From Minisyncoccota bacterium (GTDB lineage Bacteria; Patescibacteriota; Minisyncoccia; Phycocordibacterales; Phycocordibacteraceae): 64,000 bases of DNA. The DNA lies in contig JBBAAE010000001.1 of assembly GCA_041658485.1 (NCBI GenBank), forward strand, positions 11,889 to 75,888, in the 5' to 3' direction. Position numbers and translations under genes: made by a program. This document shows positions 1 to 64,000 of this stretch, piece after piece; the stretch's first letter is position 1, and each line of letters begins with the position of its first letter. The notes below the pieces were generated by a model. That model had not been told where the DNA came from, did no database searches, and saw only the letters and a list, made by a program, of their open reading frames with translations.

Positions 1-302
1 AGCCATGTTACGCAAGCGACGGGCGAGGCCGGACGGGCGATTAGAAAATCGTGCCGAGAGGCTTTACCACTTAGCGAGTCTGCGAGCTTAGTGAGCTGAC
101 GCCGACTCTCTCTTAATTTGCCCCCCTTGCCTCTCTCCCCAAGGAGGCGTATAACAATCTAAATTAATAAAATAATTCCTCTAGGATATTTGTATGTCGC
201 AAGAAAAAAAACCTGATGCACTTGATAGAGCTCTGAATTGGTTAGATAAGAATGTCGGCAGGCATGTACGCCCTGTAGGACCACGCGACCCTCGAGAATA
301 AT

Positions 303-334
303 AAAAAAAACCGCCTTGTATGAGGCGGTTTTTT
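303..334. terminator. Bidirectional rho-independent terminator: CCGCCTtgtatgAGGCGG hairpin flanked by an A-run and a T-run
   Basis: Read in sequence: aaaaaaaaCCGCCttgtatgAGGCGGtttttt, immediately 3' of the minus-strand gene ending at 340. Confidence 0.65.
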
Positions 335-339
335 CTATT

Positions 340-1878
340 TCACAAATCCGTTCCTGAGTACGAAAGATTTAAACTCTTATTGCAAAGCGGAAAATCCGGC
401 ACGATGTTTCCTGGAGCAAGTTCGCCAAAGAGCGGCCAATTGCAAAACGAAGGGTCACGAATGACGAGTCGGTCAATGCGACCTTTTGCATCAAGGCGCA
501 CAAAATCCATAATTCCACCACGCCAGCTCTCCGCGAATCCGTACGCATCTCCAGTGCCATGAGAAACGGAAGCCTGCACCTTGCCTTCGGGAATCTTCGT
601 GAGCGCAAGACGGATTAATCTGAATGATTCAGTGAGTTCACGCACACGCACATTGAAGCGTGCAAAAACGTCGCCTGCTTTTTCTATAACCACAGACACT
701 TCCATATCTGCATATGCTCCATAGGGCATGTCACGACGAAGATCTATATCGATTCCAGAGGCGCGTGCACCAATACCTTGCGCGCCATATGCGAGCGCTG
801 CCTCTTTACTTAACACGCCCGTCGTTTCAAAACGTTCCTTAAGACCGTCTTTTGCATAGGCAATCTTTAACACCTCTCCTATGTCATGCTCTATACGTTT
901 AATTGTTTCTAGAATCTTCACTTCATCGTCTGCGGTTATATCGTGCGCACCGCCAAGAGTAATTGCACCACGGAGGAATCGGTGTCCAACAAGGTCGGCA
1001 TTAAGACGACGCATTTCTTCCACCATACGAAAACCTTGTGCTGCCATAAACGTAAATCCTGTACCCATACCACCCATGTTGCCTATATCAAAGATGTGAG
1101 CACACACACGCTCTAGCTCACTCCATATAACTCGCAAATACTCCGCACGCAGAGACACTGTCACATTAGAGATTTTTTCAATAGCTTGCACGAATGCGAG
1201 CGTGTGACCAACTACCATGTCGCCCGATACACGTTCAACAAACGGCAGTGCCTCTTCAGGAGTTTTCCCTTCAACAAGTTTTAGAACACCCTTATGTTTG
1301 AAAAAGAGTTTACCCTCAAGCGTAATAATGCGCTCCCCGCGTACGTTGAAACGAAAATGCCCTGGTTCAATGATACCTGCGTGAATTGGTCCTACTGGAA
1401 TCTCATACACCCCCTCACCTTCCACTTGGTGCATAGGGTACGGAACATTCGCATGAGCTAACTTTGTATTCCACTCAAAGTCTTTTCGCATAGGGTACGT
1501 GCCCTCAGGAATATTTTCATGATGCATGAGACGGCGTGGGTCAGGGTGTCCCACTGCCTCAATACCAAACTGATCCATAATTTGTCGCTCGTACCAGTTC
1601 GCTGCCATGATTGAGCGAGTCAAAGATGGATACTGTGGTTTTTCAGGTGAGAGATAGCTCTCAAGCGTAAGCAATTCTGTACCAACAGCAAAAACTGCAC
1701 GTATAGAAAACACATTACTTTTTTTACGCTCATCGAGTGCGTACATTAAAACCAAAGGCGATCCTTTCTCCACTATATCCTCTGCCGTAAGTGCAAAGTC
1801 CGACACTGGAACCTGCACTGTGCCAGAATCGCTCACATCTTCTAGACCTATTTCTTTTAAAAGTGTTTGGATATTCAT
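340..1878 (-). CDS. Fused NuoC-NuoD-like subunit / group-4 [NiFe]-hydrogenase large-subunit-like protein (HycE/HyfG-like) with incomplete Ni-ligand cysteines
   Basis: 512 aa. The N-terminal ~120 aa carry a NuoC signature (ERQIMDQFGIEAVGHPDPRRL). The rest is NuoD/large-subunit-like (GPIHAGIIEPGHFRF...GKLFFKHKG). The N-terminal RxCGxC position reads RVCAHI (one Cys only). The C-terminal DPCxxC position reads DPSFCN (one Cys only). Confidence 0.75.
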   Translation of the reverse strand: MNIQTLLKEIGLEDVSDSGTVQVPVSDFALTAEDIVEKGSPLVLMYALDERKKSNVFSIRAVFAVGTELLTLESYLSPEKPQYPSLTRSIMAANWYERQIMDQFGIEAVGHPDPRRLMHHENIPEGTYPMRKDFEWNTKLAHANVPYPMHQVEGEGVYEIPVGPIHAGIIEPGHFRFNVRGERIITLEGKLFFKHKGVLKLVEGKTPEEALPFVERVSGDMVVGHTLAFVQAIEKISNVTVSLRAEYLRVIWSELERVCAHIFDIGNMGGMGTGFTFMAAQGFRMVEEMRRLNADLVGHRFLRGAITLGGAHDITADDEVKILETIKRIEHDIGEVLKIAYAKDGLKERFETTGVLSKEAALAYGAQGIGARASGIDIDLRRDMPYGAYADMEVSVVIEKAGDVFARFNVRVRELTESFRLIRLALTKIPEGKVQASVSHGTGDAYGFAESWRGGIMDFVRLDAKGRIDRLVIRDPSFCNWPLFGELAPGNIVPDFPLCNKSLNLSYSGTDL

Positions 1879-1885
1879 ATGTATT

Positions 1886-3358
1886 TTATGAAATGGCCGT
1901 GATTATACGTTCAAGGATTGGCGATGCCATAGGTGTCATAAGAAACACACTAAATGCGACCAACAAAATAAGGTGAAGGGCTATAGCGGTATGCGACCAT
2001 CCCCATTTTTCACCCACCGTAACTTCACTCTTTGGTGAAACAGGTGCGGACGAAAAAAGAAACGGAATGATGAGGCGTATGAATCCTGCAAAAATAATAG
2101 CGAGTGCAAGAAGTACTATTGTTGCAAATATCGGATGTAGTACAACGCTTTGCGATATCAGAAGTAGTTCACTTCCAAAAAGTGGCGATGGTGGAATAGC
2201 GAGGAGCATCAAAATCAAGGTAAGAAACAGTGCCCCCGTGTACGGTAGTGTACGCATGACCTGCCCTACTCGATCAAACTTCGTACTCTTGAAACGAAGC
2301 AATATATTGCCTGCGCCAAAAAACAACGCGGACTTTGCGAGTGCATGTCCAACAATATGAATGACTGATGCAACAGCACCCACAGTCCCGAGTCCAGCAG
2401 AAAATACGATGAGTCCCATGTGCTCAATCGAAGAATACGCAAGGAGACGCTTATAGTCTGCCTGGAGCAAAATGAACGCCGCAGGAATAATGCATGAAAG
2501 CATGCCGAAAACCAAGAAGAGCTCACTCGTCCAAACACTTGAAGCAAGTGAACCGTCTACTAACACCCGAAAGCGCAATATTCCAAACAACGCAGCATTG
2601 AGAAGAATACCTGAGAGCATGCCTGAAATCGGTGAGGGAGCCCTACTGTGCGCATCGGGTAGCCATGCATGCATTGGCACCAAACCCACCTTCGTTCCAT
2701 ACCCAATAAGAATGAACACAAACGCTATTTGCATCAAGTGTGGTGGAAGCGAAGGAGCGACAGTAAGCAAATTCGTCCAACTGATTGCTCCGAGTCCATG
2801 CAAAAGACCAGAAGATGACGCTGCGTAGTAGGTGAGGAATAATCCAATGAGTCCAAGCGAAATTCCTGTTGAGCAAAGAATGAGATATTTCCATGCTGCT
2901 TCAAGTGAGCCTTTATGAGCATAGAACGCAACGAGGAGTGTTGTAGTCAGTGTTGTTGCTTCAAGCGCAATCCACATAAAACCAAGATTGTTTGAAACAA
3001 TAGTGAGAAGCATTGAGCACACAAAGAGACCAACAAAAAAGAAGTAACGACGCACTGCGGGCAATGCTATCTCCCCTGTTCGCACTTCTTCTCCTAGGTA
3101 GTGAATACTCGTTATGGTTGCTGTCCATTGAATGAACCCAATGAGAAGCACCATGAGTGCTGCAAATGTATCAAGATACCAGTACCCATTTTCAAATGAC
3201 GGTGCGCCAAAAAATAGCGGGATGGCAGTATAGAGACTTAACGCAAACACACCAGAACTTGCCAAAAATGCTGCGCCAAAAATAAACCGCAAACCACGCA
3301 TAAAAAATGGCACGGTGGCGAGAACTAAACATGAGACAAGTAGTAGTGAGATAGCCAT
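1886..3358 (-). CDS. NuoM/NuoN (Mrp antiporter)-like membrane subunit, HyfF/MbhH-like
   Basis: 490-aa polytopic membrane protein with the NuoL/M/N family motif WLPDAHSRAPSPISGMLSG. Confidence 0.7.
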   Translation of the reverse strand: MAISLLLVSCLVLATVPFFMRGLRFIFGAAFLASSGVFALSLYTAIPLFFGAPSFENGYWYLDTFAALMVLLIGFIQWTATITSIHYLGEEVRTGEIALPAVRRYFFFVGLFVCSMLLTIVSNNLGFMWIALEATTLTTTLLVAFYAHKGSLEAAWKYLILCSTGISLGLIGLFLTYYAASSSGLLHGLGAISWTNLLTVAPSLPPHLMQIAFVFILIGYGTKVGLVPMHAWLPDAHSRAPSPISGMLSGILLNAALFGILRFRVLVDGSLASSVWTSELFLVFGMLSCIIPAAFILLQADYKRLLAYSSIEHMGLIVFSAGLGTVGAVASVIHIVGHALAKSALFFGAGNILLRFKSTKFDRVGQVMRTLPYTGALFLTLILMLLAIPPSPLFGSELLLISQSVVLHPIFATIVLLALAIIFAGFIRLIIPFLFSSAPVSPKSEVTVGEKWGWSHTAIALHLILLVAFSVFLMTPMASPILERIITAIS

Positions 3359-3363
3359 AAAAA

Positions 3364-4011
3364 TTAATCAGTTAAGGTTCGCAAATCATCAGTCGCCACC
3401 GACGCATTCTCATCTTGCGCACGGTGCGTGAACACAGTGATAAGAATAAAAAATGCTAAGAGGTCAAAAAACGATCCAATTTCAAAAAGAAACGGCATGC
3501 CGTGCGTGAGCGCCAACCCGAATGTGAAGATGCCATTCTCCATAACAAAGAATCCAATTCCTTCCCCAAACATATCTTTTCGCGAAACCAACATAAGAAG
3601 GCCGACGAGCACAATGCCAAATGATGCAGCGAGCACAAAGTAATCAGCACCAACGGGCAATAACCCACGTGCTCCGATCAGAGCAACAATAGCCAGACAC
3701 GCCGCAACGAAAGAAAGTGTTGCGGGACGTGCATATGATTGCAGGCGCTCAGATGCTCCACTCACACGCGCCGCACGAAGCAAAAACGAAGGAATAAACC
3801 AAACTTTAATAAGAACAATAAGACCTGCAACAATAAAAAGTTGGAATTCCCCCGTTACAAATGCTGCAGCAATAGCGAGGAGTGCAAGAAGCGCTGACTG
3901 TACTCGAAATGCAGTTACCAAAGACCCCAAGCGCATGCGACTACTCATAAGAAACGCTAGGAAAAACATTCCTCCAGCAAACACTGTCATGGCAGTTGCG
4001 ATTGGTGTCAT
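3364..4011 (-). CDS. Small polytopic membrane subunit, HyfE-like (hydrogenase-4 component E-like)
   Basis: 215 aa, about six hydrophobic helices, sits between the NuoH-like and NuoN-like genes as hyfE does in hyf operons. Assigned by size and context only. Confidence 0.4.
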   Translation of the reverse strand: MTPIATAMTVFAGGMFFLAFLMSSRMRLGSLVTAFRVQSALLALLAIAAAFVTGEFQLFIVAGLIVLIKVWFIPSFLLRAARVSGASERLQSYARPATLSFVAACLAIVALIGARGLLPVGADYFVLAASFGIVLVGLLMLVSRKDMFGEGIGFFVMENGIFTFGLALTHGMPFLFEIGSFFDLLAFFILITVFTHRAQDENASVATDDLRTLTD

Positions 4012-4012
4012 A

Positions 4013-4993
4013 TTAGTGATAGAGGACGATTAACTCAACGGCAAGTCCGAGGAGCGCAATAAAGAATGCGAGCATCATATACTCCTGCATCCGATAAAAA
4101 CGCATCTTCACAATCACTGATTCTATAAAAGCAATTGCAAAAGCCCCGAGTGCAAGTTTTCCGAAAAATGCAATTAGTGCGACCCCAAGCCCAAAGAATG
4201 TAACCGGTGGAGCACTAATCCCAAATGGAATGAGGATACCCATACACACCGCCAAGAGCGCGGTTAACTTTATTGCTGATGCATACTCGAGCATTGCAAG
4301 ATATGTTCCTGAATACTCTAAGATCATAGCTTCGTGCACCATGGTGAGCTCAAGATGTGTCGCGGGATTATCTACTGGGTAGCGTGCATTTTCGGCAAGC
4401 AACACAAATAAAAATCCAATGAGCGTGACGATGACAGGAGGAACAGCGACCAACCACGGCAGTGATGTGAAGTGTCCAATAATGCCTCCCATGCCCCATG
4501 CGCCCGTAGCAAGTGCAAGGGTTGCAAGCGATACATAGAATGCTGGCTCAACGAGAGCAGCGAGCGTCATCTCACGGCTCGAACCCATGTTGCCAAACGT
4601 ACTTCCCGTATCCATACCTCCAAGCACCAAAAATACTGAACCAAGCGCCACTACTGCACCAAAAAGAAAAATATTATCGAGCGAACTTGGCACAATTCCA
4701 AAAAAGAGTGAGGGTACGACGAGAGCAAGGAAGAATGCACTTCCCAAGACCACAAATGGAACTACGCGAAATACCCATGAACTATGTTTTGTAATCGTCA
4801 TCTCTTTTCGGAGGAGCGAAAGCATTGAGACATAGGGCAAAAATATCGATGGTCCTTGGCGATTTTGAAAACGAGCTTTCAACGTGCGAACCATTCCCAC
4901 GACTAACGGTGCGGAAAGAAGTACCACGAGAGCTTGAAATGTAATAAGAAGGTACGTCATAGAGTAGTAGCGAGAGTGAGCACCAGTGCGCAA
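4013..4993 (-). CDS. NuoH/HycD-family membrane subunit
   Basis: KARFQNRQGPSIFLPYVSMLSLLRKE matches the NuoH/HycD signature (Q.R.GP....G.lQ..aD..KLl.KE). Polytopic. The true start is probably the internal Met (MTYLLITF), since the ORF overlaps the upstream gene by 37 nt. Confidence 0.7.
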   Translation of the reverse strand: MRTGAHSRYYSMTYLLITFQALVVLLSAPLVVGMVRTLKARFQNRQGPSIFLPYVSMLSLLRKEMTITKHSSWVFRVVPFVVLGSAFFLALVVPSLFFGIVPSSLDNIFLFGAVVALGSVFLVLGGMDTGSTFGNMGSSREMTLAALVEPAFYVSLATLALATGAWGMGGIIGHFTSLPWLVAVPPVIVTLIGFLFVLLAENARYPVDNPATHLELTMVHEAMILEYSGTYLAMLEYASAIKLTALLAVCMGILIPFGISAPPVTFFGLGVALIAFFGKLALGAFAIAFIESVIVKMRFYRMQEYMMLAFFIALLGLAVELIVLYH

Positions 4994-6963
4994 ATAACTA
5001 GAAGGAGGTACAACTGAATAACGCCATTCTGGAGTTTTTTAACCGCATGTGAAACAGCAAAGACCGCAATACCAATCGGGCGATAGAGCCAATACTCAAA
5101 AAAGGATTGAATGCTCCACACAAGACGCCGACGCACAATCCAGGGATTACTCATTGAAATAGGCTCAATGATTAATTCTTTCTCCGACATGAGAATTGAT
5201 TTGAAGAAAAATCTAATCGGCGCTGAAAAACCAGTTGCAGTGTACTGCATCCGAGGAGTTATAGGTTGCCCACAATCCCACGTATCCGTGATGCGGGCAG
5301 GATTTCTGTTAGAAAGAAATCGACGAAATACCATGAGAAGCACCCCAATAGAGAGAACACTCAAAAGCACCCACCATGCGTTCATAGAAGCTCCACCTAA
5401 AACTGCAACATCTCCAAAAAGTGTCATACCTTCCGTGAAGGCATTCGGCGCACTGAGGATCGGGAACAAAAACAATCCTGCAGTGATTGAAAGAAGTACG
5501 GAAGATAGTGGCGGAAGCCAAAGCAGTATCGGCATTGGGGACACCTGCTCTGCGTGGGTCGTGCGTGCTCGTCCAAGAAAGATTGCACTAAACATGCGGA
5601 CATATGCAAAAAGCGCGAGCCCGCCAACCAAAGCAAGGAGAGCGAGTATCAGTGCAAAACTTCCTCCAAAAAGAGCGGAAACAGTCATACCGCTTGCAAG
5701 CGTCTGAAAATATGTCCACTCACCAAAAAAGGTACCGAATGGGGGCAACGCAGCAGCTGCAAGAGAAAGTGCAAGAAATATTCCTGCAAAAATTGGCCAA
5801 CGCTGTGCAAGACCCCCTAGCTCGTCGAGATTTCGTGTATGTGTTTTTGATGCCACAGCACCAACTGCCATGAATAGCCCTGTCTTGAAAATAAAATGGT
5901 TCACGGTATGAAGAATTATGAAAAGAGCAATGGATGGTGCAATTGCGGAAACAGCACTATCTGGAGATCCGTGTACAAGGAGGTATATTCCAACAGCAGA
6001 AAAGATGAGCCCCATATTTTCTATACTGCTCCATGCAAGGACGCGCTTTGCGTCATTCTCAACTGCAGCGCGAAGCGCACCAAAAAATGCTGAGAGAAGG
6101 CCAATACCAATAACGAGGAATGCTGAGAAAGACGGAACAAATGGGAATAGTGCTACTCCTTGAATGAAACCAAAGAGTGCCACTTTAAGCATGACACCAG
6201 AGAGAAGCGCGGAGCTTCCACTTGGTGCTTGTGGGTGCGCATAGGGCAACCACTGATGAAGTGGCACTAAACCTGCTTTCGAACCAAACCCCGCGAAGAG
6301 AAGCACAAATGCAACAGAGATGGCGAGTGGTGTGGCACTAAGAGCAGAGAGTGCAACATCATGCCACGACGCAAAAAGATTACCTCCTGCAAGAAGAAGA
6401 AGCCCTGCTGCAATACAAGCAAACCCAATGTGAGTCATCACAAAGTAGAGCCATCCTGCACGGAGTGACTCATCACTCCTATCTGCGATAACCAAGAAAT
6501 ATGCGGAGACTGACATAATTTCCCAAGCCATCAGGAAAGTAAAAAGCGATGGGGAAAGGATCGTTGCTTGCATCCCTACAATAAAAAATGCCGAGGCAAC
6601 ATTGAGCGTTGGCAACACGTACACATCCTTATATGGTGGCAAGCTCTGAATCGCATAGAGCGAGGTTAGAAGGACGCCTCCGTACACCAGCATAAGGAAA
6701 AACACCTGCATTGAGTTAAGTGCAATGTTCACCAACCCAAAGAACGTAGCATTGAAAGACGCACTATTCCCTATTCCTAAAAGAGCAAAAAAATAACTGC
6801 CAGCAATCAGGCCAGCAAAACCCGACAAAATAAATATCGATTGCACCAGCGTGTTGTTCCAAGAAAAACGGCGGGTCAGAAGAGAAAGAACTACCCCTAC
6901 AAGTGGGAGCACGAATGCTACAGCAAAAAGACAGTCGATAGTGAAGGAGGACATAAGGTGCAT
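4957..6963 (-). CDS. NuoL/HyfB-like large antiporter-type membrane subunit
   Basis: 668 aa (E. coli HyfB is 672), polytopic, with the NuoL-family motif WLPYAHPQAPSGSSALLSG. Confidence 0.75.
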   Translation of the reverse strand: MHLMSSFTIDCLFAVAFVLPLVGVVLSLLTRRFSWNNTLVQSIFILSGFAGLIAGSYFFALLGIGNSASFNATFFGLVNIALNSMQVFFLMLVYGGVLLTSLYAIQSLPPYKDVYVLPTLNVASAFFIVGMQATILSPSLFTFLMAWEIMSVSAYFLVIADRSDESLRAGWLYFVMTHIGFACIAAGLLLLAGGNLFASWHDVALSALSATPLAISVAFVLLFAGFGSKAGLVPLHQWLPYAHPQAPSGSSALLSGVMLKVALFGFIQGVALFPFVPSFSAFLVIGIGLLSAFFGALRAAVENDAKRVLAWSSIENMGLIFSAVGIYLLVHGSPDSAVSAIAPSIALFIILHTVNHFIFKTGLFMAVGAVASKTHTRNLDELGGLAQRWPIFAGIFLALSLAAAALPPFGTFFGEWTYFQTLASGMTVSALFGGSFALILALLALVGGLALFAYVRMFSAIFLGRARTTHAEQVSPMPILLWLPPLSSVLLSITAGLFLFPILSAPNAFTEGMTLFGDVAVLGGASMNAWWVLLSVLSIGVLLMVFRRFLSNRNPARITDTWDCGQPITPRMQYTATGFSAPIRFFFKSILMSEKELIIEPISMSNPWIVRRRLVWSIQSFFEYWLYRPIGIAVFAVSHAVKKLQNGVIQLYLLLVICALVLTLATTL

Positions 6964-7481
6964 TACTTGCGGGTAGTGGTAACTATACTCAAGAGCCCTC
7001 TTAAGACATCCTCTGGTGTTGGCGGATCACCGGGAATTCGAGCATCAACTGGAATAACATTTTCTACTGCCCCCACTCCCGCATAGGAATCCTTCCAAAT
7101 TCCGCCCGTGCATGCTCCGTCACCGAGAGCAATAACAATTTTTGGCTCTGGCGTCATCTCGTAGGCGGTCTTCAGTGCATGCTCCATGTTGCGAGTAACA
7201 GGACCTGAAACAGTGATTACGTCAGCATGACGGGGAGATGCCACAAATGAGATTCCGAAACGCTCAATGTCGTACAAGGCGTTACCCAGAGCAGTTAGTT
7301 CATACTCTTCACCGTTCGTGGAACCCGCATCAACATGCCGTATGCGTAGCGTTCGACCTCCATATAAAGTATGAATAGCCCTCTTCAGATTCTCACCGAT
7401 CTCCTCAACGTGAGTTGGAATTTGAGGACATTTTTCAGTTCTCTTCCCTGTGGTAATTATTTTAGAAAGAAGACGCAACAT
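6963..7481 (-). CDS. NuoB / hydrogenase small-subunit-like protein with degenerate Fe-S ligands
   Basis: 172 aa with NuoB/HycG-like blocks. GSTNGEEYEL replaces GSCNGC..E (both Cys lost). IPGDPP replaces the conserved IPGCPP (Cys to Asp). Only ALGDGACTGG keeps one Cys, so 1 of 4 canonical cluster ligands remains. Confidence 0.75.
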   Translation of the reverse strand: MLRLLSKIITTGKRTEKCPQIPTHVEEIGENLKRAIHTLYGGRTLRIRHVDAGSTNGEEYELTALGNALYDIERFGISFVASPRHADVITVSGPVTRNMEHALKTAYEMTPEPKIVIALGDGACTGGIWKDSYAGVGAVENVIPVDARIPGDPPTPEDVLRGLLSIVTTTRK

Positions 7482-7669
7482 ATTGTGGAAATGTGGCTTA
7501 CTATATTCCTCTTCACTTTAGATGTCCAGAAAGCAACAGAGTAAATAGTGAACCCATCTAGCTCATTGTTTCTTAAAATAAACCACCACACTGTTGTAAA
7601 AATTTCTTGCTTCTTACCATAAAGAGGCGTATAACTTTACAAAATAATCTAACAGAAATATTTACAAAT

Positions 7670-8434
7670 ATGGCTAGGCACGAAGGGGGTCCACGAGACC
7701 CTATGAATTTTGAAGAGGCGGAAGAATATGTTCGTCGAAATGGTGAGGTACTACCCATACCCAAACTACTTGGACCAGATCACATACACTGCATAGATAG
7801 CCGGCGAACAAAAAAAGGAATTGGATACCCGGGAGGCATGCTGGGACTTACCACGACCCTCTTTTCAGGGGTACATGCGGATGCGCACGAGCATGTTGGC
7901 GGATTCAAGGGGTTTGCTCAATTTCTTGAAGGATTATTTGGTGGAATGAGTGCTCACACCGACGATGAACATGAACATGATCCTTCTGGGTGTAGAGGGT
8001 GTGGACACATGCAATCTCTTATGAATAATCACGGTGCATACGGATTCGGATCAGAACACGCTGAGGAAGTCCACTCATATTCAAAAGGCCTGAAAACTCG
8101 GTGGAGAGAAGGTACTCCTGGTTTCAGTATTTTTCAGTACGGAGGAAAAGCAAACCCACGTGCAGTTATGCATGTAGACGACCCACGGGATGGGCACTAT
8201 ATATCTCTCCCCCCTAACGATGGAACGAATCAGGTATTTGTTCACAATAGAGGTGCCAATCACAGCATATTAGGCGATGCGGTGCATTTTATTTTGGGCG
8301 GACTTGGTGACGTATTTAAAAGCCACCCAAGAGATATCTATGATGACCATATTGCGTTAACGATAGATAAACTAGCTTCCGATTTACCCCATTTCACAGT
8401 AGGACATGACGGGAATAAAATTACAGTTAACTAA
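7670..8434 (+). CDS. Hypothetical His-rich protein, possible metal-binding
   Basis: The track ORF runs 7607-8434; the likely start is the Met at about 7670 (MARHEGGPRDP...). It contains HADAHEHVGG, HTDDEHEHDPSGCRGCGHM and HAHVH-like clusters. No recognisable family. Divergent from the Ehr-like operon. Confidence 0.5.
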   Translation: MARHEGGPRDPMNFEEAEEYVRRNGEVLPIPKLLGPDHIHCIDSRRTKKGIGYPGGMLGLTTTLFSGVHADAHEHVGGFKGFAQFLEGLFGGMSAHTDDEHEHDPSGCRGCGHMQSLMNNHGAYGFGSEHAEEVHSYSKGLKTRWREGTPGFSIFQYGGKANPRAVMHVDDPRDGHYISLPPNDGTNQVFVHNRGANHSILGDAVHFILGGLGDVFKSHPRDIYDDHIALTIDKLASDLPHFTVGHDGNKITVN

Positions 8435-8531
8435 AAATAACATCTCATAAAAACCAGAAAAATATAGGAGAAAGCACCTATAAACACTTGTAAAGGCGCC
8501 ATTATCAGGCTATCATTCTCCATACAAAACC

Positions 8532-9065
8532 TTGGCTACTCTAAAAACACGTATTAATGCGCAAATACGCGCACCCGAACTTCGGGTCATAGGTCCTAAT
8601 GGCGAAAACGTCGGCGTTATTACGCTCGTTGAAGCTATGGCGCAAGCAAAAGCTGTAGAGTTGGACTTAATAGAGGTTTCTCCAAATGCGACCCCACCAG
8701 TTGCGAAAATAATGGATTATGGTAAATTTCAATACGAGCAACAGAAAAAAGACCGAGAAATAAGGGCTAAATCGCACATTACAGAGACAAAAGCAGTCCA
8801 AGTTGAGGTAGGTACCGGAGAAAACGATCTTCTCCGAAAAGCTCGCCAAGCAGCTGGATGGCTCAAAGAAGGACATCGGGTACGAGTGGAACTCTTCCTT
8901 AAGGGACGCTACAAGTACATGGATCCGGCATTTCTCAAGGAAAGATTGAAGCGTTTCGTGCTTTTGGTTCCCGAGGATTACCGTATCGCTGAGGACATAC
9001 AGAAAGGTCCAAAAGGATTCAATATGATCCTAGAAAAGGCCGGAAAACAGAAGCCTGCAAAATAA
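8532..9065 (+). CDS. infC: Translation initiation factor IF-3
   Basis: Clear IF-3 homology (ELRVIGPNGENVGVITLVEAMAQAKAVELDLIEVSPNATPPVAKIMDYGKF). Uses a TTG start at 8532, in line with the non-AUG starts typical of infC. Confidence 0.9.
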   Translation: MATLKTRINAQIRAPELRVIGPNGENVGVITLVEAMAQAKAVELDLIEVSPNATPPVAKIMDYGKFQYEQQKKDREIRAKSHITETKAVQVEVGTGENDLLRKARQAAGWLKEGHRVRVELFLKGRYKYMDPAFLKERLKRFVLLVPEDYRIAEDIQKGPKGFNMILEKAGKQKPAK

Positions 9066-9069
9066 TAAA

Positions 9070-9261
9070 ATGAAAACGAACAAATCATACACAAAGCGTC
9101 TCCGCGTAACTCGCAACGGTAAGATTGTTGCACGCAAGGGCGGACAAGACCATTTCAATTCTCGTGACAGCCGAAAGACTCGCACCGTGAAAGCTCGTGC
9201 GAAAGCTGTAGAAATGAGTCCTGCGATGCGCGCTCGATTCCTTCCAGGAAACGGCAAGTAA
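9070..9261 (+). CDS. rpmI: 50S ribosomal protein L35
   Basis: 63 aa, basic, MKTNKSYTKRLRVTRNGKIVARKGG..., downstream of infC as in the canonical infC-rpmI-rplT operon. Confidence 0.9.
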   Translation: MKTNKSYTKRLRVTRNGKIVARKGGQDHFNSRDSRKTRTVKARAKAVEMSPAMRARFLPGNGK

Positions 9262-9297
9262 ATTTTTCCAAACACTAAATACTAATCACTAATCCAT

Positions 9298-9645
9298 ATG
9301 TCTAGAGTAAAAGGAGGACCAAAGGCGATGAAGCGCCGTCGCAATATATTGAAAGCCGCAAAAGGCTATCGTTTTGGACGTTCAACAAAAACGAAGCAAG
9401 CGCTCGAGGCCTTGAAGCACGCCGGTAAGTACGCATTCCGTGACCGTAGAGCTAAGAAAAGAACGATGCGAGGACTCGCCATTGTACGTATCAATGCAGC
9501 ACTCCGTGAGCGAGGTTTCAAGAACTACAGCACCTTCATGGGCGCAGTAAAGAAAGCAAATATCGAACTCGACCGTAAAGTACTTTCCGAAATTGCAGCA
9601 GAATATCCTGAGGCATTCGACAGACTTTTGAAGATAGCTGTCTAA
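9298..9645 (+). CDS. rplT: 50S ribosomal protein L20
   Basis: 115 aa, MSRVKGGPKAMKRRRNILKAAKGYRFGRS...RDRRAKKRTMRGLAIVRINAALRERG. Confidence 0.92.
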   Translation: MSRVKGGPKAMKRRRNILKAAKGYRFGRSTKTKQALEALKHAGKYAFRDRRAKKRTMRGLAIVRINAALRERGFKNYSTFMGAVKKANIELDRKVLSEIAAEYPEAFDRLLKIAV

Positions 9646-9677
9646 TAAAAAATCCCCGCAAATGCGGGGATTTTTTA
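9646..9677. terminator. Bidirectional rho-independent terminator
   Basis: aaaaaaTCCCCGCaaatGCGGGGAtttttt directly after the rplT stop. Confidence 0.7.
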
Positions 9678-9679
9678 TT

Positions 9680-9868
9680 TCAGAAATACTGTTTACCGAC
9701 CGGCAGCGTTTCAGCTTCTTCTTTGTATCTCTTCTGATCCGCAGGAGAAAGTGCTCCTAGTTTTTCAAAAGCTCTAGTACGAAGCGCACGAATAGACTCC
9801 CCAAGACTGAGAATTTCTGCTACAGGATCTTGCTGACGAAAACTCCTTCTATCAGGATTTAGTGCCAT
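9680..9868 (-). CDS. Small hypothetical protein (62 aa)
   Basis: An ORF only. It lies between the terminator and the beta-CASP gene start. No homology recognised. Confidence 0.2.
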   Translation of the reverse strand: MALNPDRRSFRQQDPVAEILSLGESIRALRTRAFEKLGALSPADQKRYKEEAETLPVGKQYF

Positions 9869-9927
9869 TTTGAATTAAAAATTTTATTTCGTAACAAGTG
9901 CTTAGTCTATAAAAAAGCACTACTTTG

Positions 9928-11304
9928 TCAAACGAGAGGAATTTCGTATGTCTCACCCTCTCTCGGTACATCAACGGGAATATTAAGGAATCCTGCGATT
10001 CGTTGTGCTAAAAATGTCGCTGACTCTGTTTCCCCCAATATTACAAAAACATGCTTAGGGTTAACATTTTCAGCAAAGGTCATAAGATCATCTCTGTCGG
10101 CGTGTGCAGAAAATCCGTCCGTTGATAGTATTGTTGCTCGCACCTTAACTTCAACCCCATCTATATTTACTGTCCGTGCACCATCCTTCAATCTTCGTCC
10201 TAAACTCCCTGGCACCTGATAGCCCACAAGCAAGAGCGCGGTCGACTTCTGTGGAAGATACTTCGCCTCATGCCTTCTAATACGCCCACCGTGGCTCATA
10301 CCAGCCCCTGCGATGATTATTTTAGGACCGGGGTGTTTGTCTATTGCCTCCGACTCGTCTGGGTGGACACTCACTTTTAAACCTGGGAATGAAAATGGAT
10401 CGTCTCCGCCGAGAAGTCGAGCACGTATATCAGCACGAAGAAATTCTGGATGCTTTCTGTACACATCAGTTACTTTTGCAGCAAGAGGTGAATCCATAAA
10501 TACTGCTACTTCGGGAATAACGCCGTTAGTAATTGCCTTATCTAAAGAAGCAAGAATTATTTGTGTGCGTTCAAGTGAAAATGCAGGTATAAGAAGCGTA
10601 CCTTGGTTGACAATAATAGCTTTAACAGCTGACAAGAGTGCCTGCTCACTTTCTTCAAGTGAGCTGTGTGTTTTATTACCGTATACGCTTTCTGTTATAA
10701 GGTATTCCACATCGGCAGGCACTTCCCTATCGGGCACAAGAGCGGCAGGCACACGACCTAAATCTCCTGTAAACAAAATTTTCTTTCCAAAAATATCAAG
10801 AAGGATAGTGGCGGACCCTAAAATGTGTCCAGCATTGTGAAATGTTGCAGTAATTCCAGACGCAAGCTCTAATACTTTCCCATATGTTGCTTCATCAATG
10901 TATTCAACTGCCCGTATAACATCTTCAGTGGCGTACGGCGGATCATCGTTACACCGCTTTGCTTCGAGTGCGATTATCTTTACGGAGTCCTCAAGCATTA
11001 TTGGAATAAGCGCTTTAGTTGGGGCCGTTGCAAACGCACGGCCTGTAAAGCCATCCTTTATGAGCTTAGGGAATAATCCAATGTGATCAGCATGTGCATG
11101 CGTAAAAAATACAGCATTAATAGTTGCGGGGTCATATGCAAATGTTTCTCTATTTGTTGATTCGCAGAATCGTTCGCCTTGCGCGAGCCCACAATCAATA
11201 AGTATGCGTGTGGTAACCTCTCCGTTCTTTGCTTCTACCAGAAAATTTGAACCCGTGACACGCCTCGCACCTCGTGCAAACAAAATAGAAATCGATTTTC
11301 CCAT
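9928..11304 (-). CDS. MBL-fold beta-CASP family ribonuclease (RNase J / CPSF-like)
   Basis: 458 aa with the HAHADHIG metallo-beta-lactamase motif followed by beta-CASP-like and C-terminal RNA-metabolising domain architecture. Confidence 0.7.
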   Translation of the reverse strand: MGKSISILFARGARRVTGSNFLVEAKNGEVTTRILIDCGLAQGERFCESTNRETFAYDPATINAVFFTHAHADHIGLFPKLIKDGFTGRAFATAPTKALIPIMLEDSVKIIALEAKRCNDDPPYATEDVIRAVEYIDEATYGKVLELASGITATFHNAGHILGSATILLDIFGKKILFTGDLGRVPAALVPDREVPADVEYLITESVYGNKTHSSLEESEQALLSAVKAIIVNQGTLLIPAFSLERTQIILASLDKAITNGVIPEVAVFMDSPLAAKVTDVYRKHPEFLRADIRARLLGGDDPFSFPGLKVSVHPDESEAIDKHPGPKIIIAGAGMSHGGRIRRHEAKYLPQKSTALLLVGYQVPGSLGRRLKDGARTVNIDGVEVKVRATILSTDGFSAHADRDDLMTFAENVNPKHVFVILGETESATFLAQRIAGFLNIPVDVPREGETYEIPLV

Positions 11305-11391
11305 ACCTTGTATAGTAGCAAACGCATCTGTATATACATGAAAAAAATAAAACTCGCCAAGGACGCAAGCGCCTCGCGAGTCTATTGAGAA

Positions 11392-11545
11392 GGGTCACTG
11401 ACGGAGTATTAACCTTAGAGCCGAAGCTCCAGGTGGGTGCTCGCAACATCTCGTGCGTCGGATTCTCCGGAGAGATTCACCAGCATGGAGTGATATAAAG
11501 CTCCCTAAAGTTTTTCAACGAGGTTAATACTCCGTCACTAACCCC
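11392..11545. ncRNA. Candidate structured RNA or MITE-like element: ~150 nt enclosed by a 22-bp helix formed between a 5' arm and a 3' arm
   Basis: GGGTCACTGACGGAGTATTAACC(TT) at 11392-11416 pairs with GGTTAATACTCCGTCACTAACCCC at 11522-11545 (18 continuous bp plus 4 outer bp). The ~100-nt interior holds several local hairpins (GAGCcgaaGCTC, TCTCcggaGAGA). It sits in the 310-nt gap between the GNAT stop and the beta-CASP start. Identity unknown; I could not match SRP, 6S, tmRNA or RNase P. Confidence 0.3.
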
Positions 11546-11563
11546 TCCTTAAGCGTAGCACGC

Positions 11564-11600
11564 TGTCAGCTTACAGCTTATAGCTTATAGGTTTCAGCTT
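11564..11600. repeat. Short tandem repeat (CAGCTTA x3, then TTCAGCT x2)
   Basis: gtCAGCTTACAGCTTATAGCTTATAGgtTTCAGCTTTCAGgg, adjacent to the structured element. Confidence 0.5.
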
Positions 11601-11615
11601 TCAGGGAGGAAAAAT

Positions 11616-12065
11616 TCATTCCCTAAGCAAGGTCATCACAATTCTTGGCTCGCCATCCCCAAAATAATTCTCTTTGAGCTCGCCAACTTTAAATCCAAAT
11701 GATTTATAGAGATTTAAAGCTTTTATATTTTCTGGATGCGTCACCAGCCATACCACTGACCCAATCTCCACATTCGAAAGAATCCCCTCAACCGCTTCGC
11801 GCGCAATACCCTGCCCTTGAAACTGGGGATCAATAGCAAAATTGGAAAGATACATCTCCTTCTTATTTGTATCCTCGCACGAGATAAATCCCGCGATCCT
11901 TCCTTTGCTTCTTATTGAGTAGGTCTGGCCTTTTTTAATATGTATAGCGAGTGCCTGTGGATCTGTAAAAGTAGAGAATGCCTTACTCTGCACCTTTTTT
12001 CCTATCACGATATATTCGTCTATGTCCGCATCAGTGGCTGTTTCTAATGTGATTCTTTTTTCCAT
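11616..12065 (-). CDS. GNAT family N-acetyltransferase
   Basis: 149 aa with the acetyl-CoA-binding motif region QFQGQGIAREAV. Confidence 0.8.
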   Translation of the reverse strand: MEKRITLETATDADIDEYIVIGKKVQSKAFSTFTDPQALAIHIKKGQTYSIRSKGRIAGFISCEDTNKKEMYLSNFAIDPQFQGQGIAREAVEGILSNVEIGSVVWLVTHPENIKALNLYKSFGFKVGELKENYFGDGEPRIVMTLLRE

Positions 12066-12105
12066 TCTATAACTTTAAAGTTGAATTGACTTTGAAAAGT
12101 ACAAA

Positions 12106-12717
12106 CTATTCCATTATTCCATCCAAATTCACGTCGTAGAGAATCTGTTCCTGCACAATACGATATTTCAAAATCTCTTCAGGCTTGAACCATACGGCAA
12201 TTTCACGTGATGCTTCTTCAGGACTTTCAGAACAATGAACGAGGTTTCTGACGGCACGGCTTTGTACAGAAGAATGGTCATACGAGTCCACAGTGTAGTC
12301 ACCGCGGATAGTACCCACATCCGATGTCTTTGGCTCTGTTGCACCCACAAGCTTCTTCACAACGGCTACTGATTCATTCCCTTCAACAACCATCATGAGT
12401 ACAGGACCTGCGGTCATGAATTTCACTATTGAGTCTATTATTTCTTTACCGTACCCGAGCGCATCCTTCTCTATTGGCAGGTTGTGCGTGGTGCGGTCAT
12501 TTAATATTCGAGTTCCTTTTTCAAGAAACCACTTCTCATCTTTATTGTAGTGACGCACAAGTTGGTCTTCCGTGGCAAGGCCAAATTTGAATGCAACAAA
12601 TTTCAACCCTGTTCTCTCTATCCGCTTCATTATCTCGCCGATAAGCGAACGCTGTACTGCGTCAGGCTTCAATATAATGAGCGTGCGCTCATTCTCAAAT
12701 TGTGCATTAGTGTTCAT
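12106..12717 (-). CDS. ndk: Nucleoside diphosphate kinase with N-terminal extension and internal insertion
   Basis: ERTLIILKPDAV, GPVLMMVVEG, TIRGDY and NLVHCSES motifs of NDK. 203 aa against a typical ~140. Confidence 0.85.
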   Translation of the reverse strand: MNTNAQFENERTLIILKPDAVQRSLIGEIMKRIERTGLKFVAFKFGLATEDQLVRHYNKDEKWFLEKGTRILNDRTTHNLPIEKDALGYGKEIIDSIVKFMTAGPVLMMVVEGNESVAVVKKLVGATEPKTSDVGTIRGDYTVDSYDHSSVQSRAVRNLVHCSESPEEASREIAVWFKPEEILKYRIVQEQILYDVNLDGIME

Positions 12718-12740
12718 TCCCGCGACTATAGCATTAAGAG

Positions 12741-12851
12741 GCTTTAGTGGCTAGGGTTTAGCGTTTAGGGGAGAACGAATTGAAAAATCCTGATCCCTAC
12801 GAATCCGACGAAGCATCGTCTAAACCCTGACCACTAAACGCTAGCCCCTAG
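12741..12851. repeat. Pair of inverted G-triplet repeat units (GGGTTTAGCGTTTAGGG family) flanking a 47-nt spacer
   Basis: Left unit ctttagtggctagggtttagcgtttagggg (12741-12770); right unit ctaaaccctgaccactaaacgctagcccctagc (12819-12851). Lies between the TraD-like stop and the ndk start. Confidence 0.6.
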
Positions 12852-15733
12852 CTCTTCTGGTTCTCTCGCATCTGATTATACTTCTGGTGAATATCAGCCT
12901 CCACAGCTTCGCGGGCTCGACCGTAGCGTTGATACGAAATCTGTTTCAATGCATCAATGTTCAAGAAGTCGCCAGGGGTAAACGGGATAGTCTCAATAGT
13001 AAAACCAGGGGTAGGCTTTCCTCCAGCAAGGAGCTTTAAATATGAATGGAAGTTGTCAATTTTTAGGAAGTCGGAAACCTCAAAGTTTGGAAATTGTTTC
13101 GCAATATACTCAGCATCATCGGGACCTACACGAAACACTGCCATCGTACCAACGTTACCAAAGACCGCTTCTTTAATTTTTGGAAGGAGCTGAGAAACAT
13201 ACTGGTGCGCCATAGTCATAGAGAGACGGAATTTTCGTGCTTCTGAGAGAATTGTTGAAATAGTATCGGTCGTGATGTTCTGGAACTCGTCAATGTAGAG
13301 ATAGAAGTTTGGAGGATTCAAATGCAAATACTCAGTACGTGCAAGTGCAGTCATCATTATCTTTCCAACAATCACAAGTCCAATCAAGTTTGCATTTACG
13401 TCCCCCAGTCGGCCTTTGGACAAGTTCACAAGAAGAATCTTCTTGTTGTCCATAATATCCTTGAAATTAAAGGCCGATCGTTGCTGACCTATGATGGGGC
13501 GCATAATTTCATTTGCGATGAAGATATCGAATTTTGAGGTGATGTACGGAACCACGTTACGCAAATCTCCTTCTCCCCGCACATTTTCTGCAATGTCTTC
13601 CCAGAAGTGCGTTACCACGGGATTTTTACAGCGCGACAATTTCAATGCGCGGAACTCATCGTCAGCGAGTACTCGCGAAATATCCATGAGTGTCGAGCCA
13701 GTATCAGGATCTTCCAAAACAAGCATCGTGGCATTACGAAAATACTGCTCGAAAATAGGGCCGAACGCTTCTGGTACATCACCATATAATTTCTTGAAAA
13801 TCTTAAACATCTCGTCCACCACGAATGTTTTTTGTTCAGGGAAGCGTGGATCATACTCAAGCATATTGAGCCCCATTGGCCTTGCGGTATATGCAGGATC
13901 AAAATAAATGAGGTCGTCAATGCGATCTTTAGGAATACGGGAAAGAATCTCCAATACATCCACACCGTGTGGGTCAATAAAACACACCCCTTCCCCATTC
14001 TCAATGTCCTGAATAATCATATTCTTCAGGAAGTTCGTCTTACCAGTACCCGTTTGTCCAATGGTATACATGTGGCGCAGGCGATCATCTGGAGTGAAAT
14101 GAATTGGCGTTGCAATATTTGAGTAACGATTAATGCCGATGACAATGCCTTTCTCAGGAAGCCCTGGTGGTGCAGGAGCAAGCTTAGCGCTTGCAGTTTT
14201 GGCTTCACGAGATGCTGTACCTCCTGCAATAGTGAGATGAAAAATAGTTGAGAGCTCTGCCAAATTCATCGGCATGAGTGGAATCTTATGCATCAAAGGT
14301 GTTGGCGCAGCCTTGCGTGTCCATTCAAGCCACAGCTGATAGAAAAATCCTTCGTGTGCTTGACGGTCAAACATACGGAAAATGAACAAGCGGAGAAACT
14401 CCCGCAACTCCTTTCTACCTTTTATATGCTTAAAACGAAGGCGATTCGCTTTTGCATCTTCATACTGCCCAAAGGTATTTTCAAGTTCCGTCAAAATTGC
14501 CATTGCCCTCTCTTTGGTGCGAGCAGAGGCAACAATGCGTAAATTCACTCCCACAATGACACTCTTGAGCTTTTTTGACACTGCGTCAGCCGCAAAAGAA
14601 TCAATATTCTTACTATCATCCTTCTTTTTTTCTTCAGAGCTTTCCAAAAAACTAGTGAAGCCTTTGTTCAATCCCTGAAAAAATCGACGCATTGGTGAGT
14701 AATGCTCCATGTACATATTTTTTCGAAATATGTCATTCGCAGAACCCTTACCTTTATTAAGTTCGTCTAAAACATAGCGGATACGCTTAGAGTGATAGTC
14801 TCCTGCTGGTGCAACGGTAATTTGAAGCGCAGCCCCTTCACCTTCTTTAGTGATTTTTGAAAGTGCTGCGAGCGTCACATTCATAGGGTCGTGACTAAAC
14901 TCTTCTGATGTCTTTAAAGGAATTGGTGGCGGGCGCTGATAGTAAGCAGACGCTGCAACAGTCACACCAAATTGGTTAAAAAGATTGTAGTCATCTTTTT
15001 TTTCAACAATACGTGCGCGAGGAAACATGGCAAAAATCTGCTTTTCAAACGTTTCCCGTTTTGCTCGAGGAACTGACAAATAAAAGACCGCTTCCTCTTT
15101 AGTGTGCGAAACAGCAATTTCCATTGTGAAATGCTGAAGATGAATCTTTTTGCGCTTGTGCCAATCCTTCAGGAAAATTGTATCGGGGAGAGCAACAAAA
15201 GGAATCATGCTCAAATAAAACTGCTCCATCTGCATGCAAACATCCTTAAGAGACCCCCCTGGTTTCCCTGGCGCAGCTTCAGGTACGGCTATATCCAAGA
15301 GAACAAAATCAAGAGCTACAGCGAGTGGGTCATTAGCACTCAGCCCTGGGATTGGATGACCAGCTGTCCGGTATTGCACAAGCAGGCGATGGAAATCATC
15401 TTCAAGGTGGGGATTATCAATGCGATCGAGCTCCCTCATGACAGCCTTGAATCCTTGGGTATGCAAAATACCCAACAACTCCTCCATGTCTTTGTCGTTC
15501 GAGTCAGGTGTAAGTTCAAGAATGATGCCTTGCTTCTGCTCTTGCTCTACCCCCTCTGGTGCCTCCGAAAGTGTAGGGAGAACAGACGCTTCGACAGGTA
15601 AGGCCGGATCCCCTCGATGTCCCCTTCCCCCTCCACCCGAACGCGCGGTCTCACGCAACTTCGTCAGTTGATGCTCAGGCGAAAGTTTCGCTGCTTTTGT
15701 ATCAATTCCTTTATTAGGATTAAATCCTGGCAT
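12848..15733 (-). CDS. TraD/VirD4/TrwB-like (FtsK-HerA superfamily) P-loop ATPase with a large N-terminal domain of unknown function
   Basis: 961 aa. Walker A YTIGQTGTGKTNFLKNM, Walker B LYIDEFQNI, then ARKFRLSMTMAHQYVSQL typical of type IV secretion coupling / DNA-translocation ATPases. The N-terminal ~500 aa have no recognisable similarity and no N-terminal transmembrane helices. Confidence 0.6.
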   Translation of the reverse strand: MPGFNPNKGIDTKAAKLSPEHQLTKLRETARSGGGGRGHRGDPALPVEASVLPTLSEAPEGVEQEQKQGIILELTPDSNDKDMEELLGILHTQGFKAVMRELDRIDNPHLEDDFHRLLVQYRTAGHPIPGLSANDPLAVALDFVLLDIAVPEAAPGKPGGSLKDVCMQMEQFYLSMIPFVALPDTIFLKDWHKRKKIHLQHFTMEIAVSHTKEEAVFYLSVPRAKRETFEKQIFAMFPRARIVEKKDDYNLFNQFGVTVAASAYYQRPPPIPLKTSEEFSHDPMNVTLAALSKITKEGEGAALQITVAPAGDYHSKRIRYVLDELNKGKGSANDIFRKNMYMEHYSPMRRFFQGLNKGFTSFLESSEEKKKDDSKNIDSFAADAVSKKLKSVIVGVNLRIVASARTKERAMAILTELENTFGQYEDAKANRLRFKHIKGRKELREFLRLFIFRMFDRQAHEGFFYQLWLEWTRKAAPTPLMHKIPLMPMNLAELSTIFHLTIAGGTASREAKTASAKLAPAPPGLPEKGIVIGINRYSNIATPIHFTPDDRLRHMYTIGQTGTGKTNFLKNMIIQDIENGEGVCFIDPHGVDVLEILSRIPKDRIDDLIYFDPAYTARPMGLNMLEYDPRFPEQKTFVVDEMFKIFKKLYGDVPEAFGPIFEQYFRNATMLVLEDPDTGSTLMDISRVLADDEFRALKLSRCKNPVVTHFWEDIAENVRGEGDLRNVVPYITSKFDIFIANEIMRPIIGQQRSAFNFKDIMDNKKILLVNLSKGRLGDVNANLIGLVIVGKIMMTALARTEYLHLNPPNFYLYIDEFQNITTDTISTILSEARKFRLSMTMAHQYVSQLLPKIKEAVFGNVGTMAVFRVGPDDAEYIAKQFPNFEVSDFLKIDNFHSYLKLLAGGKPTPGFTIETIPFTPGDFLNIDALKQISYQRYGRAREAVEADIHQKYNQMRENQKS

Positions 15734-15933
15734 GTCTCTCAGTATAACTCCTCTCTCGTACTGTTTTTGGCGAATCGCTCAGTGTCTCCTGCGGACACCT
15801 TGCTCGTCCTCAACTGGATTCAGCTTCTCGCTGACCAAGCAATCCAGTTTGCGGATGTTCGCCAAAAACAGCACTCGCTCTGTAAGAAAAAAGTCGTGAC
15901 TCTAAAGGCAGTGCCGATATGCACACCGAAACA

Positions 15934-16485
15934 CTAAGGGGCAGTGAGTCCTACATACTTCAGTATCTCAAATGCACCACGAGTAATCGATGAACCATCT
16001 GCCCCTACACTGAGTAATGCTTTTTTCAAAACTAACCTACCTTGTTCGTCAAAGACTCCAATTTCAGTGCCTGTAGTCTCAAACCAACATGCTATCCCGG
16101 CTTTTTCGCCCTCGAAAAGCGGCCACTCTGGAACACCTATTTCTGCACATGCACCCGCATACGCTCCGACGAAATATTCTTTACGATTCAGAGAAACTGC
16201 TACGTTCATAAGTGGGGCTCCGGAAGAATTTTTACTACCCGAATCACTGACAATCCAGTTGTATACAGGGGTTTCACACTGAGCAAATTCACAGGCGGGC
16301 CCCATCCGTCCAACAGTGCTCCCGTCTGGACAGATTTTCGCTTCTTCAGTACATACACTCGTATGTGGCACAACAGTAGTGGGAATACGGGCAAAAAAGA
16401 ACCAAGCACTGATAACCCCAACACATATAATTACACCAAAGAAAGCCCACTGAAACTTTGCCGACATCATACTAGTGTAACTCAA
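15934..16485 (-). CDS. Hypothetical membrane-anchored Cys-containing extracytoplasmic protein
   Basis: 183 aa, N-terminal hydrophobic helix (FFGVIICVGVISAWFFFA), eight Cys in the predicted extracytoplasmic part. No family recognised. Immediately upstream of the TraD-like gene. Confidence 0.5.
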   Translation of the reverse strand: MSYTSMMSAKFQWAFFGVIICVGVISAWFFFARIPTTVVPHTSVCTEEAKICPDGSTVGRMGPACEFAQCETPVYNWIVSDSGSKNSSGAPLMNVAVSLNRKEYFVGAYAGACAEIGVPEWPLFEGEKAGIACWFETTGTEIGVFDEQGRLVLKKALLSVGADGSSITRGAFEILKYVGLTAP

Positions 16486-16493
16486 ATAGAGAA

Positions 16494-16524
16494 TACAAAA
16501 AAAGGCGCCGACGGCGCCTTTTAG
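16494..16524. terminator. Bidirectional rho-independent terminator (GGCGCCgacGGCGCC)
   Basis: aaaaaaaGGCGCCGACGGCGCCtttt. Confidence 0.65.
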
Positions 16525-16707
16525 GTAGGTTATTTTTTCTTATCTTTCTTTGGTTTCTTTTTATCTTTACGATGTGTTTCTCCTTTTGCCATAGAGTATG
16601 CGATTTAGCGAAATCGTGTCGGGCACTCGATTCAGTAGAATCGTGTCGTGTACTATCCTTTGGAACACGACTTGAAGCCCGACCCTTTAAATAATGTTTT
16701 TATACTA

Positions 16708-16884
16708 TCATGTCTTTACTATTACCTTCTTACCATGACAGACACTACATATGAGCGACATATGTTGCCAGTCGCCATTTTGTTTTCTGTATCCGCGATC
16801 CTCAGTACCCCACCCGTTGCACCGTGGACATTTTTCTTCGGTAGAACCTAAAACTATCTCTCTTCCTAAGCCTTTAAAAACCAT
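16708..16884 (-). CDS. Small (59 aa) DnaJ-type CxxCxGxG zinc-finger protein (candidate)
   Basis: An internal Met of the track ORF 16708-16998 starts 13 nt after the map stop, with an AAGAG Shine-Dalgarno-like sequence upstream. It carries CPRCNGWG...(20 aa)...CSVCHGKK. The longer track ORF overlaps map out of frame. Confidence 0.3.
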   Translation of the reverse strand: MVFKGLGREIVLGSTEEKCPRCNGWGTEDRGYRKQNGDWQHMSLICSVCHGKKVIVKT

Positions 16885-16897
16885 ACAATCTCTTGCT

Positions 16898-17662
16898 CTA
16901 AAGCTCTGTAAGAATTCGATGACCATTCTCGGTAATAAGAATAGTGTGTTCGAAGTGTGCGGCGCGCGAACCATCTTTTGTGACAAACGTATAACCATCT
17001 TTTAAAAGTTTCACGCGGGGGGTGCCTTCTGTAAACATAGGCTCAATTGCAATAACAAGTCCTGGTGTTAATGGTGCCCCAGTCCCAGCATCCCCAACAT
17101 TTGGCACATACGGCTCTTCATGGACAGAGTTCCCCACTCCGTGTCCTCCAAGTTCAAAGACAATACCATACCCGCGTTTGACGCCCACCATTTCAATAGC
17201 AGAACTTATGTCTCCTATATACCCACCTGGTTTCGCCATTTTAATACCCGCCATGAGAGCTTCCTTCGTTGCATCCAATAGTGCCTTTGCGCCCATGTCC
17301 CCCTTCCCTGCAATAACCGTGAGTGCGCTATCTACCAGTAAGCCTTGATGTGTGAGCACACAATCAAGTCCAACAATATCGCCTTCTTTAATAATGCTAG
17401 GGTTTTCATTTGGGATACCGTGCACCACCTCATCGTTAATTGAAATACAGATGGTCGCAGGGTACGGGCGTGTTGCTCCCCGCGGAGTATATCCAACCAA
17501 CGACGGCACATCACCGAAGTCTCGAATCATTTTCTCCGCAAGAGCATTGAGAGTGTCGGTTGATACTCCCGGGACTACCGCCTTACCAACAGCCGTTAAT
17601 ACTGCTGCGAGATGTTTCCCGCCTTCCCGAAGAATTGGAATATCTTTTTTTGTTGCAATCAT
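16898..17662 (-). CDS. map: Methionine aminopeptidase type I
   Basis: 254 aa with the metal-binding blocks of MetAP (DIVGLDCV, HGIPNE, FVTKDGSRAAHFEHT). Confidence 0.9.
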   Translation of the reverse strand: MIATKKDIPILREGGKHLAAVLTAVGKAVVPGVSTDTLNALAEKMIRDFGDVPSLVGYTPRGATRPYPATICISINDEVVHGIPNENPSIIKEGDIVGLDCVLTHQGLLVDSALTVIAGKGDMGAKALLDATKEALMAGIKMAKPGGYIGDISSAIEMVGVKRGYGIVFELGGHGVGNSVHEEPYVPNVGDAGTGAPLTPGLVIAIEPMFTEGTPRVKLLKDGYTFVTKDGSRAAHFEHTILITENGHRILTEL

Positions 17663-17671
17663 TCTGTGGAG

Positions 17672-18253
17672 CTATTTCAAAACCTCTGCTACTTTTTTCA
17701 TTACTTCTTCATGCACTTCCGTAGGTGTTTGTTCACCGTTTATATCGATACATTTGCCCAATTGTTGGAAATATTCAATAGCTGGTTTCGTAAGACGATT
17801 ATACTCAGCGAGGCGCATACGGATAACAGACTCATCCTTGTCAGTTGAGTCACGGCCACGGAGAAGTGAGCGTTTTACTACTTCATCTTCACTGACATCC
17901 AAATTCAATACGGTGTATGAACGTCCCAGCCATGTACACACTTCATCAATGACTTTTGCTTGTTCAACATCACGTCCCGATCCTTCAAATATTGCGCCCT
18001 TTTCTGGAGCTAGCTTAAACAAAAACTCCTCGAGCATGTAATTAGCAACCCACGAAGGCATGAGAAGACCTTTTTCATAATCTGCCTTAATGCGATTACC
18101 TAACAGTGAACCTGATGCAACAATTTCACGAAACTTTCCTCCCGTACTAAACACGGTATACCCAAGCTTCTCTGCAAGTTGAACGCACTGCGTTTCTTTC
18201 CCAGAAGCAATACGCCCCACGAAGAAAAATAAATGTTTCTGCTGTGTATCCAT
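17672..18253 (-). CDS. adk: Adenylate kinase
   Basis: 193 aa with a P-loop GRIASGKETQ, LMPSWVANYMLEEF and GSGRDVEQA, in the secY-adk-map position of the spc operon. Confidence 0.8.
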   Translation of the reverse strand: MDTQQKHLFFFVGRIASGKETQCVQLAEKLGYTVFSTGGKFREIVASGSLLGNRIKADYEKGLLMPSWVANYMLEEFLFKLAPEKGAIFEGSGRDVEQAKVIDEVCTWLGRSYTVLNLDVSEDEVVKRSLLRGRDSTDKDESVIRMRLAEYNRLTKPAIEYFQQLGKCIDINGEQTPTEVHEEVMKKVAEVLK

Positions 18254-18264
18254 GAATACCTATA

Positions 18265-18837
18265 TTAACCTGCAATAAGAGATTCTACGACTTCTGCAAA
18301 ACGTTTTTTAGCAGCATCCACTTCTCCCGAATGGTTTTCAATAACAAAATCAGCCTCGGACATAAAATTCATCTCATCTTGATATCGTTCTTTTCTTTTC
18401 CCTAGTTCCGTTTCCGATATTGGTGCACGAGCCCGAATCCGAGCCTCCATTTCACTCCATGAACCAGCATTCACGAAAATAACAGCTAATTCTTCTTTAG
18501 GGATTTTCTTTTGCAATTGTCGAACTCCTTGTACTTCAAGTTCTTTGAGTGCAGTCATACCTCCGTCTAGCAGTGGCATAACTTCGGATGCAAGCGTGCC
18601 GTAAAAATGCCCACCATATTCTGCCCACTCTAAAAAATCACCACTCTCGATGCGGGACTGAAACTCCTCGCGAGAAAGAAAATAATAGTGCTCGCCATGC
18701 TTCTCGTTCGCACGCATGGAACGAGTTGTTGAAGACTTTGGATATTGAAGCGCTGGGAATAGAGGGCGGATATGATTAATAAGCGTTCCTTTTCCAGAAC
18801 CAGATGGACCAATAACGAGTATGAATTTCCCTTTCAT
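18265..18837 (-). CDS. gmk: Guanylate kinase
   Basis: GPSGSGKGTL...SSTTRSMRANEKHGEHYYFLSREEF...FLEWAEYGGHFYGT. Confidence 0.85.
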   Translation of the reverse strand: MKGKFILVIGPSGSGKGTLINHIRPLFPALQYPKSSTTRSMRANEKHGEHYYFLSREEFQSRIESGDFLEWAEYGGHFYGTLASEVMPLLDGGMTALKELEVQGVRQLQKKIPKEELAVIFVNAGSWSEMEARIRARAPISETELGKRKERYQDEMNFMSEADFVIENHSGEVDAAKKRFAEVVESLIAG

Positions 18838-18864
18838 ATTTTTGCTATTTAGAAGCTACACACA

Positions 18865-18883
18865 AACGCTAGCCACTAAACCT
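18865..18883. repeat. G-triplet intergenic repeat unit (AAACGCTAGCCACTAAACC)
   Basis: Lies in the 50-nt spacer between the secY stop and the gmk start. Confidence 0.5.
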
Positions 18884-18887
18884 TGTC

Positions 18888-20159
18888 TTAATATTCTCGT
18901 AAAGAAATTTGTGCTCCAATCTTACGCACCAAATCCAAGACGACTGATACAACAATGAGGAGCGCTGTACCGCCGATGGCAAGCGTACTAAGGCCCGTGA
19001 GAGATTGCATGATGAGCGGAAGAACGGCAACAACACCAAGAAACAATGCGCCAACCATAGTAATCCGCGTAATGACGGTGCCAAGATACTCTGCTGTTTG
19101 TACTCCTGGGCGTACCCCTGGCACAAACGCTCCGTTCTTCTGCAGATTGGTTGCGAGCATGTTTGGGTCAAAAGTAACTGCAGTGTAGAAGTATGTAAAG
19201 AGAAACACGAGGAGGAAATAAAACACTGCATAAATCACCGCACCACCACTCCACGAGAGAAGTGCGCTCGCAATTCCTGAAAGCCACACCACAGAAGATT
19301 TTGCTGCAAAATTCAAAAGGAGCTGAGGGAACAACAGAATGGAGAGGGCGAAAATAATAGGAATAACCCCTGCCTGATTTAAACGAAGCGGTAAGTAAGT
19401 AGAAACACCACCATACATTTTATTACCGCGAACTCTCTTTGCATATGTCACGGGGACTGGTCGTTCTGCTTCGGTCATGACCACAACGCCGTAGATAATA
19501 ACCAATGCTGCGATAACAAAGCCCATATAGAGAGGAATTTGCGCGGGGTTAAAGGAGAACAAAAGCTGTGCAAAATTCTGCGGAACGCTCGCAACGATAC
19601 CTGCAAAGATTATGAGCGACACACCATTACCAACACCAAACTCGGTCATAAGCTCTCCAATCCACATCAACAAGACCGAGCCTGCAGCTATGATAAGAAC
19701 ATTCAACATGAACGCCATGAGTGGAAGTTGGTCAACGATTCCCTGACTCTGGAATAAAGAGAGGTACGCGTAGCCTTGAATAAATGCGAGCGGAATAGAA
19801 AGTAATCGTGAGTACTGACTAAACTTCTTGCGTCCCTGATCTCCCTCCTCCTGATACATCATCTTCAACTTTGGGAACATGATGGTAAGAACTTGCATGA
19901 TGATGGACGCAGTGATGTATGGCGCAACACCGAGCATGACTATTGAAAGATTGGAAAGCCCTCCTCCTGAGAAAATATTGAGGAGACCAAGGAATTGATT
20001 ACTTGAAAAGAATTGCGAGAGACGCACCGGATCAATTCCTGGAATTGGTATCGTTGCGAGAAGTCTGAATACGGCAAGTGCCACAATGACAAAACCAATA
20101 CGCTTGAGAAGCATACCGTCGCTCAGAATGAGTTTGAGTTTTGCAAAGAATCCAGACAT
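18888..20159 (-). CDS. secY: Preprotein translocase subunit SecY
   Basis: 423 aa, ten transmembrane segments, SecY signature, follows rplO. Confidence 0.93.
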   Translation of the reverse strand: MSGFFAKLKLILSDGMLLKRIGFVIVALAVFRLLATIPIPGIDPVRLSQFFSSNQFLGLLNIFSGGGLSNLSIVMLGVAPYITASIIMQVLTIMFPKLKMMYQEEGDQGRKKFSQYSRLLSIPLAFIQGYAYLSLFQSQGIVDQLPLMAFMLNVLIIAAGSVLLMWIGELMTEFGVGNGVSLIIFAGIVASVPQNFAQLLFSFNPAQIPLYMGFVIAALVIIYGVVVMTEAERPVPVTYAKRVRGNKMYGGVSTYLPLRLNQAGVIPIIFALSILLFPQLLLNFAAKSSVVWLSGIASALLSWSGGAVIYAVFYFLLVFLFTYFYTAVTFDPNMLATNLQKNGAFVPGVRPGVQTAEYLGTVITRITMVGALFLGVVAVLPLIMQSLTGLSTLAIGGTALLIVVSVVLDLVRKIGAQISLREY

Positions 20160-20171
20160 GGTAACCAGTGT

Positions 20172-20681
20172 TTAGCTTTTAGCTTTTAGCGAAGAGACAG
20201 CTTTCTTAGAAGGCATAACCTTCTTTGAAACAGGGGCGCGGACAGCACCTCCTGCTTTCTCAATTGTAGCTCGTGCTACTTCAGAGATGAAAACATCCTC
20301 AAAAGAGAGCTTCACGGTGAGTTCACCTCGCGCAAGAACTTTTATTGGAGGAACCTTACCGGAAATGCGTCGTACAACTCCAGCCTTTACGAGTGCGATA
20401 GGAGTAACGATATCCCCTGCCTTAAATTGTCTTGAGAGCGTATCGAAGTTCACCGTAGCAAATCTAACGCGAGGGACTGCGGTTCGAGAACGATTTCTAC
20501 CATACCCACGGCGTTTTGGAATTTTCTTGATTATATCTCGCCATTCTGGACGAAATTTTGCGCCAGCGCGTGATTTCTGACCTTTAGCACCACGACCAGA
20601 TGTCTTACCTCGTTTTCCTCCACGACCAACACGACGGCTTGTCGCATTACTCTTTGTTCGTGCCAATGTGTGAAGTTCCAT
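20172..20681 (-). CDS. rplO: 50S ribosomal protein L15
   Basis: RRVGRGGKRGKTSGRGAKGQKSRAG. Confidence 0.9.
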   Translation of the reverse strand: MELHTLARTKSNATSRRVGRGGKRGKTSGRGAKGQKSRAGAKFRPEWRDIIKKIPKRRGYGRNRSRTAVPRVRFATVNFDTLSRQFKAGDIVTPIALVKAGVVRRISGKVPPIKVLARGELTVKLSFEDVFISEVARATIEKAGGAVRAPVSKKVMPSKKAVSSLKAKS

Positions 20682-20682
20682 A

Positions 20683-21306
20683 TTATTTCTTTAGACTTGA
20701 AAGTGCCTTAATGGTTGCTCGTGCAATGTTGAGTTTATTTTTAGATGGTGACAAAACTTTTGCCGTCACATCTTTAATTCCCGCTAGCTCCAAAACAATT
20801 TTAACTGCAGAGCCAGCCACAATACCGCGCTCAGGAGAAGGACGAATGGCAACTATCCCTGAAGATGTCTTTGCCATCACATCGTGTGCAATGCTCATGG
20901 TCTTTGTCATTCTGACAGTAATCATGTTCTTTTTTGCATCACGGAGAGCCTTCTCAATTGCAAGTGCTGTGTCCCCCCCTTTACCGATACCTATTCCTAC
21001 ACGACCTTTTCTGTCTCCTGCGGCAATAGCTGCAGAGAATGAAAAGCGTCTACCTCCTGCCATAACGCGAGCAACACGACGAATGAGGATGGTTCTCTGA
21101 TCAAATTCTGCTCGTTCACGAGGTTCACGCTTTCGGTCTCCCCCACGAGAAGGTCGGCGATCACCACCAGCGCCAGCGCCACCACGAACAGGCCTGCGAC
21201 CACGAGGAGCATTACCTGGCGCACGAGATGCGGGAGCAACAGGAGCCGATGCTGGAGTTGCGTCGGTTGTATTTTCAGATACTGGTGTGTTTTGTTCGTC
21301 GTTCAT
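20683..21306 (-). CDS. rpsE: 30S ribosomal protein S5 (with Arg/Gly-rich N-terminal extension)
   Basis: RVARVMAGGRRFSFSAAIAAGDRKGRVGIGIGKGGDTALAIEKA. It is directly followed by rplO, so no L30 gene lies between them. Confidence 0.9.
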   Translation of the reverse strand: MNDEQNTPVSENTTDATPASAPVAPASRAPGNAPRGRRPVRGGAGAGGDRRPSRGGDRKREPRERAEFDQRTILIRRVARVMAGGRRFSFSAAIAAGDRKGRVGIGIGKGGDTALAIEKALRDAKKNMITVRMTKTMSIAHDVMAKTSSGIVAIRPSPERGIVAGSAVKIVLELAGIKDVTAKVLSPSKNKLNIARATIKALSSLKK

Positions 21307-21328
21307 ATTCTAAAATGGTGAAGCTAGA

Positions 21329-21685
21329 TTAAAATTCCAATCCTCCAGCTCTCGCAGCTTCTGCTAATGCTCGGACGCGTCCCGTGTAGGTGAAGCCCCC
21401 TCGATCAAAGACAATCTTCTTTACGCCCTTTAAAAGTGCAGCTGCTGCAACGCGTTCACCGACAATTTTTGCATCCTCCATCATAGTCTTACCTTTCACA
21501 TCCATAGACGAAGCGCTTGCAATAGTGACCTGTTTATCATCATCAATGAGTTGTGCGTAGAAATATTTATTTGAACGAAATACAGCAAGACGAGGGCACG
21601 AAGCTGTGCCTTTTACCTTCGCACGGATACGGCGATGGCGACGAGCGCGAAGAGCAGATTGAGTTTTTGGAGTGAGTTTAGACAT
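21329..21685 (-). CDS. rplR: 50S ribosomal protein L18
   Basis: RRHRRIRAKVKGTASCPRLAVFRSNKYFYAQLIDD. Confidence 0.9.
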   Translation of the reverse strand: MSKLTPKTQSALRARRHRRIRAKVKGTASCPRLAVFRSNKYFYAQLIDDDKQVTIASASSMDVKGKTMMEDAKIVGERVAAAALLKGVKKIVFDRGGFTYTGRVRALAEAARAGGLEF

Positions 21686-21690
21686 ACAAA

Positions 21691-22227
21691 TTATGCAGAT
21701 GCTTTCTTACCTTGCTTACGGCGCACATACTCACCATCGTAACGAATCCCCTTACCTTTATATGGCTCAGGTTTCTTCACTGCACGAACAACTGCAGAAA
21801 ACTGACCTACTGCATCTTTATCAATACCACTCACCGTGATTTGGTTCTTCTCAACAACAACATCAATGCCCTCAGGGATTGCCAAAATTACTGGATGAGA
21901 AAATCCAACGAGGAATTTCATATTCCTTCCCTGCACTTCAACGCGGTACCCGATACCTTCAAGAGTTAATTTCTTTTCGTATTTCTTATTCACACCAGCA
22001 ATCATATTCTTGAGGTGAGATGCAAATGTTCCCCAGAGAGAGCGCGCAAGTTTTGAAGAATTCAAAGGCGCAACCGTTACGGCTTCACCTTCAACAGTTA
22101 CCGATACCATCGAGTGTACTGGTCGTGTTATTACGCCCAAAGGACCCTTCACAGTCAACACGCCCTCAGCAACTGAGATCTGCGTATTTGCTGGAATGGT
22201 GATTGGGTTTTTACCGATGCGTGACAT
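21691..22227 (-). CDS. rplF: 50S ribosomal protein L6
   Basis: MSRIGKNPITIPANTQISVAEGVLTVKGPLG. Confidence 0.9.
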   Translation of the reverse strand: MSRIGKNPITIPANTQISVAEGVLTVKGPLGVITRPVHSMVSVTVEGEAVTVAPLNSSKLARSLWGTFASHLKNMIAGVNKKYEKKLTLEGIGYRVEVQGRNMKFLVGFSHPVILAIPEGIDVVVEKNQITVSGIDKDAVGQFSAVVRAVKKPEPYKGKGIRYDGEYVRRKQGKKASA

Positions 22228-22254
22228 ATATATTTTTGTAGTGATTGTATTGGA

Positions 22255-22650
22255 TTACCAGATTTTGAAAAGCGTTTCTCCTCCGAGTCTATTTTGTCTC
22301 GCCTCACGATCAGTGACGATGCCCTGTGGTGTAGAAAGTACCATAAGTCCTTTGCCGTACTTCACAGGGAACACTTCGCGAGCTTTTGCATACAAACGGC
22401 GACCAGGCTTCGAAATTCTTTTAACGCCGTTGATTCTTGGAAGGCCTTCAGCATCGTAGAGCAATTCAACAACGAGAGTCTTATGAATCCCTGAACCTTC
22501 TTCAGAAACTTCACCAAGGTATCCCGACTTACGGAGTGCAAGTGCTACAGCAAGCTTGAGTTTGGAAAATGGCACAGCAACTGATGCTTTGCGCACCGCT
22601 GTGGCGTTTTTCAAACGAACAATGAAATCTCCAATAGGATCTGTAATCAT
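22255..22650 (-). CDS. rpsH: 30S ribosomal protein S8
   Basis: MITDPIGDFIVRLKNA...GIVTDREARQNRLGGETL. Confidence 0.9.
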   Translation of the reverse strand: MITDPIGDFIVRLKNATAVRKASVAVPFSKLKLAVALALRKSGYLGEVSEEGSGIHKTLVVELLYDAEGLPRINGVKRISKPGRRLYAKAREVFPVKYGKGLMVLSTPQGIVTDREARQNRLGGETLFKIW

Positions 22651-22674
22651 GATGAAATTATTGCTGTGGATGAA

Positions 22675-22944
22675 TTACCAAGAAGACTTCTTAACACCTG
22701 GGATCTCCCCTCGGCGTGCCATCTCACGAAACTGAATACGAGAAAGACCGAAATGACGCATATAACCCTGACCACGGCCAGTAACCGCGCAACGATTCTT
22801 CACACGAATCGGTGAAGCATCTTTAGGAAGCTTTTGAAGTGCTTCCCAGTCTCCTGCCTTTTTCAAGGTAGCGCGCTTCACAGCAAAACGAGCGACCGTC
22901 TTGATACGCTTAGAATTACGAGCTAGTTGTGATTTTTTTGCCAT
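22675..22944 (-). CDS. rpsN: 30S ribosomal protein S14
   Basis: 89 aa, [13 protein letters not shown]...[39 protein letters not shown]. Confidence 0.85.
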
Positions 22945-23223
22945 TTTTTAGAATTCCTCTGAAAATCGCGATCTGCTTTGTTGCAGGATTCGAGCATGCC
23001 AGAGTCGTCGTATGATGCATACGCCTCCCGACCTGTTCTTCCTGCGCCTCGCATATCATCGATTTGCAAAGGACTTTGGGGAACCGTCGCTTTCGTCCAT
23101 TTGGACCAGAGCGGGGTATTCGCCTTTTTGAGCCTTCTTCCGTATCCCGAGGGCCGAGACCTTAAAGAAAAAGCGCTTCGAAAAGCTTTTTCAAGAATAG
23201 CAGAAAGGAACTGAGAGGTCAAA

Positions 23224-23634
23224 TTATGCTCCACCTCCTACAATAGGCTTCCCGGCATCTGGTCCTCCAGTAAAATCTTTAAGATCGCCAGACCTTACAG
23301 TAACAAACAATTCCCCACCCATTGGTACCTCTCTATCAGTTTCAATGAGAATACCGTAACTAACACCTTTCAGTTGACTCAAAACAGCCTCAAGGGCCTT
23401 GTAACCTGCCGTCTCTCGTATTTGACTTGGAGAAAGACCAAGAAATGCTAATTCTCTCCGGGCAAGAACTACACCGCTCTTCTCCCCTGTGGCAGCAAGA
23501 GCTTTTTCGACTTGTGTTCCCAAACGAGAAGCCATGAGCTTCAAAGAACGATCGATAGTATCGAGTGCCCCACGAAGCACAGGGGCCTCTAATATTTTCC
23601 TCCCATTGTCAGGAGATGAAATAGCTTCACCCAT
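23224..23634 (-). CDS. Hypothetical protein inserted between rpsN and rplE
   Basis: The track ORF runs 23224-23712; the likely start is the internal Met (MGEAISS...), since the upstream 26 codons look non-coding. About 136 aa, no family recognised, a Gly-rich C-terminus GGPDAGKPIVGGGA. Confidence 0.4.
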   Translation of the reverse strand: MGEAISSPDNGRKILEAPVLRGALDTIDRSLKLMASRLGTQVEKALAATGEKSGVVLARRELAFLGLSPSQIRETAGYKALEAVLSQLKGVSYGILIETDREVPMGGELFVTVRSGDLKDFTGGPDAGKPIVGGGA

Positions 23635-23882
23635 ATATTTACAGTATGTGTGAAATGAAAAATCTGTCAATAAATTAACAAAAACAAACAAGAAAGTGCC
23701 CTCCTTATCCAATTATCCAAATTTTTAAGTTCCAATTATTTGTTGGGCTTCGGAACAAGAAAAGGTCCCGGAAGGGGCTTACCAGTAAGTCCAAGACCTT
23801 TGAGTAATGCCGCTACATCTTCTTTTGGAGGAACAGGAAAAGAAGTCGAGCTTTCGTACGCCATAAGAACTAAAAAACAAAC

Positions 23883-24446
23883 TTAAACTGCTTCCTGAAG
23901 TGGAACCCCAATGTGGCGGAAGAAGGCCTCTGCCTGCTTTGCGTCTTTTGCGGTCGTGACGATGGTGATAGCAAGGCCAAACACATCTTTCAACTCTTCG
24001 TCTGAAGTCTCAGGGAAAATAGTGTGCTCTTTGATACCAAGCGTGATGTTACCAAGTGAATCAATCGCTTTTGCAGAGAGTCCACGGAAGTCACGGGTAC
24101 GAGGAAGAGAGATATGAACAAGTTTGTCCAAGAAATCATACATGCGAGCACCACGGAGTGTTACTTGGTAACCTACAGGATCCCCTTCACGAACCTTGAA
24201 TGAAGCAACTGATTTCTTTGCACCACGAACCGCTGCTTTTTGACCAGTAATCAAAGCAAGTCTGTCTTCAATGACTTCAATTTTCTTTTTATCTTTTATC
24301 TTTCCAATACCTGTTGAAATAACCACCTTCACAAGGTGTGGTGCTTGAAAGACATTCTTGTAACCAAAATCCCCCTTTAGGGTTTTGAATGCGCTTTTTT
24401 CTTGTGTACGAACTGATTGCATATATTTTTTATACTTCTGAACCAC
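23883..24446 (-). CDS. rplE: 50S ribosomal protein L5
   Basis: DFGYKNVFQAPHLVKVVISTGIGK...FLDKLVHISLPRTRDFRGL. Confidence 0.9.
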   Translation of the reverse strand: MVQKYKKYMQSVRTQEKSAFKTLKGDFGYKNVFQAPHLVKVVISTGIGKIKDKKKIEVIEDRLALITGQKAAVRGAKKSVASFKVREGDPVGYQVTLRGARMYDFLDKLVHISLPRTRDFRGLSAKAIDSLGNITLGIKEHTIFPETSDEELKDVFGLAITIVTTAKDAKQAEAFFRHIGVPLQEAV

Positions 24447-24732
24447 TCTTAACGGCTACGCGGACACGCTTATCTCCCTTCATTTTAATCGAAATACGAG
24501 TACCCTTGCCTGACTTTGGATCAACGAGCATTGCATTTGATACATGAAACGGCATCGACATATCAACAATCTGACCTTTTTTGTTGCCACGAGGTTTCTG
24601 ATGCTTCTTCTTCATATTCAAACCTTCCACAATAATTTTACTTACCGCTGGAAGCGCTCTCGTTACCGTGCCTGTCTTACCTTTATCCTTGCCGGTAATG
24701 ATTATGACTTTATCTCCTTTTCTTATTTTCAT
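24430..24732 (-). CDS. rplX: 50S ribosomal protein L24
   Basis: MKIRKGDKVIIITGKDKGKTGTV. Confidence 0.9.
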   Translation of the reverse strand: MKIRKGDKVIIITGKDKGKTGTVTRALPAVSKIIVEGLNMKKKHQKPRGNKKGQIVDMSMPFHVSNAMLVDPKSGKGTRISIKMKGDKRVRVAVKSGSEV

Positions 24733-24785
24733 ATTGTTTTTGTTTTTGTGTTTTTCTTCTCTCCTCCCTAAAAGCTAAAAGCTTC

Positions 24786-25166
24786 TTATACTACTTCTGG
24801 CGCAAGAGAGCCAATCTTCTGATATCCCAAATCGACGATTTCGCGAGGGATTGGACCGAAGACACGATTTGCCTTTGGTTCAAAAGGATCTTTTGCATTC
24901 TTTGAAAGAATCACCACAGCATTATCATCGAAGCGAATATAGGAACCATCAACACGACGGAATGTCTTTCTTTGTCGAACTACTACCGCAGTCAATACAT
25001 CTTTTTTCTTAACCATTTTTCGTGGTTCAGCAGACTGCACAGAAAGCACTACTCTGTCGCCAATCTGAGCAATAGTTTTTTTGGAACCACCAAGCACTTT
25101 GAAAATGCGTCCAACCTTTCCGCCGGTGTTATCTGCAATGATGACGAGTGAGCGATCTTGAATCAT
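24786..25166 (-). CDS. rplN: 50S ribosomal protein L14
   Basis: MIQDRSLVIIADNTGGKVGRIFKVLGG. Confidence 0.92.
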   Translation of the reverse strand: MIQDRSLVIIADNTGGKVGRIFKVLGGSKKTIAQIGDRVVLSVQSAEPRKMVKKKDVLTAVVVRQRKTFRRVDGSYIRFDDNAVVILSKNAKDPFEPKANRVFGPIPREIVDLGYQKIGSLAPEVV

Positions 25167-25402
25167 ATAACTATGAAATGTTTATTCTTCGACATTGGGC
25201 GACATGGCTGAATGGTGACGCGCTCTCCTTCTTTCTTTGTATTCCCTGCGTCATGCGCAAGATACTTCTTTGTTTTCTTCACATACTTTTTATACTTTGA
25301 ATCCTTCACATAGCGATTTACAGCAACCGTTATCGTGTCTTTCATTTTTGTGGATACGACCACGCCGGTGAGTGTTTTCTGATTTTTTGTGTTTGTTTCC
25401 AT
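25163..25402 (-). CDS. rpsQ: 30S ribosomal protein S17
   Basis: KTLTGVVVSTKMKDTITVAVNRYVKDSKYKKYVKKTKKYLAHD. Confidence 0.9.
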   Translation of the reverse strand: METNTKNQKTLTGVVVSTKMKDTITVAVNRYVKDSKYKKYVKKTKKYLAHDAGNTKKEGERVTIQPCRPMSKNKHFIVI

Positions 25403-25407
25403 ATAGT

Positions 25408-25596
25408 TTATGCCTCTCTTTCTGCCATGACTAGCTTAATACGGGCGATGTCGGCACGAATTCCGCGAGCCTTGCGGACATTCTTAGTGCGTGATCCCGA
25501 CATACCAAAACGAAATTCACGAAGCTCAATTTCGAGCTCACCAAGAGCCTTCATAAGCTCACTATCAGTCTTCTTCCTAACATCTATAGCTTTCAT
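25408..25596 (-). CDS. rpmC: 50S ribosomal protein L29
   Basis: MKAIDVRKKTDSELMKALGELEIELREFRF. Confidence 0.85.
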   Translation of the reverse strand: MKAIDVRKKTDSELMKALGELEIELREFRFGMSGSRTKNVRKARGIRADIARIKLVMAEREA

Positions 25597-25604
25597 ATGC
25601 AAAT

Positions 25605-26024
25605 TTAGTGGCGAGCAATTACGGTCGTTTTAACTGACAATTTAGTTGCAGCTTTGCGAAGCGCTTCTCTCGCAATCGCATCAGTAACACCGTCGATTTC
25701 AAAGAGAATTCTGCCTGGCTTTACCTCAACAACAAAACGGTATGGGTCACCCTTACCCTTACCCATCGGCAATTCCCCTCCCTTCTTCGTATCAGGACGG
25801 TCAGGAAATACACGGATCCACACACGGCCAGTTTTACCGAGAAGTCGTGCTCCCGCTCGACGAGCAGCCTCAAGCTGATTTGATGAAATACGATCAGAGG
25901 TAAGCGCTTTCAACCCATGAGAACCGAAGGCAAGCGTAATACCACGCGTTGCGACCTGCTTCTTGTTAGGGTTTACGCGTGAGCGTTGCCACTTTCTATA
26001 TTTAACTTTTTTTGGAAACAACAT
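25605..26024 (-). CDS. rplP: 50S ribosomal protein L16
   Basis: MLFPKKVKYRKWQRSR...GKGKGDPYRFVVEVKPGRILFEIDGV. Confidence 0.92.
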   Translation of the reverse strand: MLFPKKVKYRKWQRSRVNPNKKQVATRGITLAFGSHGLKALTSDRISSNQLEAARRAGARLLGKTGRVWIRVFPDRPDTKKGGELPMGKGKGDPYRFVVEVKPGRILFEIDGVTDAIAREALRKAATKLSVKTTVIARH

Positions 26025-26030
26025 AAAAAT

Positions 26031-26711
26031 TTATACCTTTGGACGTGACGCATCATCAGCGAAAATATCGCCACGATAAATCCAAACCTTAACGCCGATT
26101 TTGCCCAAAGGAAGTTGTGCTGCTATCTGCGCATAATCAATGTCTGCGCGGAATGTCTGAAGAGGGATACGTCCACGCTTCAATTCTTCAGTGCGTGACA
26201 TAGAGCCTGAACCGAGCATGCCAGCAACAGCAATACGCACACCCTTCACATCCCTATTTGCCATAACCTTATCAATGGTCTGTTTCAAAACACGGCGGAA
26301 AGGAAGGCGCTTCTCGAGACTCTCTACCACCATACCTGCAACAATTGCTGCATTAGATTCAGGAGATCTGACTTCAATAACATCAAGGTGAAGCGCGGGC
26401 ACTGACGAAAGCTTCATGCTTTTGAGCATTTGGTGCAAATCCTTTTTCAATTTTGTTGCACCTTCACCTGAGCGACCAATAACCATACCTGGACGTGCTG
26501 TGTGAATCTGGACGCGCAAATCTTTTTGGGAACGCTCAATTTCAACATGCGACACATAGCTTCCACGAAGGCGCTTTGTCAAAAATTGACGAATCATGGC
26601 GTCAGTGCGAATGAATTCACGGTTCTTTTTTGCAGAACCAGCAAACCAACGACTCTGCCAATCCCTAAGGATGCCGAGACGGTGCGCGTATGGATGAACG
26701 ATTTTTGTCAT
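26031..26711 (-). CDS. rpsC: 30S ribosomal protein S3
   Basis: MTKIVHPYAHRLGILRDWQSRWFA, KH domain. Confidence 0.92.
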   Translation of the reverse strand: MTKIVHPYAHRLGILRDWQSRWFAGSAKKNREFIRTDAMIRQFLTKRLRGSYVSHVEIERSQKDLRVQIHTARPGMVIGRSGEGATKLKKDLHQMLKSMKLSSVPALHLDVIEVRSPESNAAIVAGMVVESLEKRLPFRRVLKQTIDKVMANRDVKGVRIAVAGMLGSGSMSRTEELKRGRIPLQTFRADIDYAQIAAQLPLGKIGVKVWIYRGDIFADDASRPKV

Positions 26712-26713
26712 AA

Positions 26714-27055
26714 TTATTTTTTCTTCTTTGGCTTTGCTTTCCCTAAAGTCACTGTTATATGGCTCATTCTATGGCGAATTGGGGACGAACGACCAAATGC
26801 ACGAGGCATCGAGCGCATAGCAACCAAACCTTTATTGACCGTAATATTTTGAACAACGAGAGTTCTTCCGTCTTCGCCTTGCTTCTCAGCGTTTGCGACA
26901 GCAGAAGAAATGAGTTTTGCCATGGGACCTGCGGCGCGCTTATCCAAGAACTTCAGTGCAAGAAGCGCTTCCTCAATGCCCTTACCCTTCACAAGCTCAG
27001 TAACGAGTCTGGTTTTTCGTGGAGTCTGCTTGTAATTGGAAAGTGTCGCCTTCAT
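26714..27055 (-). CDS. rplV: 50S ribosomal protein L22
   Basis: QTPRKTRLVTELVKGKGIEEALLALKF. Confidence 0.9.
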   Translation of the reverse strand: MKATLSNYKQTPRKTRLVTELVKGKGIEEALLALKFLDKRAAGPMAKLISSAVANAEKQGEDGRTLVVQNITVNKGLVAMRSMPRAFGRSSPIRHRMSHITVTLGKAKPKKKK

Positions 27056-27080
27056 ATGCTGATTCTAGGGGTATCAAAAA

Positions 27081-27440
27081 TTACTTCTTTGCGGGAGCCT
27101 TAGCTTTACCGTCGGCTGGAGACTTAGCTGCTTGGGCTGCTGCAATTTCAGATTCTTTCTTCTTCTGCTCAAGTTCTTTCTGCATCTTACCTCCGTGACG
27201 AGTAAATTTCGTTGTTGATGAAAATTCACCAAGACGATGCCCTACCATTTCTTCTGTAACAAATACCTCAGGGAAATCCTTTCCGTTATGGACAAGAAAA
27301 ACAAAACCAACCATTTCAGGACTGATTTCAGATGCACGAGCCCATGTTTTAATAGGCGCCGTTGTTGCAGGCTTCTTGCCTTCAATCTTCTTTAGAAGCT
27401 TGTGGGCGACATACGGACCTTTTTTAAGTGAACGAGACAT
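27081..27440 (-). CDS. rpsS: 30S ribosomal protein S19 with Lys/Ala-rich C-terminal tail
   Basis: [20 protein letters not shown]...[26 protein letters not shown]. Confidence 0.9.
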
Positions 27441-27538
27441 TGTTGTAGTTTTGACCCAAATGAAGTGCGCACTAAGAAAAATGCGCCCTTACGAGCTTTG
27501 GGCATACTATCCCAATCACCCACTCACTGTCAACATCA

Positions 27539-27566
27539 TTTGTGCAACCTCCGGAGGTTGCACAAA
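27539..27566. repeat. Perfect 28-nt palindrome TTTGTGCAACCTCCGGAGGTTGCACAAA
   Basis: Read in sequence, 21 nt beyond the stop of the Y1 transposase gene. It recurs at 28301-28334. Confidence 0.85.
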
Positions 27567-27587
27567 TGACATATCGTATAAAAAAAA

Positions 27588-28286
27588 TTACAAAATAATA
27601 ATGCCTTCAAGCTCCTCAGCTAAAAGTTTTTTGTTGGTTGTTTTAACAAAATCAGCGTAATTACTTTTTGCTGTTATGGCAAACTGCCCTGTAATGATTT
27701 CGGGCACTATGAGTCCTCCCCATCGGTTTGCATCAGTAAAATCTTGGAGCGACGACCAAGGATATTCAAATTCCTTTCCTGACCATTCTCGTGTATCACG
27801 AGGGTTTCTATGAATGTAGGCGGATGTGTAGAGAAGTTGAGAGTCTGTCTTTACATGCACCGCTTTATACGGACCCTGAAATACATGCCCAGTGGCGTCA
27901 TATTTAACATTATAATATTTTGTATATCCATCAGACACACGTTGCATATAGCGTGCGATTCCACCTTCAATAGTTTCTTTGACCAGTAAGTGAAAATGGT
28001 TGGACATCAGACAAAAACAAACCACTTCTACAAAACGACTCTCGATAATGGACTCGATATCTTCGTTAGGAACAGAAAAACCAATATCCGGAACAAAACT
28101 TTCCGTAATGCGATGTATATTTTTAAACTCGTGCGGGGATTGGAGAAACAGCACATTAAAAAGGAATCGCCGCCAATCGTTTTTTTCTTTAAAAACCGTT
28201 TGTCGGTGAGCTCCGCGATTAAAAATATGGTAGTACTCCCCTGGAGCAATTCCTTCTCGCGATTTTAGTAATACTTTAGGCATCAA
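27588..28286 (-). CDS. IS200/IS605-family (REP-associated tyrosine transposase, RAYT-like) Y1 transposase
   Basis: 232 aa. EYYHIFNRGAHRQTVF opening block, CLMSNHFHLLVKE (HuH motif), GHVFQGPYKAVHV with the catalytic Tyr region. This is the typical Y1_Tnp / RAYT layout. Confidence 0.75.
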   Translation of the reverse strand: MMPKVLLKSREGIAPGEYYHIFNRGAHRQTVFKEKNDWRRFLFNVLFLQSPHEFKNIHRITESFVPDIGFSVPNEDIESIIESRFVEVVCFCLMSNHFHLLVKETIEGGIARYMQRVSDGYTKYYNVKYDATGHVFQGPYKAVHVKTDSQLLYTSAYIHRNPRDTREWSGKEFEYPWSSLQDFTDANRWGGLIVPEIITGQFAITAKSNYADFVKTTNKKLLAEELEGIIIL

Positions 28287-28300
28287 TGTAGACTAACACG

Positions 28301-28334
28301 CCCCTTGTGCAACCTCCGGAGGTTGCACAAGGGG
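28301..28334. repeat. Second copy of the palindrome, extended: CCCCTTGTGCAACCTCCGGAGGTTGCACAAGGGG
   Basis: Read in sequence, 15 nt upstream of the transposase start codon. It has the same 24-nt core as the copy at 27539-27566. Confidence 0.85.
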
Positions 28335-28360
28335 CTCGAAACCAAAAATATTTGCCGAGA

Positions 28361-31300
28361 TTAAAACTCGTCGAAGCGCGGAGTAACACCTATGGTCACT
28401 GACTTTGAACTCGGAACCCCACCGGTCAAACAATTCATTGTGTATGTACTTTGTTGATTTATGATCACAGATTGTGCGCCTGAAAAAGCTGTTGAAGAAA
28501 GCCCAGGGCCAGAAATCGAACAAGAGTCAGGAGTGCCCACCACTCCCCATGACACCGTTGCAGGGTCGCCTTGGCGAACAGTAACGGCTGGGCTAATGCT
28601 GAGAGCAATATCAGCAGGGTTTACAGTAACTGTTGCACTTGAAGATGCACTTCTCGTACCGTTTGTACAAGTGATGCCGTAGGTTGTAGTAACTGGAGGG
28701 GAAACAGTAACCGAACCAACGGTTGCACTCCCTGTTGGGAAGTTAGTTCCTGTACAAGAAGTGGCGTAAGAAGATGTCCAGTCAATGCGTGGAGAAGTTA
28801 CACCTTTAATTATTACGTTTGGTGTAACAGTAATGAGCACCGTGGGAGTGTTCTGTATAGTTCCCGCTGCACATGTCGCAGTAACTGACCCTGCACCTGA
28901 GGTCACAATAACTGAAGCCGATTTCGTACCGGCAGTAGCGTATGTTTTCGAGACAGTTACACCTGTGCCGAGAAGTCCGTCAGTGCCACTCCAGACATAT
29001 GTATATGAACCTACACCACCAGAAGGTGTGACGGTCCACGTTAATGAATCTCCCACATACCCAGTACTTGGTGATGGAGAACATGATGCTGTCACTGCAC
29101 CCGGGTTTACAGTTAATGATGTCCATACACTACAGTTATCAAGCTCATTGGATTCGTTCACTTCATTGAGTGGTGTATCAGCACAAAAACGCATCTGGTA
29201 CGAACCCGGTGAAGGAAATGTGTAGCTTCCTGTTTGAGTACCACTGCCCCCAGCTACAATCGATATTCGACTTAAAGCAATTTTAATTGACGTATTGGCT
29301 TCCGCAAAATTAATAAAGAAACTAAAGATGCGACTCCAAATAGAGTCTGACTTGGTGAGATAATTATTGAGACAAGCACTGTCCGAAGTGAGACACACAT
29401 ACATCCTTGAACCAAAAACTGGAGTCGCTGCCCCACCACGATTAGTAACGCCAGCGGTAAATGTGGTATTTACTCCCGCAGTTACACTGGCAGGAGAGAG
29501 AGACCCTGTAGTTAAATCCGCCAAAGAAACACCAACTACAACAGAGTTTGAACAACTCGCCGTAACTGATGCATTCGATGCAGTTGCCATACCTGCCAAA
29601 TAATTATGTCTCGTTGTACTACCGCTCGTTGAGGTTTTCGAGGCAAGAGAAGCATTCGAATATGCTTCGTAGCGATAGTAGGTATTAACAGGTTGCCCAG
29701 CTGAATTCAAAGTCTCTCGCACATCAACACTACAGCAACCGCCTGCTGGGGTTATACCTGCGCACACTCCTGCCATAGAGCTAGTGTTGAGAGTAAATCC
29801 AACACCATCCTCGGTAGTACCATAACTACCTACTTTCGTACCTCCAGAACAATGCTTTTCCCCTTGAAGCGTAACAGAAGTTGCGCCGGAAGGGCTAGTG
29901 ATAGTGATTGAGGCTGTTTTTGTACCGACAGTTGTATATGTTTTTGAAATAGATGCAACGGCACCCGAGAGACTATCAGTACCACTCCATGAATACGTGT
30001 ATGAACCGGCTCCACCCCATGCAGAGGCAGTCCAAGTTACAGGACTACCGGTGTATACACTTGTTGGCGATACTGAACATGACCCAGAAAGAGCGCCGGA
30101 GGAGGTTGAATTTACTTGAACATTTGCGGTAGCGAAAGCGGTCTGAGGAGTCACGGCAGGAGAGGCGCCGACACATGAATAGATATCAGTATTGATGCTG
30201 CATGCACTGATGGTGTTCACCTTACACGTTGGGATACTACAAGTCTTTCCTGTTGGATTCGAAGGGCAAGTTGGTACGCTTGAATATGCCTTGTTTGGAT
30301 CTGTGAGCGGGCAAGCAAAATCACTTATATCAGACTCTGAATATTGCCATGTACCTGACGATACTGCGCTAGCTCCTGTACAGGTGATGGAGTAGTTTGT
30401 ACTAGCACTTAACGCTCCGGTAGAAATAGAGCCTGATGTATTCCCGCCAGTTTCAAATCCACTACCAACACAAGAAACTGCATTAGTTGAGGACCATGTG
30501 AGAGTAGCGGAAGATCCAGAATTCAAACTTGTTGGAGTTGCAGAGAGTGAAACCGTTGGCGAAGGGATTGAACTTACAGTGACCGTTTGGGATGCCGCCG
30601 CAGAACCGCCAGCGCCAGTACATGAGACAAGATAACTTGTTGTTTGCGATGGGATAACTGTTACAGAGCCTGCAGTTGCCGACGCTGTCGAAAAATTGGT
30701 TCCTGTACAGGAAGTTGCGTTCGTTGAACTCCAAGTAATAACTGACGAGGCACCTGCGACAAGAGAGGTTGGATTTGCAGAGAGCGTTGCCGTTGGCGCT
30801 GCAGGAAGATTCACGGTCACCGTCCGAGATGCAGACGCAGAACCACCAGCGCCAGTACATGAAACGAGGTAACTGGTTGTTTGTGACGGGACCACCGTTA
30901 CGGAACCTGCAGTTGCTGATGCTGTCGAAAAGTTAGTGCCCGTGCAGGATGTTGCGTTAGTTGAACTCCAAGTTATTACCGATGATGCACCTAATATAAA
31001 GGAGGTTGGATTTGCAGAGAGTGAGGCAGTTGGGGCAACAACAGGAGCACTGACAGTCACCGTTGCGGAAGAAGAAATTGTCTGGGCACCATCGGTACAG
31101 GTAATTAAGTAGGCTACTGAAGAAGATGGTGAGACAATAAGCGAGCCTGAAGTAGCGCCACTAGTTGAAAAATTAGTGCCCGTACATGAGGTTACATAGT
31201 CCGAACTCCATGTTAAAAGAGACGAACCTCCACTAGTTATGGAAGCAGGTGTCGCAATAATTCCAACATACGGCGCTGTTGGCTCTTCGATACAACCCTC

Positions 31301-31597
31301 ATCCATGTCGCCAACAGTTGCGGTCTGATAGGCACTTTGCACTGTATAACTATCTCCACCATACACTGCATAAAAGGCCGCGGCACCTCCACTGCCCGGG
31401 GGGAATGGATTAGTTACTACAGTGTAGGAGTATTCCCATATCGAACCACTACACCCTCCGACACCACCTCCTCCACCATCCATGTTTGGTGCAGCGTATA
31501 CCGATTGAGGAATTATACTGAGTACCGCAACTACAAAGACAGCAACCACAAAAAAGCTTTTAAAAGTGCGGGCAACAAACTGGCGGAAGGCTATCAT
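28361..31597 (-). CDS. Giant secreted Thr/Ser-rich repeat-domain protein (surface or S-layer-like candidate)
   Basis: 1078 aa. Signal peptide MIAFRQFVARTFKSFFVVAVFVVAVLSIIPQSVYA, followed by poly-Gly. At least six copies of a ~75-90-aa module (xTPTSLxxGxSSxxTWSSTNATSCTGTNFSTxxATxGSxTVxPSQTTSYxVxCTGAGGS). A Cys-rich central module (GTWQYSESDISDFACP...CKVNT...YSC). PKD-like GSYTYSWSGTD modules. Many N-x-S/T sequons. C-terminal tail ...PRFDEF. Confidence 0.8.
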   Translation of the reverse strand: MIAFRQFVARTFKSFFVVAVFVVAVLSIIPQSVYAAPNMDGGGGGVGGCSGSIWEYSYTVVTNPFPPGSGGAAAFYAVYGGDSYTVQSAYQTATVGDMDEGCIEEPTAPYVGIIATPASITSGGSSLLTWSSDYVTSCTGTNFSTSGATSGSLIVSPSSSVAYLITCTDGAQTISSSATVTVSAPVVAPTASLSANPTSFILGASSVITWSSTNATSCTGTNFSTASATAGSVTVVPSQTTSYLVSCTGAGGSASASRTVTVNLPAAPTATLSANPTSLVAGASSVITWSSTNATSCTGTNFSTASATAGSVTVIPSQTTSYLVSCTGAGGSAAASQTVTVSSIPSPTVSLSATPTSLNSGSSATLTWSSTNAVSCVGSGFETGGNTSGSISTGALSASTNYSITCTGASAVSSGTWQYSESDISDFACPLTDPNKAYSSVPTCPSNPTGKTCSIPTCKVNTISACSINTDIYSCVGASPAVTPQTAFATANVQVNSTSSGALSGSCSVSPTSVYTGSPVTWTASAWGGAGSYTYSWSGTDSLSGAVASISKTYTTVGTKTASITITSPSGATSVTLQGEKHCSGGTKVGSYGTTEDGVGFTLNTSSMAGVCAGITPAGGCCSVDVRETLNSAGQPVNTYYRYEAYSNASLASKTSTSGSTTRHNYLAGMATASNASVTASCSNSVVVGVSLADLTTGSLSPASVTAGVNTTFTAGVTNRGGAATPVFGSRMYVCLTSDSACLNNYLTKSDSIWSRIFSFFINFAEANTSIKIALSRISIVAGGSGTQTGSYTFPSPGSYQMRFCADTPLNEVNESNELDNCSVWTSLTVNPGAVTASCSPSPSTGYVGDSLTWTVTPSGGVGSYTYVWSGTDGLLGTGVTVSKTYATAGTKSASVIVTSGAGSVTATCAAGTIQNTPTVLITVTPNVIIKGVTSPRIDWTSSYATSCTGTNFPTGSATVGSVTVSPPVTTTYGITCTNGTRSASSSATVTVNPADIALSISPAVTVRQGDPATVSWGVVGTPDSCSISGPGLSSTAFSGAQSVIINQQSTYTMNCLTGGVPSSKSVTIGVTPRFDEF
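30590..31130. repeat. Near-identical in-frame tandem DNA repeats (~270 bp, about 90% identity) inside the giant gene
   Basis: Two successive ~90-aa modules (...SLSANPTSFILGASSVITWSSTNATSCTGTNFSTASATAGSVTVVPSQTTSYLVSCTGAGGSASASRTVTV / ...TLSANPTSLVAGASSVITWSSTNATSCTGTNFSTASATAGSVTVIPSQTTSYLVSCTGAGGSAAASQTVTV) encoded by nearly identical DNA. Confidence 0.6.
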
Positions 31598-31654
31598 TCC
31601 ATCTATTGTACAGGGAATTCATACTTGCTGTTAAGAGAAATTTGTGAGGGGTGG

Positions 31655-31688
31655 AGTAATAAAAACTCTCCAGGTAATGGGGAGTTTT
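31655..31688. terminator. Bidirectional rho-independent terminator between the two giant genes
   Basis: aaaaACTCTCCaggtaatGGGGAGTttttttatttc. Confidence 0.5.
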
Positions 31689-31847
31689 TTATTTCAGCTC
31701 CCTGATTTGCGTTGCTTGCCCCATCATTAGAATTTGGCGTTACTCCTTATAGTGAAGTATTAGACGTTTTAGACACCGACCACACGGTCGTGAATCTGTG
31801 ATTTGCAGTATCCCGTACATCGAAACAATCTATTACGCACCTGTGTA

Positions 31848-34325
31848 TCAAAACTCTTCGTATGCTGGTAGCAGTTTGACTGTTATTGATTTTGAAGTGG
31901 TCCCTCCACCTGTCGTACATGAGAACGTATAGGTACTTTCTTGACCTATAATGACACTTTGCGAACCTGAAAAAGAACCTGATGAGAGCCCTGGGCCACT
32001 CATGAGACACGAATCAGGACTTCCTGATACTGACCAGTTAATAATTACCGAATCATTACGACGAACTGAAGTGTTTGGGGATGCAGTAAGCACTAGATCC
32101 GCTACATATACTGTAACGACCGCGCTCGAGTAAGCACTTTTTGATGCGTTCGTGCACGTAAGGTTATAGGTAGTGGTGTTAGTTGGTGTTACCGATAGAG
32201 CGCCAGACGTTTGGCCTCCTGTTGCAAAATTAGTGCTTGTGCACGATGTTGCGTTTGTCGAAGACCACGTAAGTTGCGACGCATTTTGCCCGCGAATAAT
32301 TGAGCTCGGGGTCGCACTTAAAAGTGCCGTAGGAGAAGCTGAGATTGAGGTTGAATTGCTACATGCTTGAGTAACAGACTGTGTGCCTGAAGCAACAATC
32401 ACAGAGCCGGCTTTGGTTCCCACTGTTGTGTATTGCTTCACAACCGATTGCGTTGTTCCTGATAAACCATCTGTACCACTCCACGAATACGTATAGGAAC
32501 CGGTGCCCCCCGCAGGAGACGCTGTCCACGTTATGTTGTCATTTGTATACCCCGAGGTGGGAGCAACAGCGCAGGAGGTATTAAGTGATGGAATTGCGAC
32601 GGTCACAGCAGTCCACGCACCACAATTATTTGTTTCATTGGACTCGTTGATAACGCCGGAACCCGTAGATGAGTTTTTGTCAGCACATGCACGCACGTAC
32701 CACGTACCTGCCGAAGGGAACGCGTACGAAAAAGTAGTTGCCTCAGAACTATTCGTCGAAATGTTTGGTGACATACCAGTGCCAATATCTTCTGTATTCG
32801 CACCACTTGAAGATGTAGCTCGCTGAAAAAGATTGATGAACTCTCCTCCTGTCGCAGGGTTACCTGCATTCGTGATTGTTGCGGAAAATGTTTTTGCGAC
32901 GTTAGTAATTGCGGAGGTTGGTGAAATGGCGCTCGCACTAAGATCGGACAACACTACACTCACTGCAACAGAATTTGAACAACTCACTCCCGCCGAGTTA
33001 CCGCCCGAAGTAATTGTCACTGCACCACTCTTCGTACCAGTGGTTGAGTATGTTTTGGATACCGATGCACCTGTGCCAGAAAGACTATCGGTACCACTCC
33101 ACGAATACGTATACGAACCGGTGCCACCCGATGCAGATGCAATCCAAGTAACCATCTCTTCCGTATACACACTTGTGGGAGACACTGCACACGATGCCGT
33201 AAGGGGCGTACTTGAAACAGTAACGTACGCACTGCCCGATACACTTGGCGGAGGCGATGTTACTTGGCACGAATACAAGTCCGTAGTGATACCACATCCG
33301 GGACCGATTGTGTTTACTTTACACGTTGAAGGAGGTGAGGTGCATGATTTACCTTGAGGACTCGCTGGGCAATCTGGTACAGAACTATAAACATTGTTGC
33401 TGGATGATACAGGGCACGATAGATCCGAGTAATCACTTTGATAGTATTGCCATGTTCCAGTGCCACTCCCCGAAGAACCCGTGCATGTAAGCGTGTAATT
33501 TGTGCTAGCGTTTGGCGTAATGGTGATCGAGCCCGATGTGGCGCCAGCGGTATCAAATTGAGTGCTCGAGCAATACGAAGTATTGCTCGAAGTCCACGAA
33601 AGCGTTGTACTCCCTCCCGCGGTAACCGAGGAGGGAGACGCGGTCAACAATATACTTGGCGACGAACTTGGGGGCGTTACCGTAAGAGTCGCCGAGCCTT
33701 GCGCTGTACCTCCAGCACCAGTACAACTTACTGAATACGTTGTAGTTTGCGACGGTGAAACAGAAACTGTACCAGAGAGTGCTCCGCCCGTACTGAATCC
33801 CGTTCCCGTACATGATGTTGCATTTGTGGAACTCCACGTGAGTGCAGATGAGTACCCTGCCGAAATGGACGTGGGCGCTAGAGATATTGACGTGGTTGGT
33901 GCGGGAGAAGCGTTGATATAGGTAAGTGCATATGTCTTAGTTGCACTTGCCGTGCCGGCGCCACTATACATTTTATAGAGTATGTTCCAACTGCCGCTGT
34001 TCGACGTTAATTCTCCTTGAATACAGTACGAGCCTGGAGTGTTATAGCCACTTGGGATGAGAGTGCCATCTATAAACCCCCACGCGAGAATGCTCCACGA
34101 CGGTGCAGACGGTGGCGACAAGTCCCCCTCACCACCGAGATTCGCCACAAACGCCCCCGTACATTTTGTATTTGCACTGGTAACGGCGCCAGAAGAAGTT
34201 GGTGGATTGGGGTAGGCGTACGCCTCCGCAAAAGAGACAGAAACGCTTCCCACAAAAACGGCCGCGATTAAAAAACTTCCGAATGTTTTCAAAACAAAAG
34301 ATGTAATCGGTGTGAGCGAGTTCAT
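31848..34325 (-). CDS. Giant secreted Thr/Ser-rich repeat-domain protein, paralog of 28361-31597
   Basis: 825 aa. Signal peptide ...VSVSFAEA. Same module types as its neighbour (SLAPTSISAGYSSALTWSSTNATSCTGTGFSTGG...; central GTWQYYQSDYSDLSCP...CKVNTIG...YSC; GSYTYSWSGTDSLSGT). C-terminal tail ...LLPAYEEF. Confidence 0.8.
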   Translation of the reverse strand: MNSLTPITSFVLKTFGSFLIAAVFVGSVSVSFAEAYAYPNPPTSSGAVTSANTKCTGAFVANLGGEGDLSPPSAPSWSILAWGFIDGTLIPSGYNTPGSYCIQGELTSNSGSWNILYKMYSGAGTASATKTYALTYINASPAPTTSISLAPTSISAGYSSALTWSSTNATSCTGTGFSTGGALSGTVSVSPSQTTTYSVSCTGAGGTAQGSATLTVTPPSSSPSILLTASPSSVTAGGSTTLSWTSSNTSYCSSTQFDTAGATSGSITITPNASTNYTLTCTGSSGSGTGTWQYYQSDYSDLSCPVSSSNNVYSSVPDCPASPQGKSCTSPPSTCKVNTIGPGCGITTDLYSCQVTSPPPSVSGSAYVTVSSTPLTASCAVSPTSVYTEEMVTWIASASGGTGSYTYSWSGTDSLSGTGASVSKTYSTTGTKSGAVTITSGGNSAGVSCSNSVAVSVVLSDLSASAISPTSAITNVAKTFSATITNAGNPATGGEFINLFQRATSSSGANTEDIGTGMSPNISTNSSEATTFSYAFPSAGTWYVRACADKNSSTGSGVINESNETNNCGAWTAVTVAIPSLNTSCAVAPTSGYTNDNITWTASPAGGTGSYTYSWSGTDGLSGTTQSVVKQYTTVGTKAGSVIVASGTQSVTQACSNSTSISASPTALLSATPSSIIRGQNASQLTWSSTNATSCTSTNFATGGQTSGALSVTPTNTTTYNLTCTNASKSAYSSAVVTVYVADLVLTASPNTSVRRNDSVIINWSVSGSPDSCLMSGPGLSSGSFSGSQSVIIGQESTYTFSCTTGGGTTSKSITVKLLPAYEEF

Positions 34326-34336
34326 ATCATTACATG

Positions 34337-34999
34337 TTATTTGATGTCTGATTTGGAATATGTAACAGAACCCAAATGTCGTACGCCAGTTCGAATATCA
34401 TACAGCTCAAAGGAATTTGGACGACCGGTGTGCATGACGATGGTCGCGGGTGACGCGAAACCGACGGCAATGAGGTAGGTTGGCAAATTCGGGATTTTGA
34501 ATGAACCACGATACGAGACGCTCGCGCCACCGTCATACACCTTGAACACATCAAATTGGTTGGTGACCTGATTGAACAATACCGCAGCACTTCCGTCAGG
34601 AGCAACGGCACCAACATCAGGAGTAATGCCTTCTTGCGCAATGAGCACAAGTTCACTTTTTGCTTTCGGATTACGCCAGACTAGCCCTTTCTCGGTAACT
34701 ACAAGAATCATACCGCTCGGAAGTGTAACGTTATTTGAGACTGAGAGAGTTTGTTGTGGTGCCGTGGCAGTATGCACTTCATTCGCAGAATTCAAGGCAT
34801 ACCACCGATAAGTATCAGTTTCATACATTGAAAATACTTGATCTGCCATTCGCTCGTTCGCCTCTTTTGGTATCCATTCAGAAAAAAATGTACGTAGAAT
34901 AGGGACCGCATACAACAGACCGCTCAATGCACCCAAAATGAGCGCAATAGAAAGTGTGATACGCATTGGTCGAGAGAGTCTCTGTACTATCTGACTCAT
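34337..34999 (-). CDS. Hypothetical membrane-anchored protein
   Basis: 220 aa, one N-terminal transmembrane helix (ITLSIALILGALSGLLYAV), no family recognised. First gene of the accessory island downstream of rplB. Confidence 0.45.
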   Translation of the reverse strand: MSQIVQRLSRPMRITLSIALILGALSGLLYAVPILRTFFSEWIPKEANERMADQVFSMYETDTYRWYALNSANEVHTATAPQQTLSVSNNVTLPSGMILVVTEKGLVWRNPKAKSELVLIAQEGITPDVGAVAPDGSAAVLFNQVTNQFDVFKVYDGGASVSYRGSFKIPNLPTYLIAVGFASPATIVMHTGRPNSFELYDIRTGVRHLGSVTYSKSDIK

Positions 35000-35039
35000 A
35001 CTCTCAGCAGTCTACAACGAAAAGATAGCACCCCTTAAA

Positions 35040-35072
35040 AAAACACCCCGCATGATGCAGGGTGTTGGTGGA
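35040..35072 (-). terminator. Rho-independent terminator immediately after rplB
   Basis: Minus-strand reading: CACCCTGCATCATGCGGGGTGttttttt. Related in sequence to the hairpin at 37779-37812. Confidence 0.55.
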
Positions 35073-35074
35073 TA

Positions 35075-35938
35075 TTACGCGCCTTTCGTTCTTTTTTTCC
35101 CGACACGACGACGAGAAACAATGAAGGGATTCGAGTATTTCTTTGGAGTTCGTGTCTTTTGTCCCTTTCCAGATGGCTTACCCCACATGGTGCGTTGTCT
35201 GCGGTGACCACGGCCTTGACGACCTTCACCTCCTCCATGTGGATGGTCAACTGGGTTCATTGCAGTACCACGAACCGTTGGGCGAATACCCATGTGTCGT
35301 GCACGACCTGCTTTACCAATGATAACGAGATGGTGCGCATCGTTTGAAACTTCACCAATCGATGCCCATGCGGTATCAACAACTTTTCGAACTTCAGTCG
35401 AAGGGAGTTTTATTTGAGCGTAGCCAGCATCGAGCGCGATCAACTCAGCGTGGTTACCTGCACTTCGTGCCATTTTTGCACCACCGTTTGCATGTACTTC
35501 AATGTTGTAAATGAATGTGCCGATTGGAATGTTCTTCAAAGGAAGACGGTTACCGGGAGTGATAGGCGCAGTCTCTGAAGTAATAACCTTATCGCCGACT
35601 TTCAAAGATTTAGGTGCAAGGATGTATCGGCGCTCACCGTCAACATCTACAATACGAGCAATGAAACCTGTACGAGTAGGATCGTATTCAATGTGCTCAA
35701 CTTTGCCTGGGATATTCTTCTTAGCGAACATGAAGTCAACCACACGCATCTGTTGCTTGTGTCCACCTCCTTGGTGACGTGTGGTGATGCGACCGAGTGA
35801 GTTTCTACCTGCGTGATTTTTCTTTCCTTTCGTCAAAGACTTCAAGGGCTTCCCGGTCGTCAAAACATCGCGGTAACGAATCACGCTCATGTGGCGAGTA
35901 GATGCGGTTCGTGCTTTGTAATTTCGTGTAGTAGACAT
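35075..35938 (-). CDS. rplB: 50S ribosomal protein L2
   Basis: GRNSLGRITTRHQGGGHKQQMRVVDF...GRARHMGIRPTVRGTAMNPVDHPHGGGEG. Confidence 0.93.
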   Translation of the reverse strand: MSTTRNYKARTASTRHMSVIRYRDVLTTGKPLKSLTKGKKNHAGRNSLGRITTRHQGGGHKQQMRVVDFMFAKKNIPGKVEHIEYDPTRTGFIARIVDVDGERRYILAPKSLKVGDKVITSETAPITPGNRLPLKNIPIGTFIYNIEVHANGGAKMARSAGNHAELIALDAGYAQIKLPSTEVRKVVDTAWASIGEVSNDAHHLVIIGKAGRARHMGIRPTVRGTAMNPVDHPHGGGEGRQGRGHRRQRTMWGKPSGKGQKTRTPKKYSNPFIVSRRRVGKKRTKGA

Positions 35939-35955
35939 ATTCGTGTATTAAAAAT

Positions 35956-36354
35956 TTATGAGAAACGGATAGTGTCTCCTTTCTTTAAAAATACCAGAGC
36001 CTTTCTTGATGCAGATGTCTTACCAAAACCACGCTTCTTCCTCATTTGTACTCGTTTTGCTGGAGTATTCACTACATTCACCTTGATTGGCATAACTTTG
36101 TAGAGAGCGTTGACTGCCATAGCAACATCCTTCTTTGTTGCCGATTTGCGGATATCAAAAGTGTACACACCTTGCGCGGTCATATTTGCTGCTTTTTCCG
36201 TAATGCGAGGGCGTACCAAAATATTGGCATACTCAGCAAGCGCTGAAGGACGATCAGTCTTTTTAGTAGCAGAAACTTTTGTTTCAACCTTCTTAGCTTC
36301 TGCCTTTGGAGCATCAGCTTTTTTTGTATTCGTTTTTGATTTAAAAATTGCCAT
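35956..36354 (-). CDS. rplW: 50S ribosomal protein L23 (Lys-rich N-terminal extension)
   Basis: YANILVRPRITEKAANMTAQGVYTFDIRKSATKKDVAMAV. Confidence 0.85.
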   Translation of the reverse strand: MAIFKSKTNTKKADAPKAEAKKVETKVSATKKTDRPSALAEYANILVRPRITEKAANMTAQGVYTFDIRKSATKKDVAMAVNALYKVMPIKVNVVNTPAKRVQMRKKRGFGKTSASRKALVFLKKGDTIRFS

Positions 36355-36359
36355 AAAGT

Positions 36360-37025
36360 TTATTTCTCTAGTCGTTCTGTAAGCGTTTTAACAGACACCT
36401 TTGGATCTACAACGAGAATATAACGGTACGTGAGCAAGTCAACAGGGTTTGCATTTCGTGCCTCGTCAACCATCACATTCTTCATGTTACGGAAACTTTT
36501 TACGACAGCAACATCATGCTTTGAAAGAAGAATAAGTGCTGCGTTATTTCTTCGTGTAGCGAGCTCGGCAAATCCTGCAATCTTAGCAAGGCCACCGAGG
36601 GTTGCCTTTGCATCCTTTGTCTTTGGAGCCTTGAAAGAAAGCGAGTCAACGAAAATCATTTTTCCTTTGCGGAGTTTTTCTGAAAGAACTGTTGCGACTG
36701 CTTTTGCACGCATCTTCTTATTAATCTTCTGTGAGAAATCGCGTTCCTTTACCGGTCCGTGCGTTGTGCCTCCTCCTCTCCAGATTGGAGATCGAATAGA
36801 TCCGTGACGAGCTCGGCCAGTACCCTTTTGCCTCCATGGCTTCTTGCCTCCTCCGCGTACCTCACCACGACCCTTTGTGTGGGCAACTGGTGTGCGAGCG
36901 TTTGCCTGCATAGCAAGAACAACCTGATGCACCAAGGCATCATTTCTCTTTGCATCAAAAATGCCCTCTGGGAGTTCAATCTCCCCTACTTCTTTTGCGC
37001 TTGTATTGTAAATGGAAGCTTTCAT
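36360..37025 (-). CDS. rplD: 50S ribosomal protein L4
   Basis: MKASIYNTSAKEVGEIELPE...GGGKKPWRQKGTGRARHGSIRSPIWRGGGTTHGP. The start is placed at the internal Met; the track ORF extends to 37097. Confidence 0.9.
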   Translation of the reverse strand: MKASIYNTSAKEVGEIELPEGIFDAKRNDALVHQVVLAMQANARTPVAHTKGRGEVRGGGKKPWRQKGTGRARHGSIRSPIWRGGGTTHGPVKERDFSQKINKKMRAKAVATVLSEKLRKGKMIFVDSLSFKAPKTKDAKATLGGLAKIAGFAELATRRNNAALILLSKHDVAVVKSFRNMKNVMVDEARNANPVDLLTYRYILVVDPKVSVKTLTERLEK

Positions 37026-37029
37026 ATAT

Positions 37030-37638
37030 TTATTTTCCTCGAATTTCAATGACGGTACCTTTTCGTCCTGGAACTGCTCCACGAACAAAAATCTCATTTT
37101 TTACAGCGTCAACGCGAACTACCTCGAGGTTTGGAACAGTCACACGGTCAGAGCCCATTCGGCCTGCCATGCGCATACCTTTCACGACGCGACCGCCCGC
37201 TCGACCTGGACCTCCTCCTGAAGAACCGCGCTCTCTTTCAGAATGTTTCTGACCGTGTGTACGAGGGCCTCCTTTAAAGCCATATCGCTTAACCACACCT
37301 TGGAAACCCTTACCTTTTGAAATACCTGAAACAACGACGCTTTCACCTTCTGAGAAAGCAGTGACATCAAACGTTGCGCCTACTTCAAAGCCTTCGGCTC
37401 CATCGAAACGAAACTCACGAAGTCCACGAACATTTCCTTTAGGTTGTTGCGGTTTTGCGATGCGTGATTCCTTCTGCTCACCGTAACCTACCTGTACTGC
37501 CTTGTAGCCATCAGTCTCCACGTTCTTTACTTGAGTCACCGTAACCTTTGGTGCATGTATAACGGTAACAGGCACAGCGTGACCTGCTGAATTGAAGACC
37601 TGTGTCATTCCTTGTTTTGTTCCTATGATGAATTTCAT
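37030..37638 (-). CDS. rplC: 50S ribosomal protein L3
   Basis: MKFIIGTKQGMTQVFNSAGHAVPVTVI...GFKGGPRTHGQ. The start is placed at the internal Met; the track ORF extends to 37689. Confidence 0.9.
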   Translation of the reverse strand: MKFIIGTKQGMTQVFNSAGHAVPVTVIHAPKVTVTQVKNVETDGYKAVQVGYGEQKESRIAKPQQPKGNVRGLREFRFDGAEGFEVGATFDVTAFSEGESVVVSGISKGKGFQGVVKRYGFKGGPRTHGQKHSERERGSSGGGPGRAGGRVVKGMRMAGRMGSDRVTVPNLEVVRVDAVKNEIFVRGAVPGRKGTVIEIRGK

Positions 37639-37778
37639 TTTGTGAAAAGAAAAACGCGCACTAGTATTTCGCAGTGCGCGATATACCATTGGTCCGAAAG
37701 TAGCCTATTGGGCTTCCGTACGTAGCGTTTCGACTACTATACACAAAGCATCTAAAAGATGCAAGAAAACTCAAAACA

Positions 37779-37812
37779 ACAAAAAACACCCCATGCAGGG
37801 GTGTTTTTTGTT
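37779..37812. terminator. Terminator/attenuator-like hairpin between rpsJ and rplC
   Basis: aaaaaaCACCCCatgcaGGGGTGttttttgttgttttt, with T-runs on both strands. Confidence 0.5.
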
Positions 37813-37828
37813 GTTTTTAAAAATTCAA

Positions 37829-38224
37829 TTAAAGCATTCTGACATCAACCGAGACGCCTGATGGAAGCGAAAGGTTCGTCAAAGCATCAATGATTTTTGG
37901 TGTTGGATTCAGAATGTCCAAGATGCGCTTATGAGTACGAATCTCAAACTGCTCACGAGCATCTTTGTAGACGAACGATGAAGCATTGACCGTGAATTTC
38001 TTGATATCAGTTGGAAGTGGAATGGGCCCTACAACCTCCGCATCAAAGCGAAGCGCTGTGTCAATAATTTGCTTTACCGAAGCATCCAAGACTTTGTGGT
38101 CATATGCGCGAACACGGAGACGCAATTTGCCTACACCTCCTGCTGGAGCAGCAGCTTTCGCTGTCTTTGCTCCTGCTTTTGGTGCCTTGCGGACAGGCGT
38201 CTTTTTTTCTTTAGTGTCGGACAT
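37829..38224 (-). CDS. rpsJ: 30S ribosomal protein S10 (Lys/Ala-rich N-terminal extension)
   Basis: LRLRVRAYDHKVLDASVKQIIDTALRFDAEVVGPIPLPT...RTHKRILDI. Confidence 0.9.
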   Translation of the reverse strand: MSDTKEKKTPVRKAPKAGAKTAKAAAPAGGVGKLRLRVRAYDHKVLDASVKQIIDTALRFDAEVVGPIPLPTDIKKFTVNASSFVYKDAREQFEIRTHKRILDILNPTPKIIDALTNLSLPSGVSVDVRML

Positions 38225-38253
38225 AGATTTTCAAAGTTCGTGAATACTAGGCT

Positions 38254-39450
<1,197 letters not shown>

Positions 39451-39665
39451 ATAATTAATTATTAGTGCGTAGTAATTGGTAACACTGGTAAAAACAAATC
39501 AAAGAGCCCGAGAGCTCTTGCCGTCGATAGTCCTCGCACAACATTAGTGAGGAGTCTATAGACGAAAAGAACGCGTGAAGCGTTACGAGGTACTGTATCT
39601 GAAAGCTACAAAAGAGTCAAGAAAACAGGCGTATCTTTGGATATCTAAACACTCAACTCAGCTTT

Positions 39666-39917
39666 TTAATCATCAATTTCACGACCATTCCCATCGCACC
39701 CCGTTAAAACACCATTCTGTCGAGAGAAATGAGGCAAAATAACGGATTTCAGTCCATTTTGAACAATCATGACAATTTTTGAGCACACGGGACAGAAATG
39801 TGTAGGCCGAGTTTCTTTTTGTATTGAATCAAACGACATATGGGTTTCTACAAGGCACACAGCCTTAGTCATTACTGAATCCAACCCTTGAGAGGTGCGC
39901 AGGGGTCGCAATACCAA
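39666..39917 (-). CDS. Doubtful small Cys-containing ORF in the fusA-tuf gap
   Basis: 83 aa with a TTG start and no homology. It is the only ORF in an otherwise non-coding ~600-nt spacer. Confidence 0.12.
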   Translation of the reverse strand: MVLRPLRTSQGLDSVMTKAVCLVETHMSFDSIQKETRPTHFCPVCSKIVMIVQNGLKSVILPHFSRQNGVLTGCDGNGREIDD

Positions 39918-40057
39918 GCCCTATCTATATAAACGTCTGCAGTGTTTGAGCAAAGTTTACACTTCGGGTTTTCTGGAGGCAATCCAGAAATTTCTCTATT
40001 CCCCAGACTTTCCTGCCCTCCCCACATAGTAATTAAGAAAATAGCCTAGAGAAAACT

Positions 40058-42211
40058 CTACTTGCGAGATGCTTTGATAGTCTCAGCGACGTTTTGTGGC
40101 ACCACTTCGTAGTGATCGAATTCCATTGCCATAACGCCACGACCCTCGGTCATTGAGCGAAGTGCTGTGGTGTAACCAAACATTTCTGAAAGTGGCACTT
40201 TTGCATTCACTACCTTTGCCATACCTCGCTCTTCAATTGAATCAATGGCACCGCGCTTTGAAGTAATGTGTCCGGTGATATCACCCATGAATTTTTCAGG
40301 TACTACCACCTCCACTTTCATAACAGGTTCGAGCAATACTGGTCGTGCACGCTCAGCAGCTTCTTTGAATGCCATCGACGCTGCAATTTTGAATGCAATT
40401 TCTGATGAGTCGACATCGTGGGATGAGCCGTCAAAGAGATCAATTGAAATGTCCTCCATTTTGAAGCCGGCAACAATACCGCGTTCCATTGCTTCACGAA
40501 TACCCTTCTCAACCGCAGGAATAAATTCTTGTGGAATAACGCCCCCCTTAATGTTGTTGATGAACTCAAAGTGCGCTTCGCGCTTCACATTGTTCTTTAC
40601 CTTTGCACCAGGATCAATTGGTTCCATTGGTCGAATTTTGATTGCCACATGTCCGTACTGACCTTTACCACCAGTCTGCTTAATATATTTATGATTTGCT
40701 TCTGCTTCTTTCTGAATTGTTTCACGGTATGCAACTTGTGGTTTACCAGTGTTCGCATCCACATTGAACTCGCGCTTCATGCGGTCTACCAAAATTTCCA
40801 AGTGAAGTTCACCCATGCCTGCAATAATTGTTTCCATGGTTTCAGCGTCTGAAGTGACACGGAAACTTGGGTCTTCATCAGAAAGTTTTTTGAGCGCCAT
40901 ACCCATTCTCTCTTGGTCACCTTTTGTTTTTGGTTCAATGCGCATCGACACCACTGGGTCTGGTGCCTTGATGACTTCAAGAATCATTGGGTTTGCTTCA
41001 TCAGCAAGCGTGTTAGAAGTTTTTGCTTCTTTCAATCCTACTGCTGCAGCAATTTCTCCTGTGAAAACTTCTTTCACTTCTTCACGCTTGTCGGCTTGCA
41101 AACGCACAATGCGTCCTAAGCGTTCCTTCACACCAGTTGATGCGTTGTAGACATACGAGCCTGCTTCAATTTTTCCTGAGTACACACGGAAGAATGAAAG
41201 TGCTCCCACGAATGGATCGGTCTGGAGTTTAAATACGAGCGCACAGAATGGTTCGTCATCTGATGCAGTGCGGAAAACTTCTTCACCTGTGTCTGGATTA
41301 ATACCTTTCGTTGGAGGCAAATCGAGTGGCGATGGAAGATATTCAACAACTGCGTCGAGTACGAGCTGCACACCTTTGTTCTTCAATGCAGAACCTGCGT
41401 ACACCGGAACAATTTTGTTATCAATAACTGCCTTGCGGAGTGTTTTCTTTAAATCAGCAAGTGATGGCTCTACTCCTTCCAAATATGCCTGCATAAGCAC
41501 ATCGTCCTCTGTAACAATTTTCTCAATGAGTTCTGCGCGATACTTTTCAACATCTGCTTTCAAATTTTCAGGAATTTCTTTTTCACGACGAACAACCTCA
41601 CCCATGTCGCCATCGAAGTACACCGCTTCGCGAGTCAAAAGCTCAATGACGCCCACATGCTCTCCTTCCTCACCAATAGGAACCTGCATGCGAACGGCAT
41701 CTTTTGTAAGACGGTCAAGAATAGATGCGTACGAGCGTTCAAATGATGCGCCGGTTCGATCGAGTTTATTTATGAAACAAATACGAGGAACTTTTCCTTC
41801 GTCAGCGTAACGCCAGTTTGTTTCTGATTGTGGCTCTACGCCTGCAACGCCGTCAAAAACAACAACTGCGCCGTCAAGAACACGAAGTGATCGTTTCACT
41901 TCAATCGTGAAGTCGATGTGACCAGGAGTGTCGATAACATTAAAACGAATTTTCTTCGAGGTATCTTTTTTATCTGTCTCTTCAGTAGGTGTCCAGAAAC
42001 AAGTGATAGCAGCAGAGGTAATGGTGATACCGCGCTCACGCTCTTGCTCCATCCAGTCGGTCGTCGTCTCACCTTCGTGCACCTCGCCGATTTTGTGTTG
42101 AGAGCCTGTGTAGTACAAAACACGCTCAGAGGTTGTTGTCTTACCTGCATCAATGTGCGCAATGATGCCGAAGTTTCGAACGCGATCCAATGGATAGTCT
42201 CTTTTGCCCAT
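40058..42211 (-). CDS. fusA: Elongation factor G
   Basis: 717 aa; AHIDAGKTTTSERVL, DTPGHIDFTIEV, full EF-G domain layout. Confidence 0.97.
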   Translation of the reverse strand: MGKRDYPLDRVRNFGIIAHIDAGKTTTSERVLYYTGSQHKIGEVHEGETTTDWMEQERERGITITSAAITCFWTPTEETDKKDTSKKIRFNVIDTPGHIDFTIEVKRSLRVLDGAVVVFDGVAGVEPQSETNWRYADEGKVPRICFINKLDRTGASFERSYASILDRLTKDAVRMQVPIGEEGEHVGVIELLTREAVYFDGDMGEVVRREKEIPENLKADVEKYRAELIEKIVTEDDVLMQAYLEGVEPSLADLKKTLRKAVIDNKIVPVYAGSALKNKGVQLVLDAVVEYLPSPLDLPPTKGINPDTGEEVFRTASDDEPFCALVFKLQTDPFVGALSFFRVYSGKIEAGSYVYNASTGVKERLGRIVRLQADKREEVKEVFTGEIAAAVGLKEAKTSNTLADEANPMILEVIKAPDPVVSMRIEPKTKGDQERMGMALKKLSDEDPSFRVTSDAETMETIIAGMGELHLEILVDRMKREFNVDANTGKPQVAYRETIQKEAEANHKYIKQTGGKGQYGHVAIKIRPMEPIDPGAKVKNNVKREAHFEFINNIKGGVIPQEFIPAVEKGIREAMERGIVAGFKMEDISIDLFDGSSHDVDSSEIAFKIAASMAFKEAAERARPVLLEPVMKVEVVVPEKFMGDITGHITSKRGAIDSIEERGMAKVVNAKVPLSEMFGYTTALRSMTEGRGVMAMEFDHYEVVPQNVAETIKASRK

Positions 42212-42355
42212 AATATTATTAAGAATTCTTATTTTTTAACTGACAAGTCTTTGTTTCCATATCGCAATAAAAACCAGCTGGGCAATCTCCTGCAAGAGGA
42301 CTACAACGTCTCCCTTCTGCTGATTTTTCTACAACTTTCTCTACTGGCATAGAAA

Positions 42356-42826
42356 CTACCAAGCTAAGTGCGCAAATGCGCGGTTTGATTCCGCCATGCG
42401 GTGCACATCCTCACGCTTCTTCACAGCACTTCCTTCATTTTTTGATGCTGCCATCAACTCATCCGCAAGCTTCAAAGCCATTGGCTTTCCTTTCTTTGCA
42501 CGAGCCGCTGAAACAATCCATCTAAACGCGAGCGAGCGACGGCGCTCAGGTCTGACTTCACGAGGGACTTGGTAGTTTGCACCACCAACGCGTCTCGAGC
42601 GTACTTCAATTGTTGGGCTTACATTAGAAATTGCTGTATCAAAAACAACTATTGGATCAAGCGTTTCATCGCGCTTTTTTATTTCATCGAGAGCATCATA
42701 GACAATTGTCTGTGCAACGCTCTTCTTTCCATCCCACATAACAGTGTTGATGAAGCGTGCCAAAAACTCTGAATCATATTTTGAATCAGGATTGATGATA
42801 TTTTGTTTTTTGAGTCGTCTACGCAT
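42356..42826 (-). CDS. rpsG: 30S ribosomal protein S7
   Basis: [39 protein letters not shown]. Confidence 0.93.
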
Positions 42827-42829
42827 ATA

Positions 42830-43243
42830 TTATTTTGCCTTTGGGCGCTTACTTCCGTAACGGCTTCGTCCACGGCGACGCTTTTCAAGACCTGCTGCGT
42901 CAAGGCGTCCACGGACAACCTTATAGCGAAGTGAAAGGTCTTTAGTACGACCACCACGGAGCATAACCACTGAGTGTTCCTGCAAGTTGTGACCTTCACC
43001 AGGAATGTATGCGGTGACTTCCATGCCGTTTGTAAGGCGGACACGAGCAATTTTACGAACAGCTGAGTTTGGCTTTCTTGGAGTTTTGGTTGTTACTTTT
43101 GTACAAACACCGCGTTTAAATGGTGACGGGTAGAAGGTAGGACGATTCTTTAATACATTGAAACCACGAGACAAAGCAACGGTTTTCGTCTTGCGAGATG
43201 TTTTTTTGCGAGGGTTTTTCCTCAGTTGATTTATTGTAGCCAT
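42830..43243 (-). CDS. rpsL: 30S ribosomal protein S12
   Basis: [14 protein letters not shown]...[47 protein letters not shown]. The start is trimmed to MATINQ; the track ORF runs to 43291. Confidence 0.93.
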
Positions 43244-43291
43244 TGTTACGAAAAAACTGCGCAAGGGCAGTTCGGATACTATACAAGGCAA

Positions 43292-43702
43292 GGCTCAAAA
43301 ACGCAACAGTGCTAGCTAAACTCTAGTTCAAAATGACTAAAACTTTAGTGCATTTTGCAACGATACCCCCGGTCAGTCCAACGGACCTGGAAGTTTTTAC
43401 CCCTCTCATCACACACGCCACATCTGGGCTTTACATTTCGACGTTCATGGGAAATTCTCATTACTAGCAACTGTAACACAAAATAACACTATATGTCAAA
43501 TTTCCTCCTTAAAAAGCTCTTAAATAATGCTTATTTAAGAAGCTATTCAAATAAGGCACCAAAACTTATATATTATATTGCGGGTTTGTGTTTTGAGCAC
43601 CGAAACCCATATTCTCCGTAGTGCCAACCTAAGGTTCCACATCTCTTGTACCCGCACTTTCCTTTTTGTACCCCTTCGCGTGCCATAGTCTCAGAATACT
43701 AC
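43292..43702 (-). promoter_or_regulatory. About 410 nt of non-coding leader/promoter region upstream of rpsL (first gene of the ribosomal supercluster)
   Basis: No ORF and no tRNA found. A minus-strand TTGACA at about 43493-43498 has an AT-rich -10-like region 17 nt downstream. The promoter assignment is tentative. Confidence 0.3.
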
Positions 43703-44332
43703 TTAAGTACCAACGATCAATGAGAAGAGAGTCTGCACAAAGCCTGAAAGGTACGGCCATAAGAGGTATATAGCAACAAGACTGACCATAATGAGCCCAA
43801 AAGGGCCTAGCGCATACATCGAGGTTTCAAGGCGTCCGTAGGCAAGGGCAAGCTTGCTTGGGAGGATAGAACGAAGGACTTTTGAGCCATCGAGAGGGGG
43901 TATTGGGATGAGATTGTAGATTGCCAGCACGAGGTTGGCATATACCACCGTTACACATATACCGAGAAACGCCCCTGAAAGACCTAGAGAACCAGAAAAA
44001 CGCAAAATAAGCCCAAATATAAGGGCGATAAGGATATTAGTGAGCGGGCCTGCGACACCAACCATTGCTTCTCCCCATCGCTGATTCCTTAAATTGTAAG
44101 GGTTATAGGGGACTGGCTTTGCCCAGCCAATTAAAAAAGAAGAGCCTGTTAATGCGAGGATTCCCGGAATAAGAATAGAGCCTACTGGGTCAATGTGTGG
44201 CAGTGGGTTCAGGGTCAATCTCCCTGCATAACGCGCCGTTGGGTCACCGAGCCAGTTTGCCGCAAAGCCGTGCGCAATCTCATGAAGGATTATCGAAAAA
44301 ATAACTATGACGATGCCGATGAGGAATTCCAT
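43703..44332 (-). CDS. Site-2 protease family (peptidase M50) membrane zinc metalloprotease
   Basis: HEIAHG (HExxH) inside transmembrane helix 1, GRLTLNPLPHIDPVGS, four transmembrane helices, 209 aa. Confidence 0.7.
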   Translation of the reverse strand: MEFLIGIVIVIFSIILHEIAHGFAANWLGDPTARYAGRLTLNPLPHIDPVGSILIPGILALTGSSFLIGWAKPVPYNPYNLRNQRWGEAMVGVAGPLTNILIALIFGLILRFSGSLGLSGAFLGICVTVVYANLVLAIYNLIPIPPLDGSKVLRSILPSKLALAYGRLETSMYALGPFGLIMVSLVAIYLLWPYLSGFVQTLFSLIVGT

Positions 44333-44346
44333 ATTTAGCTAGCCAG

Positions 44347-44404
44347 TAGGGTATAGGGTATAGGGTAACAGCATTAAAATCTAGTGGCTAAACCCTAGTG
44401 GCTA
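44347..44404. repeat. (TAGGGTA)x3 tandem plus a CTAGTGGCTAAACCCTAGTGGCTA unit of the G-triplet repeat family
   Basis: Divergent spacer between the site-2 protease and the TrmH-family methyltransferase. Confidence 0.55.
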
Positions 44405-44430
44405 ATGACTGCCGATGCTACACTCGCACT

Positions 44431-45171
44431 ATGCAACGAGAGAAAGTCTATATATATGGAAAGCATGCGGTCGCTGAGGCGGTTGAGCACGCTACGCATG
44501 TAGTTAAGAAAGTTTTCCTTTCCCCAGTCTTTGATGATGAAAAAATAAAAAATCTCTTAGAAAAGAAAAAAATAACCATCGCCACACTAAAAGGAAGCGA
44601 CATGGTTGGAAATGATGCGGTGCATCAGGGCATTGTCGCTATCATCGACACCGAAGCGCTCTTGGTTCCTTTTGAAACATTCATACAAACACTCAACATT
44701 TCTAAAAAGCCAGCGCTCGTACTTTTAGGAGAATTACAGGATCCACACAATGTAGGCGCAATTATTCGTTCCGCTGCAGCGATGGGACTCTCTGCTGTTC
44801 TTATTCCTGAACATCGAACAGCTCCGATAACAGGAGCAGTCGTAAAAACTTCCGCTGGTATGGCATTCCGTATTCCTCTAGTAACCATTGGCAATGTAAA
44901 CCAAACCATTCGTCTTCTGAAAGAAAAGGGGTTTTGGACATACGGTCTTGCAGGTAAGGGCGCACAATCTTTGATCGATGAATCTTTTAGCGAGCCATCG
45001 CTTTTTATCGTTGGCAACGAAGGAAAAGGTATTCGTGAGAAAACTGAGGAGCTCTGCGATGTGTTGCTCCGTATTCCTGTACATCCACGCACAGAGTCAC
45101 TAAACGCCGCCGCTTCCGCCGCAATCGTATTTTACGAATGGAGTCGAGGCCATCAAGGCGCTCTTAAATAG
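44431..45171 (+). CDS. TrmH/SpoU-family RNA 2'-O-methyltransferase (RlmB-like)
   Basis: LLGELQDPHNVGAIIRSAAAMG...IVGNEGKGIREKT...IPVHPRTESLNAAASAAIVFYEW. The track ORF starts at 44398. Confidence 0.8.
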   Translation: MQREKVYIYGKHAVAEAVEHATHVVKKVFLSPVFDDEKIKNLLEKKKITIATLKGSDMVGNDAVHQGIVAIIDTEALLVPFETFIQTLNISKKPALVLLGELQDPHNVGAIIRSAAAMGLSAVLIPEHRTAPITGAVVKTSAGMAFRIPLVTIGNVNQTIRLLKEKGFWTYGLAGKGAQSLIDESFSEPSLFIVGNEGKGIREKTEELCDVLLRIPVHPRTESLNAAASAAIVFYEWSRGHQGALK

Positions 45172-45215
45172 AGTTGTAAGGTTCTAGATTTAAAGCTGGA
45201 AGCTACCCTCATCTC

Positions 45216-45932
45216 ATGAGCAGACAAAACAACTTCTGGAATAAAGAATACGGTAAATCAGACCGCACTGGTGGCGCCAACCCTCACCTCGCTCTTTCAG
45301 TTGAACCATCTGAAGACTTAGAAAAATTCGGACGATTTTTGATGCGCGAATACGGAAAGAAGTTCCTCAATGTAACCGCACAAGCGCTCGACATTGGATG
45401 TGGCAACGGGCGCAACCTCATTTACCTTGCAAACGCATTCGGCATGCGCGGTGTCGGATACGACCTTTCAGAAGTAGCAATCACTGTCGCAAAAAAAGCA
45501 GGTGAAGGTTTGCCTATCAAGTTTTTTGTGCAAGATATGGAGAAGCCAATTCCCTTGCCTGACGCATCCGTCACCATTGCGCTCGACATGATGAGCTCGC
45601 ATGTTTTGAAACAAGCAGAGCGAGAACAACTTCGAAGTGAAATACTCCGTGTCTTAAAACCGGGTGGGTGGCTTTTCTTTAAATCGTTCCTTCTTGATGA
45701 CGATTCTCACGCGAAACGCCTACTTCGTGAAAGTCCAGGAGATGAGCCTGGGATGTACATCCATCCAGAAATTCACACTGCCGAGTATGTGTGGACAGAA
45801 GAGGCACTGCGCGAGTTCTTTGAACCCTATTTCACTATCCACAAAATCGAAAAATCTTTTAAACACAAGCATGCTGACGGAAGTGCTTGGAAAAGACGAA
45901 CGATCGTCGCCTATCTTGAGAAGAGCAACTAG
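45216..45932 (+). CDS. Class I SAM-dependent methyltransferase
   Basis: LDIGCGNGRNLIYLA (motif I), VLKPGGWLFF. Confidence 0.7.
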   Translation: MSRQNNFWNKEYGKSDRTGGANPHLALSVEPSEDLEKFGRFLMREYGKKFLNVTAQALDIGCGNGRNLIYLANAFGMRGVGYDLSEVAITVAKKAGEGLPIKFFVQDMEKPIPLPDASVTIALDMMSSHVLKQAEREQLRSEILRVLKPGGWLFFKSFLLDDDSHAKRLLRESPGDEPGMYIHPEIHTAEYVWTEEALREFFEPYFTIHKIEKSFKHKHADGSAWKRRTIVAYLEKSN

Positions 45933-46003
45933 CTAATCAACACTCTATAAATCCTGAGCGTGGGATTTACTTTTCATTTTTGGGATGGTATCCTCTAAAA
46001 ACT

Positions 46004-46246
46004 ATGGCTAAGGCATGCGCTGTAACAGGTAAATCATCTCTCGTCGGAGGGAGATACTCAAATCGCACTCGTGCGACGCAGTACAACCCATGCGGTAAGG
46101 TGCGCCGTAAGGCAAACCTACAAAAGCACAAAATCTTTGTGCCTGAGCTTAATAAGCACATTTCGCTTCTTCTTTCAGCTCGTGCTGTAAAGACCATTGC
46201 AAAGCGTGGTGCTTTTAAGACCCTCAAGAAAGCTAATATTATTTAA
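46004..46246 (+). CDS. rpmB: 50S ribosomal protein L28
   Basis: MAKACAVTGKSSLVGGRYSNRTRATQYNPCGKVRRKANLQKHKIFVPELNKHISLLLSARAVKTIAKRGA. The track ORF starts at 45980. Confidence 0.8.
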   Translation: MAKACAVTGKSSLVGGRYSNRTRATQYNPCGKVRRKANLQKHKIFVPELNKHISLLLSARAVKTIAKRGAFKTLKKANII

Positions 46247-46464
46247 CCGCTCTTTAAGGTAGACGGTACGCCGTTTACATTAGGGAGTTTTTTTATTGTG
46301 AAATATATGTCAGAAAAAAGATTTCCACCAACTAAGGGCGACAGCGGGCGCTCATTCCACGAAGAGTCGGTAACTCGACAATGCTTAAGCATTGATTGTT
46401 CTAAAGATGTCCCTCTCTATGTGCTCATGTTTACAGGTGGCACATGCCTTGGGTGCAGAACAGC

Positions 46465-47301
46465 TTAGTTATCTAAAGCGCTTACTCTCAAGCCGTTTGA
46501 TACAAAAGTGATTCTACTGTCCTTGCAGGTATCGAAGATAAAGATGCTGAGACTCTGAAATAGATCTACAACCTGTGGCGCTGGATGTCCGTACTTGTTA
46601 TCGCATCCACGAGAGAAGACTCCGTATGCGGGGTTAACTGCTTTCACAAATTCAGGTGCACTAGAGTTTTTTGAGCCATGGTGCCCTGCTTTGAGGACAG
46701 TGCTTTGAAGGCTCTTACCATCAACCGACACCAAATATTTTTCAATTACCTGCGGTGAATCTCCGTTCAGTAGAAACGACGTGTCTCCATACACAACACG
46801 CATCACTATTGAGCCCGTGTTGGTTTCAATGTTAGACACATCTCTATCTGGAAAAAGAATATCTGCGTATGCCCCACCGCCAAGAATTAATCGCATACCT
46901 CGCCTAGCAATAATCTTTTTCACTCCTGATTTTTGTACTGCAAGCACCACCGCTTTCGTCGCTTTTGTATCATTTGGAATCCCTGGCTCCAAAAATGTTC
47001 CCACCTGATATCGCTCAAACACATCAGGAATACCTCCAAGGTGATCTTGATCTGGATGTGTCTCTACTACTGCATCGATAGCGCGATCAAAAAGAGGCAT
47101 CACACTCCCGAGCTCCCGAAGCACTGACTTGTCTGGCGGTCCCGCATCGATAAGCATTTGTATGCCCGTTGGACCTTCTATGAAAATAGAATCGCCTTGT
47201 CCTATATTTAAAAAAGAAACCTTGAGTCCATGCGGAACAGGAATCGTCCATACAAAAATATTCCCCAAAACAAGAATGCCAACCAGTATAATTCTCGCCA
47301 C
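46465..47301 (-). CDS. ComEC-type MBL-fold metallo-hydrolase domain protein (ComEC C-terminal domain as a separate gene)
   Basis: N-terminal transmembrane anchor, then LNIGQGDSIFIE and HPDQDHLGG, typical of the ComEC/Rec2 beta-lactamase domain. Confidence 0.7.
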   Translation of the reverse strand: MARIILVGILVLGNIFVWTIPVPHGLKVSFLNIGQGDSIFIEGPTGIQMLIDAGPPDKSVLRELGSVMPLFDRAIDAVVETHPDQDHLGGIPDVFERYQVGTFLEPGIPNDTKATKAVVLAVQKSGVKKIIARRGMRLILGGGAYADILFPDRDVSNIETNTGSIVMRVVYGDTSFLLNGDSPQVIEKYLVSVDGKSLQSTVLKAGHHGSKNSSAPEFVKAVNPAYGVFSRGCDNKYGHPAPQVVDLFQSLSIFIFDTCKDSRITFVSNGLRVSALDN

Positions 47302-47351
47302 ACTGACAATGATATAATGCCACCGAGGCTAGTAGCCATTCAGAAGATATT

Positions 47352-47380
47352 CACCTAAACGCTAACCACTACCCCCCTAG
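47352..47380. repeat. G-triplet family repeat unit (CACCTAAACGCTAACCACTACCCCCCTAG)
   Basis: Divergent spacer between the ComEC-MBL gene and sod. Confidence 0.5.
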
Positions 47381-47385
47381 TTCAT

Positions 47386-47961
47386 ATGTACACTGCAAAA
47401 AAATTCACCTTCGGAAACTTGGATGGTATTTCACCCAAGCAACTTGAAGTACACATCAAACTCTACGAAGGGTATGTAAAATTCCTGAACACTCTTGAGG
47501 AAACTGTTGCGGATCTAAAAAAAGACTCTGAAAAAAATGCCTACGCCCTCGCTGAAGTTACGCGTCGCATCGGCTTTGAATGGAATGGTATGCGCATGCA
47601 TGAACACTACTTCGCACAGTGGGAAGGAACACCTTCTCCTATTGAAGGAGCACTTAGAGATGCACTGGCAGCGCAATACGGCAGTTACGAAAAATGGGAG
47701 AACGAATTCAAAGCAGTCGGAATGATGCGTGGCATTGGTTGGGCAATACTTTCATACGATGCCACAACTAAGAATTTTCTTACTCACTTCGTTGCCGACC
47801 ACGAACTAGGACAACTCAACGACACAAAAACAATCCTTGCTCTCGACATGTGGGAACACGCCTATATGGTGGATTACATTCCTGCAGACAAAAAACAATA
47901 TATAGAAGCGTTTTTTAAGAATTTGAATGGTGCTTCGATCCAAGTGCGATTTCCTTCCTGA
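47386..47961 (+). CDS. Fe/Mn-type superoxide dismutase family protein (divergent)
   Basis: C-terminal DMWEHAYMVDY (Asp and His ligands), WNGMRMHEHYF, N-terminal EVHIKLYEGYV. Several second-sphere His residues are substituted. Confidence 0.7.
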   Translation: MYTAKKFTFGNLDGISPKQLEVHIKLYEGYVKFLNTLEETVADLKKDSEKNAYALAEVTRRIGFEWNGMRMHEHYFAQWEGTPSPIEGALRDALAAQYGSYEKWENEFKAVGMMRGIGWAILSYDATTKNFLTHFVADHELGQLNDTKTILALDMWEHAYMVDYIPADKKQYIEAFFKNLNGASIQVRFPS

Positions 47962-49324
47962 ACCGGAACACCAACAAGCCTACAGTTGCATACAAAAACC
48001 CGAGCACCATTAAAAGTGGCCACATCCACTCTCGTGGAATAGGGAGCGATGCAAACGGCAATGAGCCGAAAAATGTTGCTATAGAAATAATATAGGAAAG
48101 AATTCCATAGCCGAGAATACTTAAGGGGAAAGCGAATATCGGCGAGAGAAGTGCAGTAATCGATGCGAAAAATCCAACAAACATTGCAATCGGAACTGCA
48201 GGAAGAACCAAAACATTAGCGGGCAAAAAAACTAATGACACCGCTCCGATAGAAAATATAAGAAGTGGTAACACGGTCACTTGTGTTGCCAGAGTCGTCG
48301 ACACAATTTCCCGAAACGGGAAATATTTAAAGTCAGGAATGAACTTCAAACGACTCGCGATTGTTTCAGAGAAAAGTATAAGTCCGAGCGTTGCAAGAAT
48401 GGAGAGTTGGAATGAAAGGTCATAGAGAACGATGTACGGATTCCACAAAGCCATCACCGCCGCCGCAATTGCGAGCATGCGGAGTGCTACTTTTGGTCGA
48501 TGCAACACAGTAGCAACCATCATTAAGAGCGCCATGATGAGGGCTCTGATTGTAGTCTCGGAGCCACCGGTCATGATCGCAAAGCCAATAACAAAAAGTG
48601 CAGAGAAGCCGTATGCAACAGTTCGTGGAAATATTTTTAAAAATATAAATAAAATCCATTGAATAACCAGCGCGACATTGTATCCAGAGAGAACAATAAT
48701 ATGTATCACACCGGCACTTCGAAAGAATCCTGTTATTTTTTCACCTAACGATTGTTTTTCACCAAGAAGCAAGCCAGCAAGAAGTGCAGATTGAGGTTCT
48801 GGCACTGCGCGCTCAATTCCTTTAATAAATAAATGTTTAACAGATAGAAGCCCTGCAACAATTACATTTCCCTCCCCAGTTCTGAGTTTCGTAACCTGCG
48901 GGAATGAAATTGTGTAGAAAATACTATGCGCACGAAGATACTTTGGATAATTAAATGTCCGTCCTGAGTCAGTTTCAAATGGTTCAGGCTTTTTAAGTTT
49001 TCCTTTTACACTAACGCGATCCCCATAGACGGCCGTCTCAAACGAATCCGCAAAGAGAAGTACTCTCACTTTTTCTGCAACAGAAACACCATTCAACTTT
49101 TCCACTTTCACAACAAGATGTGTGGTGCGTTCACGCTGGTCGGGGTCTCTCACCACTACACCCTCGACAACGACACTAGTATCAACTGAATCTTCAAAAA
49201 TCGAAGGAAATTTTTCAGGCACAAGGACTGAATACGCCCCTGCACCAATAACAACCGCGATACAAAGTAGCGGTACGAAATTTCGAATTAAAAAGTCCCT
49301 TAAAAATTCTGTATGATATATCAT
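47915..49324 (-). CDS. comEC: ComEC/Rec2 DNA-uptake channel protein (N-terminal DUF4131 plus competence domain only)
   Basis: 469 aa. N-terminal transmembrane and OB-like region, then a polytopic domain with LLAGLLLGEKQSLGEKITGFFRSAGVIHIIVLSGYNVALV. It lacks the MBL domain, which is encoded separately at 46465-47301. Confidence 0.75.
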   Translation of the reverse strand: MIYHTEFLRDFLIRNFVPLLCIAVVIGAGAYSVLVPEKFPSIFEDSVDTSVVVEGVVVRDPDQRERTTHLVVKVEKLNGVSVAEKVRVLLFADSFETAVYGDRVSVKGKLKKPEPFETDSGRTFNYPKYLRAHSIFYTISFPQVTKLRTGEGNVIVAGLLSVKHLFIKGIERAVPEPQSALLAGLLLGEKQSLGEKITGFFRSAGVIHIIVLSGYNVALVIQWILFIFLKIFPRTVAYGFSALFVIGFAIMTGGSETTIRALIMALLMMVATVLHRPKVALRMLAIAAAVMALWNPYIVLYDLSFQLSILATLGLILFSETIASRLKFIPDFKYFPFREIVSTTLATQVTVLPLLIFSIGAVSLVFLPANVLVLPAVPIAMFVGFFASITALLSPIFAFPLSILGYGILSYIISIATFFGSLPFASLPIPREWMWPLLMVLGFLYATVGLLVFRFRKEIALGSKHHSNS

Positions 49325-49364
49325 ACAGAATTTTTAAGGGAGGAATATAAAGACATACTGGGAA

Positions 49365-49784
49365 TCAAATGCCTCTATCCATTGCTTCGTTTGCAAGAGC
49401 GTCCGCTTCACTATTTTCTTCGCGCGGTATGTGCATAAATTTTATTTGAGGAAATGATTCAGCAATGAGTACACGCACTTTTGTGTGCTGTTCTTTAAGT
49501 ACTGGATGCTTCACTTTGTATTCGCCTTTCATCTGTCGAACAATTAATTCTGAATCCATTCTCACAATCACCTCGTGCGGTACCGGCGTTCCAAACGAAT
49601 CAACCGTTGCTCTAAGTGCCAAAATGAGTGCTTCATACTCTGCCCAATTATTAGTACGCACGCCTAAGAATGCTGAGATGCTCGCCGCATTCTTCCCTTT
49701 CAAATCTTTTACGACAGCACCAGCGCCCGACGGTCCGGGATTTCCTCGCGAACCTCCATCGGTATAAATAATCACATGTGACAT
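49365..49784 (-). CDS. rnhA: Ribonuclease HI
   Basis: VIIYTDGGSRGNPGPSGAGAV...TNNWAEYEALILAL...EENSEADALANEA. Confidence 0.85.
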   Translation of the reverse strand: MSHVIIYTDGGSRGNPGPSGAGAVVKDLKGKNAASISAFLGVRTNNWAEYEALILALRATVDSFGTPVPHEVIVRMDSELIVRQMKGEYKVKHPVLKEQHTKVRVLIAESFPQIKFMHIPREENSEADALANEAMDRGI

Positions 49785-49975
49785 TGGGGCATTGTATCGC
49801 ACAGTTTAATGTATCCGCACTAAACACACTTTAGTATTTTGCAAAAAACTAAAGTGTACAAATGTGGAGATTGAGAGTGTCTGTATACTACTTTGACAAA
49901 ATAATATATTTAAAGCATAATCATGACTCTGGAATTTTGAAATAACTTCTAATTTGTAATAAAAATTTAATTTAT

Positions 49976-50173
49976 ATGCCATTTGGTGCATTCGAAGTAT
50001 TGAGAGCAGGTTCTCGCCCATCTAGAAAAGAACGACCTAGATGCAAAATCTGTACAGGGAAGAAAATGATAGGCTACTGGAAAATTGAAACAGTTGGTAG
50101 ATTTAAGGTGCGACAAAAAAGATGGGCGTATAAAAAATGTAGTGCCTGTGGTGGGAGTGGGAGAAAAAATTGA
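49976..50173 (+). CDS. Small (65 aa) DnaJ-type CxxCxGxG zinc-finger protein (candidate)
   Basis: CKICTGKK...(about 27 aa)...CSACGGSG. Basic. Architecture similar to the 59-aa ORF at 16708-16884. Confidence 0.35.
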   Translation: MPFGAFEVLRAGSRPSRKERPRCKICTGKKMIGYWKIETVGRFKVRQKRWAYKKCSACGGSGRKN

Positions 50174-50186
50174 TTGCCGTGCACCT

Positions 50187-50909
50187 CTAGAGAGGAACTT
50201 CGATGATGAGCACCTTGGCTGAGATAGACGAGGTAATCGTCATCTCATCTGTGCCTGAAACTGCCATAGCGTCGCGTGAATGTAGAATCTCTCCATCGAG
50301 AGTAACTTTCCCTTCAACCACAAACAGATACACACCATTACCTTTCTCTTTCAAGTTGTACGTACAAGGAATATTTTTATCTAACACTGCATACGAAATA
50401 TATGCGTCCTGATTAATGGGTAAACCACTACCCACTCCAATAGGTGCAACAAGCAGTGTCAATCCATTCTTTACTTCAGCAAGATTGAAAGAGCTTTGAG
50501 CGTAGTGAGGCTCAATACCAAATTCTTTTGGCTGTATCCATATTTGAAATAAAGAAAGAGCTTCTTCTTTCGAGTCATTATATTCGGAGTGCGTAACGCC
50601 AGTTCCGGCGGACATAACCTGCACGTCGCCCGCAGGAACTATCCCGATGTTTCCCATACTGTCTTTATGGGTCACAGTGCCATAAGTCACAATGGTGATT
50701 ATTTCCATATCTTGATGATGATGCATACCAAAACCGGAGCTTGCTGAAATCACGTCGTCGTTAATGACTCGAAGTGCACCAAAACCCATACGTGTTGGCT
50801 CATGCCAATCTGCAAAACTAAAACTGTAGCGAGTAGTGAGCCACCCATACTCCCCTCTCCCCCTATCACCACTTCGATCTATCACTTTTTTCATACTCAA
50901 AATCTTCAC
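50187..50909 (-). CDS. Pirin-family cupin protein
   Basis: GFGMHHHQDMEIITIVTYGTVTHKDSMGN...GDVQVMSAGTGVTHSE, bicupin, 240 aa. Confidence 0.75.
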   Translation of the reverse strand: MKILSMKKVIDRSGDRGRGEYGWLTTRYSFSFADWHEPTRMGFGALRVINDDVISASSGFGMHHHQDMEIITIVTYGTVTHKDSMGNIGIVPAGDVQVMSAGTGVTHSEYNDSKEEALSLFQIWIQPKEFGIEPHYAQSSFNLAEVKNGLTLLVAPIGVGSGLPINQDAYISYAVLDKNIPCTYNLKEKGNGVYLFVVEGKVTLDGEILHSRDAMAVSGTDEMTITSSISAKVLIIEVPL

Positions 50910-52570
50910 GCTGTAACAATATTCTCTATCCGTAATCGCAACTCCTTCCTACCTGCGAAATAGGATCGTTCCACAGAGGCTTCAATGGTGCAGACATCAC
51001 CAACTGAAAGAAGTCCAAGTTTCTCCTTAAATAGAGAGCGTGGAACGAAAAAGACTATTGCATCCGCCTTGCGCCCCGAATCATCAGCGAGGGTAAGCCG
51101 GAGGTGATCCTTTGCTTTACCAAAATAATTAATGCCAGCAATTGAAACATTGTGGAATCTAAAAAATGGCTTGGGATTCTCCATTCCGAAAGGACCAAGG
51201 GAACGGAGTGCATCGAACGCAACATCATTTACTTCGGCAAGGGTGAGCGAGCTTTCAACCATTCCTTTATTCCTGCCACCCGAATCTATCTCCCCACCTC
51301 CTTTTGTTGTAATCAACTCGAGCGCTTGTTGAAGCTTTAATGGTAGGTCGTGAATTTTTTCAGGCGAGACAGAAAAACCACCCGCAAGCTCATGTCCGCC
51401 AAAATCCAAAAACGCATCTTTAGCCTCCACCATTAACGAAACAATATTCACGGTGCCATTTGACCGGCATGAGCCTTTTATCAAACCGCCATCCATTCCC
51501 CACAAACACACGGTGCGTTGATATGTCTCAACAACACTTGTTGCAGCTATGCCTAAGAGGGACGGGCGCCACGATTGGCTCCCCATCACAATGACTGAGT
51601 CCGATGTAGGTGTCATTTCCATGCGCTTCTTTACATCCTTCGCAACACGCATGCCTTCAATTTTTCGCTCTTGGTTTAATTGCACTAACTCTTTCGCAAT
51701 CTCGCGTGCCCGCGTCTCTGATTCAGTAGTCAATAACTCGAAAGAAAGTTTAGGGCTTTTCATGCGCGATGCTGCATTTATTTTTGGTGCAATTGAAAAA
51801 GCTATGTCATCTTCTGCAACAGTCATAAGCGGAATGCGCTCAGCTTCAAGTAATGCTTTGAGCCCGGGACGCCTACCTTTACGAAGTACCGTGAGTCCAA
51901 ATTTTACGAGCGTTCTATTCTCTCCAGTTAGTGGGACCATGTCGGCAACTGTTGCAACAGCCACTAAATCTAAAAGCCATTTCTCCGAGCCTTCCGGAAT
52001 ATCAAACGAACCTTTTTGAATAAGTGCCTCTACTAACTTAAATGCAACACCCGTGCCACACAGCCCCTTGAATGGATACACATCATTCGACTGGTGCGCA
52101 TTGATGACTGCGAGAGCCGGAGGAAGTGTAGCTTGAGGAAGATGGTGATCAGTAATAATTGTTTCAATGCCGAGAGTGCTTGCATGTGCCACCTCTACAA
52201 CATCAGTGATTCCACAATCAACAGTAACAATGAGCGAGACACCTTTTTCTTTCAGAGAATCAATACCAGAAATATTCAAACCATACCCTTCGCTTCGCTC
52301 GGGCACATAGGTTTCCACTTCATATCCAATACGACGAAAAAAATCAAAGAGGAGTGCGCCCCCAGGAATACCATCACAATCATAGTCGTGCCATACGCAA
52401 ATCTTTTCTTTCTTTTTTATAGCCTCAAGAATGCGAGCTACCGCCGTCTCCATTCCCTTCAAAAGAAACGGGTCGTGACGTGCGTCGTAGAGAGGATTCA
52501 AGAACAATTCTTTATCTGTAATTTTCCTATTCTCCAATATTCGCTCTACAAGAGGGTGCAGGATACTCAT
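50906..52570 (-). CDS. recJ: Single-stranded-DNA-specific exonuclease RecJ
   Basis: DHH-family motifs (VWHDYDCDGIPG, IITDHH), a DHHA1-like region, 554 aa. Confidence 0.85.
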   Translation of the reverse strand: MSILHPLVERILENRKITDKELFLNPLYDARHDPFLLKGMETAVARILEAIKKKEKICVWHDYDCDGIPGGALLFDFFRRIGYEVETYVPERSEGYGLNISGIDSLKEKGVSLIVTVDCGITDVVEVAHASTLGIETIITDHHLPQATLPPALAVINAHQSNDVYPFKGLCGTGVAFKLVEALIQKGSFDIPEGSEKWLLDLVAVATVADMVPLTGENRTLVKFGLTVLRKGRRPGLKALLEAERIPLMTVAEDDIAFSIAPKINAASRMKSPKLSFELLTTESETRAREIAKELVQLNQERKIEGMRVAKDVKKRMEMTPTSDSVIVMGSQSWRPSLLGIAATSVVETYQRTVCLWGMDGGLIKGSCRSNGTVNIVSLMVEAKDAFLDFGGHELAGGFSVSPEKIHDLPLKLQQALELITTKGGGEIDSGGRNKGMVESSLTLAEVNDVAFDALRSLGPFGMENPKPFFRFHNVSIAGINYFGKAKDHLRLTLADDSGRKADAIVFFVPRSLFKEKLGLLSVGDVCTIEASVERSYFAGRKELRLRIENIVTA

Positions 52571-52681
52571 TACAAGCTATGGTAGCATTTTGGAAAGAAA
52601 GCTTTCAGGTTCCAGGTGTCAGCTTTCAGCTTTGAATTAAAAGAAGCTGGAACCTAAAAGCTGGCAGCTAACAACTAACTT

Positions 52682-53092
52682 ATGAACGATGATCTTTTCT
52701 TGAAAATTGCACGGCGAGAAATACCAGCAGAAATAGTCTACGAGGATGAAAAAACACTCGCGTTTTTAGACATCCGACCCAACAATCATGGACATACGCT
52801 CGTCATTCCTAAAGAACGGTACAGAAATATCTTAGACATACCAGAAGACCTCTGGCTCGCGGTAATGAAAACGGTACACTTACTCGCGCCAGTTATAAAA
52901 AAAGCGGTTGGAGCCGACGGCATTAACATTGCGATGAATAACGAACCCGCCGCACACCAGCTCGTCTTTCATGCACATGTGCACATCATTCCTCGCTTTG
53001 AGGGCGACCAGCACCAGCCATGGACTGGCACTCCTTATAAAGAAGGTGAAGCAAAAATGATCGCAGAAAAAATACGGGGTTCTTTGAGTTAA
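52682..53092 (+). CDS. HIT-family (histidine triad) nucleotide hydrolase
   Basis: HAHVHIIPR histidine triad, 136 aa. Confidence 0.85.
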   Translation: MNDDLFLKIARREIPAEIVYEDEKTLAFLDIRPNNHGHTLVIPKERYRNILDIPEDLWLAVMKTVHLLAPVIKKAVGADGINIAMNNEPAAHQLVFHAHVHIIPRFEGDQHQPWTGTPYKEGEAKMIAEKIRGSLS

Positions 53093-54207
53093 GTTTTTTT
53101 CTCAAGTGCATCTATCCCCGGCAACGTGCCATTTGCAAGAAAATCAAGCATCGCGCCACCTGCCGTTGAAACGAATGTAAATTTATCCATGAGTCCGAGA
53201 TTTTGAATCGAGGAGAGTGTGTCTCCCCCACCAACAATAGATTTTGCAGATGAGCTCGCAATAGCGATAGCAAGCGCATCGGTTCCTGCAGTGAATCCCT
53301 TTTCAAAATTTCCCATCGGTCCATTCCAAAGTATTGAGCGTGACGCAGTAATGATAGATTGAAGCGCTTGAATAGAAGCTGGGGCAATATCTAAAATAGC
53401 TTCGTCATGCCCAACTTCGCTCGCAAGAATATCTCGTCGCCCCTGTGGCCCTTCAACCGTGACAAACTCGGGGAGAATTATTTTTGGATTGCCGAGCATC
53501 GTGCCTGCGGTCGAAGCTCCTGACACCAGAGATACTCCCACTTCGTACCCTTTCGCTTTGAAAAAATCATTGGCAATAGCCCCGCCAACAAACACGGAGT
53601 CATATTTTTTAAGTAACGTCTCTATTAATGCAACCTTCGTGGTAAGTTTTGCACCACCAACTATTGCAAGCGATGGACTGATCGGTGTAAGTGCAGGAGT
53701 GAGGCCTCTAACTTCATCAAGAAATTGAAATCCTGCGTACGAAGGCAAAATATCGGGTATGCCAACAATGGATGCATGCGCGCGGTGGGATGCAGGAAAT
53801 GCATCATTTACATATATGTCAGCGAGCGACGCGAGCTCATGAGCAAAATGTGCATCATTTTTCTTTTCGTCTTCGCTCATGCGAATGTTTTGTAAGAGGA
53901 CCACTTCCCCATCCTGAATTGCCATCACAGCCTGATGCGCCTCTACTCCTGCTATGTCATTAACGAATGTAAGTGGTATTTTTTTCTTAAGATATTCATA
54001 CACTGGAACCAGCGATCCCCTACTGTCACTCAAATGACTCACGAGAATTACGCGTGCCTCTAAAGCAACGAGAAATTGAATAGATTTCAATGCTCTATCA
54101 ATACGAAATGGGTCAGTAATCGCACTGTTCACTATCGGAGCATTCAAATCCAAACGCAATAAGACACGCTTGCCTTTTATATCTTTCAGTTCATTAATTG
54201 AGCGCAT
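53089..54207 (-). CDS. pgk: Phosphoglycerate kinase
   Basis: MRSINELKDIKGKRVLLRLDLNAPI... with full PGK layout. The start is trimmed to the internal Met; the track ORF extends to 54396. Confidence 0.9.
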   Translation of the reverse strand: MRSINELKDIKGKRVLLRLDLNAPIVNSAITDPFRIDRALKSIQFLVALEARVILVSHLSDSRGSLVPVYEYLKKKIPLTFVNDIAGVEAHQAVMAIQDGEVVLLQNIRMSEDEKKNDAHFAHELASLADIYVNDAFPASHRAHASIVGIPDILPSYAGFQFLDEVRGLTPALTPISPSLAIVGGAKLTTKVALIETLLKKYDSVFVGGAIANDFFKAKGYEVGVSLVSGASTAGTMLGNPKIILPEFVTVEGPQGRRDILASEVGHDEAILDIAPASIQALQSIITASRSILWNGPMGNFEKGFTAGTDALAIAIASSSAKSIVGGGDTLSSIQNLGLMDKFTFVSTAGGAMLDFLANGTLPGIDALEKKT

Positions 54208-54217
54208 GAGGTGCTGG

Positions 54218-54970
54218 CTACTTTTGAAATGCGCGGATAATATTTGTAAATTCTTCAGCATTAACACTTGCACGCCCAGCAAGAAGTCCCTGTATACCAG
54301 GAGTCGTTGCAAACAATGCGGCACTTTCTGTATTGACCGACCCCCCATAGATGATGCGCACCTTAAGCGCGCGCTCTCGTCCCCACAGGTCGGCAATGGT
54401 TTTTCTGATGAACATTATTGCTTCTGCAACAACACGAGACGATGGAGCCTCCGTGGCGCCAATCGCCCAGAGAGGATCATACGCTATCGTAAATTTCGAA
54501 GCGTCTACTGCATTAATGCGTGCGAGCGAAGAGATTACATTGTTACTCAGGTAAGTTAGGTACGCACCTTCAGAGTCACGAGACGGTTCGCCAACACACA
54601 CAATGGGGTGCAATTTTGCCTTAATTGCCGTGACTGCTTTTTTTGCAACAACATCATCAGTATCTCCCTCTCGACGTCGCTCAGCATGCCCAATAATCAC
54701 ATATTTGATTCCTGACGAGACGAGAGCCTTCGGGGAGGTTTGCCCGGTATGCGCTCCGTCTTCTTCAAAAAATACATCTTGCGTACCAAAAGCTATTCGC
54801 TTTCCTCCGTAGCTACTTTTCAAAAGTGATGCGAGCGACACCTGAGGACAAAGAACCACTTCTACCTTCAATCCACGAGGCAACTTCTTATCAATGTCAC
54901 GGATGAGCTTTTTCCCTTCAGCGGGAGTGTTTATATAGAGTTTCCAATTTCCTACAATGAGTTTCTTCAT
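54218..54970 (-). CDS. tpiA: Triosephosphate isomerase
   Basis: MKKLIVGNWKLYIN, IIGHAERR, AYDPLWAIGAT, GGSVN. Confidence 0.9.
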   Translation of the reverse strand: MKKLIVGNWKLYINTPAEGKKLIRDIDKKLPRGLKVEVVLCPQVSLASLLKSSYGGKRIAFGTQDVFFEEDGAHTGQTSPKALVSSGIKYVIIGHAERRREGDTDDVVAKKAVTAIKAKLHPIVCVGEPSRDSEGAYLTYLSNNVISSLARINAVDASKFTIAYDPLWAIGATEAPSSRVVAEAIMFIRKTIADLWGRERALKVRIIYGGSVNTESAALFATTPGIQGLLAGRASVNAEEFTNIIRAFQK

Positions 54971-54995
54971 CGAGAAATCGTAACACGATTGAGGA

Positions 54996-55059
54996 GGGTT
55001 TAGTGGTTAGCGTTTAGGGGTTAGTTTTCTCTAAACACTGCCCACTAAACGCTAAACCC
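54996..55059. repeat. Inverted pair of G-triplet repeat units separated by 6 nt
   Basis: gggtttagtggttagcgtttaggggttag / ctaaacactgcccactaaacgctaaaccc, between the tpiA start and the downstream gene stop. Confidence 0.6.
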
Positions 55060-55064
55060 TTTTG

Positions 55065-56246
55065 CTAGTCCTGCGTACGCCAATCAATAATACGAAATCC
55101 ACTTCCTGTTGCAGGGGTAAATGGTGGCGGTAGTTGCGCTAAAAGTGCATCGTGGACATCTGTCCGAGTACTATAGCCCGAGATAAATGCACCAGACGAT
55201 GTCCATTTTGTTTCAACGGTACTAGGCGATGCAAATGTACCGAAAGTATTTAGTGTGGAACGAAGTACATATGATTGCAGGTCAGTAGGAACAGCATGCG
55301 TACCCGAGGCATCATACCGATGTCGCCCAAAGTGGCCAGTGCTTGCGACAAAAACACCATTCATCTGTAACACATCGGGTGATTGGAGTGAAATCAACAC
55401 TGATCGCTCAGCAATTGCGGTTAACCCATCGTCATATGCGTGCGCATAGGTAATGTTTCCCGTGATAACAATGTCGGGATTAATGCTCGTGCTCGCTACA
55501 TTTGCCCCAGCAAACGTAACCTTTCCAGATACGATCCCCTCAAGCCAAACAGAATCTTCTACAAACACAACAGGACACCCTGATGGTATGGCGTAATTTG
55601 TGGTGGCGCCAATTGAAGCAATTATTGTGTTTTCTTCCTCCCAACCTTCATCATCTGAATATCCCATTATCTCAGTAACTGCGGTAACAGGACTTGCATC
55701 GAATGTTCCGTTCGACTTGAAAACAATTTTATAACCATACGCATCCACAGGCGATGGATCAATATATACACCAGACGCTTGCGCATATGTTTTTAAGTTT
55801 GTGAGGGTGGCCGTAACAACTGCGGAATCAGTCTTTGCTGGACTCGTTGATGCCGCAAGTGTCGGTGTTCCATACTGAGCAATAAGTGTTTTTGTGTGTG
55901 ATGCATTTTCCAGTGCCCATCCCGTTGAACGCACTGATGCGGATGTAAGTACTCCGCAAGAAGTTATACCTGAAATAGCGAGAGAAAAATTCCCGACAGT
56001 AGCTCCGCTTTCCGGATCAAGAATTGCATGTACATATGGCCCAGACAAACCCGTGCCGTCTTGTACATCAGTAGGAAACTCTGAGAAGTGCCACCGATAG
56101 TACTCAAGCCCTGCTTCAGAAATACTTAGTGCTTTGTCGGCCTCAGATCCAAAACGCTCTTTAGTTCTCTCGAGTGTCAACGCACTCATAAAATCAGAGA
56201 GAAGAAAAAAGAAAACAGCGGAAGCAATAAGTACAAAAACAGTCAT
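55065..56246 (-). CDS. Hypothetical secreted / membrane-anchored protein encoded with the pilus genes
   Basis: The track ORF extends to 56315, but its first 23 codons coincide with an intergenic repeat unit. The likely start is the internal Met (MTVFVLIASAVFFFLL..., an N-terminal transmembrane anchor). About 390 aa, Thr/Ser/Gly-rich, no family recognised. Confidence 0.45.
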   Translation of the reverse strand: MTVFVLIASAVFFFLLSDFMSALTLERTKERFGSEADKALSISEAGLEYYRWHFSEFPTDVQDGTGLSGPYVHAILDPESGATVGNFSLAISGITSCGVLTSASVRSTGWALENASHTKTLIAQYGTPTLAASTSPAKTDSAVVTATLTNLKTYAQASGVYIDPSPVDAYGYKIVFKSNGTFDASPVTAVTEIMGYSDDEGWEEENTIIASIGATTNYAIPSGCPVVFVEDSVWLEGIVSGKVTFAGANVASTSINPDIVITGNITYAHAYDDGLTAIAERSVLISLQSPDVLQMNGVFVASTGHFGRHRYDASGTHAVPTDLQSYVLRSTLNTFGTFASPSTVETKWTSSGAFISGYSTRTDVHDALLAQLPPPFTPATGSGFRIIDWRTQD

Positions 56247-56270
56247 AAACCCCCGTGCACTTCTTATGCT

Positions 56271-56306
56271 CCCCCCTAAACTCTCCCCCCTAAACGCTAA
56301 ACCCTG
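56271..56306. repeat. G-triplet family repeat unit (CCCCCCTAAACTCTCCCCCCTAAACGCTAAACCCTG)
   Basis: Spacer between the prepilin gene stop and the 55065 gene. Confidence 0.5.
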
Positions 56307-56311
56307 TTCAT

Positions 56312-56962
56312 TCATAATGCTTTGAGATTACGAAGTGTGGTGGTAGCGGTGAGTATGAACGGGGTGGTCATTCCAGGAGCGAGCACATCAATAGAAACCA
56401 GTACGGATGCGACATCCTTTACTCGGTTCATGTCAGAAACTTCAATGCCGTTCCGATCGTAATAGCGAAAAAGTGAAATGGAGTTAGCGCTGTTGTTCAT
56501 ATACGTTGCCAAGGATTCGCTCACTGGCATACCACTGTATGTTGGCGGAGTACCTGCACTCACTTGGCTCCGAGAAAGTGTAGTCCCATTAATTTGATAC
56601 TGAAATCGCGTCGCTCCAATGCTGTTTGGAGTATTACTAAAAAAAGTTAACGAATATGCGGACATAGAAACAATTGGGTACGAACCATCATTGCCATACG
56701 CAATACTACGCATATCTGTCATTAGTGTAGTAAGCGCCGACCGAGCACTACTTATTTGAGTTAGGGCGCGAGTCCCTGTGTTATTTGTTTTGTAGAGCGC
56801 TAATACCGAATTTGATGCACTCATCATGATCAACGAAACAACCGCAAGAGTCACCAAAACTTCTATCAAACTCATTGCTCGCGCTGTATTATTTTTATGG
56901 TGCAACATAGGTAACTGCAGACATACTGTGTGAAAATCCGCGTATATTCCAACTTGCCTCAA
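56312..56962 (-). CDS. Prepilin-type N-terminal cleavage/methylation domain protein (pilin or pseudopilin)
   Basis: ...ARAMSLIEVLVTLAVVSLIMM class III signal-like segment near the N-terminus. Start uncertain, since the track ORF overlaps the upstream gene. Confidence 0.55.
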   Translation of the reverse strand: MRQVGIYADFHTVCLQLPMLHHKNNTARAMSLIEVLVTLAVVSLIMMSASNSVLALYKTNNTGTRALTQISSARSALTTLMTDMRSIAYGNDGSYPIVSMSAYSLTFFSNTPNSIGATRFQYQINGTTLSRSQVSAGTPPTYSGMPVSESLATYMNNSANSISLFRYYDRNGIEVSDMNRVKDVASVLVSIDVLAPGMTTPFILTATTTLRNLKAL

Positions 56963-57347
56963 CTTTCACTACCTTATAATCATTCCCACCTACGCCATTC
57001 GCTCCATCATCCTTATATGTCACAACCGTTCGAAGTGTGTACGGAATATTATTAATAAGTCGTGATTCAGTAGATACTAAAATTCCTGAAGGAGTACCAC
57101 TAACAGTCCCAACGCTCGCATACGGAAGTCCTCTCACATACTCGACAGTACTCGCAATAAGCGCACTCGCATTTGTGCGCGACGCAATACTTTGCACTAA
57201 TGTAGCGGATGCCGCATATGCACCAAAAAAGCCTAAAAAGATTACGAGCATAAGGGAGACGGCAACAATCACTTCAATGAGTGTCATTCCCCGAGAAGTT
57301 TTCTCCCGTCTTTCCGCACACCTGACACCTGACACCTGACACCTCAT
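56895..57347 (-). CDS. Prepilin-type N-terminal cleavage/methylation domain protein (type IV pilin)
   Basis: Leader ...KTSRG followed by MTLIEVIVAVSLMLVIFLGFFGAY, a canonical G | (F/M)TLIE class III signal. The leader codons contain a (GGTGTCA)x3 tandem. Confidence 0.65.
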   Translation of the reverse strand: MRCQVSGVRCAERREKTSRGMTLIEVIVAVSLMLVIFLGFFGAYAASATLVQSIASRTNASALIASTVEYVRGLPYASVGTVSGTPSGILVSTESRLINNIPYTLRTVVTYKDDGANGVGGNDYKVVKVEASWNIRGFSHSMSAVTYVAP

Positions 57348-58562
57348 TTAAATATGACTCGACAGCGAGTAGATAGGAGCAATCATCGAAATCGCAAAAA
57401 ATCCAACCATAGCGCCGATGATAACCATGAGAAATGGCTCAATAACCGTAGAGAGATCTTTTGTTTTTCGCTCAACTGATTCTTCATAAAATTCAGCGGT
57501 TTCCTTAAGGAGACTTGAGAGACGTCCTGTTTCTTCACCAACAGCAACAATTTCAGCAACTAACGGAGGGAAAAGAATAGGGTGTTTTGCAAGAGAGAGC
57601 GAAAGCGGTGAGCCCTCAGTAAGACTTTTCTCGGCTTCAGTAAGAACCTTTTTATACTGACTATTCTCGAGCACATCATGGGTAATTTTGACCGACAAAA
57701 CCATATCGACTCCCGACGAAAACAATGAAGCAAGTGTGCGAGTAGTCCTCGCAACATTCACTTCAACGATCAGTCCACCGATGATAGGAACTTTTAGCAT
57801 AAACCAGTCTAGAAAAATCTTACCCTTTGCTGATCGAATTGCTGAAAGTGATACAAATATAAAAACCACCAATAACACCAGCGCAAGCAGTGTATTGTGA
57901 ATTAAAAAATCACTTGCATTAATGATGAATTGCGTTGTTGGAGGAAGAGCTGCATGTAATTCTTTAAAAGTCCCTGACAGTGTCGGAACGACGTACAGCA
58001 ACATCAATATGCCAATACATACCATTGCACTCAAAACAATGCTCGGATAGATAAGTGCACTTTTGACTTTTTTCTGCAAATTAGAAGCTCGCTCCATTTG
58101 AATAGACGAGACTCGAAGCGACTCAGTCAACTTTCCTGACTCTTCTCCAGCACGCACCATAGAAACCAAGAGCGATGCAAAGACCTTAGGAAATGCAGAA
58201 AGAGCGGTTGAGAACGTCTCGCCCTTTTTTACGCTGGTAATTATTTCAATCAAAATTTCCTGCAAGTGAACATTTCGTGTTTGTCTTTTGGCTATCTCAA
58301 GTGAACGAGAAATAGTTAAGCCCGCATCAAGCATGGTGGCAAGATTACGCACCAGCAGTACCTTTTCATCAAGAGAAATAGTGTGAAAAAATTCTAAAAT
58401 GAAATCGAGGGAAAATAAGTTGTCCGCACGTACTTCTTTGAGCTCCAGCACTCGGTCACCTCGGTCACGTATATCGTGATGAACCGCAAAACGATCATTC
58501 CCATCAATGATGTCGGAATACGTTTCGCCAGTCTGAGTGATTGCAGTAACTTTAAATTTCAC
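57348..58562 (-). CDS. pilC: Type IV pilus assembly platform protein PilC (GspF family)
   Basis: 404 aa with two T2SSF-type repeats and three transmembrane helices. Immediately downstream of the GspE-family ATPase. Confidence 0.85.
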   Translation of the reverse strand: MKFKVTAITQTGETYSDIIDGNDRFAVHHDIRDRGDRVLELKEVRADNLFSLDFILEFFHTISLDEKVLLVRNLATMLDAGLTISRSLEIAKRQTRNVHLQEILIEIITSVKKGETFSTALSAFPKVFASLLVSMVRAGEESGKLTESLRVSSIQMERASNLQKKVKSALIYPSIVLSAMVCIGILMLLYVVPTLSGTFKELHAALPPTTQFIINASDFLIHNTLLALVLLVVFIFVSLSAIRSAKGKIFLDWFMLKVPIIGGLIVEVNVARTTRTLASLFSSGVDMVLSVKITHDVLENSQYKKVLTEAEKSLTEGSPLSLSLAKHPILFPPLVAEIVAVGEETGRLSSLLKETAEFYEESVERKTKDLSTVIEPFLMVIIGAMVGFFAISMIAPIYSLSSHI

Positions 58563-58626
58563 TTTTTCAGTATAACGTCAAAAAATAATTCCTAGCGTGC
58601 TAATTGGTACACCATGTGTACCTAAG

Positions 58627-60363
58627 TTATTCAGATATAACTCGGAGAACTTCTTCAATAGTTGTAACTCCGGTAACTGCCTTGAAAATACCATCCTCCA
58701 CCATCGTAAGCATGCCTTCACGTTTTGCCTGCAGTTCAATCTCATCTGCTGAAACTCTTTTAAGAATAAGCTCTCGTATTTCATGCGTTACTGGCAATAC
58801 TTCATGTATGCCAACACGCCCTGCATATCCGTCGGGAGAGACACCATTTTCTTTTGGCTTAAAAAACGGAATCTCCTTAATGGTTGCCTCTTTGGGAATA
58901 TGTTTTTCTTCTTTCAAAGTTGCGAGCACTCGGTCAATGTCTACTGCGGATTTTAATTGAGCAATTTCCTCTTCTGAAAGAATGTGCTCAATACGGTCCG
59001 ATGCCAAGCGACGAACTAGACGTTGCCCAACAATGACACGCAGCGTCGACACAAGAAGGAACGGTTCTGCTTCCATATCCATGAGCCGAGGGATAGTCGC
59101 TGAGGCTGAATTGGTATGCAGTGTTGAAAGAACCAAGTGGCCTGTGAGTGCTGCATTAATAGCAAGAGATGCTGTTTCGGTATCTCGAATTTCTCCAACC
59201 ATAATGATGTCAGGGTCTTGGCGCACTAATGAACGGAGCCCTGATGCGAAAGTAAATCCAATGTCGGCCCTCACTTGTGTCTGGTTTACACGAGGCATTT
59301 GATATTCGATAGGATCTTCAATCGTAGCAATGTTCACATCAGGCGTATTCAGAATATCCAAAATAGTATAGAGCGTCGTTGTCTTTCCGCTGCCCGTCGG
59401 CCCTGTCATTAAAATCATTCCTGTCGACTGCTTAGAGGCTGCATGTATTCGCTCTAATGCAGCGCCGTGGAAACCTAATGATTCGAGAGTAAAACCTCCG
59501 CCACCTTCTCTGAGTAATCGCATAACTGTTTTTTCTCCAAAATAGGTAGGCATTACGGACACACGCAAAGACACGCGCTCTTTATCTGCCTCCATTTTAA
59601 AGCGACCATCTTGTGGAAGACGCTTCTCATCAAGTTTCAAGTTTGCTAAAACCTTTATGCGCGCCGTTACTCCCGCTGCAATATTTTTTGGCAACTCCAT
59701 AGCATCATGCAAAATGCCATCAATGCGGTAACGAACCAAAAGTATCTCTTCTAAAGGCTCAATGTGAATGTCAGATGCACCCTGAACAATTGCGTGCCGA
59801 AGGAGCGTGTCAACTACTTTTATAACAGGAAGATCATCTGCAAGTTTTTTTAAGCCAGCAGTATCTAGAGAGGGACTATCTTCTATTGAAAGTGATGCGC
59901 CTTGAATAATATTGCCAAATTCTTCTTTGAGAGATTTTTGATATTGCAACAGAGCACTTTTAAGAGAGGCCGTGTCAGTGAGTCGAGGTAAAATCTTCAA
60001 ACCAATTTTCTTTTTTATAAAGTTAAGTGGCTCTAAGTCGCCCGTATAGAGCATGGCAACTTCCAATGCATCCGCAGTCTTTTTGTAAGCAATGACATTG
60101 TGCTTGCGGGCAATAGGCTCAGGGATGAGTGAAAGAACTTCAAAATCTATCTTCATGCCGGCAAGAGATATAAAAGGAATGCCGAGTATGTGTGCCTGCA
60201 TACGACGAAGCTCATCTTCACCTAAAACACCCCCTGAAACGAGGGCGTCACTCAATGGTTGCCCTGTATCTTTTGCATCCCGCTCTGCAGCTTCAAAATC
60301 TTTACGAGATACTAACCCCGAGTCAATGATGAACGTTTTCAATTGTGCGTCGGGGACAATCAT
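58627..60363 (-). CDS. pilB: Type IV pilus assembly ATPase PilB (GspE family)
   Basis: 578 aa. An N-terminal GspII-like domain, Walker A LMTGPTGSGKTTTLYT, and Asp and His boxes. Confidence 0.9.
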   Translation of the reverse strand: MIVPDAQLKTFIIDSGLVSRKDFEAAERDAKDTGQPLSDALVSGGVLGEDELRRMQAHILGIPFISLAGMKIDFEVLSLIPEPIARKHNVIAYKKTADALEVAMLYTGDLEPLNFIKKKIGLKILPRLTDTASLKSALLQYQKSLKEEFGNIIQGASLSIEDSPSLDTAGLKKLADDLPVIKVVDTLLRHAIVQGASDIHIEPLEEILLVRYRIDGILHDAMELPKNIAAGVTARIKVLANLKLDEKRLPQDGRFKMEADKERVSLRVSVMPTYFGEKTVMRLLREGGGGFTLESLGFHGAALERIHAASKQSTGMILMTGPTGSGKTTTLYTILDILNTPDVNIATIEDPIEYQMPRVNQTQVRADIGFTFASGLRSLVRQDPDIIMVGEIRDTETASLAINAALTGHLVLSTLHTNSASATIPRLMDMEAEPFLLVSTLRVIVGQRLVRRLASDRIEHILSEEEIAQLKSAVDIDRVLATLKEEKHIPKEATIKEIPFFKPKENGVSPDGYAGRVGIHEVLPVTHEIRELILKRVSADEIELQAKREGMLTMVEDGIFKAVTGVTTIEEVLRVISE

Positions 60364-60391
60364 TCTTTGGTAAGAATAACATTGCGAAGCA

Positions 60392-60426
60392 GGGTTTAGC
60401 GTTTAGGGTATAGGGTTTAGTGGAGG
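60392..60426. repeat. G-triplet family repeat (GGGTTTAGCGTTTAGGGTATAGGGTTTAGTGG)
   Basis: About 30 nt upstream of the pilB start, in a divergent spacer. Confidence 0.55.
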
Positions 60427-60602
60427 AAAATTAGAAATGAAAAAAGAAAATGAAATACTAAGAAGAAAAAAATTCAAGATGGTGCAAAAAATACCAAAAA
60501 GTGCCACTAAAAATGCCTAGAAAGAAGTACTTGACAGAATGATTTAAGTGTAGTACCCTACTCATATTAGAAATCCCAGAAATTTATTGCATAAAATTAC
60601 AT

Positions 60603-60980
60603 ATGGCTTCTCCTGAAAGACTAATTCCTGCTTTTGAATCTCACCATGCGAGTAACGGCGCCTCTGCTATAAGTCGTGGATCTGAAAACCTTGCTTTTCC
60701 TCCTGTCGAAGCGGCTAATATCTTTAGGAAACCAGGTGCAGAAGCGAAAGTGCAGAGTGTCTCACTATTGCCCGAGATTGCTGATGTCGTTACCTACCAT
60801 GCAATCACATACGGAAACGACGCATACAACGCAGGAGTAAACACAATAGAATACCTGAGATTAACTGGTTTATTTTGGTTAAAAACTTTGGGTGCTCTTT
60901 GGGCGTTCGGGCAAGCTAAGCGGTTTGGTCGTTTTGCAAAGCGTAAATTCGATGACTTCACTTCTCCATATAATAATTAG
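60603..60980 (+). CDS. Hypothetical protein (125 aa)
   Basis: An ORF with a plausible terminator downstream. No family recognised. Confidence 0.35.
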   Translation: MASPERLIPAFESHHASNGASAISRGSENLAFPPVEAANIFRKPGAEAKVQSVSLLPEIADVVTYHAITYGNDAYNAGVNTIEYLRLTGLFWLKTLGALWAFGQAKRFGRFAKRKFDDFTSPYNN

Positions 60981-61054
60981 GCGAGCAAGATTCGTACCGC
61001 TGAACTATTGACACACCTACCCCTCCACGCTATACTTTCGAAGTCAGTTTCCCT

Positions 61055-61090
61055 CCACGGGTCCGCGCAACGCGGGCCTGTTTTTTTACC
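61055..61090 (+). terminator. Rho-independent terminator
   Basis: GGGTCCGCGcaaCGCGGGCCtgttttttt. Confidence 0.5.
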
Positions 61091-61119
61091 AAAATGGAGA
61101 GAAACTCAATCTTTCTTAT

Positions 61120-61153
61120 CCCTAAACACTAGCCACTAAACGCTAACCCCTAA
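61120..61153. repeat. G-triplet family repeat unit (CCCTAAACACTAGCCACTAAACGCTAACCCCTAA)
   Basis: Ends 6 nt before the nusA start codon. Confidence 0.55.
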
Positions 61154-61159
61154 TTAAAT

Positions 61160-62368
61160 ATGTTCGACCTAAAAACAATAAATCTAGTCATCGATCAGCT
61201 CTCTGAAGAGCGTGGTATCCCCCGTGACAAAATGATAGAAGCCATTGAAGGTGCTGTTGCAACTGCCTATAAGCGTGAGTACGGTAAACGAGATCAAATC
61301 GTTCGTGCACATTTTGATATTTCAACTGGCGGTGTCGATTTCTATCAAGTAAAAATGGTTGTTGCGCCTGAAGAAGTTCGCATGGACGGCGACGAGTCTC
61401 CAGTAGAAGAAGGAGACGATCGTCCCCACTACAATGAAGAACGATTCCTTTTCCTTGAAGACGCAAAGAGAATCAAGAGAGATGTTGCTGTTGGTGACGA
61501 GCTCATATTCCCACTCGAAAAGAAGACCGATTTCGGACGCATTGCAGCGCAAACTGCAAAGCAGGTCATTATGCAGAAAATCCGTGAAGCAGAACGTGCT
61601 TCAGTTGTTGAAGAGTACGGCGGTAAAGAAGGGGACATCGTTCACGGTATCGTGCAACGCATTGAGCGTGGCAACTTGTATGTCGATTTGGGTCGTGCAA
61701 CAGGCATTATGCCGTACCACGAACAAATTCCAGGAGAGCGATATCGCGCTGGTGAGCGTGTGCGTGCATATCTCTTTTCAGTGGAGGAAGGAGTACGTGG
61801 CGTATTCTTGCGACTGTCCCGTGCACATCCAAAATTCTTGGAAAAACTTTTCGAACTTGAAGTTCCTGAAATCGCAAGCGGTGCCGTTGTTATAAAAGCA
61901 ATTGCCCGTGAAGCTGGTGGTCGCTCTAAAGTTGCTGTGCACGCAACTGATTCACGCATCGACCCAGTTGGCGCACTCGTCGGTCAGAGAGGTGTTCGTG
62001 TTTCAACTGTCATGAGTGAACTTGGCGGTGAGCGCATCGATATCATCGAGTGGTCAGAAGAAATAAAACAATTTATTGAAGACGCACTCTCCCCTGCCCA
62101 AATTCTTTCAATCGAACTTGATGAAGAAACACACCGTGCAGTTGCTGAAGTCTCTGAGGATCAGCAATCTCTTGCTATTGGTCGTGGCGGTCAAAACGTA
62201 CGCCTCGCCGCAAAACTAACTGGTTGGTCAATCGACATCCGCCCAGTAGGAGGCGCCGTAGTTGCTGAAACTGATGAAAACGTAGCAAAGGCGGAGGAAG
62301 AAACTGAAACCAACAAAGAAAAATCTGATACTGTAGAAGAAGCTGGCGACGCAGAAGTCAAAAACTAA
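61160..62368 (+). CDS. nusA: Transcription termination/antitermination factor NusA
   Basis: N-terminal domain, S1 and KH1/KH2 blocks (IVHGIVQRIERGNLYVDLG, VKAIAREAGGRSKVAV, LAIGRGGQNVRLAAKLTGWSIDI), acidic C-terminus. Confidence 0.9.
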   Translation: MFDLKTINLVIDQLSEERGIPRDKMIEAIEGAVATAYKREYGKRDQIVRAHFDISTGGVDFYQVKMVVAPEEVRMDGDESPVEEGDDRPHYNEERFLFLEDAKRIKRDVAVGDELIFPLEKKTDFGRIAAQTAKQVIMQKIREAERASVVEEYGGKEGDIVHGIVQRIERGNLYVDLGRATGIMPYHEQIPGERYRAGERVRAYLFSVEEGVRGVFLRLSRAHPKFLEKLFELEVPEIASGAVVIKAIAREAGGRSKVAVHATDSRIDPVGALVGQRGVRVSTVMSELGGERIDIIEWSEEIKQFIEDALSPAQILSIELDEETHRAVAEVSEDQQSLAIGRGGQNVRLAAKLTGWSIDIRPVGGAVVAETDENVAKAEEETETNKEKSDTVEEAGDAEVKN

Positions 62369-62398
62369 ACCCTTTACACTAACCCCTAAACGCTAACG
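62365..62398. repeat. G-triplet family repeat unit filling the nusA-ppa spacer
   Basis: CTAAACCCTTTACACTAACCCCTAAACGCTAACG. Confidence 0.55.
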
Positions 62399-62401
62399 AA
62401 T

Positions 62402-62926
62402 ATGAATCTTTGGCACGATATTGATCCAGGAACTGCAGACGAAATGAATGCGGTTATTGAAATCCCAAAAGGGTCGCATAACAAGTACGAGATCGACAAA
62501 GAGACGGGCATGCTTGCGCTCGATCGAGCTAACTATGGCTCAGCGCCATACCCATTCGAGTACGGTTTTATTCCAAAAACATACTGGGACGATGGCGACG
62601 CACTGGATGTCGTACTGCTCGCAACATTTCCAATTCCTTCTGGAATGCTTGTTCGTATTCGCCCTGTAGCATTTATGGAAATGATTGATGCGGGAGAGAA
62701 TGACTACAAAATTATTGGGGTGCCAATAAAAGACAAGCGCTGGGATGATGTACACGACCTCGCCGATATCAACAAACATACACTTAAAGAAATAAAAAAC
62801 TTCTTTGAGACCTACAAAGACCTCAAGGGAGAAACGGTGACTGTACCTAGTTTTAAAGGTGCGGCAGACGCAAAAACTGCCTTTGAGCGCGGAAGAAAAC
62901 TTTACGACGAAAAATTCGCAAAATAG
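62402..62926 (+). CDS. ppa: Inorganic pyrophosphatase (family I)
   Basis: VIEIPKGSHNKYEIDKETG...DGDALDVVLL...IIGVPIKDKRWD. Confidence 0.9.
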   Translation: MNLWHDIDPGTADEMNAVIEIPKGSHNKYEIDKETGMLALDRANYGSAPYPFEYGFIPKTYWDDGDALDVVLLATFPIPSGMLVRIRPVAFMEMIDAGENDYKIIGVPIKDKRWDDVHDLADINKHTLKEIKNFFETYKDLKGETVTVPSFKGAADAKTAFERGRKLYDEKFAK

Positions 62927-62930
62927 CCTC

Positions 62931-62975
62931 AAAATCCCCACTTTTCTCTAGAGAAAAGTGGGGATTTTGCTTTTG
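62931..62975 (+). terminator. Rho-independent terminator after ppa
   Basis: aaatCCCCACTTTTCTCtagaGAAAAGTGGGGattttgcttttg. Confidence 0.65.
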
Positions 62976-63070
62976 TACTTCCCAACATCCTTTGGGGTTA
63001 TATACTATATAAAAGACATTCAAATATAAATTTGGATGGTGTTGTTGTAAAAACTAATCATTGAATCACT

Positions 63071-63817
63071 ATGAAACGCACATGGACATATAATGCACTC
63101 ACTCTCATGGCAGTAGCGCTCGTCGCTAGCTCTGGTACAGTCGCGTTCGCAGAAACCGATGCAAGACCTCTACCAAAAATACCTTCAGCAAAAACATATC
63201 TTGATAATCTTGGAAACAATCCAAAAACAGAACCGCGAGCTGGTTTTATAGATCCAGTACGACCAACAGGTGGTCGCCCTGCAGTTCCCGCACCTGGCGT
63301 GCGCAGAGCAGAAGAAGCGCGTGACCGCATGGGCTCAACCACACGCGAAGGGGTGCGTCCTGGGATTGCCTCAACAACTCGACCAGGTCATATGAGTACT
63401 ACTACCCGCGAACGCAACGAACAAAGAATCAAAGAGGAGATGAAGCGCTTGGCAGAAAGACTTCTTGCTGTCATTCATCGATTAGAGGAGCTCATTGTAC
63501 GAATTGAATCGCGCGCAACAAAAATAGATCAGGCAGGCGGGAATACCGTCTCAGCTCGAGCTGACATCGCAATTGCAAAAACTGAAATCGCCTCCGCAAA
63601 ACAAGACCTTTCAACCATACAGGCAGCAGCAGTAAGCATACTGAACGCGTCTAACATGGCAGCTGTATCGGCAAGCCTCGCCCCTATCCGCACCACTACA
63701 GACAATGCGCAGATGCATATAAAGAAAGCGCGCGAAGCAATCGAAAGTGCTGTGAAAAAACTTGGTGTCGCAGCTCGTGCAATACACAAGAATGCAACCA
63801 CAACACCTAGAACATAA
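63071..63817 (+). CDS. Hypothetical secreted protein with a C-terminal coiled coil
   Basis: Signal peptide MKRTWTYNALTLMAVALVASSGTVAFA, a Pro/Arg/Thr-rich middle, and a heptad-like C-terminus. Confidence 0.5.
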   Translation: MKRTWTYNALTLMAVALVASSGTVAFAETDARPLPKIPSAKTYLDNLGNNPKTEPRAGFIDPVRPTGGRPAVPAPGVRRAEEARDRMGSTTREGVRPGIASTTRPGHMSTTTRERNEQRIKEEMKRLAERLLAVIHRLEELIVRIESRATKIDQAGGNTVSARADIAIAKTEIASAKQDLSTIQAAAVSILNASNMAAVSASLAPIRTTTDNAQMHIKKAREAIESAVKKLGVAARAIHKNATTTPRT

Positions 63818-63852
63818 TCACATCGAGTCTTTTTAAAAAAATAAAATAAAAA

Positions 63853-64000
63853 CATGGAAACAAACGAAAGTGTCCAAACTCCTCCTCTAGAGACCCCAAC
63901 ACCACCAAAGAAAAGTGCTATGGCTATCGGCCCTATCGCTGTCATTGTGATTATCGTGGGCATCCTTGCTGCAGGAGCGTGGTATTTCTTGAATCAGAAC
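63853..64000 (+). CDS. Partial (5') ORF of a membrane-anchored protein; runs off the window end
   Basis: METNESVQTPPLETPTPPKKSAMAIGPIAVIVIIVGILAAGAWYFLNQN... Confidence 0.3.

Follow-up and report, generated by a model that had tools for sequence, protein, structure and literature searches.

What are the two large proteins encoded in the midst of the ribosomal-protein genes of an ultra-small Paceibacteria (CPR) bacterium, and what is the role of the short acidic-aromatic peptide with which both of them end? We addressed this question in a window of 64,000 nucleotides, which is the whole stretch of DNA that was analysed. A preliminary description of the two proteins, here called A and B, considered them candidate S-layer or adhesin proteins, possibly glycosylated and placed in a highly transcribed locus; its observations were partly confirmed and its interpretation was partly supported by our analysis. 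The features of the locus are listed in Table 1.

Table 1. Features of the locus encoding A and B, with positions in the window.
Feature	Position	Strand	Details
rplB (L2)	35075-35938	minus	upstream flank of the insertion; Pfam Ribosomal_L2_N, Ribosomal_L2_C
Terminator-like hairpin	35042-35066	minus	11-bp stem, then T run; begins 9 nt past the rplB stop; consensus match only
Gene for 220-aa protein	34337-34999	minus	ORF; one N-terminal membrane helix; stop 11 nt upstream of the B start
Protein B	31848-34325	minus	825 aa; ends PAYEEF; Pfam CARDB, PKD_4
Order of parts in B	31848-34325	minus	signal peptide, N-terminal domain (YAYPNPPT...), 2 Ig modules, 6-Cys module, PKD, CARDB, PKD, Ig module, C-terminal Ig domain, tail PAYEEF
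Six-cysteine module of B	33258-33437	minus	aa 297-356; Cys 304, 319, 328, 335, 344, 353
PKD-CARDB-PKD block of B	32352-33212	minus	aa 372-658; Pfam CARDB aa 461-568, PKD_4 aa 386-446; GSYTYSWSGTD at aa 403, 609
C-terminal unit of B	31851-32105	minus	aa 741-825; 7-strand Ig-like domain, 2 Cys, plus tail
Tail of B, LPAYEEF-COOH	31851-31871	minus	coil past the last strand; pLDDT drops to ~62-67
Promoter-like site TTAACA-18-TACAAT	31605-31634	minus	ends 8 nt before the ATG of A; consensus match only
Protein A	28361-31597	minus	1078 aa; ends PRFDEF; Pfam PKD_4, CARDB; module HMM
Order of parts in A	28361-31597	minus	signal peptide, oligo-Gly, 4 Ig modules, 6-Cys module, PKD, Cys-containing insert, CARDB, PKD, Ig module, C-terminal Ig domain, tail PRFDEF
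Tandemly duplicated 79-aa Ig module of A	30566-31039	minus	copies at aa 187-265 and aa 266-344; 237-bp period; TRF and direct-repeat families
Six-cysteine module of A	30158-30337	minus	aa 421-480; Cys 429, 444, 453, 458, 466, 475
PKD-insert-CARDB-PKD block of A	28862-30115	minus	aa 495-912; Pfam CARDB aa 693-822, PKD_4 aa 862-908; GSYTY at aa 531, 863
C-terminal unit of A	28364-28621	minus	aa 993-1078; includes tail TPRFDEF, 28364-28384
Y1 gene (IS200-like / REP-associated tyrosine transposase-like)	27588-28286	minus	between A and rpsS; Pfam Y1_Tnp E = 1.4e-8; NCBIfam REP_Tyr_transpos under cutoff
rpsS (S19)	27081-27440	minus	downstream flank of the insertion; Pfam Ribosomal_S19

Composition and modular architecture

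As first described, A and B are Ser/Thr-rich paralogues: Ser and Thr make up 33.0% of A and 35.8% of B, and BLASTP aligns their C-terminal 404 aa at 46% identity (E = 3e-83) and their N-terminal parts at 37% (E = 2e-36). The signal peptides assigned earlier are also borne out in a reading by eye of the N-termini, which resemble Sec signals, with K/R and about 20 hydrophobic residues followed by VYA-A in A and AEA-Y in B; residues 1-40 of B have pLDDT values below 50 in the AF2 model. Cysteines are even in number in both proteins (32 in A, 22 in B), and B is identical to the NCBI entry 'CARDB domain-containing protein [Candidatus Paceibacterota bacterium]'. Abundant N-x-S/T sequons had been taken as a hint of glycosylation, but their counts (16 in A, 21 in B) are not clearly enriched over composition-preserving shuffles (14.2 +/- 3.1 and 14.2 +/- 2.9, respectively); sequon abundance largely follows the Ser/Thr-rich composition and thus gives no evidence of glycosylation.

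The shared modular architecture was recovered with a module HMM, which finds two-Cys Ig modules of ~79-80 aa (TWSS...C...YxxxC), six in A and four in B, the terminal one included. The Cys-rich linker of the preliminary description corresponds to a module with six cysteines in each protein, which in B is predicted to be partly beta (AF2, pLDDT ~81-88). Its PKD-like modules, with the motif GSYTYxWSGTD, match Pfam PKD_4, in A above the cutoff (E = 4.4e-9, 36.7 bits, cutoff 27) and in B with a score under the cutoff (E = 3.5e-4, 21 bits), and in both proteins a CARDB domain that it had overlooked lies between two PKD modules (33.3 and 31.9 bits, cutoff 22.7). Pfam matches in A and B are limited to CARDB and PKD_4, and none is to a characterised enzyme family. 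The full-length model of B is an all-beta chain of beta-sandwiches with a pLDDT of 85.7 and a pTM of 0.41, the latter as expected for beads on a string, and its best structural matches in Foldseek are Ig-repeat fibres, for example the GhpA grappling hook and mastigoneme. Pfam, AF2 and Foldseek support the reading of A and B as non-enzymatic proteins of cell-surface type, presumably secreted, made of Ig-like, PKD and CARDB beta-sandwich modules.

It had also been proposed that A is a phase- or length-variable surface antigen, recombining through near-identical 270-bp tandem repeats. The repeat exists, but its period is 237 bp and its copies have diverged: TRF reports 1.8 copies with 82% matches (30591-31021), and the copies in codon register (30803-31039 vs 30566-30802) share 77% of their nucleotides and 86% of their residues, the longest identical run being 20 nt. 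Codon differences between them, 33 synonymous against 11 non-synonymous, point to an old duplication under purifying selection. One copy is missing in all six A orthologues, so that A is one Ig module longer than each of them, and the orthologues of B vary from 825 to 1047 aa, as a length-variable antigen would; however, simple-sequence repeats of note are absent, the sole other TRF row being a 15-nt array, and with copies far from near-identical we consider such an antigen extremely unlikely.

The C-terminal unit and its family

The ends PRFDEF and PAYEEF, correctly given in the preliminary description, belong to a larger terminal unit, for which Pfam and NCBIfam hold no model: an Ig-like domain of ~80 aa with two cysteines, whose last strand reads ...V-x-V-N-V-[IV], followed by Pro and a five-residue peptide, with P-x-[F/Y]-x-E-F-COOH as the consensus protein end. 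Since the tail is modelled as a coil beyond the last strand and with lower pLDDT, it is predicted to be exposed. In the six A orthologues the tail is 100% identical and the last Ig module plus the C-terminal domain 91-99% identical, against merely 59-70% in the N-terminal region. Glu at -2 is invariant in our alignment A1, which was itself selected on the tail pattern. In a less biased count, the Ig module is terminal in 90 of the best 120 homologues; Glu occupies position -2 in 84 of these 90, and 71 have EF as their last two residues, with Pro at -6 in 61 of the 71; the distance from the last Cys to the chain end is 18-24 residues in the 84 proteins with Glu(-2) and from 16 to 33 in the six exceptions.

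A search of the GTDB species representatives with the strict DNA pattern VNV[IV]Px[FY]xEF-stop gave 70 matches, where ~4 would be expected from an information-content estimate, and 67 of them were judged by eye to be true family members. Nearly all of the 67 are labelled Paceibacterota, Parcubacteria, Patescibacteria group, Kaiserbacteria, Nomurabacteria, 'uncultured Candidatus Saccharibacteria' or unclassified bacterium. Complete ORFs of the family encode 223-1205 aa with a hydrophobic N-terminus, and genomes have several tail genes, which often stand in tandem. Ig modules that lack the tail are widespread, with 19,577 matching cluster representatives at E <= 1e-3, and only three of the 147 top-scoring Ig-module sequences have a similar ending. 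We are dealing with a large family that is defined by its C-terminal unit rather than by its passenger domains and that appears confined to this lineage. The recurrence of the tail at the exact C-terminus of many predicted secreted proteins, seen among homologues and GTDB representatives alike, means that it behaves like a sorting or retention signal, as had been suggested for the shared (D/E)EF end.

Genomic setting and interpretation

Genes of the A/B type lie between rplB and rpsS in the window and in three relatives, that is, inside a ribosomal-protein operon, and the Y1 gene has an equivalent position in loci L001, L002 and L003. Elsewhere, 16 of 55 tail genes precede rpmE by 2-83 nt in the same orientation, directly upstream of rpmE-prfA-rpsB-tsf; among the loci examined, the RF1 gene is present in 28, the S2 gene in 24 and the EF-Ts gene in 20. 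The neighbouring genes for the ribosome and translation point to expression that is constitutive and high, in line with the highly transcribed locus proposed earlier, the level being read from gene position only. The terminator-like hairpin after rplB and the promoter-like sites suggest separate transcription units.

The 220-aa protein has no Pfam or NCBIfam match. Its gene and the homologues of that gene accompany B-type genes in all cases observed: homologues stand directly upstream of them in L001, L004 and L039, and five of five database homologues are on contigs of B or B orthologues. By hhalign, it is weakly linked to membrane-anchored PD40-like neighbours of other tail genes (82% and 74% probability). 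Such a PD40-like gene is the upstream neighbour of 12 of the 41 tail genes with an identifiable neighbour, at a gap of -49 to +6 nt in 10 of the 12, and genes for membrane-anchored TPR proteins are directly upstream of five tail genes; in other cases the upstream partner belongs to one of two other unknown families or is absent.

We consider the tail a probable signal for retention at the cell surface, of a kind not described before. That A and B are Sec-exported fibrillar surface proteins, retained by their C-terminal sorting unit and with the N-terminus distal, is a reading to which we give about an even chance. Each protein would be flexible and consist of some 9-12 small beta-sandwich domains in a row. 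Once exported, it would be sorted or kept at the surface by its C-terminal unit: the acidic-aromatic end of the chain, exposed and with a free carboxylate, would bind a putative envelope receptor without a covalent bond. The conserved end would thus be held at the cell, while the variable N-terminal end would lie distally and serve to adhere or to form a coat. Among local receptor candidates, the best would be the small membrane-anchored proteins encoded directly upstream, here the product of the 220-aa ORF and elsewhere PD40-like or TPR proteins; given that no upstream partner is universal, none of them can be the general receptor.

It is important to consider that a very short invariant tail may have another function, in folding, in contacts within a lattice or in processing by proteases. 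We regard it as unlikely that A and B are S-layer proteins proper, self-assembled into the two-dimensional lattice of ultra-small CPR cells with lattice or anchoring contacts made by the C-terminal domain and tail. Their size, Ser/Thr richness, few charged residues and multiple Ig-like domains would suit this role, as would the conserved place beside translation genes in many Paceibacteria, a position unusual among accessory adhesins and suited to a core protein of the envelope made in abundance; against it are the several paralogues per genome, from 223 to 1205 aa, the low pTM of a flexible string of beads, and the many cysteines, a high content of which is atypical of S-layer proteins. S-layers have been reported in Patescibacteria (supplement, bioRxiv 10.1101/2024.05.28.596244), but that preprint assigns them to proteins of 1131-1274 aa with six Ig-like domains or of 643-727 aa with three, a difference judged by description only.

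Covalent processing, in which a transpeptidase or protease would cut at or near the Pro and link the protein either with peptidoglycan or with a further subunit, seems to us very unlikely, even with Pro at -6 highly conserved and Glu at -2 near-invariant in the terminal-module homologues. By extension, head-to-tail polymers might form if the nucleophile were the oligo-Gly found just after the signal peptide in A and in other members: a run of at least four consecutive Gly occurs within the first 120 residues of 16 of 81 tail proteins, in about 11 of them a few residues past the predicted signal-peptidase site, and N-terminal oligoglycine serves as a nucleophile for sortases. However, oligo-Gly is missing in B and most family members and may be a mere flexible linker, A and B have no LPXTG-like motif, membrane helix or basic tail, and the examined neighbourhoods contain no conserved candidate enzyme. 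It is also highly improbable that the tail has no role in sorting and either caps the last Ig domain structurally or marks the protein for an extracytoplasmic quality-control protease of the PDZ type. The tail is always fused to the same Ig-like domain, and PDZ proteases such as DegS and Prc are known to bind hydrophobic residues at the C-terminus; nevertheless, AF2 places it as a lower-confidence coil outside the sandwich, internal Ig modules of the same fold need no tail, and it is hard to see why conserved proteins encoded beside translation genes would carry a tag for degradation.

Comparison with known systems

Surface retention through the C-terminal unit has partial parallels. The LPXTG-anchored Ig-repeat adhesins of Gram-positive bacteria (MSCRAMM, sortase substrates) share with A and B a signal peptide, tandem Ig-like repeats, a variable distal N-terminus and a conserved extreme C-terminal signal common to otherwise different surface proteins, whereas A and B lack the LPXTG motif, hydrophobic helix and basic tail and have a free ...E-F end. 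In the T9SS of Bacteroidota, diverse secreted cargo carries a conserved C-terminal sorting domain (CTD) that is an Ig-like beta-sandwich, comparable in kind to the seven-strand domain predicted here. In contrast to that cargo, A and B match no Pfam or NCBIfam T9SS model, the defining element of their family is the terminal peptide, and CPR bacteria are not known to have an outer membrane. A likeness to the sulfur-carrier protein SoxY was discarded, with 11% identity, no GGCGG carrier motif and unrelated biology; it is unspecific, as hundreds of other Ig-like domains score almost equally.

C-terminal peptides are recognised by receptors in several systems, namely PTS1 (SKL) by the TPR protein PEX5, the EEVD of Hsp70/90 by the TPR carboxylate clamp, and PDZ ligands. 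As may putatively hold for the tail, by analogy, a few residues and a free carboxylate are recognised there and the exact C-terminus is obligatory; the TPR receptors of PTS1 and EEVD recall the membrane-anchored TPR proteins noted above, although the setting of the tail is extracytoplasmic and bacterial.

Within the phylum, the predicted S-layer proteins of Patescibacteria resemble A and B in their signal peptides and multiple Ig-like domains (bioRxiv 10.1101/2024.05.28.596244). In the part of the preprint available, they have six (or three) larger Ig-like assembly domains, form hexagonal pyramids, and have homologues among the top five expressed signal-peptide genes of two of three Patescibacteria species in an earlier metatranscriptome; compared by description only, their domains look different, and that part of the text mentions no C-terminal tail. 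The Pam pili, reported mainly in Saccharimonadia and Microgenomatia, are built of two-domain pilins of 39-55 kDa in which a linker strand is donated to an incomplete C-terminal domain (bioRxiv 10.64898/2026.03.03.709456); by description, A and B are set apart from them by a terminal domain modelled as a complete sandwich and by a tail of 5-7 residues. What the Pam pilins have in common with A and B is that they are CPR-specific surface proteins with Ig-like domains, disulfides and export by Sec, and that genes for membrane-anchored helpers lie next to theirs (bioRxiv 10.64898/2026.03.03.709456).

Proteins A and B and their modular architecture

Both large open reading frames of the preliminary description, here called A and B, lie on the minus strand exactly where it had placed them, and their BLASTP similarity identifies them as paralogues: the C-terminal 404 residues are 46% identical (E = 3e-83) and the N-terminal parts 37% identical (E = 2e-36). 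The two proteins are rich in serine and threonine (33.0% of A and 35.8% of B), have few charged residues, and contain even totals of cysteine, 32 in A and 22 in B. B is identical to an NCBI entry, encoded on an 86.6-kb contig, named 'CARDB domain-containing protein [Candidatus Paceibacterota bacterium]'. Judged from the sequence by eye, both N-termini resemble Sec signal peptides, in which basic residues are followed by about 20 hydrophobic ones and a predicted cleavage after VYA (before A) in protein A and after AEA (before Y) in protein B; residues 1-40 of B have a pLDDT below 50 in the full-length AlphaFold2 model. The positions of the features discussed here are collected in the table.

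Positions of the genes, signals and sequence features discussed in the text (window coordinates unless a related locus is named)
Feature	Position	Strand	Remarks
A, 1078-aa ORF	28361-31597	-	ends PRFDEF
Oligo-Gly run of A (aa 41-48)	~31454-31477	-	also in homologues P0037, P0055, P0074, P0102 and others
B, 825-aa ORF	31848-34325	-	ends PAYEEF
220-aa ORF	34337-34999	-	one N-terminal membrane helix; ends 11 nt before B start
Y1 (IS200-like / REP-associated tyrosine transposase-like) gene	27588-28286	-	between large surface-protein gene and rpsS
Y1-like gene in relative L001	15903-16595		same site
Y1-like gene in relative L002	11219-11911		same site
Y1-like gene in relative L003	11103-11795		same site
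Strong terminator-like hairpin	35042-35066	-	11-bp stem and T run, directly after rplB; consensus match only
Promoter-like hexamers	31605-31634	-	8 nt before ATG of A; consensus match only
Promoter-like hexamers	27504-27533	-	upstream of rpsS; consensus match only
162-aa ORF	23224-23712	-	TTG start, no Pfam match; spc cluster, downstream of L5
L5-S14 gap in relative L002	15912-17739		shikimate kinase and threonine synthase genes
900-aa protein, distant B-type locus L004	3935-6637		adjoins B-type gene
223-aa tail protein, L004	6642-7313		anchor, one Ig module, terminal domain and tail
Complex-I-like / group-4 hydrogenase-like membrane cluster	340-7481	-	
T2SSE, T2SSF and ComEC genes, 961-aa protein	57348-60363, 47915-49324, 12848-15733	-	

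Our module HMM recognized a 79-80-aa 'TWSS..C...Y..xC' module six times in A and four times in B; the final copy forms the C-terminal domain of each protein. Both also contain one six-cysteine module and one PKD-CARDB-PKD block. The CARDB domain (PF07705), overlooked in the preliminary description, scores 33.3 bits in A and 31.9 bits in B against a Pfam gathering score of 22.7, which makes both proteins members of the family. PKD_4 (PF18911) reaches 36.7 bits over two stretches of A, against a cutoff of 27, so that A belongs to this family; B is to be considered borderline, because its 21 bits fall under the cutoff although the GSYTYSWSGTD motif is present twice. As the preliminary description had expected, the modules matched no enzyme family in Pfam or NCBIfam, and searches of A and B against the same collections returned no SLH domain, known sorting domain or S-layer family. 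AlphaFold2, with a 60-sequence alignment, modelled full-length B as all beta with a mean pLDDT of 85.7 and a pTM of 0.41, a model that fits independent domains arranged as beads on a string. The closest solved structures, at low TM-scores, are fibres of Ig repeats such as the GhpA grappling hook and an algal mastigoneme. In themselves, A and B are ordinary Ig-repeat surface proteins.

Conservation and distribution of the C-terminal tail

The Ig module is C-terminal in 90 of the 120 best homologues, and 71 of these 90 end in EF; in 13 others the final residue, after E, is I, L, V, Q or T. Glutamate therefore occupies position -2 in 84 of the 90, and in those 84 the chain ends 18-24 residues past the last cysteine of the module. 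The tail consensus is ...V-x-V-N-V-[IV]-P-x-[F/Y]-x-E-F, with proline at -6 in 61 of the 71 EF-ending homologues. In an alignment of the last 92 residues of 52 sequences, whose lowest pairwise identities to B are 22-30%, only one cysteine and the penultimate glutamate are invariant; because these sequences were chosen through the tail pattern, we prefer 84/90 as the less biased figure for the glutamate. In the AlphaFold2 model of the C-terminal 92 residues of B, a seven-strand sandwich (pLDDT 88.3) is followed by LPAYEEF as a lower-confidence coil beyond the final strand, just as in the full-length model.

A profile of the C-terminal domain matched 19,577 cluster representatives out of 1.84 billion searched, mostly internal Ig repeats in many kinds of proteins and many lineages, and only 3 of the 147 top-scoring matches had a tail-like end. 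Since the matches are mostly multi-copy internal Ig modules, this search is unfit for counting tail proteins; what it shows is a common Ig module, with the specificity lying in the tail. The figures that follow come from a hand-written, degenerate DNA pattern for V-N-V-[IV]-P-x-[F/Y]-x-E-F-stop, applied to one genome per GTDB species, which returned 70 matches at 61 loci where an information-content estimate predicts about four. By eye, 67 of the 70 are family members and three are chance matches. Their records carry the labels Paceibacterota, Parcubacteria, Patescibacteria group, Kaiserbacteria or Nomurabacteria, along with 'uncultured Candidatus Saccharibacteria' and unclassified bacterium; two contigs with family members are binned under Sulfuricellaceae and Bacillota, where we suspect mis-binning. 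All source-named homologues terminating in the module are from the Patescibacteria or Parcubacteria group, and some homologues from other phyla match through an internal Ig module only. The preliminary description had staked its reading on the tail recurring in other surface proteins, and this expectation is borne out by the 67 family members, mostly labelled Patescibacteria or unclassified.

Complete tail ORFs are 223-1205 aa long and have a hydrophobic N-terminus; the smallest combine a signal or anchor segment with a single Ig module and the tail-bearing terminal domain. There are 2-5 matches in several genomes and two matches at each of nine loci, mostly in separate neighbouring genes; within the window, A and B are the only carriers. 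Conservation is polarized along the orthologues of A: identity is 59-70% in the N-terminal region, 91-99% in the last Ig module and the terminal domain, and 100% in the tail, a pattern that would suit proteins held at the C-terminus and exposed at the N-terminus.

Some PKD-containing homologues without the EF tail (P0021, P0036, P0075 and P0079) share another C-terminal ending, ...[DE]-x-GW-[ML]-x-[IL]..., and one homologue, P0056, terminates in a membrane helix instead. Because of these two endings, the superfamily may have alternative C-terminal anchors.

Genomic setting and neighbouring genes

The gene order in the S10 operon of the window is L4, L23, L2, the 220-aa ORF, B, A, the Y1-transposase-like gene, S19, L22, S3 and L16. 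The arrangement is identical in Parcubacteria bacterium Greene0714_7, and at the same site two further genomes carry a single large tail-protein gene with a Y1-like gene. Because of the hairpin after rplB and the promoter-like sites, the inserted genes may be separate transcription units that split the S10 operon; transcription from the promoter-like site of A would leave the mRNA with almost no leader. Neither an Rfam scan nor a tRNA scan of the window gave a match. Among the 61 pattern loci, the commonest context is a tail gene that shares its strand with rpmE (L31) and lies 2-83 nt upstream of it (16 of 55 tail genes); genes for RF1, S2 and EF-Ts occur in 28, 24 and 20 of the loci examined, and the more distant B-type locus L004 has the same translation-gene context. 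These recurring S10-operon and rpmE-prfA-rpsB-tsf settings indicate that the group characteristically keeps these surface-protein genes in a lasting link with translation genes, and high expression of the tail genes would be expected from this. Highly expressed Ig/PKD proteins have been reported in a Paceibacteria metatranscriptome (mBio 2024, PMC10936435), and the L31-adjacent gene in one genome of that study did not resemble a family member.

In many Paceibacteria, among loci L005-L065 (e.g. L011, L020, L021, L043, L046 and L048), we also observed a conserved block in which one strand encodes a lytic transglycosylase-like protein (448 aa), a PD40-like membrane protein, the tail protein, rpmE, prfA, rpsB, tsf and a 137-aa membrane protein, and the other strand a 231-aa CxxC membrane protein, a GT2 glycosyltransferase and a putative pheS. 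A role as disulfide oxidoreductase for the Cys-rich surface proteins is possible for the CxxC protein. The Y1-like genes of all four genomes encode visibly very similar proteins of 230-232 aa that keep the HFH (HUH-type) and YIHRNP tyrosine motifs; the gene looks like a resident, domesticated one rather than a mobile element, and may serve as a date marker for the insertion into the S10 operon. Another ORF without a Pfam match, of 162 aa, lies in the spc cluster, and two metabolic genes occupy the L5-S14 gap of a relative (see table); in this lineage, ribosomal clusters seem open to insertion at more than one junction.

The genes directly upstream of the tail genes are of several kinds. Homologues of the 220-aa ORF directly precede B-type genes, defined by the N-terminal motif Y-x-Y-x-N-P-P-T, in L001, L004 and L039, and all five hits of this family in a database of 5.8 billion proteins are the window's own copy or lie on contigs with B orthologues. 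A membrane-anchored protein of about 320 aa precedes 12 of the 41 tail genes with an identifiable upstream neighbour, the gap being -49 to +6 nt in 10 of the 12. A similarly placed 320-aa protein at locus L032 matches the PD40 beta-propeller repeat (E = 2e-11), and the representative of the main ~320-aa cluster matches PD40 only at E = 0.05; hhalign relates the two PD40-like clusters to each other at 97.7% probability, and comparison of the 220-aa family with these clusters gives 82% and 74%, values that are only suggestive of a relationship. Other upstream neighbours are membrane-anchored TPR proteins (5) and two uncharacterised families (4 and 3). No partner family is universal among tail genes, and by eye we saw no covariation between tail variant and type of upstream partner. 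We consider these upstream neighbours candidate local receptors or assembly helpers. At L004, the 900-aa protein adjoining the B-type gene (cluster P0094) has an oligo-Gly N-terminus and Hint/PT-HINT-type Pfam hits, and may be toxin-like; a minimal tail protein is encoded at the same locus.

Elsewhere in the window, the complex-I-like cluster, which we did not expect in a small CPR genome, encodes a fused 30-kDa and 49-kDa subunit that weakly matches NiFe-hydrogenase, together with a pair of antiporter-like subunits, one NuoH-like subunit and one of 20 kDa. The T2SSE and T2SSF genes are probably type IV pilus pilB and pilC, and the 961-aa protein weakly matches the coupling-protein domains of type IV secretion (TrwB / TraG-D); T2SSE, T2SSF, ComEC and coupling-protein-like genes are typical surface and DNA-uptake equipment of CPR bacteria.

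Possible roles of the tail and comparison with known systems

The comparative evidence supports the view of the preliminary description that these are surface proteins with a C-terminal signal. We tentatively propose, with somewhat less than even confidence, that Paceibacteria possess a surface sorting or retention system of their own, in which an Ig-like domain followed by a free P-x-[F/Y]-x-E-F-COOH end, with no membrane helix, is the label read by envelope machinery; this label would mark the main surface proteins of these episymbiotic, ultra-small bacteria, and its genes are kept beside ribosomal and translation operons. The chain would be exported by Sec, lose its signal peptide, and fold outside the membrane into Ig-like domains containing disulfides. 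The terminal domain would then present the acidic-aromatic peptide with its free carboxylate to an envelope component, whose binding would keep the C-terminal end at the cell, so that an adhesin or coat fibre reaches outward with its variable N-terminal end. The sequences and models establish the fold class, the conservation and terminal position of the tail, its taxonomic restriction, the multiple copies in a genome, the polarity of conservation and the synteny; export, disulfides, retention, docking, the identity of the receptor and the level of expression are inferred.

Other readings of the same proteins have to be weighed. That A and B are S-layer lattice proteins, a class defined by self-assembly into a two-dimensional lattice and by being the most abundant protein of the envelope, is unlikely in our judgement; what favours it is circumstantial, namely the synteny of their family with translation genes. 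A recent preprint (bioRxiv 10.1101/2024.05.28.596244) predicts for Patescibacteria an S-layer protein with six or three Ig-like domains, in a family that includes A0A1G2EN61 and A0A0G1WWP5. The tail might also be a cleaved or covalent sorting signal, perhaps acting through an oligo-Gly stretch after the signal peptide: runs of 4-9 Gly occur within the first 120 residues of A and other members, in 16 of 81 tail proteins, and in about 11 of the 16 they lie a few residues past the predicted signal-peptidase site. These runs may be linkers or transpeptidase nucleophiles, and we regard the covalent reading as improbable. We would give a similarly low chance to the tail being a structural cap or a protease tag; if it were only a structural detail, the finding would be one of ordinary Ig-repeat adhesins.

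The phase- or length-variable antigen of the preliminary description is very improbable. The repeats in A, described as near-identical with a period of 270 bp, have a period of 237 bp, which is one module (TRF, 1.8 copies, 82% matches); when aligned codon by codon, the two copies show 77% DNA identity and 86% protein identity, and their longest identical run is 20 nt. They differ by 33 synonymous and 11 non-synonymous codons, and the copy at aa 187-265 is missing from all six orthologues of A. From these comparisons, the duplication appears to be lineage-specific but old, with both copies under purifying selection, and a poor substrate for frequent recombination; our repeat search found no significant simple-sequence repeat. 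Likewise, the abundance of N-x-S/T sequons that had suggested glycosylation is mostly accounted for by composition: A has 16 against 14.2 +/- 3.1 in shuffles, and B has 21 against 14.2 +/- 2.9, and glycosylation is not supported. Apart from the repeat and the sequons, what the preliminary description observed is largely correct.

CPR bacteria (Patescibacteria) account for a large part of bacterial diversity, and attachment to host cells is common among the members studied; little is known of how their cell surface is built and populated. If the proposed retention system exists, a simple rule that combines a signal peptide with a terminal Ig domain and the ending ...PxFxEF would yield a surface-proteome list of Paceibacteria from genomes alone, and thereby candidate host-attachment proteins. 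The six-residue peptide would be a concrete handle for fishing out the retention machinery. The conserved adjacency to rpmE-prfA-rpsB-tsf or the placement in the S10 operon is an unusual link between envelope and translation genes.

We compared the tail family with known systems. LPXTG-class substrates carry an LPXTG-like motif, then a hydrophobic helix and a basic tail; in A and B, which end in ...TPRFDEF and ...LPAYEEF, no hydrophobic segment follows the last Ig domain. Substrates of exosortases and archaeosortases (PEP-CTERM, PGF-CTERM, PEF-CTERM and similar) have a short motif, a transmembrane helix and an Arg-rich end; A and B have no C-terminal membrane helix and no match to any NCBIfam model at E <= 1. 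We also rejected type IX secretion cargo (only PKD_4 and CARDB match in Pfam and NCBIfam, and the organism is a Paceibacterota), an SLH-anchored S-layer protein (no SLH match in Pfam at E <= 0.1), and an outer-membrane beta-barrel with a C-terminal Phe beta-signal, given that the terminal domain is a seven-strand sandwich with the tail as coil outside it. The CPR-specific Pam pilus, which uses donor-strand exchange and is described with another architecture in other classes (bioRxiv 10.64898/2026.03.03.709456), is probably not the same system: Pam pilins of CPR bacteria have two domains, the C-terminal one an incomplete Ig-like domain completed by a donated linker strand, and their pam operon includes the PamC/PamD chaperones, whereas A and B have about 9-12 domains with the terminal one modelled as complete, so that the descriptions set them apart. 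Literature searches on C-terminal sorting signals of Patescibacteria, surface proteins of CPR bacteria, CARDB and S-layer proteins turned up no account of the tail. In function, the tail family is closest to LPXTG/sortase, the T9SS C-terminal domain and WxL-type non-covalent anchors, but it lacks the defining features of LPXTG and of the T9SS C-terminal domain wherever these were tested; together with its operon context, the conserved terminal unit looks like a version, so far undescribed, of a type of system that is already known.
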